In this document: one piece after another, positions 1-32,000 of the stretch
Position numbering within the stretch: the first letter of the stretch is position 1
How the letters are laid out: the number at the start of each line of letters is the position of its first letter
DNA from: Halomicronema hongdechloris C2206
Lineage (GTDB): Bacteria > Cyanobacteriota > Cyanobacteriia > Phormidesmidales > Phormidesmidaceae
DNA length: 32,000 nucleotides
Direction: 5' to 3'
Assembly (NCBI RefSeq): GCF_002075285.3
Contig: NZ_CP021983.2
Location: 3,150,001 to 3,182,000 of the forward strand
The notes under the pieces: model-generated
What the model was told of the DNA's origin: nothing
Database searches by the model: none
What the model saw: the letters and a program-made list of their open reading frames with translations, nothing else
Made by a program: the position numbers and the translations under genes

Positions 1-11
1 GGAGAGCAACT

Positions 12-1433
12 GTGATTGGCTATTTAGACTGTCCCACTGGGATTTCGGGCGACATGTGTTTGGGAGCGTTAGTCGATGCTGGGGTCCCTCTGGAGATGTT
101 GCAAGAGCAACTCCATGGGTTGGGACTCTCCGATGAGTTTGAGTTGCGCTCCCATCTCGTCACCCGCAATGGCCAAGCTGCCACCAGGGTTGAGGTCGAT
201 TTAAACTGCCAAGGACCCCATCGCCACCTGAGAGACATTGAAGAGCTGATCCAGCAGGCCCAGTTGCCACCCCAGGTCCGAGACCGGAGTCTGGCCATTT
301 TTCGGCGCCTGGCCGCGGCGGAAGGGGCGGTCCACGGTATTGCCCTGGAGCAGGTCCATTTCCATGAGGTGGGAGCTACCGATGCCATTGTGGATATTGT
401 TGGCACTTGCTTGGGGCTAGATTGGCTGCAGATTGATGCCCTCTACTGTTCGGCTCTGCCCACGGGGGGCGGCCGGGTGAGGGCGGCCCATGGCTGGTTG
501 CCAGTGCCGGCGCCAGCGGTATTGCAACTGATGCAAATGGCCCAGGTGCCGATTTATAGCAATGGCATTGAGGCCGAATTGGTAACGCCGACGGGATGTG
601 CGATCGCAACGACACTCGCCCAAGGTTTCGGCCCGCCGCCACCGTTGCGGCTACAGCGATTAGGGCTGGGGGCTGGGGGGCGTGATCTGTCGCTGCCGAA
701 TTTGCTGCGGCTGTGGCTGGGGCCGGCTACCCTTGAGCCTTCTCAGCCATCTCCAACAACCACAACTCCCCTATCCCCAGCCGCAACACCCCCTAGCCTA
801 GAAACCATCGCGGTCCTCCAGACTCAGGTAGACGATCTCAGTCCCCAAGCCATTGGCTACCTCTTCGACCAATTACTCCAGGCAGGAGCCCTGGACGTCT
901 TCACCCAGGCCATTGCCATGAAAAAAAATCGCCCTGGGGTCTTGATCACGGTGATCTGCTGGCCAGACCAGATTACCACCTGTGAAACCCTGCTGTTTCA
1001 AGAGACCACGACCCTAGGAATTCGACGGCACTGGCAACACCGCCATGCCTTGCAACGGCAACGAGTACCGGTAGCCACTCCCTATGGCACCGTACATATG
1101 AAACTGGCGTGGGATGGAACCACCGGAACCCATTACACTGCTCAGCCTGAATACGAAGACTGTGCCCAGCTAGCCCAACAGCATCAGCGCCCCTGGCGCG
1201 AGATCCATCGCGTGGCCTTGCACTGCTGGCATAGCCAGCCTGAGGCAGCTACCTACCTTCCCTCTTCCTCGATATCGATATCTCCATCCAGTAGTGAATC
1301 ATCAAATGATTCATCAAATGATTCATCGAAGAGCCGCTCATCCAGCCAAGCAGCTGCCTCGTCTAGGTCCAACTCTTCTTCTGACTCTGATGACTCTACC
1401 GATAGGAGAGATTCATCCAGGGCATCGGTCTGA
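12..1433 (+). CDS. larC: LarC-family (DUF111) nickel-insertion protein with a Ser-rich C-terminal tail
   Basis: The N-terminus MIGYLDCPTGISGDMCLGALVDAGVP matches the LarC/DUF111 signature (DC.sGISGDM.LGAL.DaG). A PEYEDC...REIHRVAL block near the C-terminus is typical of the family. The start is GTG at 12, preceded by GGAGAG. The last ~60 aa are Ser-rich low complexity and lie antisense to the acidic tail of the convergent gene. Confidence 0.85.
   Translation: MIGYLDCPTGISGDMCLGALVDAGVPLEMLQEQLHGLGLSDEFELRSHLVTRNGQAATRVEVDLNCQGPHRHLRDIEELIQQAQLPPQVRDRSLAIFRRLAAAEGAVHGIALEQVHFHEVGATDAIVDIVGTCLGLDWLQIDALYCSALPTGGGRVRAAHGWLPVPAPAVLQLMQMAQVPIYSNGIEAELVTPTGCAIATTLAQGFGPPPPLRLQRLGLGAGGRDLSLPNLLRLWLGPATLEPSQPSPTTTTPLSPAATPPSLETIAVLQTQVDDLSPQAIGYLFDQLLQAGALDVFTQAIAMKKNRPGVLITVICWPDQITTCETLLFQETTTLGIRRHWQHRHALQRQRVPVATPYGTVHMKLAWDGTTGTHYTAQPEYEDCAQLAQQHQRPWREIHRVALHCWHSQPEAATYLPSSSISISPSSSESSNDSSNDSSKSRSSSQAAASSRSNSSSDSDDSTDRRDSSRASV
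600..607. repeat. HIP1 (GCGATCGC) highly iterated palindrome; first of 13 exact copies
   Basis: Exact copies read directly start at 600, 3948, 4903, 5358, 12026, 12875, 13117, 16819, 21111, 23114, 23616, 27347 and 30235. Many share the extended context TGCGATCGCAAC. This density is a hallmark of many cyanobacterial genomes. Confidence 0.9.
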
Positions 1434-2785
1434 TAAAGAAGCCGAGAAAAGATCCGAACTGTCTCCGCATCAGCCCGGCGACTCGGGGCAGCTCCATCCT
1501 CATCCTGATCTGACTGATACCCAACTGTTTGGGCCGCCATCCGTACTAGGTTATACTCCACATTCTCGGCATAGATAGCAAAGGTCACCCGGAAAATTTC
1601 TAGAAAATTGATCACCCACTGGCATTGCTCCTGGGGAAATTGCTCATAATAGCGGATCAGATCGGCAATGCGAGCCTCTAGATAGGGGTGAGAGTTCTTA
1701 GAAATTAAAATTAGTTTTAGCAGCAGCACGACCAACGTCAGCGAGTTACCCTGGGATAGAATCAGAGTGAAGAGTTGAGAAGGATTTTTCTTATCCTCAG
1801 TCATCAAGCTGTCAATGACCCGGTTACAGGTGCGTAGAATCAGCGATCGGTCAACTTCTTCATCGGCATATTCTGGATATAAATCCTCTAGTTTATGGGT
1901 CAACTGGCGCTTGATAGTTTTCGCCGTCCCTTTGCGATTTATGGAATATAGCAGATATTGCAGCAGGCTTTTCTTGAATTGTTGATAGGTGAGCTGCTTA
2001 ACTTGCTCCAAGAACAGATGAGCCAGATTTTTATAACTGAATTGCCCTTGCTTGGCCACAATTCGCTTGATCAAGCGTAGCACTCCATCCCCGAGCACTG
2101 TGGGGTTCTGGGGAGCATTGGAGCTGGGCACGGAAGACTGTGAGTGGGCCGTATACATGGCCAACTCAAACTTAAACTGGTCCTTCAATCGCTGTGACAA
2201 GGCCCGAGCCGCCTCCCGTTGTTCGATGGGATTTTCGGCATTAATATACTGCGGCACCAGCAGATAAGACGTATAGCGAGCAGTCCAGTGCTCGTCCGGA
2301 TTCTTAACGTGGCGATCTGCATTGATGCGAGCTGCAAATAGAGCTAAATCTTGAAAATCTTGACTCTGCTTGAACGCTAGCAGCCAAGTCCGTAAACGCC
2401 TTAGGGTTGGTGATAAGGTCTGTTTTTCTAAGAGTGGATCATCAAATAAGTCGACCAGTTGCTGAATCGCAAAATAGTCACGGGCAACTTCCCAGTTGTT
2501 GACCAGAATATAGCAGCAGCGCTTCAGAGTGTTGCGAAATTCCTCTTCGTTGTTGGCGAAGATGATCGTGTACAGGGCTGGCAGTGTCTCCGAGCTAGCC
2601 GTTTCTGTGTGCTGAATGAATAGATGCTTAAACTCATTGAGGACATCCTCTACCGGCCAACTTTTGACGATGGTGAGTAGAAAGTCAAAGATGATTTGCT
2701 GAGCCTGAGGGATGTCTAACTCAGCCTTTCTGGGATGCTTGGGTATCTGGGATGAATAGTCGCTCGACACGTGTTCTTCAAGCAT
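1253..2785 (-). CDS. hypothetical protein (510 aa) with a strongly acidic C-terminal tail
   Basis: This is a long uninterrupted ORF with protein-like, helix-rich composition. I recognise no family motif. The C-terminal ~70 aa are D/E/S-rich (DESFDESFDDSLLDGDIDIEEEGR). The ORF overlaps the larC-like ORF by 181 bp. Confidence 0.6.
   Translation of the reverse strand: MLEEHVSSDYSSQIPKHPRKAELDIPQAQQIIFDFLLTIVKSWPVEDVLNEFKHLFIQHTETASSETLPALYTIIFANNEEEFRNTLKRCCYILVNNWEVARDYFAIQQLVDLFDDPLLEKQTLSPTLRRLRTWLLAFKQSQDFQDLALFAARINADRHVKNPDEHWTARYTSYLLVPQYINAENPIEQREAARALSQRLKDQFKFELAMYTAHSQSSVPSSNAPQNPTVLGDGVLRLIKRIVAKQGQFSYKNLAHLFLEQVKQLTYQQFKKSLLQYLLYSINRKGTAKTIKRQLTHKLEDLYPEYADEEVDRSLILRTCNRVIDSLMTEDKKNPSQLFTLILSQGNSLTLVVLLLKLILISKNSHPYLEARIADLIRYYEQFPQEQCQWVINFLEIFRVTFAIYAENVEYNLVRMAAQTVGYQSDQDEDGAAPSRRADAETVRIFSRLLYQTDALDESLLSVESSESEEELDLDEAAAWLDERLFDESFDESFDDSLLDGDIDIEEEGR
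1299..1327. repeat. 12-nt tandem repeat (TCATCAAATGAT x2 plus a partial third copy) inside the overlapping gene ends
   Basis: Direct reading shows tcatcaaatgat at 1299-1310 and 1311-1322, then tcatc at 1323-1327. On the minus strand it encodes the DESF-DESF repeat. On the plus strand it encodes SSND-SSND. Confidence 0.8.
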
Positions 2786-3505
2786 ATCAATGGGGGGTGG
2801 GGGCGATGGTCAAATCTGTTATGCCAAGTCCGGCTCGAGGTTTACCGTGGCTGCTACGCTGACCCTCTAGGTCTAGACGAGGTTGGCAGTAACGGCAATG
2901 TGAACCATTACGGCTAACCAACTACCTGCGTCTAAGCAGTCGTATCAATGATATGGCTGAGGTTGAGTAGGCGCCGGACCATCGCTGTTGGAGCTTCGAT
3001 TCTAGTATGTCAAGCTTCACCGATAGAGTCTCCCTGGGGATACAAGACGTTTCAATCGCTGCACTTACTCTAGCTAAGGCGCTGGAGTGGGCCTATTCGC
3101 GCATGTACTGGGGCAACGTTAGATCCAACGGCAAGGTGTCCGTTTCCGGCAATGCCCTAGAGCTTGATGTCCTTGAGCAGGACGATTGGTTACACCCCTC
3201 ACCGCGGTTATCTAGATCATGAAGTAGTCTAGGTAGGTTGGACGCCAATAGGATGCTGAGATTTTATCTAGTTATAGATGATTTCGTCCAGTCGGTCCTC
3301 TCCCCATGGGGAGTCTGCTGATGGGGAGCGCTCGGCTCTAGACACTGCCCTGAATGGGGATCAACTTAAGCTAGGCAAAGAGTCAGACGTCGGCTCGCGA
3401 CTACTGCCCGACGGTTGGCTTTCCCCTTCTCTTTGCTGCAGAACGCTGAGGATAACGCCCACACTGCACGGTCGTGCCACTTGTGAGTTGAGTGCTAGAT
3501 GGTGA

Positions 3506-3852
3506 TGGGGGCGGAGGGACTTGAACCCTCACGACCTTAACGGTCAACGGATTTTCATTCTCCTGCAGTTTTCACTGCTGCCAGTGGCACCAAGTCGTGG
3601 CCACGGTTTTGAGAATTGGACCCTCCCTTTACCCTCGGCTTGACGTTAGGGTAGCTCCCGTCGGGCCTCTGCACCTTCCGATGGCGAGACGACTGTCCAT
3701 CGGCTTGGCTCAGGATTGCCATGTCCAGGAGAATAGGCTGAAATCCTCACTGGAGGTAGGTTTCCCTGAGTTTGAGAGCGTTCACTTGGCAGATTTCTCC
3801 ACCAAGGCTCAGTTGTCTAAGTCCGTAGCGTCTACCATTCCGCCACGCCCCC
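3506..3852 (-). tRNA. trnL: tRNA-Leu(UAA) interrupted by a group I intron
   Basis: The minus-strand 5' exon (3852..3819) is GGGGGCGTGGCGGAATGGTAGACGCTACGGACTT and ends at U34. The 3' exon (3555..3506) is AAAATCCGTTGACCGTTAAGGTCGTGAGGGTTCAAGTCCCTCCGCCCCCA. The acceptor stem pairs GGGGGCG with CGCCCCC. The anticodon stem pairs ACGGA with TCCGT. There is a long variable arm (GACC/GGTC) and a T-arm GAGGG-TTCAAGT-CCCTC. The splice junction gives anticodon U|AA. CCA is not encoded. Confidence 0.93.
3556..3818 (-). ncRNA. group I self-splicing intron (263 nt) in the tRNA-Leu(UAA) anticodon loop
   Basis: The insert lies exactly between U34 and A35, the canonical site of the cyanobacterial/plastid trnL intron. 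It ends in G (..GGAGAATG|AAAATCC). It contains the conserved core stretch ..CAATCCTGAGCCAAGCC..GGTGCAGAG..CGACGGGAGCTACCCTAACGTCAAG.CGAGGGTAAAGGGAG.GTCCAATTCTCAAA... It has no internal ORF. Confidence 0.9.
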
Positions 3853-4058
3853 GTAGGCTTCACAGTGGGTAATTGTTCTCTGCAAAGCACCGTGGATATA
3901 TTGCACCACCAACTGTCGTTCGATGCAATACCTCTGTAGGAAACGTTGCGATCGCAAGTGGGTATCCCTTTAGAATGAGCCATAGGAGTACAGAGCGGCC
4001 GGTGCTGTTACAAATCGCCGCTCGCGTATCCTAGCGAATCATCCCCTAGTGAGGCTCT

Positions 4059-4271
4059 ATGCTAGTTGCTGCTCTTTACTTAGTGTTAGGTGGTACCTAT
4101 TTGTTGGTGGTGCCAGGTCTGTTGTTTCTGTATTTGCGGGCTCGCTGGTATACGGCTGGCTCTGTAGAGCGCTCGTTTCTGTATGCGCTAGTATTTGCCT
4201 TTTTCCCCGGCATGTTGCTGATGAGCCCATTTTTGAATTTTCGGCCCCGTAAGCGCAATCTCGCCAGCTAA
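4059..4271 (+). CDS. ndhL: NAD(P)H-quinone oxidoreductase (NDH-1) subunit L
   Basis: This is a 70-aa two-TM protein. The block [39 protein letters not shown] matches the NdhL pattern (RW...G..ER...Y.LVF.FFPG....PFLN.R). An in-frame stop lies immediately upstream of the ATG. Confidence 0.75.
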
Positions 4272-4333
4272 GCGTCCTCCTGTCTTCTAAATAGCAGGAT
4301 ATGCTGACGTTTTTAGCTGGCTAGGCACTCACC

Positions 4334-4669
4334 ATGCGGCGAATCGACGTTCTACTCATCGGGCTAATAGTCTTTCTAGCGGGTGGCTTCCTCTATGGCG
4401 GGTTGCGAGTGGCTGGTTTAGACGCCAGCAATGCCGGCATCTGGAGCCAGGCGGTTCTGATCGCCGGATTACTAGGCTGGGTAGTCACCTATGGGCTGAG
4501 GGCCCTCAATCAAACAATGACATACAACCAGCAGCTCAAAGCGTATGAGGACGCAGTGCTGCAAAAGCGCCTGGAGGAGATGACTCCTGAGCAGTTGGCT
4601 CAGTTGCAGCAGGAGGTGGAAGAGACCCCGGCAGCAGCTGCAGACGCCGATGCCTCTGGGGAAGAGTAA
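4334..4669 (+). CDS. DUF3007-like small membrane protein
   Basis: The N-terminus MRRIDVLLIGL..., two hydrophobic helices, then NQTMTYNQQLKAYEDAVLQKRLEEMTPEQLAQLQ resemble the cyanobacterial/plant DUF3007 family. This call is from memory and was not searched. Confidence 0.6.
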   Translation: MRRIDVLLIGLIVFLAGGFLYGGLRVAGLDASNAGIWSQAVLIAGLLGWVVTYGLRALNQTMTYNQQLKAYEDAVLQKRLEEMTPEQLAQLQQEVEETPAAAADADASGEE

Positions 4670-4868
4670 TCCCTAGGCGAGAGGCGACTGTAGCTCAGGA
4701 TCAGGAAGGATAAAAAGGATAAAACCATGGCTTCCCCAGGAGTTTATGGACGCTGAGACCGTCTTGCTCTAGATTGCTCTATAGATTTGAGTCTAATGAC
4801 CACATCCAGCTAGCATCGCAGCTAGCAGGTTGGCGTCGGGGCCGGTTCTTCACCCGTGAGCAAATACC

Positions 4869-5669
4869 ATGGTTTCTGTGTCCGAGACATTTCGTCAGCT
4901 GCGCGATCGCAACCAATGTGCCCTGATTCCATTCATCACAGCTGGGGATCCGGACCTAGAGACCACTGTGAAAGCCTTGCACATGCTTGACCGCAGTGGT
5001 GCCGATCTGATTGAGCTGGGGGTGCCCTATTCGGATCCCTTGGCGGATGGGCCGGTGATTCAAGCGGCGGCTACCCGGGCGCTGCAGCGGGGAACCACTC
5101 TGGCTCAAGTATTGGCGGTGGTCAAAAAGGTCAGCCCCTCGCTGCAGGCTCCCATCATTCTCTTTACCTATTACAATCCCATCCTGAATTGGGGGATTGA
5201 CCGCTTCTTTGCTGACATTGCGGCGGCAGGCGCCCGGGGTCTGGTGGTTCCAGATATGCCGCTAGAAGAGGTACACCAGCTGCAGGCAGCGGCTGATGCA
5301 GCTGGCATCGAAATCATTCTGCTGGTAGCCCCCACGACCCCTGAGGAGCGACTGCGTGCGATCGCAACCCAGTCCCAGGGATTTATCTATCTGGTCAGTG
5401 TCACCGGGGTTACCGGAGCCCGTACCAATCTGCAACAGCAAGTACAAGCACGACTCCACCAACTTCGTCAGGTTACCCAAAAGCCCATTGGCGTTGGCTT
5501 TGGGGTTTCTCAACCTGAACAGGCCCGCACCCTCAGTCAATGGGGCGCCGATGGCGTCATCATCGGCAGCGCCTTCGTAAAACGACTCAGCGAAGGTGCC
5601 GCCGAGGCAGGAGTACAAGCAATTGGTCAGTTTTGCCAGCAGCTTAAAGCCGCTCTAGCTAATCAATAA
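4869..5669 (+). CDS. trpA: tryptophan synthase alpha subunit
   Basis: The sequence contains [16 protein letters not shown]...[23 protein letters not shown]...FTYYNPI and a C-terminal GFGVS...[10 protein letters not shown] block. The length is typical at 266 aa. Confidence 0.93.
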
Positions 5670-6452
5670 ATGACTTGCATAGATGGATAACTAAACAGCC
5701 ATGAGATCAGGGAGTAATAGATATTATTTATGCTGAGTGCCTACTACGTTAAACTTCCGTGCGAGTTACGCAGATAGAGTCATGGCGCTGTAAAGCTGAT
5801 TGGGCAGCTGTTGACAGGATTCCTGTCCTGAGATCGCATGCAAAAATTGATATTTTTGGGTCTGCCCCCTAGTGCATTTTTTTAAAAAAAGCGCTATGAG
5901 AATTCCGCATCATGGGGTAGTATTGAATGCGATCGAACTGACCGCGTCGACAATCAGGTGTGAGGAATAACGCTAATGACTAATCATCAGAATAATCGGT
6001 ACGTGCCCAGCGTCCGCCTAGACAGATTTCTTCGCGTCAATCATTGATCTGTTATCTGGCGCACTAGGGGCCTTCTGCCAACGGTATTGCACAGGCCTAG
6101 CCACAATTTATTCGAGCTAATTCATGAGAGCCTGTTGAGGTTGTCTGAATATAGCTTTTTTATGGGTTTTTCATACTGCCTTAGCTAACGTCCAGTGTCG
6201 TCAGATTCTGGATACTCGCTTGTGTTTGCCTCATTCTTGCATGCATGCAGTAAGTCATCTGCAAATTGTGATTTATAGATAGATATTTCTTCAATCAGTA
6301 GGAGTGTCCCTATCGTACAGGCGTCATGGTTAGCTGTGATATGCCTATCGCATTAAAAAGCGTCACTTGTTAGCTTTCTTTTGAGTAGACAGTCTGACCT
6401 TGGTTGCCACTAGACGATCGTCTCCATGTCACCTTTCTCTCTTGTTAGATAA
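5670..6452. promoter_or_regulatory. 783-bp AT-rich non-coding region upstream of the surface-protein operon (promoter/leader; elements unresolved)
   Basis: No ORF of 60 aa or more occurs on either strand. The region is visibly AT-rich compared with the flanking genes. It contains the palindromes TTTTTTTAAAAAAA (about 5877-5890) and TGCATGCATGCA (about 6238-6249). Confidence 0.5.
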
Positions 6453-7385
6453 GTGTTTAATCGTAAGCGACTATTCCGGTTCGTATGGATATTCGGGTTG
6501 TCACTCCTGGTAACCCTTTTCATGGGACATGTGCTGCAGCCTGTCTCGCCAGTGTCTGCACAAACAGTGATCGAGAATCAAGCCGGCGCCCAATTTGCAG
6601 ACGGCACCGGTAATACTCAAACCACAGAATCGAACGCTACGACACTTCAACAGGGCACTCAGGCAGCCGCTCTCAGAATTGTTAAGACGGCTGACCGCGC
6701 TGCTGCCGAACCAGGAGATGTGGTCGTTTACCAATTGGTTGTCACTAATGAGTCAGCCGTAGCGGCCACGCCAGTCACCATTACAGATCAACTTCCCTTG
6801 GGGTTGCAATTCATTGAAGACTCTGTCCGCGGCACTCCCAGTGATCCGACTTCTGTAAGTGTCTCCGGACGGCAAGTTACGTTTACGTTCCCCACCTTAA
6901 GCGCAGGTGAGAGTTTAACCATTGCCTACGGCGTCCTGTTAACGCCTGACTCCATTCGAGGCTCCGGTCGCAATGTTGCCCAGGCATCGGCTCCAGGCTT
7001 CACGCCAGTGACAGCGACGTTTCAAGTTGCCATTCGCCCGGGCATTCTATCCGACTGCGGCACCATCGTTGGTCGCGTCTTCGTCGATAAAAACTTCGAC
7101 GGGCAGCAACAGTCTGGCGAGCCTGGGGTTCCCAACGCCGTCATCTTTCTAGATGGTGGCAACCGCATCATTACAGATGCAGACGGCTTGTTTTCCTTGG
7201 CCAACGTTGTTTCCGGTAACCGGGTTGGCACCTTGGATCTCACTAGTTTGCCGGGGTATACCCTGGCACCCAACCTCTACCACATCTCTGAGAATAGCCA
7301 ATCCCGTCTGGTGCGACTAGCTCCAGGGGGACTGGCCCGCATGAACTTCGCTGTCACACCGACCTTTGGGGAGGGTCAGCCCTAA
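6453..7385 (+). CDS. secreted DUF11-domain + SdrD-B-like (CnaB-type fold) protein
   Basis: A signal peptide is present (MFNRKRLFRFVWIFGLSLLVTLF...VSA|QT). A DUF11-type module reads LRIVKTADRAAAEPGDVVVYQLVVTNES...TITDQLPLGLQF. An SdrD-B-like block reads GRVFVDKNFDGQQQSGEPGVPNAVIFLDGGNRIITDADGLFSLANV. The start is GTG. The stop TAA overlaps the next gene's ATG (TAATG). Confidence 0.8.
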   Translation: MFNRKRLFRFVWIFGLSLLVTLFMGHVLQPVSPVSAQTVIENQAGAQFADGTGNTQTTESNATTLQQGTQAAALRIVKTADRAAAEPGDVVVYQLVVTNESAVAATPVTITDQLPLGLQFIEDSVRGTPSDPTSVSVSGRQVTFTFPTLSAGESLTIAYGVLLTPDSIRGSGRNVAQASAPGFTPVTATFQVAIRPGILSDCGTIVGRVFVDKNFDGQQQSGEPGVPNAVIFLDGGNRIITDADGLFSLANVVSGNRVGTLDLTSLPGYTLAPNLYHISENSQSRLVRLAPGGLARMNFAVTPTFGEGQP

Positions 7386-10300
7386 TGTTTGCACTACCTA
7401 TTTATCGCTCCTGGCCACTCTTGGCTGTCTTACTCAGTTGGAGTGCTATTGCTACTCCGGCAGAAGCCGATACCCATGGCGATGAAGCTGCTCCTGCTGA
7501 CTCAGCAGTTGCGCTGGATAGCATGCTGGCGGTGACAGAAATGCCCCTAGGTGTTGCCGATAGTCAGCAGTCACTTGCCCAGCGGCAGGATTCCCAACCG
7601 CTTACTCCCGATGCCATACCGACAAATAGGCCGAGGAGGACCCAGTCGCCCCCCCTACTGCCGGCTCCAGGGCGCTCGATGGAGTCGTCAGTAGGGGTGC
7701 CGACAGAGGAAAAGTTAGTGCCTCATCCCCTCGAGCCCGCTGATTTGTTGCCCCGACCAGGGGAACCTCGGTTGACCCTGAGGCCAGCTGAAGACAGCTT
7801 TATTCACGCTGACAACCGGTCTACCCTCCTGTTGGAGGGCGAAGTTCTTGAGGTCGATGGTACACCTATCACCCACGATGTGGTAGTAACCCTAACGACT
7901 ACGGCGGGAGAATTTGTCGGCGCAGATTATGACCCCGATCGCCCCGGATTTCAGGTATTAGCTCGCCAAGGTACTTATCAGGCTCGGCTGCGCTCTGGCC
8001 TGGAAGCCCAATCGGTGCGGGTGCGGGCCGCGGTTAGTGGCATAGACGCCCGGGGTCTGGATCCGGAGGCCGTGAATGAACCCTATCCTACTTTGGAGGC
8101 CTTCAGTCAAGTTTCCTTTATCACCAATCTACGGCCCTCTCTATTTTCTGGTGTCGTCGATTTTCGCATCGGTCCAGGGGGGGCAGATTTTTGGGATAGC
8201 TTCCGAGAATTTTTGCCCCCAGACGACCCTGATGACGTCGATGTTGACTTGGGCGTGGCCCTGTTTGGCACCTTTCCCCTGGGAGAATGGCAGTTTACTG
8301 GAGCCTATAACAGCGAGCGGCCTCTGAATGAGCGCTGCGATGGTAATAACGAGCTCTTCCGGGACGATCAATTTTGTGAGCAGCGGTATCCGGTCTATGG
8401 CGACAGTTCCACCAACGACTATCTGACCCCGTCTATCGATAGCGTGTATCTGCGGCTGCAACGGGATTCCGAGATCCTGGGTCGCGAGCCGGACTATGTG
8501 ATGTGGGGAGACTACCATACTCAAGAGCTGGCTAGAGCCTCTCAGGATTTCACTGCGATTACCCGGCAGCTACATGGCTTTAAGGGCAACTATAGCTGGG
8601 GACCGCTGCAGTTGACGGCCCTATATGCCAACAACCTGCGCCCCTTTCAACGAGACACCATCGTCCCCGATGGCACCAGCGGCTACTACTTCCTCTCCCG
8701 GCGGTTAGTGCTACCCGGTAGCGAAAATGTCTTCATCGAAACCGAAGAGTTAAACCGACCCGGTACTGTGGTAGAGCGGCAGCAACTCAGTCGTGGCGCT
8801 GATTACGAAATCGACTACGACCGCGGTACCTTACTATTCCGGCAACCCCTGTTGGCTACGGAGGTAGATCCTCTGGGTGTGACCCTAGTCAGGCGCATTG
8901 TGGTCACCTATCAGGTGGATGGTGAAGAAGCCCGGGGAGACCTCTTTGCCAGTCGGTTGCAATACAACTTCAATGGCCAGACTGATGCAGACGGCTGGAC
9001 TGGCGTAACCGTTCTCACCCAAGACCAAGGGATTCAAGACTTTTCCCTCTACGGAGTGGACCTAATGGTGCCCCTTGGTGATAAGGGACAACTGGTGGGA
9101 GAATTTGCCCACTCCGATTCCTCCTCGCCGGAGTTGGATGCTTCGGGGCAAGCCTACCGTCTAGAAGCTAGCGGTTCGCCCTTAGAGGGTCTTGATGCCC
9201 GGGCCTATTTCCGTTCCACTGACAGTGATTTCCGCAATAACAGCACCCTAAGTTTTCGACCAGGGCAAACTCGCTGGGGCGGTAGCTTTGATGCTCGTTT
9301 GGGTCCCGATACCCAAGTCAGGGCCCAGTTCGATCAAGAAACCAACTTTGGTCCCTCGTCCACGGTGTTGACCTCGGCAGATGCCTTGCTCTCCCCAGGG
9401 TTGGAGGCCTCCCAGGGACCACCGGTTAGCAATCGCCTTAATACCCTCAGCATTGGGGTACAGCAGCGCATTGCTCCTCTGACGTTGGGCCTTGATTGGG
9501 TGCATCGCTCTCGCGAAGACTGGGCGGCTGGTACGGACACCAGCAGTAGTCAATTAGTATCTCGTCTAAACTGGCCCCTGCTGCCCAACTTAACTTTTTT
9601 GGCCCAAAACGAGCTGAATGTTAGCTCCGAGCGCGATCCCCTCTACCCCACCCGTACCGTGGTGGGCCTGGAGTATGATGTCGAACCGGGGGTGAAACTA
9701 CGCTTAGCCCAACAATTTTTCTCTGGAGGGGAGGAACCAGGGTCAATCACTAGCCTAGATACCCTGTTTGACCACGAGCTCAGCGACAATACTAGCCTGA
9801 CTGGGCGCTATTCTCTGTTGGGAGGGTTCAATGGCATTACTGGCCAGGGCGCCATTGGCCTTAACCATCGGGTCACCTTGGCTCCAGGACTACGGGCTAA
9901 TTTTGCCCTAGAGCGCATCTTCAGCGATGGCTTCGAGGAAACGGGCAGTGGCCAGCGGTTTGCTCAGCCTTTTGCGGTAGGATCTGGAGCTTTTGCCTTG
10001 GGATTGCAGTCAGGTACGGCTTACTCTGTGGGGCTGGAATATACCGATAATCCGGCCTTTCAAGCCAGTGCCCGCATTGAGCATCGAGACTCTTCTGCCG
10101 GAGACAACACCGTTATCTCAGCCTCGGCAGCGGGGCGCATTACCCCGGCGCTGACCTCCCTATTTCGCTATCAGCACGCCAATTTTTCTAACCAGACCAT
10201 TGACCAACTGGGAGACTCGATCGATCTCAGGTTAGGCATGGCTTACCGCAACCCCAATAACGACAAGTTTAATGGACTGCTGAGCTATGAGTATCGCAAA

Positions 10301-10891
10301 AATCCCTCCACCACACCCTTAAGTATTCTGCAGGATGTCAGCAGTGAGTCCTCCGATCACACCCTGTCTCTGGAGGGGATATACGCGCCTAACTGGCAGT
10401 GGGAGTTTTACGGCAAATACGCCATGCGTTATAGCAATGCCACTATTGGCGGTAGCTTTGGCGATGACTTTTCGTTTAGTAACGCTATTCACCTAGCCCA
10501 ACTGCGGGCATCCTATCGCTTTGCCTACCACTGGGATGTCTTAGGGGAAGTGCGCTGGATTGGTCAACCAGCTGCCAATTTTAATGAGATTGGCACCGCC
10601 ATTGAATTGGGGTATTACTTAACGCCAGATCTGCGCATTGGTGTGGGCTATAGCTTTGGTCGGGCCGATGATGATTCCTTTGGCGGCAGTGGCGCCCGTA
10701 GTGCTGGTGGTCCCTATCTGGGCATATCGATGAAGGTAAATCAACTGTTTGATGGCTTTGGAGTGCAACCCACTGCCCCAGCTCAACAGGAAGAGTCTTA
10801 TGTTGATACGACTCAACCCCCAGACAATGAGCTTCCTGATGACGACAATTCTGAGGATCTGTCCACTGAACCAGGAGGCACATCCCGGTGA
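7385..10891 (+). CDS. large predicted outer-membrane protein: signal peptide, Pro-rich linker, Ig-like (Big_1-type) domain, extended beta-barrel region, acidic tail
   Basis: The signal peptide reads ...LLSWSAIATPAEA|D. GGAGG lies about 10 nt upstream of the ATG. An Ig-like block at aa ~134-219 reads ADNRSTLLLEGEVLEVDGTPITHDVVVTLTTTAGEF...VRVRAAV. The C-terminal ~600 aa show repeated amphipathic beta-hairpins with aromatic girdles (TAYSVGLEYTD, SLFRYQHANF, LLSYEYRKN, WEFYGKYAMRYS, LRASYRFAYHWDVLGEVRW, IELGYYLTPDLRIGVGYSFG). I recognise no specific family. Confidence 0.75.
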   Translation: MFALPIYRSWPLLAVLLSWSAIATPAEADTHGDEAAPADSAVALDSMLAVTEMPLGVADSQQSLAQRQDSQPLTPDAIPTNRPRRTQSPPLLPAPGRSMESSVGVPTEEKLVPHPLEPADLLPRPGEPRLTLRPAEDSFIHADNRSTLLLEGEVLEVDGTPITHDVVVTLTTTAGEFVGADYDPDRPGFQVLARQGTYQARLRSGLEAQSVRVRAAVSGIDARGLDPEAVNEPYPTLEAFSQVSFITNLRPSLFSGVVDFRIGPGGADFWDSFREFLPPDDPDDVDVDLGVALFGTFPLGEWQFTGAYNSERPLNERCDGNNELFRDDQFCEQRYPVYGDSSTNDYLTPSIDSVYLRLQRDSEILGREPDYVMWGDYHTQELARASQDFTAITRQLHGFKGNYSWGPLQLTALYANNLRPFQRDTIVPDGTSGYYFLSRRLVLPGSENVFIETEELNRPGTVVERQQLSRGADYEIDYDRGTLLFRQPLLATEVDPLGVTLVRRIVVTYQVDGEEARGDLFASRLQYNFNGQTDADGWTGVTVLTQDQGIQDFSLYGVDLMVPLGDKGQLVGEFAHSDSSSPELDASGQAYRLEASGSPLEGLDARAYFRSTDSDFRNNSTLSFRPGQTRWGGSFDARLGPDTQVRAQFDQETNFGPSSTVLTSADALLSPGLEASQGPPVSNRLNTLSIGVQQRIAPLTLGLDWVHRSREDWAAGTDTSSSQLVSRLNWPLLPNLTFLAQNELNVSSERDPLYPTRTVVGLEYDVEPGVKLRLAQQFFSGGEEPGSITSLDTLFDHELSDNTSLTGRYSLLGGFNGITGQGAIGLNHRVTLAPGLRANFALERIFSDGFEETGSGQRFAQPFAVGSGAFALGLQSGTAYSVGLEYTDNPAFQASARIEHRDSSAGDNTVISASAAGRITPALTSLFRYQHANFSNQTIDQLGDSIDLRLGMAYRNPNNDKFNGLLSYEYRKNPSTTPLSILQDVSSESSDHTLSLEGIYAPNWQWEFYGKYAMRYSNATIGGSFGDDFSFSNAIHLAQLRASYRFAYHWDVLGEVRWIGQPAANFNEIGTAIELGYYLTPDLRIGVGYSFGRADDDSFGGSGARSAGGPYLGISMKVNQLFDGFGVQPTAPAQQEESYVDTTQPPDNELPDDDNSEDLSTEPGGTSR

Positions 10892-12966
10892 TTAGACCCC
10901 TACGATCGCAAGCAATGTTTCATCCTGGGCTATTAGTGTTGGCCGGAACCATGACCCTAGGACTGGCGACGTCGGTATCGTCAGCAGATGTGACCGCCTC
11001 TGCCTATCGGATTACGGTCAACAGTGCTCTCGATGGCTCCGTTGCTGCCGATGTGGAGTTGACTCTGCGAGAAGCCATCTTGCTGGCGAATCATGAGTTG
11101 TCGCTAGAAGATCTGAGCCAGGTGGAGCGAGGGCTGGTTACCCCGATCACGGCGCCCGGGTCAATTATCGAGTTTGAGTTGCCTAGCGATGACAGGGTGA
11201 TTGAGCTGGTAGATTTATTGCCGTCAATTGCCACAGCCGATGTTGTTATCGATGGCACCACCCAGCCCGGATACGGTGAGACAGTCTCTGCCGTTGACAA
11301 TATCCCAACACCTGGAGTCAGTATCACGGCAGCTCCGGGAGAGGAGGTTTTCCGCGGGCTCACGATTACCGCGGATAGCGTCACTGTGCGGGGGATGAGT
11401 CTCTACGGATTCAGAGCTCAACATCGAGCGACCCAGACTACACCGCCGGCGGATATTTTCATCAGTAATGCGCCGCCCCCAGCCGATGCCAGCCCAGCGT
11501 CACCGCCAGTGAGCTTCTTTCAGTTTCAAGATCCGGCGTTGGCCCCTCAAGATGTGGTGATTGAGCTGAACTGGCTGGGGATAACGCCCGATGAGTCAAT
11601 TCCCGAGCATCGCTCTGCCTTTGGGGTATCGGTATTTAATGGGGTCGATACGGTGGTGCGGCAAAACCGGATTCAGCACCACCAGGGCAGCGGCGTGATC
11701 ACGGCGGTGCGGGCCCAGGGGCTACGGCTCACGGAAAATGTCATCCTGGGCAATGGCGTGGCTGGGATGCCGGATGCGGTGCGTCTGGAAGGTCAGATTG
11801 AGGGCACTGTGGTTACAGGCAACCTGATCTGTGGCAACGATGGCAGCGGTCTGTTTTTATTCAAGCCGGAGGGCGCCAGTCTGATTCAGGGGAATGATAT
11901 TCGCTTCAATGGTCGTCGCTTTGAGCGGGCAGCCGTGTATCTCATGGGCCGGGGCCATCAGGTGTTAGAGAATACCATCGGCTATCAACCGGGACCGGGG
12001 GTGGCGATTAGCGCCTTTCCCAGAAGCGATCGCAACCTGATTCGCCATAACCGCTTCACCCATTTAGACGGTCTCAGCATCGACCTAGGTGCCGATGACA
12101 ATACTGGTGTGCGGGACTTCCAGCAGGCCGATGGTCCTAATCCTCCCCGGAACTCCTACAACCGCCGTCTGGATACGGCCAATGGCGCCATTAATGCGCC
12201 TGGGTTTGACCAGTATGAGTTTGGGACAGACACCGAGACAACGCTGGTGACAGGCAACGCTGATCCAGGCAGTGAAGTTGACATTTATCAGGTGGTCGAA
12301 GGTGGCGGTCCCTACAGTCCTCTGGATACGCCCCTGACGACAGTGACTGCCGATGAGCAAGGGCGCTTCCAACTGAGCTGGGAGAAACCAGAGGGGACCT
12401 GGCTCAGTGCCATTGCCAGCGACCCCCTCTATGGCACCTCAGAACCCTCGCCAGTGGTCAAAGTGCTGGGCAGCGAGGGCACGGTGCCGGAACGTAGCCC
12501 TCAACTTCCCTATACAGCTAGCTGCCTGCCACCGGCAGTGGCCGCCGAACCGCCGCCCCCAGAACCGCTGCAGTTGCGGGTGCCCCGTAACATTCATTTT
12601 GCGCTGGACCGCTCCAATATTAGCCCCGAGAGTGCCGTCATCCTCGACCAAATTGTCGCAGTGATGCAGCAATACTCCTTTCTGGTGATCGAACTGCGGG
12701 GCCATACCGACCCTCGAGCCAGTGCTGCCTATAACCAGGCCCTCAGCGAGCGCCGGGCTCTAGCCGCCCGGGAGTATCTGCTGCGGCAGGGGATTGCCCC
12801 GGAGCGGCTGCGGATTTTGCCTTTGGGAGAAAGCCAACGCGCCACCAGCGGCAACACCCGCCTCGACTATGCCCGCGATCGCAGGGTAGAGTTCATCTTC
12901 CTCGATACCCGCGGCCTTGAAATTATCTTTGAGGCTCAAGAGAGCGATCTACAGATAGAACCCTAA
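10888..12966 (+). CDS. secreted right-handed beta-helix (CSLREA-type N-terminus) protein with C-terminal OmpA-like peptidoglycan-binding domain
   Basis: The GTG start overlaps the upstream stop (GTGA). AGGAGG lies 9 nt upstream, and an alternative ATG lies at 10915. A signal peptide is present. The LTLREAILLAN motif is CSLREA-like. PbH1-type repeats read NRIQHH.GSGV.., NVILGNG.., GNLICGNDGSGLF, GNDIRFNG. The OmpA_C block reads IHFALDRSNISPES...LRGHTDPRASAAYNQALSERRALAAREYL...RDRRVEFIF. Confidence 0.85.
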   Translation: MIRPLRSQAMFHPGLLVLAGTMTLGLATSVSSADVTASAYRITVNSALDGSVAADVELTLREAILLANHELSLEDLSQVERGLVTPITAPGSIIEFELPSDDRVIELVDLLPSIATADVVIDGTTQPGYGETVSAVDNIPTPGVSITAAPGEEVFRGLTITADSVTVRGMSLYGFRAQHRATQTTPPADIFISNAPPPADASPASPPVSFFQFQDPALAPQDVVIELNWLGITPDESIPEHRSAFGVSVFNGVDTVVRQNRIQHHQGSGVITAVRAQGLRLTENVILGNGVAGMPDAVRLEGQIEGTVVTGNLICGNDGSGLFLFKPEGASLIQGNDIRFNGRRFERAAVYLMGRGHQVLENTIGYQPGPGVAISAFPRSDRNLIRHNRFTHLDGLSIDLGADDNTGVRDFQQADGPNPPRNSYNRRLDTANGAINAPGFDQYEFGTDTETTLVTGNADPGSEVDIYQVVEGGGPYSPLDTPLTTVTADEQGRFQLSWEKPEGTWLSAIASDPLYGTSEPSPVVKVLGSEGTVPERSPQLPYTASCLPPAVAAEPPPPEPLQLRVPRNIHFALDRSNISPESAVILDQIVAVMQQYSFLVIELRGHTDPRASAAYNQALSERRALAAREYLLRQGIAPERLRILPLGESQRATSGNTRLDYARDRRVEFIFLDTRGLEIIFEAQESDLQIEP

Positions 12967-13020
12967 GATTGCTCCGTTAGGGGCAACGGCCAGTCCAGCT
13001 GATTTGCGTAGAACTAAGAT

Positions 13021-15954
13021 ATGAAGCGTTTTCAGGACATTTTAAGCTCTCGCCTATCCCTGCCGCAGCCTGGCTGCCGCTCCTCTGTCACCGGTTGGGG
13101 AGCGGCGTTGGCTGGTGCGATCGCAACGGGTTTGCTCTCTCCCCAATCCGCATCCGCTGCCACCTTAGACTGGGGGACCTTCAACTGGACAGCACCGGCT
13201 CCAGACCCCCCCCCCATTACCCAGGTCTTTCCCACCCCCATCGGTGACCCTGCCACCATCAATGGCGTCAAGCTGCGGTTTACCTGGACCGGAGCCACCG
13301 ATGACTTTACCGTACTCAGTGATGCCGCCAGCCCTTTGACAGGTGGCTTGGGAGCCGGAAACAATCTAAACATTCAATTCGATCCCGATACCGTTGCCGA
13401 AACCGTCAACCTCACCATTGAATACCTAGACGACGCGGGTAACCCCATACCAGTCGAAGGGGTCCGCCTGATCGTGATTGACATCGACCGTGATGATTTA
13501 GGTGGTTGGCAGGATCAGGTTACCTTAGACGGTTCCCTCGGCGGCACAAACGTACTACCAACCATCTCCGATGCCACTAATCCTCCCCCAGCACCACCTA
13601 CTACTACTCCCGGCATCACAAATGCACTAACTGTCGATATTGCGGGTAATGTCGCCACAGGCGTGTACCCCCCTGCGACAACTGATGAAGCACAGAATGA
13701 TACTGCAGACGGTAACATCGTTGCCGACTACGCTTCGGCTGTTGATCAAACAACTCTAGTTTATGGCAACGGTCCTGACTCACCAGCCGATCCAGCCAAC
13801 CACGGTATCGGCCTCTTCAATGTATTTTTCCAACCTGCCATCATTGGGGTGGCCAAACAGGCCGGCACGCCCACCCAAAACCCTGATGGCACCTTCACGA
13901 TTCCCTACACCGTTGTAGTGGAAAACCTGGGAGAAGTTGCTCTTGACGACGTACAGGTAACCGAGAACCTAACTGGCACCTTTGCCGCCACCAATGGATT
14001 TACTGTCTCCAACCCTCGCATCGTGGCCTCGCCAGGGGGCTTCGGCGGTAGCATTAACGGTGGTTTCAACGGCAATACCAGCACCACCCTCCTAGCAGGC
14101 TCAGCCGCCGCCCGCACCCTCGCGGTTGGCGACACCCTGACCCTGGCCTTCGATGTCACCGTTACTCCCGGAGCTGGAGCCGGCGGCTATGGTCCTTTCA
14201 ATAACAACGTGACGGCTACGGGCCAAAGTCCCAGTGGTGCCCCCGTTACCGATGAGTCAGACGACGGTGCCGACCCCGATCCCGACGGCAATGGCAGCCC
14301 CACCGAAAATGACCCCACTGTGGTGAACCTGCCTGCAATTGGGGTGGCCAAGCGGGTGATCGATATTCAGGATGTCGGCGGCACCCCAAATCCTGACGAC
14401 CTCGACATTACCTACGAGGTGGTGGTGGAAAACTTCGGCAATGAGCCCCTAGACAATGTGCAATTGGTGGAAGATTTGATTGATCCCACCACCGGCAATC
14501 CCACCTTCGGGGCTGGCAACTTCACCATCGCTGCCGGACCCACGGTGACGGCTGGTACCCTGACCGCCAATGGTGGCTTTAATGGAACCACCGATACCAA
14601 CTTGCTGGATGCGGCTAACAGTACCTTGGCCGTCGGGGCCAGTGGCACGGTGCAAATTACTGTGCGAGTGACAGACAGCAACAGTTCTCCGCCATTGCCA
14701 GCAGCACCTCCAGCCATCTATCGTAACCAGGTCAATGCCAGTGGTGTCGGTCGCACCAGTGGCGGTAACGTCTCAGACACCTCGGATAACGGTGCCGATG
14801 CCGATGAAGACGGGGATGGCAACCCCGCCAACAATAGTACGCCCACTCCCGTGCGCCTGCCTCCCACGCCAGCCATCGGCACTTCTAAACGAGTGGTGTC
14901 AACGACAGCCGCCCCTACCGGGGCCTTTGGCGGTGATACGATCCGCGTCGTCTACGAGATCGTCGTCGAAAACATTGGCGGCGAAACCCTCGACACGGTG
15001 CAGCTCAGTGAAGACCTAACCCCTACCTTTGGGGCAGGCAGCTTTCAAGTCCAGAACTTGCAACAAACCGCCGGAGCCAACACAATTACCGTCAATGGTG
15101 GTTTCGACGGCGGTGCTACCCCTGAACTCCTGGTGGCAGCTACCAGCACCCTAGATATTGGGGAGAGTGCCACACTGCAATTGACCGTAGATGTCGATCA
15201 AACCTCCACTACATTGCCCACCCCTCTCCCCGGTCCCTTCGAGAATCAGGTAGAAGCGACGGCCCAGGGCACTTTCACCAACACTCCAGTTGACGACCTC
15301 TCCAACAATGGTACCCAAGCCGCTATCGATCCCAATGGCAATGCCAATGCCAATGAGCCGGACGAGAATACCCCCACCCCAGTATTATTTGTCGGAGATT
15401 TACAATTGGTGAAGCGGATTACCAATGTCTTCCGCAATGGGACTCCTCTCTCTGCTGCCGAGATTGGCGGTGATCCCAGTGCCGTCATCAATGGTCCCGG
15501 CGCCGACGACGATGATCTGATTGCCGCTAGTGGCGGCCAGTTACCCGCGGGGTTACTCTCGGTGCCCACTAATCTGCTCTCAGGGGATGAAGTAGAATAC
15601 ACCATTTACTTCTTCAATGATGGCGCCCTAGCCGTCAATGACGTGCAACTCTGCGATGAGTTAGAGCCTCCCAGCATCTTCGTGCCAGGGAGTTTAGCGC
15701 TCTCGGCTCCAGTGGCCCTACCAGGTCCCCTAGGGGCCTTCGGTGCCAGTGGATTACTAGACACTCGCAATCCCCTAGCTCCCTTAGAGCCCTCCTGTAT
15801 CAATGCTCCCGGCGCCTTTCCCGTTGGCCCACCCGGCCCCACTGATACCACCATTGGCGTCGGGGCTGGCGGCGGTGTCATCCTAGGAGGCACGGGCTTC
15901 ACCGTAGATTCTAGTAACGTCGGGGCACTGCGCTTTAGAATTACACTGCCCTAG
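13021..15954 (+). CDS. secreted multi-DUF11-repeat surface protein (977 aa)
   Basis: A signal peptide is present (..GAIATGLLSPQSASA|AT). The N-terminal ~225 aa domain is unassigned. Four tandem DUF11-type modules follow, each with the motifs (I/L)G(V/T)(A/S)K.., Y.(V/I)VVEN.G...L..VQ..E(N/D)L and N.V.A(T/S). Acidic D.SD(D/N)GAD.D.DG(N/D)G linkers separate the modules. I saw no LPXTG, PEP-CTERM or obvious T9SS CTD. Confidence 0.85.
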   Translation: MKRFQDILSSRLSLPQPGCRSSVTGWGAALAGAIATGLLSPQSASAATLDWGTFNWTAPAPDPPPITQVFPTPIGDPATINGVKLRFTWTGATDDFTVLSDAASPLTGGLGAGNNLNIQFDPDTVAETVNLTIEYLDDAGNPIPVEGVRLIVIDIDRDDLGGWQDQVTLDGSLGGTNVLPTISDATNPPPAPPTTTPGITNALTVDIAGNVATGVYPPATTDEAQNDTADGNIVADYASAVDQTTLVYGNGPDSPADPANHGIGLFNVFFQPAIIGVAKQAGTPTQNPDGTFTIPYTVVVENLGEVALDDVQVTENLTGTFAATNGFTVSNPRIVASPGGFGGSINGGFNGNTSTTLLAGSAAARTLAVGDTLTLAFDVTVTPGAGAGGYGPFNNNVTATGQSPSGAPVTDESDDGADPDPDGNGSPTENDPTVVNLPAIGVAKRVIDIQDVGGTPNPDDLDITYEVVVENFGNEPLDNVQLVEDLIDPTTGNPTFGAGNFTIAAGPTVTAGTLTANGGFNGTTDTNLLDAANSTLAVGASGTVQITVRVTDSNSSPPLPAAPPAIYRNQVNASGVGRTSGGNVSDTSDNGADADEDGDGNPANNSTPTPVRLPPTPAIGTSKRVVSTTAAPTGAFGGDTIRVVYEIVVENIGGETLDTVQLSEDLTPTFGAGSFQVQNLQQTAGANTITVNGGFDGGATPELLVAATSTLDIGESATLQLTVDVDQTSTTLPTPLPGPFENQVEATAQGTFTNTPVDDLSNNGTQAAIDPNGNANANEPDENTPTPVLFVGDLQLVKRITNVFRNGTPLSAAEIGGDPSAVINGPGADDDDLIAASGGQLPAGLLSVPTNLLSGDEVEYTIYFFNDGALAVNDVQLCDELEPPSIFVPGSLALSAPVALPGPLGAFGASGLLDTRNPLAPLEPSCINAPGAFPVGPPGPTDTTIGVGAGGGVILGGTGFTVDSSNVGALRFRITLP
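13837..15390 (+). repeat. three tandem ~165-180-aa DUF11-type coding modules (a fourth, divergent module follows to about 15750)
   Basis: The module boundaries are aa 273-438, 439-617 and 618-790. The conserved Lys sits at K279, K444, K623 and K798. Confidence 0.75.
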
Positions 15955-16200
15955 ACGTCCAGTCGAGGCTGCCTAGCCTGCATAGGTCGTCACCCATGGG
16001 ACATAGAATCTCTTAGGCGGCTGTAGAGAAAGTCTCTGAATTGGGAACTATAGAGTTGCTCAGATGCCTTAGAGCAAGATGGATGCTTAACGTCCTGTAT
16101 GACGGTGGTCATGTCTGTTGCATAACTGCAGCAAATTTTGTTGTGGTTGTAGTGTTTTGAGCGATGTCACTGTTGCTGTCCTAGTCGCTCGGGAGACAAT

Positions 16201-17394
16201 ATGGGAGCATCCAATACCCTGATATGTGGCTATTATGGCCATTACAACTGGGGCGATGAGGCCATGTTGACGGGGTTGCTACGGCTACTACGCCCCTACT
16301 GTCCCCATGTCACTGTCTATTCAGCGGCCCCTGATAATACCCAGGCTCGTCATGGGGTGAAGACCCTTTCGACAGTGCCGCCGCGTCGGCGTTTGCAAGC
16401 TTGGCGTCAGCAATGGCAGCATACTCGAGCGATGCTGACCCATCGCTGTTTTGTCTTGGGCGGAGGCGATCTACTGCGGGATAGCCCCACCCATGAGGTA
16501 GCAGGGGTATGGTTGGCTCCTCTGCAGCAGGCAGTGCAGCTGGGACATACCACCTTGGTCTTGGGCATTAGCGTTGGCGATATTTGGAAAGCTGAGAGTC
16601 GACAGCAAATTCCTCGGGTGTTGAATCGGGTATCCCTGATCGCCGTGCGAGACCAGATATCGCGGCACAGGCTGATTGATTTAGGAGTGAGGCGACCGAT
16701 TCAGGTGATGCCCGATCTGGCTCTCCAGGCGCTGCCTCCGACTGCTATTCAGCAGCGGTCACAGTCCCGAGAATCTCCCCAAGTTGGCCTGTCTCTTCGG
16801 TCTGTGATGGGACGAGGTGCGATCGCACAGGATGCCTGCCAAGCTGACAGAGCTTTAACCCTAGATGCCCATCTCCAGCAGGTAATGGCCACCATTGCCG
16901 ACACGTTAATTGAACGCCACGGAGCCACCATTCATCTCGTGCCCTTTCAGGCTTATCCGGCTGAGTATCACAAGCGACATCGTCCTAGTGTAGACGACCA
17001 TGCCTTTGGCTTAGTCAGTCAGCAGCTTAGCCGCTACCCCGAACAATGGATTTGCCATCCCTACATTGCATCCCTAGACCAGCTGTTGACGATCCTGCAG
17101 TCCTTAGATCTGATGATTGGAACTCGACTGCACTCATTAATTTTGGCCGCAGGAAGTGGCGTACCGGCCATAGCCATCGAGTACGACCCCAAAGTGTCAG
17201 GCTTCATGGCAGCAATTGATCAGACTACCTATGTCCATCCCCTGGAAAACCTCAATACCACTGCCATTACGACCCAAGCAGAAGCTATCTTAACCCGTTG
17301 GCCTCAGGCCCATAGCGCGATTCTAACTGGCCTGGCTCAATACAATCGGGGTTGGCAGTCCCCAGTCTCCTCTCTGGAGGACTTACTAAGGTAA
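16201..17394 (+). CDS. polysaccharide pyruvyl transferase family protein (CsaB-like)
   Basis: The N-terminal motif GYYGHYNWGDEAMLTGLL is characteristic of PS_pyruv_trans/CsaB-type enzymes. The C-terminal region IGTRLHSLILAAGSGVPAIAIEYDPKV also fits the family. Confidence 0.7.
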   Translation: MGASNTLICGYYGHYNWGDEAMLTGLLRLLRPYCPHVTVYSAAPDNTQARHGVKTLSTVPPRRRLQAWRQQWQHTRAMLTHRCFVLGGGDLLRDSPTHEVAGVWLAPLQQAVQLGHTTLVLGISVGDIWKAESRQQIPRVLNRVSLIAVRDQISRHRLIDLGVRRPIQVMPDLALQALPPTAIQQRSQSRESPQVGLSLRSVMGRGAIAQDACQADRALTLDAHLQQVMATIADTLIERHGATIHLVPFQAYPAEYHKRHRPSVDDHAFGLVSQQLSRYPEQWICHPYIASLDQLLTILQSLDLMIGTRLHSLILAAGSGVPAIAIEYDPKVSGFMAAIDQTTYVHPLENLNTTAITTQAEAILTRWPQAHSAILTGLAQYNRGWQSPVSSLEDLLR

Positions 17395-17421
17395 TGACAG
17401 TGATCCATCAGGTGCATCGCC

Positions 17422-18351
17422 ATGACAACTCAGCCTATCTTCATCGTGGGCGTGCCTCGCTCAGGCACGACCCTCATGACCACCCTGCTATCTGCCCATG
17501 CTCGTGTTGCCATCTCTCCGGAAACCCATTTCTTAGATGAATGGTTACCACGCTACCAACATTGGTGTGCCCTTGAGCGAGCCGATCATTTCCAGCAATT
17601 CTGGCAGAATTGGAGCAGCAGTCAGCGATTTTCCTATTTCGGGGTTGATCCAGAGCAGGTGTTTCAACGTCTTCAAGCGCAGCCAGCAATCAACTTCAAA
17701 GTCATCTTCCAAAGTCTTTTAGAAGAGTATGCTATCAGCCAGGGAAAATCTCGCTGGGGCGAGAAAACCCCCATGCATTACCGCCATCTGCAGACCTTAC
17801 TAAACTGGTATCCCAATGCTCGAGTCATTTGGATGATACGAGATCCGCGGGCAACGGTGGCCTCGTTGTTACCACTAGCCTGGGCCAGTAATTCAGCCCG
17901 CAGCAATGCCCAACATTGGCTGGGCAGTCTACATTTGTTTGAGACCCGTTGGCGACGAGATCATCGAGTGCTGCTGGTGCGGTATGAAGATTTAGTCACT
18001 GTCCCAGAGTCAACCCTGGTTCAGGTCTGCAAATTTATCGGCGAAGTTTACGACCCTAGCATGATTACAAATCGCTCCGAGCAGACTTGCCCGGTCATTA
18101 ACCGCTGTAGTTGGGCTGAGAGACACCTGAAGCAGGCCCTACAGCCGATTAGTCAACAAGGTCTTCACAAATGGAAGCGACGACTCTCTCGGCGTCAGGT
18201 GGTCAATATTGAGTTGATTACTCGTTCAAAGCTAGAGACCTATGGTTATCAGTTAACTGTCCCGCCTTGGTTTTTAGCTAGTTGGCATTGGGCATCGACG
18301 ATGCGCTCTCGTCTACAGTTACTCAATCTCCATCAGATACTAGACATGTAA
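17422..18351 (+). CDS. sulfotransferase family protein
   Basis: The 5'-PSB loop is IFIVGVPRSGTTLM. The 3'-PB-like motif is VIWMIRDPRATVAS. The block VRYEDLV...KFIG is typical of PAPS-dependent sulfotransferases. Confidence 0.8.
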   Translation: MTTQPIFIVGVPRSGTTLMTTLLSAHARVAISPETHFLDEWLPRYQHWCALERADHFQQFWQNWSSSQRFSYFGVDPEQVFQRLQAQPAINFKVIFQSLLEEYAISQGKSRWGEKTPMHYRHLQTLLNWYPNARVIWMIRDPRATVASLLPLAWASNSARSNAQHWLGSLHLFETRWRRDHRVLLVRYEDLVTVPESTLVQVCKFIGEVYDPSMITNRSEQTCPVINRCSWAERHLKQALQPISQQGLHKWKRRLSRRQVVNIELITRSKLETYGYQLTVPPWFLASWHWASTMRSRLQLLNLHQILDM

Positions 18352-18496
18352 CCCCGAGCATACTAGCAGCTTGTTCGACAGGATTGCCCTAAGAGGATAT
18401 TTGGAAAGTACTCTGCAACCTTGCTCCAGACTGGATTCTGGCCAACAGAACCATACGCTCTAAAATGCCTACCTTACAGGCCTTTCAGCCGAGTTT

Positions 18497-19753
18497 TCAA
18501 ATGTCCTCTAAGGCCATGACTGATTTATAGATGGTTAAATGCTCCTCAAATATCTGGGCAATATGTAGTCGTCCCCTGAGGCGAGCTAGAGCTTGATCTT
18601 GGTGGACTGCTGACACAGCTTCAGAATCTTGCAGCTGAGCATTAATAGCCTTTGCTAGGGCTGTTGCCGTATAGGGAGTAAAGACTCTAATCGCTCCTGG
18701 TTCCAACTGGTTATAGGCCTCAATTTGAGGCCATTGAGAAGCCAGAATTGGCCGCCCTAAGGCGATCCAAGTAGATAATGACCCCGATGCTGCCATCTTC
18801 GAGAAGGGGCACAACGCTAAATCACTAGCCCACAGATAGCGAGCCAAGGTCTCATCGTCGAGGTAACCAGTAATCAGCAACTGTGATGTCACCCCTAGGT
18901 CTGCTGCTAGCTGTCGTAGTTCTTGCAAAAAGGCCTGATTTTCCGAAGTAGCCATGCCAGCGAAGATCAGCATGACAGTATCAGGGAGTTGGGCCAAGGC
19001 TTCAATAGCCAAGCGATGTCCCTTTCCTCGGGAAATAAACCCCTGCAGGGTTACAATTTGGCGATGGTTGAGGCCAAGTTGATCTTTAGCTGCTTGAGGA
19101 GATAGCCGTAGCACTGGCTCTTCCACGAAGTGGGGAATTACCTGAAGTTTCGAAATGCCATGAGCTCGGGAAGACGAATAAACAATATCTGCAGAATTGT
19201 GCCAATTTCTGCCGCAGATATACTGCAAATGCTGAGCTTCTTCCTGCGTGCAAACTAACACCCGATCACTCTGCTGTACCAGATGTAGCAGGGTTATGCT
19301 ATCTGGCAACCGCTGTTGCCACAGTTGCCGCAGCGTGCTGCGCAAAGCCAAGGATGGTGACTTAGCATAGCTCCGTTGCCGCTGATTTTCCTGCCATACC
19401 ATCTGCCCTAGCTGAGCCGGGGAGTATAACACCGTATCGATATCATGCATTGTGACAACTAGTGGAACAGCCAAGGACTGTAGAAATTGTCGCAGTCGTT
19501 GCCACTGTTGCCAGCCTCCTCCCCAGAGATATTTACTAAACTGCCCATGCACCACATTGCAAGTCGATAGTTTGTGACCAGCTTCCTTTAACTGGCAAGC
19601 ATCGGCATCAGGTGCCGTTAGCTTGACCTCTACTACTTGAATATCTAACTCACCGCGCTTTTTTCCCTGTTGAGCTAGCAAGCGACCATACCGGGTCACA
19701 CCACTCTCGTATTCTGAATTGGCATCCGTCGTCTGCAAAAAGCCAATTCTCAT
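18497..19753 (-). CDS. glycosyltransferase, GT-B fold (GT1/GT4-like)
   Basis: The C-terminal Glycos_transf_1-like region reads VTLQGFISRGKGHRLAIEAL...LIFAG...ITGYLDDE...SDLALCPF..SGSL..ALGRPILAS. The gap to the upstream GT gene is 9 nt. Confidence 0.65.
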   Translation of the reverse strand: MRIGFLQTTDANSEYESGVTRYGRLLAQQGKKRGELDIQVVEVKLTAPDADACQLKEAGHKLSTCNVVHGQFSKYLWGGGWQQWQRLRQFLQSLAVPLVVTMHDIDTVLYSPAQLGQMVWQENQRQRSYAKSPSLALRSTLRQLWQQRLPDSITLLHLVQQSDRVLVCTQEEAQHLQYICGRNWHNSADIVYSSSRAHGISKLQVIPHFVEEPVLRLSPQAAKDQLGLNHRQIVTLQGFISRGKGHRLAIEALAQLPDTVMLIFAGMATSENQAFLQELRQLAADLGVTSQLLITGYLDDETLARYLWASDLALCPFSKMAASGSLSTWIALGRPILASQWPQIEAYNQLEPGAIRVFTPYTATALAKAINAQLQDSEAVSAVHQDQALARLRGRLHIAQIFEEHLTIYKSVMALEDI

Positions 19754-19762
19754 GGCAATCTC

Positions 19763-21019
19763 CTAAGGTGAAGTGTTGACGACATCGGCTGTAGCTGCTT
19801 GGATAATTGGCGTCAATGCCTGCCAAGAATACTGAGTTTGCACCCACTCATAGGCTGCCTGTCTCAAGCGATTCTTGAGGGTATCATCTACCAAGAGTCT
19901 CGAGACTGCCACGATGATTTCATCGGCCGTATTCGCCTGTAACCAATGAGTGCCAGGATAACCGACAATTCCTTCAACTCCCTTTTCAGTAGTTACGACC
20001 GGGCATTCCGCTGCAAAAGCTTCTAGAATTTTTAGGCGAGTGCCGCCGCCAACTTGTAATGGCATCACTGTCAGGGTGGCTATGGCCAAGTAAGGTCGCA
20101 CATCTGCTACTCGACCAGTCACGGTGATAGCTCCCTGAGATAACCGAGCTGCATGGCGCATCAGCGGCGTCGGGGCATCACCCACCAGTAAAAGTCGCGT
20201 ATTAGGGTGAGTTGCCTGGACTGCAGGAAAGATCGCCTCGATTAAAATTTCGGCGGCCTTAGCGTTGGGTTGGTAGGAAAAGGTGGCAGTGAATAGTAAG
20301 TACTGGCATCCCTCAGGTAAATGGGGGGGGGAGGCTATCTCTCTAGAGCGAACCCCTGCGTAAAATCTAGTGTCGATGCCGTTGGGGACAACCTGAATTG
20401 ACGATGGAGGACGACCATAGAGCCTTTGGATCAACTGGGCATCTTGCTTACTACAGGTCCAGAGCTGATCGACTTGGCCAATCACTCGCCGCTCAATGGC
20501 TCTGACCTTACGGCTGAGCAAGGTGGCTTCTAGGCGATCTCTGAAATCACTTAAGTTCTGTTCTATGGCTTGCCGTAGGGAAAATTCAACATTATGGGCG
20601 TCATAGATGAGGCGAGCCGAACTTTGCAGCAATACTGGCAGATAACGATGCAACCAAAGCTCTTCCAGGATGATCACATCCGGTTTAAAGTCTTGTACGA
20701 GCTGCTGCAATTGCCAGGCGACTCGGCCGGAATAAAAATCGTCAGCCCACCAGTGGCCATAGGGGCGTAGCCACCAGAGTTTTTTCTCCAGCTTACGGAG
20801 AATATGTCGTTGCTGGGCGATGTCATCTCCATGAATGCTCTGCCAGAGGGCAACGTCGGGGGGAACTTCCTGCTGACGAGGGGCCCGGCGGGAGAGTATC
20901 GCGACGACGGCCACTGGTCCCAGGGCTTTGACAGCGGTGATGTTTTGCCAATTGCGCAGGGCGGCTCCACCCATGGGTGGATAAATTGGCTTGCCCGTGA
21001 GAAACAGCGTTCGCAACAA
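19763..21019 (-). CDS. glycosyltransferase family 4/1 (GT-B)
   Basis: The N-terminus reads PIYPPMGGAALRNWQNI. The C-terminal region reads LLLVGDAP...VTGRVADVRPYL..ATLTVMPLQVGGGTRLKILEAFAAECPVVTTEKGVEGI, which contains an E-x7-E-like motif. Confidence 0.7.
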   Translation of the reverse strand: MLRTLFLTGKPIYPPMGGAALRNWQNITAVKALGPVAVVAILSRRAPRQQEVPPDVALWQSIHGDDIAQQRHILRKLEKKLWWLRPYGHWWADDFYSGRVAWQLQQLVQDFKPDVIILEELWLHRYLPVLLQSSARLIYDAHNVEFSLRQAIEQNLSDFRDRLEATLLSRKVRAIERRVIGQVDQLWTCSKQDAQLIQRLYGRPPSSIQVVPNGIDTRFYAGVRSREIASPPHLPEGCQYLLFTATFSYQPNAKAAEILIEAIFPAVQATHPNTRLLLVGDAPTPLMRHAARLSQGAITVTGRVADVRPYLAIATLTVMPLQVGGGTRLKILEAFAAECPVVTTEKGVEGIVGYPGTHWLQANTADEIIVAVSRLLVDDTLKNRLRQAAYEWVQTQYSWQALTPIIQAATADVVNTSP

Positions 21020-21103
21020 CGTCTCAAACCCTGGAGTGACTGTTCATCTGTAAGTCCAGTATGCCCAGGAATGGGGGAGGTGTCTCCTGGAGCGGACTCA
21101 TGA

Positions 21104-22156
21104 TTAGGATGCGATCGCCTTAAAGCATGCCAGGGTTTGCCGTCCAATCACAGACCACTCAAATGGGTCTAGGGGGGCTTGGGCTGGACGGAGTGTGGTA
21201 ATAGCCCAATGCAGGGCTCGCTGTAGATCTGATGCGTTTAAGTCAGGCTGGTAGGTTTGCACCCAAGAGGTACCCACCTGGGTCTGGAGTTCTTTCAAGG
21301 CCCCTAGGGAGGGAACCAGGATAGGGCAATTGTAGGAGAGGGCCAGTAGGGCACTGCCAGAATTGGCGATCTGGCTGAAGGGTAATACTACTAGGTTGGC
21401 AGCATTGAAAAAGACCTGGAGTCTGTCATTGTCGATGAAGTCTAGGTGTAATTGAACGCGAGGATCCTGATTGGCTGCTTGTTGTACCTGACTAGCCATG
21501 GTCTCGCTAATCGGTTGGCCAGCCACCACTAGCTGCCAATCATAGACCGGTAGGTGTCGAAACTGTTTGATCAGGGCAGGTACATTCTTGTAGGGGCGAA
21601 TTAGCCCCAGGAAGAGTAATACTTTAGTGGTGACTGGAATGCCCAGCCTGGCTTTAGCTGCAGCCCTGTCGATATCGTTGGGGTAGGCATCTCGATAATG
21701 GCCGTGAGGAATAATGCACTTAGGCAATCGGGCAAGCTGAGGAAAGTGATGCTGAGCCTGCTGGGCAATGGTTTGACTGAGGCTGATATAGCTATGCAGC
21801 AGGGGAATAAACTGTCGCCAAAACCAGGCTTGCAAGGTCGGAAAATAGGCGTCGTGGGGCTGGAGGTTATGAATTGTCCACACTAAGCGAGTGCCTCGCC
21901 AGCGCATGTATCGCAGAATCAACAGCACTCCTAGGACTTTCACCCGAGATTGCCAGGGGCGATTGGGATCGAGCAGGTCTTCTAGGGGCCAGTGGATGTG
22001 CAAGATATGAAAGGGGCCTTGCAATGAACTGGAAAATTGAAATTCTCGAACATCCACTCCATGGCGATTCAACTGGCTGTATAAAAGACAGGGATAGGGA
22101 TTTTTATAGCATTTTTTATGGGCAGGCCAAGCCACAATTCTCAAAGCACCTGTCAA
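21104..22156 (-). CDS. glycosyltransferase, GT-B fold (group 1-like)
   Basis: The N-terminus reads NPYPCLLYSQL..GVDV..F......HILHIHWP. The C-terminal region reads VLLFLGLIRPYKNVPALI...LVVAG.P......ANLVVLPFSQIANSGSALLALSYNCPILVP. Confidence 0.55.
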   Translation of the reverse strand: MTGALRIVAWPAHKKCYKNPYPCLLYSQLNRHGVDVREFQFSSSLQGPFHILHIHWPLEDLLDPNRPWQSRVKVLGVLLILRYMRWRGTRLVWTIHNLQPHDAYFPTLQAWFWRQFIPLLHSYISLSQTIAQQAQHHFPQLARLPKCIIPHGHYRDAYPNDIDRAAAKARLGIPVTTKVLLFLGLIRPYKNVPALIKQFRHLPVYDWQLVVAGQPISETMASQVQQAANQDPRVQLHLDFIDNDRLQVFFNAANLVVLPFSQIANSGSALLALSYNCPILVPSLGALKELQTQVGTSWVQTYQPDLNASDLQRALHWAITTLRPAQAPLDPFEWSVIGRQTLACFKAIAS

Positions 22157-22196
22157 GGTTAAACCTCATAAATCTGACTAATAGTTGCAACGTGAC

Positions 22197-23192
22197 TTAA
22201 TTACAACGGCGAGGGTTGCGAAGACAATAAATCTGAGCCTTAAGCCAAGTGACCCAGGTTTGTAGTGGGCTTAACAGAGAACTCATCAGGAGTTCTCGCT
22301 CAGACGCGACGACAACATCGTTTCTGGCCGTATTTTTGTATTTCAGCAGATGTAAAATTAGCTTGCGGAAATCGTTGAGAATATACGCTGGCAGAATCAA
22401 AGGGCGCTGCCAATGGGGGTATCGAATCATGCGGGTATGATATCGGCTAATACCAATGCCCCGGAAAAAGCGCAGCAAATAGTCTCGCTCTAACCGAGTT
22501 TTAGGAATTTGATGGTAGATGTGCATGGCGGGGTTAAACCAGATGGTTCCGCCAGCCTTTTTGATGTAGAGCAGTGCTTCAATATCTTCCCCTTTCTGGC
22601 TTAGGGATCGTCCCACGGGTCCCTTAAGAATTTGCCGTTGGGGAACGTGATTGAGCCAGACAGCGCGGCGAATCACTAGGCCTGCTCCCGGGGGTAAGGT
22701 GTTGGTGAAGGCATAAATACCTTGAGTAAAACAGACGATTTCGTCGCGCTCAATAATCGGTAGAAATTGTGCGATGCGGTCAAAATTTCGGGGAGGGGAG
22801 ACTTCGTAAACGCCATGAATCTGGCTACCGACGGCAGCAGCTTCGGGATGGGCAGCGGCAAAGGTGATGGCTGCCTTGACCCAGTCTTGAGCAGGCACAT
22901 TGTCGTCGTCTAGGAAGCCGATTAAAGGGGCCTGGGCTTCGTCGATGGCCCGACGTCGGGCATGGGAGGCTCCTAATCTGGGCTCGTAACAATACCGAAG
23001 GGATGAAGCAGCAGACCAGTGAGCCTGATAGCTGTGAATGACAGTAGCTGTATTATCGACGCTGCAGTTATCAACGATGACGATTTCCCAGGGAATCTGA
23101 TCAAGGCCGGTTTGCGATCGCAACGCCGCTAAGACGGCGGGCAATCGCAGGGCGCCGTTATGAGTTCGGATCGCGACCGTAAAATCTGGCAT
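22197..23192 (-). CDS. glycosyltransferase family 2
   Basis: From the ATG at 23192 the product begins MPDFTVAIRTHNGALRLPAVLAALRSQ...WEIVIVDNCSVDNT, with the D-x-D motif FLDDDN. The ORF track extends to a GTG at 23285, but that 31-aa extension does not look like part of a GT2 domain. Confidence 0.8.
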   Translation of the reverse strand: MPDFTVAIRTHNGALRLPAVLAALRSQTGLDQIPWEIVIVDNCSVDNTATVIHSYQAHWSAASSLRYCYEPRLGASHARRRAIDEAQAPLIGFLDDDNVPAQDWVKAAITFAAAHPEAAAVGSQIHGVYEVSPPRNFDRIAQFLPIIERDEIVCFTQGIYAFTNTLPPGAGLVIRRAVWLNHVPQRQILKGPVGRSLSQKGEDIEALLYIKKAGGTIWFNPAMHIYHQIPKTRLERDYLLRFFRGIGISRYHTRMIRYPHWQRPLILPAYILNDFRKLILHLLKYKNTARNDVVVASERELLMSSLLSPLQTWVTWLKAQIYCLRNPRRCN

Positions 23193-23445
23193 GTTTAGCC
23201 GGGTAGATTCACGCTGTCGACGCAAGCAGACGGCACCCCATTTTCGATTATGGTTCCCAGGAAACCCAGACGGATCATTGGCCACAGCACTACCGTTATC
23301 CCCTGACGACTATTTTTTCACACTCGTTCCCCGTCAGCATAGCCTTTATGGAAATCGAATTTTGCGGTGAAGAGTTACTAGGTTGCTCAGCCAATAAAGG
23401 CCCTGTTCTGACTTGTATTCAAGTAATTTGTCGGTCACTGCTCAA

Positions 23446-23730
23446 TCAGGACTGCCAGTCAGGGCACGCTCCCTCTTGTTGCCAACCGTAGGGATGAATG
23501 GCACAAATCAACGTTGTGCGGGTTGCCTGGCTAGTACCATAGGTGACGCCATGGTAGTTAATGCAACCCTGGCAGGCTGGGGGACGAGACGTGGTTCTCT
23601 CACAAAAGCCTACTTGCGATCGCAAAATATGCTGTTTACTCTGGGCCCGATGCCACTGTTCGTAGGCGCGACGACGACACAGATAGTTAGCCCTGAAGAA
23701 GACTTCATCGCTGGCACTCATGGTTGGCAA
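23446..23730 (-). CDS. small Cys-rich hypothetical protein (about 91-94 aa)
   Basis: Six Cys occur in ordered motifs (YLC, GFC, AC-QG-C, LICAIHPYGW, ACPDW). This strand is preferred over the overlapping plus-strand TTG-initiated ORF, which lacks protein-like features. Confidence 0.5.
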   Translation of the reverse strand: MPTMSASDEVFFRANYLCRRRAYEQWHRAQSKQHILRSQVGFCERTTSRPPACQGCINYHGVTYGTSQATRTTLICAIHPYGWQQEGACPDWQS

Positions 23731-23808
23731 TCCTAGGAGATATCTCTAGGCTACCCAGGATGCCCCAGCGACAGGTGAAATCTTAAAGAGACATAAACTA
23801 CTCACGCC

Positions 23809-25485
23809 CTAGCCCTGGGGAACTTGGAGATCAGTACCATCGCCTGGAGAAAGAGACGGAGTGGCCTCGCCATCGAACCTGGTATCCCCAGTTGCATCTC
23901 TTGCCTCCTCCGGCACCGTCGTCTCTGTCGTTGAAACAGCCTGAGTCATCTCCTGCTGTACGCGCTCAGTAATTCGTCGGATCAATTCGCCAGCACGGCC
24001 ATCATTGTCAGGGCGCTGCACCAAAATGGCCAGGGCGTAACGTTTACCACTGCGGGTGTCCACCAGGGCAACATCCCCGAGTAAGGATTTAATATCTCCG
24101 GTCTTATTGGCCACGATGGCGCCATTTCCAGCTGCTGATGGAATCAAAGAGCGATTATCAGTGCGCTGCATGATCGCCAGCAACCGATCTCGCGATCGTA
24201 GCGACAAGAGCTCTCCCTGGTTGACCCTGGCCATCAAAGTCACCAAATCCTGAGCACTGGTTGTATTGGTTCCCCCTAGATCAGGCAAGGGGCTGCGAAT
24301 CACGGTGGCAGATAACCCCCATTGGCGAAACTGTTGGTTTAAGGCTGTAGCCCCTCCCAACAGCTCGATAATCATATTGGTGGCAGTGTTGTCACTGCTA
24401 ACAATCATCTGGGTAGCCACCTCAAGTACGGGGTACTGTGTGTCTAAGGGCTGCTCGCGGAGCTCCCCAGACCCCCCGGCCAGATCTTGCTGCCGCAGAG
24501 TTAGCCCCTGATCTAAGGTAACTTGTCCTGCATCTATAGCTTGTAGTAATGCCACTAAGATAGGCACCTTAATGGTACTGGCTGCTGGCACAGGAGTACT
24601 GCCATTGACATCAACATAGTCGCCCGTGTCTAAGTCCACCATGAAGGTGGCTTGGGTCAATCCAGGTGTCAGGGCCGATAGACTTTCCAAATCAGCCGCC
24701 AGATAGGTTAATTCAGTATTCCAGGACAGACCACTGTTCGCCCTGGGGTTCGATGACGACTGGGAACGCTCAGGCTCAGCTTGAGTGAGAGCCCCTGGTG
24801 TCGGGGCATCTGCCTCCGTCGGCCCTAGAACTGACAGCACCGTCCCCACAATCGCGGCAACCCCAATCCCTAGGATCAGCAGCCGCATGACATAGAGCAG
24901 GGGAAGGGCTGTCGGCCGAGGTCGTCGTGGCGTGGAAGCAGCATGGGACCGCTCAGATCGAGTGGGGGACTGTGGGGGCCGTCCCCGATGGGCCTTAGCC
25001 GTAGATCTAGCCTTAGCCGTAGATCTAGAGGTATTGGTCGGTTTCGGTCGTAAGGGAGTGACTTTCCGATCGGGGTGAGGAAGGCGTGACTCTGGCCGAG
25101 GGGGTGAGGGTTGTGGTGGCTGGGACAGCGGCCTTGATTGAGGGCGTGGGCCCTGGGAAGGGCGCCTGTGACCCTGGCCAGGGGAGGCCTGATAGGGCGC
25201 TCGGGGGGCCGACCGTGGCGCCGCTTGAGGCGAGCCAGGATGGCTGCTGGCAGGTCTAGACGGGCGCTGATCAGAGGCCGTCGGGGTTGACCGGCGCGAC
25301 GTCCCAGGTGGCGTCTGGAACATCTGCTGTTGGGTGCGCCACCAGTTGCGACGGCGAGGATTAGGACGCTGAGGTCGGGGCCGAGGTGCCCCTTGGGAGC
25401 CAGCGGTATTATTGCCTGCAGTGGGAGGGGAATACCGTCGCAGCGGGGGAGATGGTTGCTGAGAAGAGTTGCCGTACTGTGCCAT
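23809..25485 (-). CDS. membrane-anchored class-A beta-lactamase-fold serine hydrolase with ~195-aa Pro/Arg/Ser-rich N-terminal disordered region
   Basis: The S-x-x-K motif is AASTIKVPILVALL. The SDN motif is VSSDNTATN. The KTG motif is ANKTGDI. A single TM helix reads LLILGIGVAAIVGTVLSVLG. The N-terminal ~195 aa are about 60% P/R/S/Q/T. Confidence 0.8.
   Translation of the reverse strand: MAQYGNSSQQPSPPLRRYSPPTAGNNTAGSQGAPRPRPQRPNPRRRNWWRTQQQMFQTPPGTSRRSTPTASDQRPSRPASSHPGSPQAAPRSAPRAPYQASPGQGHRRPSQGPRPQSRPLSQPPQPSPPRPESRLPHPDRKVTPLRPKPTNTSRSTAKARSTAKAHRGRPPQSPTRSERSHAASTPRRPRPTALPLLYVMRLLILGIGVAAIVGTVLSVLGPTEADAPTPGALTQAEPERSQSSSNPRANSGLSWNTELTYLAADLESLSALTPGLTQATFMVDLDTGDYVDVNGSTPVPAASTIKVPILVALLQAIDAGQVTLDQGLTLRQQDLAGGSGELREQPLDTQYPVLEVATQMIVSSDNTATNMIIELLGGATALNQQFRQWGLSATVIRSPLPDLGGTNTTSAQDLVTLMARVNQGELLSLRSRDRLLAIMQRTDNRSLIPSAAGNGAIVANKTGDIKSLLGDVALVDTRSGKRYALAILVQRPDNDGRAGELIRRITERVQQEMTQAVSTTETTVPEEARDATGDTRFDGEATPSLSPGDGTDLQVPQG
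24993..25028. repeat. perfect 18-bp tandem duplication (CCTTAGCCGTAGATCTAG x2)
   Basis: Direct reading gives identical copies at 24993-25010 and 25011-25028. The duplication encodes RSTAKA-RSTAKA in the disordered N-terminal region of the beta-lactamase-fold protein. Confidence 0.9.
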
Positions 25486-25513
25486 GGTGCTATCTCTCTA
25501 TGGTCGCCGTTGC

Positions 25514-26347
25514 CTAGGGCGAAGGGAGGGTATTGGGATCAGAAGCTGCCAGGGCCCACTCTACCTGGCGGATAATTCCCCTTAGCATAGCCAATTCCTG
25601 GGATGTGGGAGCCGTTCGATACATTAACCGACGCAATTTTTGCATGCGGCTATTGGCTGTATGGGGGTAAAGATAGCCGATTTTTAGCAATAATGCTTCC
25701 AAATCAGAATAAAAGCCATCAATTTGGTCGATGGCTGCCCGGGCAGAGTCGGGGGCGATGGTGGTTTCATGGGGCGCCATGGCAGGTGCAGCCTCCCTGA
25801 GGGCACTCGATTGACCCGGGACCATCGCCTCCGCTGCTGAGGCTGCTGTCGTCGCCTGGGACTGATCGAGACGAGAGAGCAAATAGCTACAGACTGCCAC
25901 CGCCTGGGCTAGATTTAGGGAGGGATAATCGGGATTGGCGGGAATACGCACCAAGCGCTGAGCATAATTGAGCTCGATGTTATTCAAGCCGCGATCTTCT
26001 GGGCCAAAGATGAGGGCCACCGCCGCCGCTTCGGGGGCCAATAACCAGGGTAGTGCGATTTCTGGGGTTTCTAAGGGGCTATCCAGAGAGCGGGGGCGAG
26101 CTGTGGTGGCAATGGTTCGGCGACACCCCTGTAGGGCTTGGGGCAAGGAGTCTACTCGACGGGCGGCCGTCAGGACATCTTGCCCGTGAACCGCCATCTG
26201 TTGAGCAGCAGCGGCATTGGGGTCACAGTGGGGATTCACTAAGACCAATTGGCTCAGGCCCATATTTTTCATCACCCGAGCTACAGAGCCCACGTTGAGG
26301 GGACCCGCCGGCTCTACTAACACGATGCGGATGTGGTCAAGGGCCAT
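25514..26347 (-). CDS. trmJ: TrmJ/LasT-type SpoU-family RNA 2'-O-methyltransferase
   Basis: The sequence contains IRIVLVEPAGPLNVGSVARVMKNMGLSQLVLVNP, ALIFGPEDRGLNNIEL and RIPANPDYPSLNLAQAVAVCSY. The likely start is the ATG at 26347 (MALDHIRIV...). The ORF stays open to 26383. Confidence 0.8.
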   Translation of the reverse strand: MALDHIRIVLVEPAGPLNVGSVARVMKNMGLSQLVLVNPHCDPNAAAAQQMAVHGQDVLTAARRVDSLPQALQGCRRTIATTARPRSLDSPLETPEIALPWLLAPEAAAVALIFGPEDRGLNNIELNYAQRLVRIPANPDYPSLNLAQAVAVCSYLLSRLDQSQATTAASAAEAMVPGQSSALREAAPAMAPHETTIAPDSARAAIDQIDGFYSDLEALLLKIGYLYPHTANSRMQKLRRLMYRTAPTSQELAMLRGIIRQVEWALAASDPNTLPSP

Positions 26348-26851
26348 CGATCTGCCTAAGAAATACGGGATGGAGCTGAACAACCCTTCACTTTACGGGG
26401 TTACCCTGGGGAACGCAAACACCCAGACGCTGCCCTTATGCTAAGGGGGATAGCCCGTCAACGTTCCTAGACTCGGCAGTGACCGGACTAGCAAGGTCCT
26501 AGTCCTAGTCCTAATTATCTCGATGGCAGCTAGACACTTTGTTCCTTGCCCCCCTTATCCCATGGGCGCCATGGCGTCGCCATCGCCACTAGGCCAATGC
26601 AGAGACTGGGGCGGTGGGTCTGGCGCTCACGGCCAACGCCATGTCTGCCAGGGAGCCTAGAGCCTAGTCAGACAGGGAGTATACGATTGGTCGTCGCTAG
26701 AGAACCCGTTGAGCGCACGAAGAATTGTCGCAATCTTGTCAGGGGATGTTTACGTCGGCTTTAGCCTAGACGTATTGGCTTAGAAGTATCAGGCTAAAGG
26801 ACTGTGGGTTGAGTGTTGATTTGACCGTACTGGTTTAAGAGTATTCCATCT

Positions 26852-26876
26852 AAAAAAGTGTCCCGTTCAAGACACT
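26852..26876 (-). terminator. weak Rho-independent terminator-like hairpin (minus strand)
   Basis: The minus strand reads AGTGTC-TTGAACGG-GACACT followed by TTTTTA. The stem is only 6 bp with 3 GC pairs. It lies about 345 nt downstream of the HAD gene stop, so its transcript assignment is unclear. Confidence 0.3.
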
Positions 26877-27073
26877 GAACTCATGCCCTTAGCCCTGTGG
26901 CCGGGTGTCCTCGGATAGGTATTTAGCTGGAACTCTCTAAGTCTGATGCTGGAGCCAGATAGCGGGGATAGTTGAGGCTGATCGGGGCCTGGACTCTAGC
27001 AGTTATCTGGCGCGCAGCTGCCTCTAGGCGTGGCAGTTGCGTCACTGTAGATACCGACAGCGGAGGAGCCACT

Positions 27074-27202
27074 ATGGCAGAGGATCCAAAGAATGAGAAG
27101 TCCCCTCAGACGGTGATCAAAGCTGACCCAGTGACGGTCGCTGCCGTGATTACGGCGCTATTACTGGTGCCCCTGTTGATCGCAGGATTTCTGTCCCAAT
27201 AG
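27074..27202 (+). CDS. small (42 aa) C-terminally membrane-anchored hypothetical protein
   Basis: The ATG is preceded by GGAGGAG at a spacing of about 6 nt. The product MAEDPKNEKSPQTVIKADPVTVAAVITALLLVPLLIAGFLSQ has a polar head and one TM helix. The longer TTG-initiated version (from 26972) is Arg/Trp-rich and unconvincing. Confidence 0.45.
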   Translation: MAEDPKNEKSPQTVIKADPVTVAAVITALLLVPLLIAGFLSQ

Positions 27203-27219
27203 ACCACCGAACCCATGGG

Positions 27220-27873
27220 CTAGCACAATAGCCCTAACTGGGACAGACGAGCATCAGTAAAGTCTGAAATCACTAGGGTGGCCCCTAGGTCGTAGAGGTG
27301 TTGAGGCTCATGGGTGGTGGCAACCCCAATGGTGAGAATGCCAGTTGCGATCGCAGATCGAATACCCGACGGCGAGTCTTCAAAGACTACCGCGGCCTCC
27401 GGCGACACCTGCAAGTGTCGCAGTCCTTCCTGATAGGGCAGGGGGTCGGGCTTGCCCCGGGGCAACTCATCGGCCAAGATCACCGTTGCAAATCGCTCTG
27501 TCAGGCCCAAGGTCTGCAGCGTGAATTCCGCATTGGCGCGGGGAGCATTGGTGACAATGGCCTCCTGCAAGCAGTGTGCTTTGCTCCAGGCCAGCAACTC
27601 TATCAGCCCTGGTAAGGGCCGTAATTGGGCCCGGGCCTGGCGACGGAACTCGGCTTCCTTAGCCTGACTCAGCTGTTGCCGTTGCTCCAAAGACAGATGA
27701 GGCAATAGATCCTGCAAGATATCGGGATTAAGACGACCACTAAAGGTCTGCTGATAAACCGTTGGATTCACTTCGATTCCATAGGGATGCAGTACTGCCT
27801 GCCAGACCTGACGGTGAATCGGATCGGTGTTGGCTAAGGTCCCGTCCAAATCGAACAAAATTGCCTGTAGCAT
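27220..27873 (-). CDS. HAD-superfamily hydrolase, subfamily IA (beta-phosphoglucomutase-like)
   Basis: Motif I is ILFDLDGTLANTD. Motif II is VTNAPR. Motif III is GKPDPLPY. Motif IV is VFEDSPSGIRSA. The likely start is the ATG at 27873. The ORF stays open to 27972. Confidence 0.85.
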   Translation of the reverse strand: MLQAILFDLDGTLANTDPIHRQVWQAVLHPYGIEVNPTVYQQTFSGRLNPDILQDLLPHLSLEQRQQLSQAKEAEFRRQARAQLRPLPGLIELLAWSKAHCLQEAIVTNAPRANAEFTLQTLGLTERFATVILADELPRGKPDPLPYQEGLRHLQVSPEAAVVFEDSPSGIRSAIATGILTIGVATTHEPQHLYDLGATLVISDFTDARLSQLGLLC

Positions 27874-27950
27874 AGTTTCCCCAAGCGTGTGCCCTCTCCT
27901 TGATAAGGTAGCAGCAGGAATACAGGAATAATCGTAGGGGAGCATCGTCC

Positions 27951-29042
27951 ATGGCTGGGGGATGGCCACCATTACTCACGATGACAGCATGCTCAACCAT
28001 TGCCATGGCTTGGGCTCAACCGACCATGGCATCCCCAATTAATCTATGGGTTGGTCCTGAACAAGTGCCCTGTTTTCAGGCTGCTGATGGCAATTGCTTG
28101 CTGGTTCGCCAGGTACCCCAATCCCATTACAGCCTGTGGCCCCATGCGATTGCCGGCTTCACCTATGCAGCGGGTTACCACTACCAGCTACAGGTGCGGC
28201 CCCCGGACGCAGAAACCACGGCCTGGACTCTGGTAGAGCTCATCGAGCAATCTTTGGCTCCGGGGCCTCTAGAGGCCTATCTTTGGCAGTTGCATAGGTA
28301 TTACACGTCAGCTGGAGAGGTGGTAAAGGTTTTACCGAGCACGACCCTCACCCTGGAGTTTGCCTTGCCGAATCAGATGCGCGGAACCACCGGTTGCAAC
28401 GATATTCAAGGGAACTATCAGCGCCAATCCCAGCGCCTCACTCTAACGGTTGACAGCTCTACCCTGTTTTACTGTCCTGAACCAGGCTATATGGCTCAGG
28501 AAGTAGCCTATCTCAATGCCCTGACCAGGACAGTCCATTTTCAGGTGGAGAATCGTGAATTACAGTTACTGGATGCCAGCCATACCCCGCTGTTGACGTT
28601 TCATGCCCAGGTGGCTTCTGGGCCAGCCTTAGCCTATAGACTCTGGGAGTTGCGGGGATTGGTGGATCACCAGGGGAACTGGGTACCGCCTCTGCGGCAA
28701 AGCCGGGTAACCCTTATCTTTGACAATCAGGGGGGGGCCATTGGGTTTGCTGGCTGTAATCCTTTCATGGCGACCTATGAACGGCAGGCGTCGCAGCTTC
28801 ACATCCAGTCCCCAATGCTGGGACGTCGCTACTGCCCCCAGCCTGAGGGAATTATGACCCAGGAAACATTATTTTTAGAATGGTTAGAGGTCACTGCCAG
28901 CTTTGAGGTGCGTGGTAACCAGTTAGATCTCAAAACAGACCAGGGGAAACGGGTTGCTAGTTTTAGGCAAATTGTTCCCATGGAGGAGGAAACAACGGGT
29001 AATTTGTCGGGGAGCGTCGCTGAGAATAGCAATGGATTATAG
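27951..29042 (+). CDS. DUF4377-like + two META (HslJ-like) domain protein, probably exported
   Basis: The N-terminal block is LWVGPEQVPCFQAADGNCLLVRQ......W...IAGFTYAAGYHYQLQV. Two repeats of the META pattern follow (GTTGCNDIQGNYQ....RLTL.....T...CPEPGYMAQEVAYLNAL and GFAGCNPFMATYE....QLHI......RRYCPQPEGIMTQETLFLEWL). The start is uncertain (27951 or the ATG at 27981). Confidence 0.7.
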   Translation: MAGGWPPLLTMTACSTIAMAWAQPTMASPINLWVGPEQVPCFQAADGNCLLVRQVPQSHYSLWPHAIAGFTYAAGYHYQLQVRPPDAETTAWTLVELIEQSLAPGPLEAYLWQLHRYYTSAGEVVKVLPSTTLTLEFALPNQMRGTTGCNDIQGNYQRQSQRLTLTVDSSTLFYCPEPGYMAQEVAYLNALTRTVHFQVENRELQLLDASHTPLLTFHAQVASGPALAYRLWELRGLVDHQGNWVPPLRQSRVTLIFDNQGGAIGFAGCNPFMATYERQASQLHIQSPMLGRRYCPQPEGIMTQETLFLEWLEVTASFEVRGNQLDLKTDQGKRVASFRQIVPMEEETTGNLSGSVAENSNGL

Positions 29043-29059
29043 GGGAACACTGGAAAATT

Positions 29060-30010
29060 ATGCCCTGGAAGTCACGGTGGGTTAAGCTAATTGGCCGCAC
29101 TTGCCTGAAGTGGCAACAGGACGACTGCTTATCAATGGGGGCGGCGCTAGCCTATTACGCTTTATTTTCGCTGTTTCCCATTATTCTGGTCATCCTCAGC
29201 ATTGTCGGTATTTTTATCGGCCCCAATACCTACGCCTACAACCAGATTATTGTCTTTACCAGCCAAGCCTTACCACCAGATGCCTTTGAGGTGGTGCAGG
29301 AGACCCTGTTGCGGTTGCATGAAGATAGCACTGGGGCCAGCATCGTCGGCTTCATCGTGCTGTTGTTTACGGCTAGCGGTTTCTTTGGTGCCCTCAGTCG
29401 TTCCTTCGATAAGATCTGGCGGACGGAGTCTTCTCTGGGCAAACGCGGGCATATTGTCTGGGCAGTCGTGAATGTGGTCTGGCAGCGTCTATTTGCGTTC
29501 ATTCTTGTGCTCAGTTCTACCAGCTTGATCTTTCTATCGCTGCTGCTCAATATCGCCATCGATATGTTCCTGGCCATCCTAGAGCAGTTCAGCTCCCAAC
29601 TGGCGCTTCCTCCCATTGACCAGGTCACCCTGTTGCCTTGGTTGCAATGGGGAGTATCATTTGTCCTGTTGACGCTGGTGGTGATGGTGCTCTTCAAGGT
29701 ACTGCCCTCTACCCGGGTGGCTTGGGGGGATATCTGGCTCGGGGCCTTGGTCACGGCGTTGCTGCTAGTGGGATTGCAGCAGTTAATTAGTAACAGTGTG
29801 ATTAGCCTAGGTAGTCGTTTTCGCTCCTATGGGGTGATTGGGGGGGTGATGGTACTGATGCTGTGGATTTACCTCACCAGCCAGGTCTTTTTCTTCGGCG
29901 GCGAACTGACCTATGTCTATGCTCGCCTCTTCGGCAGTCGTCGCCCACCTCCCATGGATCCCGAATCAGCGTCTGTATCTGACGGCGAGAGGGTGGATTC
30001 CCTGACTTAA
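29060..30010 (+). CDS. YihY/virulence factor BrkB family membrane protein
   Basis: The sequence contains W..DDCLSMGAALAYYALFSLFPIILVILSIVG, six predicted TM segments and YGVIGGVMVLMLWIYLTSQVFFFGGELTYVY, all typical of YihY/BrkB. Confidence 0.85.
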   Translation: MPWKSRWVKLIGRTCLKWQQDDCLSMGAALAYYALFSLFPIILVILSIVGIFIGPNTYAYNQIIVFTSQALPPDAFEVVQETLLRLHEDSTGASIVGFIVLLFTASGFFGALSRSFDKIWRTESSLGKRGHIVWAVVNVVWQRLFAFILVLSSTSLIFLSLLLNIAIDMFLAILEQFSSQLALPPIDQVTLLPWLQWGVSFVLLTLVVMVLFKVLPSTRVAWGDIWLGALVTALLLVGLQQLISNSVISLGSRFRSYGVIGGVMVLMLWIYLTSQVFFFGGELTYVYARLFGSRRPPPMDPESASVSDGERVDSLT

Positions 30011-30104
30011 AAGATCGTGGCTTCATAGACGACGGTACTTGGCTTGAGAACTACGGTCTCAGGCCACCACTCGCTGACACTGCCACCTAAACGCCTCCTG
30101 CCAC

Positions 30105-31214
30105 TTACTTGTCAGTCCCATAGCGAGCCAAAATGTCTCGGAACCAGGCTTCAAAGCGATTCCCTAGGGCCGAGAGGGAGTATTCGGCCTCGGCTTGCTG
30201 GCGACAGGCACGGCGATCGAGCTGATCAAGACGTGCGATCGCATCCACCAAGCCAGCCACGTGATCTGGCTCCACCAGCCACCCCGTCTTGCCCTGCTGC
30301 ACGATCTCGGCCGGACCGCCACGGCGATAGGCAATCACCGGCACCCCACAGGCCAATGCTTCAATGGCGACATTACCGAAGGCTTCCAGCCAACGCGGGG
30401 TCATCAGCAAGGCCCGACACCGCCGCACTACTGCCTGCAGCTGGTGGGTAGGCAAAAACCCCAAGTACTCTATGGGAGCCTGGGGATAGCGTTGGCAAAT
30501 ATGATCCCAGTAGGCCTGGTCTTCTAACTTACCCAAAATCTTCAGGGGCATTTGACTCTGGGCTGCCGCCGCCACCGCATCCTCCAAGCCCTTCTCCGGA
30601 GAAATACGGCCTAACCAGACTAACTCTGGCCCCGGATTGCCGCAAAATTCATAGCAAGTCAGATCAACGGCGCTGCTAAGACAGCGAAACTGATCTGGCT
30701 GCGGGAAAGTAGCTGCTTGGGTGCGAGTATAAACACCAAGGGTACCAGGAAATCGCTCCCCCACCGTGGTAACTGCTGCTGCCATAGCATCACTGAGACA
30801 TCCCATACTGACAAAATGGGCAATGGGACGCCGGAAAAAGGGGGTCAAATAGAAGGGCAACCAATCGTAGGCCAAATTCACCAATAGATCATAGTCAGCT
30901 TGCACCTGACGGCCATAGTCCCACATGGCTGCCAGCACTGAGTCTGGGGGCAAGACGATCGGCACCTGCGGTCCCTGGGTGTGGGCCGTCGGCTGCCAGG
31001 TCCCCGGCACCTGCTCAATGGCCATAGCTCCCAGAGTGGATCCCTCCGGGGCTACCAATCGCAACGTGTGCCCTCGCCGAGCCAGCTCTTGGCTGAGAAC
31101 GTTCAAGGTCAATTCCACCCCACCGCCTAACCCAGAGCCCAACGGACCGACGGGAGTCGATAGTAATAGCAATCGTAGCGGTGCCCTTGCCATGGAATCG
31201 GTATCTTTTTCCAT
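30105..31214 (-). CDS. glycosyltransferase family 4 (GT-B)
   Basis: The sequence contains LLLLSTPVGPLGSGLGGGVELT, WLGRISPEKGLEDAV and EAFGNVAIEALACGVPVIAYRRGGPAEIV..GKTGWLVEP (E-x7-E). An alternative start lies at 31193. The gene begins 8 nt after the HEAT-repeat gene stop. Confidence 0.8.
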   Translation of the reverse strand: MEKDTDSMARAPLRLLLLSTPVGPLGSGLGGGVELTLNVLSQELARRGHTLRLVAPEGSTLGAMAIEQVPGTWQPTAHTQGPQVPIVLPPDSVLAAMWDYGRQVQADYDLLVNLAYDWLPFYLTPFFRRPIAHFVSMGCLSDAMAAAVTTVGERFPGTLGVYTRTQAATFPQPDQFRCLSSAVDLTCYEFCGNPGPELVWLGRISPEKGLEDAVAAAAQSQMPLKILGKLEDQAYWDHICQRYPQAPIEYLGFLPTHQLQAVVRRCRALLMTPRWLEAFGNVAIEALACGVPVIAYRRGGPAEIVQQGKTGWLVEPDHVAGLVDAIARLDQLDRRACRQQAEAEYSLSALGNRFEAWFRDILARYGTDK

Positions 31215-31222
31215 TGGCTGCC

Positions 31223-31969
31223 CTAGGATGGAGTAGGATGCTCAGATTCATCCTCTACTGCTTGCAATTGTTCCGTCGGCTGAGGAGTACTGCCGAGAGT
31301 GAGGGTAGAATCAACTCCTGCTAGCTGGCGAATCCGCCCTAATTGCTCTAAGGCCCACCGAGCCGTATCTTTTACCTCAGCATCACTATCTTCAGCGACC
31401 ACATGGCTTAGCATCTGACTGGCCTGCCCCATTAAGTCGTAAATCCGGGTCAGATCCCGAATGGCATTTTGACGGACTTCGGCATTGGGATCCTGTAGGG
31501 CCATAGCCAGAGCTCGATTCATCGGCTTCAGCGAGCGGGTACTAACCTCCGTCAGAGCAGCTAGGATCAAGCTGCGCTCCTTCGAATCAGCATCTAGCAT
31601 CAAATTCACTAGGGGTTGAATCGCAGTAGAGTTTCCCCGCTGCCCCAGTTCCCAAATGGCTCGTCGGCGCTTAGCTGCATCAGGGCTGGCTAGCTCTTCG
31701 ATTAATTCATTGACAATATTAACCCGACTCATGCGAGGCGACGCATCAGCCAGCAGGGTTTTGGGGTTTGCTGCTGCCCCATTTTGTCCCTGGAGGCTGG
31801 GCTCAGTAGTTCCGTTACCCGCAGCGGCAGCAGCACTGGGTAACTGGTTGACCGAGGTGTCGGCTTTGGCCTTCGTTGCTGGCGCTGAAAGCTTTTGAGG
31901 TCGTCGCAAGAATAGGACCAGCAGGATGCCACCACTGACGATAATCAGCAGGGCTAGCAATCCCAGCAT
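31223..31969 (-). CDS. membrane-anchored HEAT-repeat (PBS-lyase HEAT-like) protein
   Basis: An N-terminal TM helix (LGLLALLIIVSGGILLVLFL) is followed by HEAT-like repeats (SPDAAKRRRAIWELGQRGNSTAIQPLVNLMLDAD, LQDPNAEVRQNAIRDL, EDSDAEVKDTARWALEQLG). The reading frame stays open upstream to the window edge, so the true start may lie beyond 32000. Confidence 0.7.
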   Translation of the reverse strand: MLGLLALLIIVSGGILLVLFLRRPQKLSAPATKAKADTSVNQLPSAAAAAGNGTTEPSLQGQNGAAANPKTLLADASPRMSRVNIVNELIEELASPDAAKRRRAIWELGQRGNSTAIQPLVNLMLDADSKERSLILAALTEVSTRSLKPMNRALAMALQDPNAEVRQNAIRDLTRIYDLMGQASQMLSHVVAEDSDAEVKDTARWALEQLGRIRQLAGVDSTLTLGSTPQPTEQLQAVEDESEHPTPS

Positions 31970-32000
31970 CAGCCAGGTAAAGGGATTACCGTTCTCTGCG

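Follow-up and report, generated by a model that had tools for sequence, protein, structure and literature searches.

Organization of the locus

The stretch of DNA analyzed here (the window) comprises 32,000 nucleotides of Halomicronema hongdechloris C2206 (NZ_CP021983.2). It contains four plus-strand open reading frames, designated A, B, C and D, whose sizes and boundaries, taken from the ORF list and translations, agree exactly with those described in an earlier note on this sequence.

5670..6452, plus strand: leader, 783 nt, non-coding, upstream of gene A; presumed promoter and 5' region of the operon
6453..7385, plus strand: gene A, 310 aa, GTG start; signal peptide, N-terminal beta-hairpin motif, one CLIPPER/DUF11 domain, SdrD_B-like domain
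7385..10891, plus strand: gene B, 1168 aa; signal peptide, disordered Pro-rich linker of ~100 aa, Ig-like domain, beta-barrel, conserved C-terminal tail
10888..12966, plus strand: gene C, 692 aa, GTG start; signal peptide, right-handed beta-helix, Ig-like domain, C-terminal OmpA-type domain
13021..15954, plus strand: gene D, 977 aa; signal peptide, variable head of ~220 aa, three CLIPPER_2 modules with DxDxDG-like linkers, C-terminal DUF11 module

The tight junctions reported previously were confirmed by direct reading: TAATG at 7383-7387 creates a 1-nt overlap between A and B, GTGA at 10888-10891 joins B and C with an AGGAGG (10873-10878) 9 nt upstream, and a gap of 54 nt (12967 to 13020) separates C from D. 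Putative signal peptides on all four products are suggested by their sequences and by N-terminal helices in the structural models. Within the leader, no ORF of at least 80 aa and no Rfam family was found, and promoter and terminator scans did not exceed chance. An exopolysaccharide cluster encoding a pyruvyl transferase, a sulfotransferase and glycosyltransferases is located at 16201-23285.

Gene A, the DUF11 partner

6564..6656, plus strand: A residues 38-68, motif [IVL]xNx[AS]x..x[YF] (VIENQAGAQF here), with N42 kept in at least 95%
6672..7025, plus strand: A residues 74-191, CLIPPER (DUF11) domain; Pfam DUF11 49 bits, TIGR01451 58 bits
7050..7361, plus strand: A residues 200-303, SdrD_B/CarboxypepD_reg-like domain, nearly invariant; presumed docking module for the barrel

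The proposed composition of A, DUF11 followed by an SdrD_B-like domain, is borne out for DUF11, while SdrD_B reaches 24.5 bits, under its cut-off of 29.7. The CLIPPER domain is modeled with a pLDDT of ~96, has 9IFR as its best Foldseek match (TM 0.69) and also matches Gram-positive pilins; K78, D112 and N174, kept in 75-76 of 76 orthologues, form a candidate isopeptide triad. Conservation is highest in the SdrD_B-like domain, where most positions are conserved at 95% or more across the 76 orthologues and the AlphaFold2 model is weak (pLDDT 34-52). In remotely related fused proteins, an HMM of this domain matches the segment that directly precedes the barrel. The N-terminal motif occurs in 64/76 A proteins and in 52/56 upstream long DUF11 proteins, as against 0/72 D-like proteins, 0/53 small DUF11 proteins, 0/81 B proteins and 3/478 other ORFs; AlphaFold2 renders it as short strands packed on A itself (pLDDT 59-85).

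Gene B, a predicted giant barrel

7769..8035, plus strand: B residues 129-217, Ig-like domain (Big_1/Invasin_D3-type), presumed periplasmic; 7-8 strands in AlphaFold2, pLDDT ~80
8093..10735, plus strand: B residues 237-1117, beta-barrel region; ~40 long strands in the AlphaFold2 model (DSSP), 32-40 in the predicted barrel wall
8645..8839, plus strand: B residues 421-485, small beta-sandwich insert amid the barrel strands; six short strands in the model, invariant columns
10757..10888, plus strand: B residues 1125-1168, disordered tail; conserved motif G..QP.AP.QQ.ES

The AlphaFold2 model of B, of moderate confidence (pTM 0.64, pLDDT 68.8), supports its assignment as a very large outer-membrane beta-barrel of a new family. 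Covariation supports neighboring strand pairs but gives no indication that the first strand pairs with the last to close the barrel (z = 0.5). The last barrel strand, GPYLGISMKVNQLF, resembles a BAM beta-signal and is kept across phyla. Conservation within the family peaks at residues 421-485 (GxSGxYYL...GSE...RGxDYEIDYxxGTLLF), which are also kept in a Smithella homologue and may form a plug. The Ig-like domain and very large barrel anticipated previously were both recovered in the model. Big_1, the expected Ig-type family, is not matched in B itself: residues 136-222 give a weak Invasin_D3 match (21 bits, below cut-off), and Invasin_D3, Big_1 or GH2_C5 matches occur at the equivalent position in homologues. 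In fused A+B proteins, the linker region is the counterpart of B's disordered N-terminus.

No Pfam or NCBIfam family matched B above cut-off, and a B profile retrieved no relative of solved structure from PDB sequences. Foldseek returned generic large barrels, none specific, with TM-scores of at most ~0.35 and Deinococcus SlpA at the top. Two expectations of the earlier note are thereby upheld, namely that B fits no named pathway and that its model matches no known porin, TonB-dependent receptor or polysaccharide exporter. The annotation "TonB-dependent receptor" carried by members of the family was considered as a candidate and finds no support in domain, NCBIfam, structure or PDB searches.

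Genes C and D

12598..12876, plus strand: C residues 571-663, OmpA-like peptidoglycan-binding domain; Pfam OmpA 60.4 bits
15400..15951, plus strand: D residues 794-977, conserved C-terminal module ending in GALRFRITLP; motif G[AF][IV]RFR[VT][RK][LV][PK]; candidate attachment/sorting end

Pfam assigns to C a Beta_helix (33 bits), NosD, a weak Big_6 and the OmpA domain, consistent with its earlier description as a beta-helix OmpA protein; the CSLREA model (TIGR04214), suggested as a check, gave 16.6 bits, short of its cut-off of 25. A role of C as a peptidoglycan tether is supported. C follows B in 26/80 loci; Nostocales loci mostly lack it, with the copies found there devoid of OmpA, and its beta-helix is confined to cyanobacteria. 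Comparison of homologues identifies the OmpA module, fused elsewhere to A-like or B-like proteins, as the key part of C. OmpA precedes the barrel in 6 homologues and follows it in 15, some A-like proteins carry it at their C-terminus, and one homologue (P0190) possesses three SLH domains; cell-wall-binding modules are, on this domain evidence, integral to the system. The OmpA fusions at either end place both termini of the predicted barrel in the periplasm. The SdrD-like domain of A is most likely also periplasmic, since in homologue P0233 such a domain is situated between OmpA and the barrel.

As proposed, D contains four tandem modules of DUF11 type, which begin at residues 275, 440, 619 and 794; identity among the first three is 36-43%. 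D-like proteins keep the C-terminal module, including its terminal strand, whereas the remainder diverges and the head is variable, a pattern expected if the C-terminus meets conserved machinery. The Asn in the last strand of D is not conserved.

Co-occurrence and fusions across phyla

The genes co-occur well beyond this genome, the outcome on which the hypothesis of the earlier note depended. In every one of the 76 loci that include upstream DNA (the window and 75 others), the gene immediately preceding B is A, with a 4-nt overlap in Nostocales; a D-like DUF11 protein is present in 71/80 loci, and the synteny trpA-A-B-C recurs among related loci. Because the A-B-C-D arrangement is kept in hundreds of genomes, it is not a chance juxtaposition, and the view that A-D form one functional cluster is supported. 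As a fixed unit, however, the quartet is too broad a definition given the patchy occurrence of C, and gene order points to the A+B pair alone as the universal core.

HMMs built from the two domains of A detected the A-type DUF11+SdrD pair fused N-terminal of the barrel in 46/150 representatives, so that A is better regarded as an obligatory partner of the barrel, judging from linkage and fusion, than as the free tip subunit suggested earlier; the view of DUF11 proteins as partners or cargo is supported. The Pfam order in fused proteins is DUF11, CarboxypepD_reg or SdrD_B, Ig and barrel, and outside cyanobacteria the barrel gene is either preceded by or fused to a protein ending in A's DUF11+SdrD-like pair. 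Such combinations, often with a 4-nt overlap, were found in Alpha- and Gammaproteobacteria, Syntrophales, Nitrospirota, Lentisphaerae and Sulfurovum. The system spans at least six phyla or classes, which revises its original presentation as cyanobacterial. The pair also occurs on plasmids of Acinetobacter, Devosia and Sinorhizobium, the Acinetobacter order (fused A+B, OmpA protein, 978-aa DUF11 protein) mirroring B-C-D of the window.

Elsewhere, partner or fused DUF11 arrays extend over 2000-3400 aa, with partner proteins of 2600-3360 aa or more. Operons in other phyla encode 3-5 DUF11 proteins, including 138-190 aa homologues of a small DUF11 protein of Nostoc (E 1e-11 to 1e-19). Neither this small protein nor the upstream long DUF11 protein, both companions of the A+B pair elsewhere, is present in the window; D-like, small and upstream DUF11 proteins share a conserved C-terminal strand.

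A possible route for export and anchoring of surface fibrils

No published description of an A-B-C-D system was found in the literature, and this gene set, recurrent in many Gram-negative phyla, looks like an undescribed route for exporting and anchoring surface fibers. DUF11 arrays are documented building blocks of extracellular surface fibrils (PMC12617251; bioRxiv 10.1101/2025.08.19.671072). The favored reading, with a probability of about 0.5, is that of a giant barrel, clamped to the cell wall, that exports and holds DUF11 (CLIPPER) fibrils. B would be inserted into the outer membrane by BAM as a barrel of ~32 strands or more, its N- and C-termini both lying in the periplasm. The SdrD_B-like domain of A would dock at the periplasmic mouth of B beside the Ig-like domain of B, while the isopeptide-type CLIPPER domain and N-terminal hairpin of A would sit in or traverse the lumen, and C would clamp the A-B assembly onto peptidoglycan through its OmpA domain. 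D, with its head, stalk and conserved C-terminal module, would serve as the distal adhesin, reaching the surface via B and staying held by the A-B base. A single chain found in other phyla (DUF11 stalk, DUF11+SdrD_B, OmpA or SLH in some cases, Ig and barrel) could act much like a self-anchoring adhesin: its stalk would exit by way of the barrel it is joined to, and a stopper remaining in the periplasm would keep hold of the wall. Gene linkage, the fusions, the domain identities and the periplasmic placement of both barrel termini are shown; from these patterns we infer exposure of the DUF11 parts at the cell surface, lumen passage and the A-B and D-A contacts. The usher-type or two-partner logic invoked earlier holds as an analogy: usher, chaperone, TpsB, autotransporter, SprA and T9SS families had no match in A-D or 18 other scanned ORFs, so that A-D differ from both pathways in lacking their defining components, and translocation by B is putative.

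Part of the same evidence would also fit a periplasmic tether or spacer, in which A, C, the N-terminal region of B and perhaps D stay in the periplasm and link the outer membrane to peptidoglycan, in the manner of OmpM/SlpA, OmpA and Pal, the load being borne by isopeptide-locked Ig-like domains that serve as spacers. The fusion of OmpA or SLH to A-like proteins and to either side of the barrel, the domain order of P0233 and the prominence of SlpA, an SLH-plus-barrel tether, among the structural matches are all consistent with this. With peptidoglycan-binding and SdrD-like modules beside the barrel being periplasmic, a wholly periplasmic complex is conceivable for the short cyanobacterial A, which in the window has one CLIPPER domain only. 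This arrangement is nevertheless unlikely: DUF11 partners of 2600-3360 aa or more appear too long for the periplasm, arrays of 2000-3400 aa would exceed 100 nm, far above its width, so large a barrel would be needless for a simple tether, D-like proteins have an adhesin layout, and DUF11 arrays are documented outside the cell. Rather doubtful, too, is a multi-subunit pilus in which an usher-like B polymerizes DUF11 subunits from tip (D or the small DUF11 protein) through shaft (the upstream long DUF11 protein) to base (A), using neither chaperone nor sortase and joining subunits through donor strands that isopeptide bonds, formed spontaneously between molecules, might lock. In the Sulfolobus thread filament, subunits are reportedly joined by donor strands and isopeptide bonds. 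The N-terminal motif, here in the form [IVL]xNxAx.x[YF], resembles the Asn-bearing last CLIPPER strand; its restriction to A and the upstream long DUF11 proteins, the conserved C-terminal strand of D-like, small and upstream proteins, which would make the terminal motifs complementary, the multiple DUF11 proteins per operon in other phyla and the plug-like insert of B, reminiscent of an usher plug, fit such polymerization, for which the thread filament (PMC9715654) offers a precedent. Yet the motif packs on A itself in the model, leaving no free strand, the Asn of D varies, no usher or PapD-like family was found in A-D or the 18 other ORFs, the window has A and D only, and polymerization would be superfluous for the many homologues that consist of one fused chain.

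Far less probable than cell-wall-clamped fibril export is an uptake function, with B as a divergent TonB-dependent receptor or porin and A as an accessory, by analogy with SusD-SusC. It is suggested by RefSeq names (many homologues are called "TonB-dependent receptor" and one "OprO/OprP porin"), by CarboxypepD_reg-type domains preceding the barrel as in SusC/Oar-type receptors, and by TonB-dependent receptors among the Foldseek matches. TM-scores to these receptors are, however, only 0.09-0.15 (query-normalized) or 0.15-0.27 (target-normalized), no better than to other barrels; Plug and TonB_dep_Rec are matched neither in B nor in the precomputed Pfam annotations of homologues, no NCBIfam model or PDB sequence is hit, the model has ~40 strands versus 22, and the obligatory partners are adhesin-type DUF11 arrays and peptidoglycan-binding domains rather than substrate-binding lipoproteins. 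Assignment of A-D to the adjoining exopolysaccharide genes, with B as the export barrel, is the most improbable reading, even though the beta-helix of C is of the CASH type, a fold widespread among proteins that bind or cleave carbohydrates. Wza, Wzc, KpsD and other export families were not found in A-D or the 18 other ORFs, and pyruvyl transferase occurs in 0/80 related loci and sulfotransferase once, weakly and on the opposite strand. It is instead the trpA-A-B-C synteny that recurs, and the conserved partners everywhere are DUF11 proteins.

Organization of the operon

The four consecutive genes described in the earlier note, here A to D, were exactly borne out in coordinates, sizes and junctions by ORF calls and by reading the sequence:

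A, 6453-7385, + strand, 310 aa: DUF11 (CLIPPER) protein with an SdrD_B-like domain
B, 7385-10891, + strand, 1168 aa: giant beta-barrel protein
C, 10888-12966, + strand, 692 aa: beta-helix/OmpA protein
D, 13021-15954, + strand, 977 aa: long DUF11 protein

A and B meet in TAATG (7383-7387) and B and C in GTGA (10888-10891) with AGGAGG 9 nt 5', while a 54-nt spacer lies ahead of 13021. The N-termini of all four products consist of a positive stretch, a hydrophobic stretch and an Ala-X-Ala-type site, with N-terminal helices in the AlphaFold2 models of A and B, and all four are predicted to carry Sec-type signal peptides. Promoter and terminator scans of the operon yielded nothing above chance, and Rfam had no match inside it. 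Its neighbours in the window include DUF3007, a phycobilisome-lyase HEAT protein, trpA (kept in several related loci) and larC, a set that marks the source as a cyanobacterium.

Conservation in cyanobacteria

B has more than 1500 close homologues, and its closest relatives come from Leptolyngbya/Nodosilinea-type genomes. The barrel family is found in 457 cyanobacterial species genomes, and an exhaustive search (E <=0.001) returned 2096 representatives at 50% identity. Gene neighbourhoods were compared across the best 80 cyanobacterial loci, A being counted where upstream DNA was present (the window and 75 others). A lies immediately 5' of B in all 76 of these, D-like DUF11 proteins are encoded in 71 of the 80 loci, and C is found in 26. 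Co-occurrence outside this genome, the main check set by the earlier note, therefore holds, in other phyla too; only the A+B pair is universal, and C is restricted to a minority of loci.

Gene order is A-B-C-D in Leptolyngbya-type loci. The Nostocales type comprises a long DUF11 protein, a small DUF11 protein (~187 aa), A (~513 aa), B, in some cases C, and one to three further long DUF11 proteins; a 4-nt overlap joins A to B, and the C-like protein, where found, has no OmpA domain. The Nostocales order also occurs on a plasmid of Synechococcus sp. NIES-970. Both the small and the upstream long DUF11 protein were searched for in the window and are absent. In Nostocales and Picosynechococcus, the long DUF11-cluster protein 5' of A matches DUF7925 (PF25546, E 5e-65; 3847-6345 in related locus L045, 3025-5757 in L090) and combines an N-terminal NxAxAxY motif with a conserved C-terminal strand (RTFTFRRTVN); it has no counterpart in the window.

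Domain composition of A, C and D

A scores 49.1 bits against DUF11 (PF01345; cut-off 24.6), 57.8 bits against TIGR01451 (cut-off 24) and 24.5 bits against SdrD_B, slightly under the cut-off. DUF11 has been renamed CLIPPER, and a Lys-Asp-Asn isopeptide bond has been demonstrated in it (PMC12617251). The DUF11 domain of A (residues 74-191) was modelled by AlphaFold2 at pLDDT ~96, and Foldseek matched the A model best to 9IFR, the solved structure of a CLIPPER domain, whose CnaA-like fold it shares (E 7.7e-8, target-normalised TM 0.69, rmsd 3.4 A), followed by Gram-positive shaft and basal pilins. Residues K78, D112 and N174, kept in 75-76 of 76 A orthologues, constitute a candidate isopeptide triad that aligns with the triad of 9IFR (positions from PMC12617251), the Asn falling one column off in the phmmer alignment.

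The most conserved part of A is the SdrD_B-like domain (residues 200-303; window 7050-7361), which is nearly invariant over the 76 orthologues yet was modelled at pLDDT 34-52, compared with ~96 for the DUF11 domain, which is less conserved; the SdrD_B-like domain may need its partner in order to fold. Its near-invariance extends to a single Cys, C202, which is not retained in the one non-cyanobacterial fused protein examined for it (Smithella, barrel-family representative P0271).

C consists of a right-handed beta-helix, an Ig-like domain and an OmpA domain (PF00691, residues 571-663; 60.4 bits versus a cut-off of 27.2), and it scores below the whole-protein cut-off of every named OmpA-type NCBIfam model listed. 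D comprises a ~220-aa head, three similar CLIPPER_2 modules, DxDxDG-like linkers and a divergent fourth module, with scores of 59.3 bits for DUF7507, 32.4 bits for DUF11 and 51.9 bits for TIGR01451. D-like proteins share a conserved final strand, G[AF][IV]RFR[VT][RK][LV][PK], and diverge in the rest; D itself ends in ...GALRFRITLP.

Among the earlier assignments, the role of C as a wall tether survives for its OmpA module, its essential part, and not for the beta-helix, which was unmatched in the contexts examined from other phyla. The CSLREA signature (TIGR04214), sought in C, was rejected as sub-threshold (16.6 bits; cut-off 25), and in B the search for Big_1 gave only a weak Invasin_D3 match.

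The giant barrel

B contains no Pfam or NCBIfam family above cut-off; hmmscan at E up to 0.01 gave only weak matches to DUF2490 and Invasin_D3, and no solved structure is a sequence relative, even by a 53-sequence profile against the PDB. The AlphaFold2 model, built from 53 sequences (pLDDT 68.8, pTM 0.64), divides the protein as follows:

B 24-125: disordered Pro-rich segment
B 129-217: Ig-like domain
B 237-1117: ~40 long strands with short loops
B 421-485: insert of six short strands
B 1125-1168 (window 10757-10888): disordered tail with a conserved motif

A Foldseek search of the PDB retrieved generic large barrels only (Deinococcus SlpA, SprA, MtrB, TonB-dependent receptors, FimD and LptD), with TM-scores of at most 0.20 when query-normalised and 0.35 when target-normalised. 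Strand pairing was assessed by covariation (mutual information with APC correction, 316 homologues, effective number 158). Neighbouring strands couple above background (mean z ~2.4), the first-to-last pairing expected of a closed barrel reaches z = 0.5, and non-sequential couplings link strands 4-7, 6-32 and 9-32, which suggests that residues 285-511 are no plain meander. Since closure was undetected and some couplings are non-sequential, the strand number of 32-40 is a model-based estimate of barrel size, not an established result. The last strand, GPYLGISMKVNQLF, is kept across phyla as GPY[LF]K[LF]RFKF and resembles the signal that the barrel-assembly machinery recognises.

Two further features of B were observed. 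Seven positions of the tail motif (G1126, Q1128, P1132, Q1134, Q1135, E1137 and S1138) are nearly invariant in cyanobacterial B proteins, and the NIES-970 homologue has an OmpA domain C-terminal to the barrel, at the tail end. C318 and C331 (window 8336-8377) are invariant, lie in a long low-confidence loop (310-353) adjoining the best-conserved part of the barrel family (YPVYGDSS...), and probably form a disulfide.

Fusions and distribution in other phyla

Distant B representatives (27-31% identity; 1000-3650 aa) carry the barrel C-terminally and derive, among named sources, from Smithella/Syntrophales, Lentisphaerae, Nitrospirota, Methylococcaceae, Sulfurovum and Gammaproteobacteria. With HMMs built from the two domains of A, 46 of 150 representatives were found to have exactly one adjacent DUF11+SdrD pair on the N-terminal side of the barrel. 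The fused order by Pfam is DUF11 repeats, CarboxypepD_reg or SdrD_B, an Ig domain (Invasin_D3, Big_1 or GH2_C5) and the barrel; the first 100 residues of B, a disordered and poorly conserved linker, are the counterpart of the linker in these proteins. Where other phyla encode the barrel separately, the gene directly 5' ends in a DUF11+SdrD pair, often with a 4-nt overlap, and plasmids of Sinorhizobium meliloti and Devosia likewise have a DUF11+SdrD gene directly 5' of the barrel gene. On plasmid p4 of Acinetobacter haemolyticus, genes for small DUF11 proteins are followed by those for a 2008-aa A+B fusion, a 360-aa protein of the OmpA family and a 978-aa DUF11 protein, an order that follows the B-C-D logic of the window. 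A small DUF11 protein homologous to that of Nostoc (E 1e-11 to 1e-19) recurs in such operons, and DUF11 arrays attached to the SdrD-like module can exceed 2600-3360 aa.

A and B thus form one functional unit, with DUF11 proteins as partners of the system. Two proposals of the earlier note do not survive these comparisons: the system is not specific to cyanobacteria, the barrel and the DUF11/SdrD pair being found in several other phyla, and A, which is fused to the barrel in many representatives, is the partner and base of the barrel and not a free tip.

In related locus L087 (5270-11324), an A-like gene stops within its OmpA domain (TGHTD...) and the barrel ORF opens with the remainder (NRRVEL...). 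A frameshift or an assembly error has probably divided a single gene here; if so, the locus would encode a DUF11-SdrD-OmpA-barrel fusion.

Topology and terminal motifs

OmpA domains precede the barrel in 6 homologues, follow it in 15, and also occur at the C-terminus of A-like proteins; the representative P0190 alone, among barrel homologues scanned with Pfam, has three SLH domains. Wall-binding modules therefore belong to the system and, because they are fused to the barrel at either end, both barrel termini are periplasmic. In another representative, P0233, the SdrD-like domain sits between OmpA and the barrel, and from this order the module matching the invariant C-terminal domain of A is most likely periplasmic. 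In other organisms, DUF11 arrays build filaments outside the cell (bioRxiv 10.1101/2025.08.19.671072; PMC12617251); from this and from the array lengths, we infer that the DUF11 chain crosses the outer membrane via the barrel. The crossing portion would be that N-terminal of the SdrD/OmpA base.

A motif, [IVL]xNx[AS]x.x[YF], follows the signal peptide in two protein groups and also occurs in fused and upstream proteins of other phyla.

Occurrence of the N-terminal motif by protein group
A: 64/76
Upstream long DUF11 proteins: 52/56
D-like proteins: 0/72
Small DUF11 proteins: 0/53
B: 0/81
C: 0/26
Other ORFs: 3/478

The complementary N- and C-terminal motifs suggest a hypothetical ordered attachment of tip, shaft and base. 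A free donor strand at the N-terminus of A found no support, as AlphaFold2 folds the motif onto A itself, and for this reason ordered attachment is put forward only as a hypothesis.

Comparison with known systems

No known pathway fits the system by any of its defining components, in agreement with the earlier view that no named pathway has this gene set: usher, type V, T9SS and sortase components were all absent from the scans. Fused homologues resemble autotransporters in having an N-terminal passenger and a C-terminal barrel in one chain, and inverse autotransporters (intimin/invasin, with LysM, barrel and Big_1 passenger) in combining a periplasmic peptidoglycan-binding domain, a barrel and Ig-like domains of the Big_1/Invasin_D3 type. 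This is an analogy of layout, without homology, that applies to the 46 of 150 representatives with both parts in one polypeptide and not to the window. Autotransporter, ShlB, POTRA and TPS (haemagglutination) families were not detected in A-D. Moreover, the barrel of B (~40 strands in the model) is about three times the 12-strand type V barrels (16 strands in the Omp85-type TpsB), the passenger consists of CLIPPER domains, the Ig-like domain would sit at the periplasmic face of the barrel, and the system is often split into two to five genes.

Large barrels of other systems offer partial parallels. The OmpM/Deinococcus SlpA tethers (SLH plus a barrel of 16-30 strands) likewise have a large barrel and a periplasmic domain that binds the wall in covalent linkage; among the Foldseek matches of B, SlpA ranks first, and P0190 has SLH domains. 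However, B has no sequence relationship to them (TM ~0.2), A-D contain no SLH domain, a coiled-coil stalk is missing and the DUF11/SdrD partner is obligatory. SprA of the T9SS (36 strands), which passes folded protein, and MtrB, which encloses MtrA in MtrCAB, are also very large barrels among the top matches. By contrast, Pfam and NCBIfam revealed neither the SprA family nor C-terminal sorting domains (Por_Secre_tail/TIGR04183) in B and D, the A-B system occurs in phyla without T9SS, and it has no cytochromes. Pseudomonas LapA, a fibrillar adhesin, passes through a channel in the outer membrane and is retained by a 'stopper', a folded domain on the periplasmic side. The concept of a threaded adhesin with a stopper is shared with LapA/LapE, whereas LapA uses type 1 secretion with a TolC-like trimer and lacks a Sec signal peptide; in the A-D system every protein has a predicted Sec-type signal peptide and the candidate channel is a monomeric barrel. 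No sortase family was found among the scanned ORFs (>=250 aa), and A and D end in ...TFGEGQP and ...RFRITLP, in contrast to an LPXTG-type signal.

The domain family and the Lys-Asp-Asn triad are shared with the CLIPPER/DUF11 fibrillar adhesins (Acinetobacter silvestris B9T28_05395, PDB 9IFR; PMC12617251) and the DUF11 'grappling hook' filaments (bioRxiv 10.1101/2025.08.19.671072), as is a layout of head, stalk and OmpA-like 'anchor', but both reports deal with fibre proteins only and name no outer-membrane partner; a text search of PMC12617251 for 'barrel' gave 0 occurrences. The A-D cluster is a candidate conduit and anchor for CLIPPER fibres.

Interpretation and alternatives

The main reading, in which a giant barrel clamped to the wall exports CLIPPER fibrils and retains them, is given a probability of about 0.5. 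A wholly periplasmic tether would also accommodate the wall-binding modules at both barrel ends; set beside the length of the DUF11 arrays and their extracellular location elsewhere, it appears rather unlikely. An usher-like multi-subunit pilus (cf. FimD/PapC) shares an outer-membrane barrel whose gene lies beside those of several secreted subunits of Ig-like type, a beta-sandwich placed between barrel strands like the plug of the usher, and a base subunit that remains with the barrel, and FimD is among the Foldseek matches of B. On the other hand, Usher (PF00577), PapC_N and PapC_C are absent from A-D and the scanned neighbours, the TM-score of B against FimD is at most 0.34, and no PapD-like chaperone was found in A-D, the 18 neighbouring ORFs scanned or annotated operons of other phyla. 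The barrel of ~32-40 strands in the model compares with 24 in ushers, the subunits consist of whole CLIPPER domains, frequently arrayed in tandem over long stretches, and peptidoglycan-binding modules are integral; we consider such a pilus unlikely.

Two transport functions appear far less probable than fibril export by the wall-clamped barrel. An uptake role for B would agree with the name TonB-dependent receptor, which is widely misapplied to this uncharacterised family, and is very improbable: the receptor or porin assignment was rejected because neither Plug (PF07715) nor TonB_dep_Rec (PF00593) occurs in B or in the precomputed Pfam annotation of its homologues, no NCBIfam model or PDB sequence relative matches, and the TM-score to TonB-dependent receptors is at most 0.27. 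Polysaccharide export, to which the genes downstream might point, is scarcely credible, as that link is kept in no related locus.

A broader reading is advanced tentatively: A-B may be an unrecognised outer-membrane machine, widespread in Gram-negative phyla, that exports folded CLIPPER domains, holds the fibre and assembles pili. Its monomeric barrel would be at least as large as any solved single-chain barrel; already-folded, isopeptide-locked Ig-like domains would leave the periplasm through it, and a periplasmic stopper, itself clamped to peptidoglycan, would then retain the fibre. Where the system is spread over several genes, multiple DUF11 subunits would build a pilus without a chaperone, usher homologue or sortase, possibly joined by strand donation or spontaneous intermolecular isopeptide bonds. 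If the reading is correct, secretion and pilus systems would gain a new class.

Few building blocks of bacterial surface fibrils are as widespread as DUF11/CLIPPER arrays, and methanogen DUF11 proteins have been linked to aggregation. The Gram-negative literature searched describes only fibre proteins and an 'OmpA-like anchor', leaving outer-membrane crossing and fixation unexplained, and the A-D cluster provides a concrete candidate for both, its barrel family being invariably accompanied by, or fused to, a DUF11+SdrD module and wall-binding domains. The barrel and operon were found undescribed in the literature searched, which left most subscription journals out of reach and in which matches to 'DUF11' were often DUF11xx families. 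Confirmation would establish a new class of machinery for export and anchoring at the outer membrane, its barrel as large as the largest known, and would put right the systematic naming of these proteins as 'TonB-dependent receptors'. It would also account for the structures behind adhesion and aggregation in mats of cyanobacteria, in rhizobia, in Acinetobacter and in syntrophs, and offer a new surface-display scaffold.

Other features of the window

Exopolysaccharide-type genes occupy 16201-23285 and 30105-31214 (polysaccharide pyruvyl transferase, sulfotransferase and five glycosyltransferases of GT1/GT4 and GT2), suggesting a sulfated, pyruvylated polysaccharide; they are not kept beside the operon in related genomes. 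A complete group I catalytic intron lies at 3601-3828 on the - strand (Rfam RF00028, 59.3 bits, E 8.5e-13), ARAGORN found no tRNA in the window, and the + strand ORF at 3597-3872 overlying the intron is probably spurious. A 510-aa ORF without a Pfam match (1253-2785, - strand) shares ~180 nt with the 3' end of the larC-like gene (12-1433, + strand) and may be a real gene, as it clusters with ORFs of two related loci. Finally, a 558-aa protein (23809-25485, - strand) combines an N-terminal extension of ~280 aa without a family match with a C-terminal half containing a class A beta-lactamase-type domain (Beta-lactamase2, E 4.5e-67).

What the first reader, a model, noticed from the sequence alone, without database searches (positions are those of the whole stretch)
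7385..10891. Atypical architecture of the 1168-aa barrel protein
Read from the translation, the protein has these parts in order:
- a signal peptide;
- a ~105-aa Pro/acidic linker;
- one intimin/invasin-style Ig-like domain (aa ~134-219);
- a ~330-aa middle region with Cys pairs (ERCDGNNELFRDDQFCEQRYPVYGDSS) and a GTSGYYFLSRR...GSENVFIE...RGADYEIDYDRGTLLF block;
- at least 600 aa of amphipathic hairpins;
- a 45-aa acidic tail after the last barrel-like strand (..GPYLGISMKV).

The protein therefore does not end in a canonical terminal aromatic beta-signal. The Ig-domain-then-barrel order is the reverse of inverse autotransporters. The barrel region is far larger than the 12-16 strands of type V systems. 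I could not match it to usher, LptD, BamA/TamA or secretin signatures by eye.
Basis: partly seen in the sequence, partly recalled or inferred. Interest (0 to 1): 0.6.

Follow-up and report, generated by a model that had tools for sequence, protein, structure and literature searches.

The report
Giant outer-membrane barrel for CLIPPER fibres
This cyanobacterial gene encodes a very large (about 40-strand) outer-membrane barrel from a big, uncharacterised family that in at least ten phyla sits next to, or is fused to, isopeptide-type "CLIPPER" surface-fibre proteins, so it is probably the membrane channel and anchor of an undescribed surface-fibre system rather than the "TonB-dependent receptor" that databases call it.

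Summary
It has a signal peptide, a 100-aa disordered Pro/acidic linker, one Ig-like domain, a huge beta region and a disordered acidic tail.

Three corrections:
- There is only one Cys pair (C318/C331), and it is cyanobacteria-specific.
- The "middle region" is not a separate module. AlphaFold reads it as barrel strands 1-8 plus a ~75-aa beta-domain inserted before strands 9-40.
- The first ~20 residues after the last strand are conserved.

No Pfam, NCBIfam or PDB-sequence match supports TonB-dependent receptor (the PGAP name), usher, LptD, BamA, secretin, SprA or type V. Foldseek finds only generic similarity to other giant barrels (TM <= 0.3).

The family is large (3120 clusters) and spans many phyla. 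In 70 of 73 assessable loci the barrel gene is directly preceded by, or fused to, CLIPPER (DUF11) repeat proteins, usually with an SdrD_B-like domain and OmpA peptidoglycan-binding domains.

Best reading: it is the outer-membrane conduit and collar of a peptidoglycan-tethered CLIPPER fibre or adhesin system. Giant 38/40-strand barrels with N-terminal invasin-D3 domains have been predicted before, without a function.

The parts
6453..7385 (+). Gene 1: 310-aa Sec-exported protein with one CLIPPER (DUF11) domain and a C-terminal SdrD_B/CarboxypepD_reg-like domain. Its stop overlaps the barrel gene's start (TAATG).
   Evidence: Pfam DUF11 E 8e-13 and SdrD_B E 3e-5. TIGR01451 E 8e-16. Weak match to the CLIPPER crystal structure 9IFR, with the isopeptide Lys and the catalytic Asp aligned. 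Junction sequence. The same module is fused N-terminal to the barrel in other phyla.
7385..10891 (+). The finding: gene for the 1168-aa giant barrel protein.
   Evidence: ORF. 1522 homologues and 3120 representative clusters. AlphaFold models.
7385..7468 (+). Signal peptide, aa 1-28, with predicted cleavage after AEA.
   Evidence: Read from the sequence. Hydrophobic core conserved in alignment A1.
7469..7768 (+). Disordered Pro/acidic linker, aa 29-128.
   Evidence: Composition. pLDDT < 50. Hypervariable in length among homologues.
7769..8050 (+). Ig-like (Big_1/Invasin_D3-like) domain, aa 129-222. Presumed periplasmic.
   Evidence: Sub-threshold Invasin_D3 and Big_1. 8 strands at pLDDT about 86-97. 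Many invariant residues.
8093..8638 (+). Barrel strands 1-8, aa 237-418. This stretch includes the long low-confidence loop that carries the Cys pair.
   Evidence: DSSP strands are identical in both models.
8336..8377 (+). Cys318...Cys331, the only two cysteines. A putative loop disulfide found only in the cyanobacterial clade.
   Evidence: Invariant in 32 sequences. Absent in distant relatives. The loop has pLDDT < 50.
8645..8875 (+). Inserted small beta domain, aa 421-497, with the family-wide motifs G(T/I)SGYY(F/Y)L and DYxIDYxxGTLxF. A candidate plug or gate.
   Evidence: Six short strands between barrel strands 8 and 9. Motifs invariant in cyanobacteria and kept across phyla. Its position in the lumen was not seen.
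8885..10741 (+). Barrel strands 9-40, aa 501-1119.
   Evidence: 32 long strands in both models. 25 of 39 neighbouring strand pairs show a coevolution ladder above the 95th percentile of the background.
10739..10798 (+). Conserved post-barrel motif NxLFxxFGxQxxxPxQQxES, aa 1119-1138.
   Evidence: Invariant or nearly invariant columns in A1.
10799..10888 (+). Variable acidic and Pro-rich disordered tail, aa 1139-1168.
   Evidence: Absent in non-cyanobacterial relatives.
10888..12966 (+). Gene 3: 692-aa Sec-exported protein with a right-handed beta-helix/NosD-like region, a Big_6 domain and a C-terminal OmpA peptidoglycan-binding domain. Its start overlaps the barrel gene's stop (GTGA).
   Evidence: Pfam OmpA E 2e-16 and Beta_helix E 6e-8. 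NCBIfam OmpA-type families. Junction. Conserved in L001, L003 and L004.
13021..15954 (+). Gene 4: 977-aa Sec-exported protein rich in CLIPPER/CLIPPER_2 repeats. The putative fibre or adhesin cargo.
   Evidence: Pfam DUF7507 E 4e-16 and DUF11 E 1e-7. TIGR01451. Orthologous position in L003 and L004, and in Acinetobacter plasmid p4.

Best explanation
The ORF encodes the outer-membrane subunit of a four-gene, translationally coupled cassette: a small CLIPPER protein, the giant barrel, an OmpA-domain protein and a large CLIPPER protein.

Proposed mechanism:
1. All four proteins carry Sec-type signal peptides and reach the periplasm.
2. The 1168-aa protein is inserted in the outer membrane as a single beta-barrel of about 40 strands. 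Its N-terminal Ig-like domain faces the periplasm. A ~75-aa beta domain, inserted between strands 8 and 9, may gate the very wide lumen.
3. The barrel serves as conduit and collar for CLIPPER (DUF11, CnaA-like, isopeptide-stabilised) fibre or adhesin proteins. These can fold in the periplasm and still fit through such a lumen.
4. The CLIPPER + SdrD_B-like module (gene 1) and the OmpA-domain partner (gene 3) form a base that ties the assembly to peptidoglycan.

Shown here: the ORF and its domain layout; the size and breadth of the family; the near-universal synteny and repeated gene fusions with CLIPPER, SdrD_B-like and OmpA modules; and the absence of signatures of TonB-dependent receptors, ushers and other known families.

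Inferred: outer-membrane location, barrel closure, which side the CLIPPER proteins end up on, passage through the lumen, and gating by the insert.
For: Cassette and coupling:
- Stop/start overlaps TAATG and GTGA link genes 1-2 and 2-3.
- The same four genes in the same order occur in Leptolyngbya PCC 7375, Coleofasciculus and Leptolyngbya FACHB-261, with unrelated flanks in the last two.
- Acinetobacter haemolyticus plasmid p4 shows the same order: small DUF11 proteins, a DUF11-barrel fusion, an 'OmpA family protein', then a 978-aa DUF11 protein.

Breadth:
- 3120 representative clusters at E <= 1e-3.
- Members occur in Cyanobacteria, KSB1, Neomarinimicrobiota, Lentisphaeria, Ignavibacteriota, Bacteroidota, Acidobacteriota, Desulfobacterota, and Alpha-, Gamma- and Zetaproteobacteria.

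Linkage:
- In 70 of 73 assessable loci a CLIPPER gene lies directly upstream on the same strand or is fused to the barrel. There are 8 fusions.
- 49 loci have the SdrD_B-like domain in that adjacent or fused protein, and 37 have OmpA domains in the cluster.
- Pfam confirms examples, for instance a 2228-aa protein with 8 DUF11 domains, 2 OmpA domains (E 1e-35) and SdrD_B just upstream of the barrel.
- In fusions the domain order is fixed: CLIPPER(n), SdrD_B-like, optional OmpA, Ig, barrel. One relative carries three SLH domains instead.

Structure:
- Two AlphaFold models agree on an Ig domain plus 40 long strands. The better model has pLDDT 81.1 and pTM 0.74.
- The best Foldseek matches are the largest known barrels: SlpA, SprA, MtrB, FimD and LptD.
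- 25 of 39 adjacent strand pairs show coevolution ladders.

CLIPPER domains are the isopeptide-bonded stalk domains of fibrillar adhesins (bioRxiv 10.1101/2025.04.25.650565).
Against: - No experiment exists on any family member, and all homologues are named 'hypothetical' or mis-named.
- I could not see coordinates. Closure of one 40-strand barrel, as against 8+32 or another split, and a luminal position for the insert are unverified. My coevolution test gave no signal for the strand 1-40 pairing (z -0.05) and only a weak one for 2-40 (z 2.1).
- In full fusions the OmpA domain lies between the CLIPPER module and the barrel (L082, L085). It must be periplasmic. This fits a wholly periplasmic CLIPPER base at least as easily as an exported one.
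- Chlamydial OmcB, a DUF11 protein, has been argued to be largely periplasmic (my own knowledge).
- No ATPase, chaperone or other energy source is encoded in the cassette.
Confidence: 0.5

Rival explanations
1. Envelope-stapling complex without export. The giant barrel, its Ig domain, the CLIPPER + SdrD_B module and the OmpA (or SLH) module form a structural tether between outer membrane and peptidoglycan. The CLIPPER repeats stay in the periplasm as a rigid strut or sub-membrane lattice, as proposed for chlamydial OmcB. The barrel may double as a large pore, as SlpA and OmpM do.
For: - The top Foldseek hits are D. radiodurans SlpA, which is both tether and pore.
- OmpA domains are in the cluster in 37 of 73 loci and lie immediately N-terminal to the barrel in the fusions L082 and L085.
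- One relative carries 3 SLH domains.
- Pfam Chlam_OMP6 similarity appears in the upstream CLIPPER proteins.
Against: - Upstream proteins with 8-11 CLIPPER domains are far longer than a periplasm is wide. That is my estimate from roughly 4 nm per Ig-like domain.
- Operons carry several additional small CLIPPER proteins in a pilin-like set.
- CLIPPER domains are characteristic of surface fibrillar adhesins.
- A 40-strand lumen is hard to rationalise for a mere anchor.
Confidence: 0.2
2. It is a TonB-dependent receptor or other nutrient-uptake channel, as NCBI's PGAP names many cyanobacterial homologues.
For: - Names such as 'TonB-dependent receptor' or 'OprO/OprP family porin' appear on many homologues.
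- TonB-dependent transporters appear among the Foldseek hits.
Against: - No Plug (PF07715) or TonB_dep_Rec (PF00593) match at E <= 1 in any of 32 members.
- No NCBIfam family and no PDB sequence hit for the profile.
- About 40 strands rather than 22.
- The internal domain is inserted after strand 8, not N-terminal.
- Foldseek TM is 0.13-0.25 only.
- There are no tonB/exbBD neighbours. The context is always CLIPPER genes.
Confidence: 0.03
3. It is the outer-membrane porin for the (sulfated or pyruvylated) exopolysaccharide whose biosynthesis genes lie just downstream. That would make it a GfcD/YjbH- or Wzi-like role.
For: Polysaccharide pyruvyl transferase (16201-17394), sulfotransferase (17422-18351) and four glycosyltransferases (18497-23285, minus strand) follow the cassette. 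The same two transferase genes follow it in PCC 7375.
Against: - These genes are absent next to the cassette in Coleofasciculus and Leptolyngbya FACHB-261.
- They were not seen in the loci from other phyla whose neighbours were read: Smithella, Acidobacteriota, Acinetobacter plasmid p4 and Sulfitobacter. The own-HMM scan of the 87 loci did not test for them.
- There is no YjbH, Wza or OPX match.
- There is no OPX or PCP partner in the cassette.
Confidence: 0.05

Closest known systems
Computationally predicted giant 38-/40-strand OMBB superfamily (Solan et al. 2021, PNAS, families 003 and 002; three D. radiodurans proteins AAF11946, UID71982 and UID69687 in von Kuegelgen et al. 2022, Table S3)
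   Same: A single giant barrel of 38-40 predicted strands. [quoted passage not shown]
   Different: I could not obtain those sequences, so identity of the family is untested. Neither paper gives a function, a gene context or the link to CLIPPER proteins.
Chaperone-usher pathway ushers (FimD, PapC)
   Same: An outer-membrane barrel encoded in an operon with several Ig-fold fibre subunits. There is a periplasmic N-terminal domain. A small beta-sandwich domain is inserted inside the barrel sequence after the first few strands (the plug lies between strands 6 and 7 in ushers; here the insert follows strand 8). FimD and PapC appear among the Foldseek hits.
   Different: 24 strands against about 40. 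There is no Pfam Usher match. No PapD-like chaperone gene and no C-terminal usher domains are present. The subunits are complete CnaA-like CLIPPER domains, not strand-deficient pilins. TM is at most 0.37.
Type IX secretion translocon SprA/Sov (36 strands)
   Same: A very large single-chain barrel able to pass folded cargo. Both occur in FCB-group bacteria. SprA is a Foldseek hit at E about 1e-7 to 1e-8.
   Different: No sequence or Pfam similarity, and TM is 0.1-0.2. The family occurs in many phyla that lack T9SS. No CTD-type sorting signal or Por partners were looked for or seen in the cassette.
SlpA/OmpM SLH-barrel tethers (Deinococcus, Negativicutes, Cyanobacteria)
   Same: The best Foldseek match. 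A giant barrel is functionally joined to a cell-wall-binding module: SLH in SlpA, an OmpA partner here, and three SLH domains in relative P0191.
   Different: The window protein has no SLH domain or coiled coil. It has about 40 strands against 30. TM is about 0.2 and there is no sequence similarity.
Type V secretion (autotransporters, intimin/invasin)
   Same: The fused relatives have the 'repeat-rich N-terminal part plus C-terminal barrel' layout. There is an Ig-like Big_1/Invasin_D3-type domain.
   Different: Type V barrels have 12-16 strands. No autotransporter or IAT_beta match was found. Here the Ig domain precedes the barrel and is probably periplasmic.
Fibrillar adhesins with a CLIPPER stalk and a C-terminal OmpA-like anchor (Acinetobacter silvestris B9T28_05395; bioRxiv 10.1101/2025.04.25.650565)
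   Same: The same CLIPPER(n)...OmpA architecture is seen in the proteins encoded directly upstream of the barrel in FCB-group loci.
   Different: That paper describes the adhesin only. No export route or barrel partner is given. Whether that gene sits beside a barrel of this family was not tested.

Membership tests
TonB-dependent receptor (the PGAP name of many homologues) | N-terminal plug domain (Pfam PF07715) preceding the barrel | tested here: not met
   No Plug hit at E <= 1 in any of 32 members, nor at E <= 0.1 in the window protein. The only internal domain is inserted after strand 8.
TonB-dependent receptor (the PGAP name of many homologues) | 22-strand barrel matching PF00593 or the NCBIfam TBDR models | tested here: not met
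   No TonB_dep_Rec hit. No NCBIfam family at all. About 40 strands. Foldseek TM to TBDTs is 0.13-0.25.
TonB-dependent receptor (the PGAP name of many homologues) | TonB box and a tonB-exbBD or substrate-uptake gene context | tested here: not met
   No such neighbours in the window or in the neighbourhoods read gene by gene. The own-HMM scan of the 87 loci did not test for them, but the flanking genes it flagged are CLIPPER genes. The TonB box itself was not searched as a motif.
Chaperone-usher usher | Pfam Usher (PF00577) barrel with PapC N- and C-terminal domains | tested here: not met
   No hit in 32 members. Foldseek to FimD and PapC gives TM 0.16-0.37.
Chaperone-usher usher | Cognate PapD-like periplasmic chaperone in the operon | tested here: not met
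   The Pfam results for the cassette genes show only DUF11, SdrD_B, Beta_helix, Big_6 and OmpA.
Chaperone-usher usher | Plug domain inserted within the barrel sequence that occludes the lumen | tested here: inconclusive
   A ~75-aa beta domain is inserted between strands 8 and 9. Its 3D position could not be inspected.
Type V secretion (autotransporter or inverse autotransporter) | 12- or 16-strand barrel (PF03797, PF11924, PF01103-type) with an adjacent passenger | tested here: not met
   No such Pfam hits. About 40 strands. There is only a weak Invasin_D3/Big_1 hit for aa 136-222.
T9SS SprA/Sov | SprA-type 36-strand barrel (SprA_N repeats) with Por partners | tested here: not met
   No Pfam hit. 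Foldseek TM is 0.10-0.20. Por partners were not searched genome-wide.
SlpA/OmpM | N-terminal SLH domain plus coiled-coil stalk preceding the barrel | tested here: not met
   No SLH hit in the window protein. The model shows an Ig domain, not a coiled coil. One distant relative does have 3 SLH domains.
LptD, BamA/TamA, secretin, YjbH/GfcD | The respective Pfam signatures (LptD, Bac_surface_Ag/POTRA, Secretin, YjbH) | tested here: not met
   None was reported at E <= 1 in 32 members. The profile against PDB sequences gave 0 hits at E <= 10.
DUF2490 (PF10677) | Score above the Pfam gathering threshold (29.8 bits) | tested here: not met
   22.5 bits for aa 1040-1094. The hit is weak but recurrent, in 30 of 32 members. 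I take it as generic similarity of C-terminal OMP hairpins.
Predicted 38/40-strand OMBB superfamily (Solan 2021; D. radiodurans AAF11946 and others) | A single barrel of 38-40 strands with N-terminal invasin-D3-type Ig domain(s) | tested here: met
   40 DSSP strands in two models, and an Invasin_D3-like domain at aa 129-217. Descriptions.
Predicted 38/40-strand OMBB superfamily (Solan 2021; D. radiodurans AAF11946 and others) | Detectable sequence homology to the published members | not testable with these tools
   The published accessions could not be fetched, and the supplement listing the family members is not held.
CLIPPER/DUF11 proteins (the neighbours, genes 1 and 4) | Pfam PF01345/PF24346 above threshold, with the Lys-Asp-Asn isopeptide triad | tested here: met
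   DUF11 at 49.1 bits (gene 1), and DUF7507 at 59.3 and DUF11 at 32.4 bits (gene 4). In the alignment of gene 1 to 9IFR, K78 and the Asp of ITDQLP align exactly, while the Asn is offset by one residue. The bond itself is untested.

The most novel reading that the evidence does not exclude
This is the outer-membrane core of a previously unrecognised envelope machine found in more than ten phyla, in effect a new type of secretion or assembly pathway. A single-chain barrel of about 40 strands, larger than any solved barrel, would let fully folded, isopeptide-locked CLIPPER fibres through. It would hold them on a peptidoglycan-anchored base, making it the diderm counterpart of the sortase-assembled, wall-anchored pili of Gram-positive bacteria.
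Probability: 0.35. Interest if true: 0.85.

Novelty: new variant of a known kind. Interest (0 to 1): 0.7.

Why it matters
- How CLIPPER/DUF11 fibrillar adhesins of Gram-negative bacteria cross and stay attached to the outer membrane is not explained in the literature I could search. This family offers a specific, testable candidate, and it is present in tractable bacteria (Acinetobacter haemolyticus plasmid p4, Sinorhizobium meliloti, Vibrio campbellii, Synechococcus NIES-970).
- A 40-strand single-chain barrel would exceed SprA (36 strands), the largest solved. It would raise questions for BAM-mediated folding, because the terminal-strand signal is internal in all members.
- It would also correct a widely propagated mis-annotation ('TonB-dependent receptor') in cyanobacterial genomes, which inflates counts of iron-uptake genes.

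Tried and rejected
- TonB-dependent receptor, usher, LptD, BamA, secretin, SprA, type V, YjbH/GfcD: rejected by Pfam, NCBIfam and PDB-profile searches.
- Cyanobacterial tubular (CT) pilus cluster (PMC12397347). I read it because it mentions an outer-membrane porin as a possible assembly platform. Its gene set (CT pilins, O-GlcNAc transferase, FkbM methyltransferase) has nothing in common with this cassette.
- Link to the downstream EPS genes: not conserved.
- The search for related loci with a nine-sequence cross-phylum alignment failed for lack of a conserved stretch. It was repeated with four closer sequences.
- hmmalign with my first iterated barrel HMM mis-mapped the C-terminus. I replaced it with a MAFFT alignment.
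- Mean-field DCA with gaps as a state gave gap-driven artefacts. After restricting to gap-poor columns and dropping the gap state (Meff 195), neighbouring hairpins were recovered. Barrel closure was not: strand pair 1-40 gave z -0.05, 2-40 z 2.1, 1-8 z -0.2 and 9-40 z -1.1. So one barrel versus two is not settled by my own coevolution analysis.
- Model coordinates are not exposed. Strand counts rest on DSSP strings only.
- Eight full-text literature searches found no paper describing this operon.


Full report
**1. The observation**

The ORF is real: 7385-10891, plus strand, ATG start, 1168 aa. It is the second gene of a tight plus-strand cassette.
- Gene 1 (6453-7385, 310 aa) ends on the A of the barrel gene's ATG (TAATG).
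- The barrel gene's stop overlaps the GTG start of gene 3 (10888-12966, 692 aa) by four bases (GTGA).
- Gene 4 (13021-15954, 977 aa) follows after 54 bases.

All four products begin with Sec-type signal peptides, as read from the sequences printed.

- **Signal peptide:** aa 1-28.
- **Linker:** aa 29-128, with 17 Pro, 15 Asp/Glu and no aromatics. It is disordered and hypervariable among homologues.
- **Ig-like domain:** aa 129-217. It scores only below Pfam thresholds (Invasin_D3 E 4e-4; Big_1 in 17 of 32 homologues). It is nevertheless confidently modelled and full of invariant residues.
- **Cysteines:** there are exactly two (C318, C331), so one pair. They are invariant in 32 cyanobacterial sequences and absent outside cyanobacteria.
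- **Acidic tail:** aa 1120-1168 has 12 Asp/Glu against 1 Lys/Arg and is disordered. Its first ~20 residues (NxLFxxFGxQxxxPxQQxES) are conserved, and many homologues end in GGEE.

**2. Structure**

A first AlphaFold2 model used the full length and 32 sequences. It gave mean pLDDT 65.9 and pTM 0.54. A second used aa 126-1125 and a 112-sequence cross-phylum alignment. It gave pLDDT 81.1 and pTM 0.74.

Both models give the same secondary-structure map:
- an 8-strand Ig domain;
- eight long strands (237-418), with a low-confidence loop holding the Cys pair;
- a small six-strand beta domain (421-497) carrying the family motifs GTSGYYF and DYEIDYDRGTLLF;
- 32 more long strands, up to residue 1119.

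That makes 40 long strands.

Coordinates are not exposed by the tools. I therefore could not see whether the sheet closes into one barrel or where the insert sits.

As an independent check I aligned 332 family members (Meff about 195) and ran mean-field DCA.
- 25 of the 39 neighbouring strand pairs have antiparallel coupling ladders above the 95th percentile of non-neighbouring pairs. This supports the hairpin meander.
- The closing pair gave no signal: strand pair 1-40 z -0.05, 2-40 z 2.1.

Closure is therefore an inference from AlphaFold confidence and from the literature (section 6).

**3. Known families**

- Pfam gives only the sub-threshold Invasin_D3 hit and a sub-threshold DUF2490 hit on the last hairpins.
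- NCBIfam gives nothing.
- Scanning all 32 aligned members at E <= 1 returns no Plug, TonB_dep_Rec, Usher, LptD, Bac_surface_Ag, Secretin, SprA, autotransporter or YjbH model.
- A family profile finds no PDB sequence at E <= 10.
- Foldseek against the PDB ranks D. radiodurans SlpA (30 strands), SprA (36), MtrB (26), FimD/PapC (24), LptD (26) and TonB-dependent transporters (22) at E 1e-10 to 1e-5. TM-scores are only 0.1-0.37 and rmsd is 18-38 A, for both models.

This is generic 'large outer-membrane barrel' similarity, not membership. The PGAP name 'TonB-dependent receptor' carried by many cyanobacterial homologues fails every defining feature I could test.

**4. Relatives and context (the decisive evidence)**

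The close family has 1522 hits, all cyanobacterial among the best 120. An exhaustive profile search finds 3120 representative clusters at E <= 1e-3 and 1139 at E <= 1e-30.

Many distant relatives are 1600-2900 aa fusions:
- A Smithella protein has five or six CLIPPER (DUF11) domains followed by the barrel.
- An Acidobacteriota protein is named 'isopeptide-forming domain-containing fimbrial protein'.
- One protein has CarboxypepD_reg, DUF11, three SLH domains, Big_1 and the barrel.

The neighbours of these fusions are again CLIPPER, SpaA_4 or DUF7925 proteins.

A scan of one genome per species returned 80 loci. They come from KSB1, Neomarinimicrobiota, Lentisphaeria, Ignavibacteriota, Bacteroidota, Acidobacteriota, and Zeta- and Gammaproteobacteria. 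A plasmid search added Alphaproteobacteria, Vibrio, Acinetobacter and Synechococcus NIES-970.

I built HMMs from the window's own domains and searched all ORFs of the 87 loci. Results:
- In 70 of 73 assessable loci a CLIPPER gene lies directly upstream on the same strand or is fused to the barrel (8 fusions).
- In 49 loci that adjacent or fused protein carries the SdrD_B-like domain that forms the C-terminal half of window gene 1.
- 37 clusters contain OmpA domains.
- The domain order is always CLIPPER(n), SdrD_B-like, optional OmpA (1-2 copies), then Ig and barrel.

Pfam confirmed the calls on examples, for instance 8 DUF11 + SdrD_B + 2 OmpA (E 1e-35) in a 2228-aa protein that ends where the barrel gene starts. 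Typical FCB-group operons also carry three smaller CLIPPER proteins (about 160, 270 and 620 aa) upstream, which looks like a pilin-like set.

The four-gene cyanobacterial order is conserved in three other cyanobacteria. In two of them (Coleofasciculus, Leptolyngbya FACHB-261) the flanks are unrelated to the window's, while PCC 7375 shares them. It recurs on Acinetobacter haemolyticus plasmid p4 as small DUF11 proteins, a 2008-aa DUF11-barrel fusion, an 'OmpA family protein' and a 978-aa DUF11 protein.

The beta-helix part of gene 3 is cyanobacteria-specific. The downstream pyruvyl-transferase, sulfotransferase and glycosyltransferase genes are shared only with PCC 7375. I do not count them as part of the unit.

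**5. Mechanism**

DUF11 was renamed CLIPPER. It has been shown crystallographically to be a CnaA-like domain with an intramolecular Lys-Asn isopeptide bond, typical of the stalks of fibrillar adhesins. One such Acinetobacter adhesin has a C-terminal OmpA-like anchor (bioRxiv 10.1101/2025.04.25.650565). Gene 1's CLIPPER domain aligns to that structure (9IFR), with the Lys and the catalytic Asp in register.

Repeated independent fusions and near-universal adjacency are classical evidence that the CLIPPER/SdrD_B module, the wall-binding module and the barrel work as one physical assembly.

My best reading (confidence about 0.5) is as follows. The barrel is the outer-membrane conduit and collar of a CLIPPER fibre or adhesin system. 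Its periplasmic base (Ig domain, gene-1 module, OmpA protein) is tied to peptidoglycan. The very wide lumen allows already folded, isopeptide-locked domains to pass. The inserted domain is a candidate gate, by analogy with the usher plug, which is likewise inserted within the barrel sequence.

What is shown is the association. Location, direction of transport and gating are inferred.

The main rival (about 0.2) is a non-exporting envelope staple with periplasmic CLIPPER struts. It is favoured by the position of OmpA between CLIPPER and barrel in the full fusions and by the SlpA resemblance. Against it are the 8-11-domain length of the partner proteins and the surface role of CLIPPER domains elsewhere.

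The TonB-dependent-uptake and EPS-porin readings are weak (0.03 and 0.05).

**6. The C-terminus**

All ten non-cyanobacterial relatives I read end in a strand of the form GPY-x-x-[LIF]-x-[FMV]-K-[FVL]. Six of the ten then carry only 7-10 more residues (for example ...GPYLKLRFKF-DEKTLRK and ...FYLLFRMKF-SESIFDWK). The other four carry 12-40 more. The window protein has the same strand (GPYLGISMKV) followed by 50 residues.

So a beta-signal-like last strand is present, but it is never C-terminal in this family. The long acidic tail is a cyanobacterial elaboration of unknown role.

**7. Prior knowledge and novelty**

I found no paper on this operon in eight full-text searches.

The barrel type, however, has been predicted before.
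- Solan et al. 2021 reported 'a superfamily of large OMBBs' with 38 and 40 strands, supported by contact maps (PMC8346858).
- Von Kuegelgen et al. [quoted passage not shown]

That is the same architecture as here. I could not fetch those sequences to prove homology. Neither source proposes a function or notes the CLIPPER linkage.

I therefore rate the protein as a member of a large, computationally glimpsed but functionally uncharacterised family. I rate the system as a new variant of a known kind (outer-membrane fibre export and anchoring platforms). There is a real chance (about 0.35) that it is a distinct, widespread secretion or assembly pathway.

**8. Verdict**

- The 'atypical and unmatched' interpretation is largely right.
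- The database name is wrong.
- The gene context turns an odd protein into a concrete, testable hypothesis.

Noticed in passing
window 3601-3828 (-), exons flanking at about 3842-3829 and 3550-3540: Rfam group I intron (RF00028, 59.3 bits, E 8.5e-13). The flanks read GGGGGCGTGGCGGAATGGTAGACGCTACGGACTTA ... AAAATCCGTTGACCGT, which I read as the classical intron-split cyanobacterial tRNA-Leu(UAA) gene. ARAGORN reported no tRNA in the window.
   Followed up: partly
window 16201-23285: Polysaccharide pyruvyl transferase, sulfotransferase and four glycosyltransferase genes lie directly downstream of the cassette, which suggests a sulfated or pyruvylated exopolysaccharide locus. The same two transferase genes follow the cassette in Leptolyngbya PCC 7375 (L001) but not in Coleofasciculus or FACHB-261.
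   Followed up: partly
homologues P0010-P0119, P0327, P0399; plasmid hits H3, H8, H9: NCBI PGAP names many members 'TonB-dependent receptor'. Others are named 'OprO/OprP family phosphate-selective porin' or 'Ig-like domain-containing protein'. None of these barrel names is supported by any domain match, so this is a propagated mis-annotation.
   Followed up: yes
L001 15703-20868: In Leptolyngbya PCC 7375 the counterpart of gene 4 appears split into a 377-aa and a 796-aa CLIPPER ORF by a DDE transposase gene on the opposite strand (16798-18180). This would be an IS insertion in the putative cargo gene.
   Followed up: no
L088 (Acinetobacter haemolyticus plasmid p4, CP085288.1 191166-203531): A mobilizable 302-kb plasmid carries the whole system in the same order as the window: small DUF11 and NEW3 proteins, a 2008-aa DUF11-barrel fusion, an OmpA family protein and a 978-aa DUF11 protein. 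A transposase follows. The system can therefore travel horizontally and exists in a culturable host.
   Followed up: partly
L053 (contig CALRIY020000049.1, 'Synechococcus sp. UW140' MAG): This contig carries a Bacteroidota/Ignavibacteriota-type short-form barrel (32% identity to P0228) with a 3276-aa downstream CLIPPER ORF, unlike the cyanobacterial cassette. It is probably a binning contaminant or a transfer.
   Followed up: no
barrel protein aa 524/559 and 529/564 (window about 8954-9076): The strongest DCA coupling (524-559), together with 529-564, links positions 35 residues apart in the same direction, between DSSP strands 10 and 12. That is not the antiparallel pattern expected. Strand pairs 8-10 and 5-8 also score high while 8-9 and 9-10 do not. 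This is unexplained. It could reflect alignment register problems or a local topology different from a simple meander around the insert.
   Followed up: no
L089 (Sulfitobacter sp. S190 plasmid, NZ_CP081124.1): Here the barrel gene (1138 aa) is preceded by a single hypothetical ORF of about 4650 aa. If it belongs to the system, the partner proteins can be giant.
   Followed up: no
window 1253-2785 (-): This 510-aa ORF has no hit in this Pfam copy. Its positional counterpart in L001 is tagged Sll1247_N/Sll1247_C in the precomputed (newer) Pfam. The whole left flank (Ni-insertion protein, this gene, trpA) is syntenic with PCC 7375.
   Followed up: no
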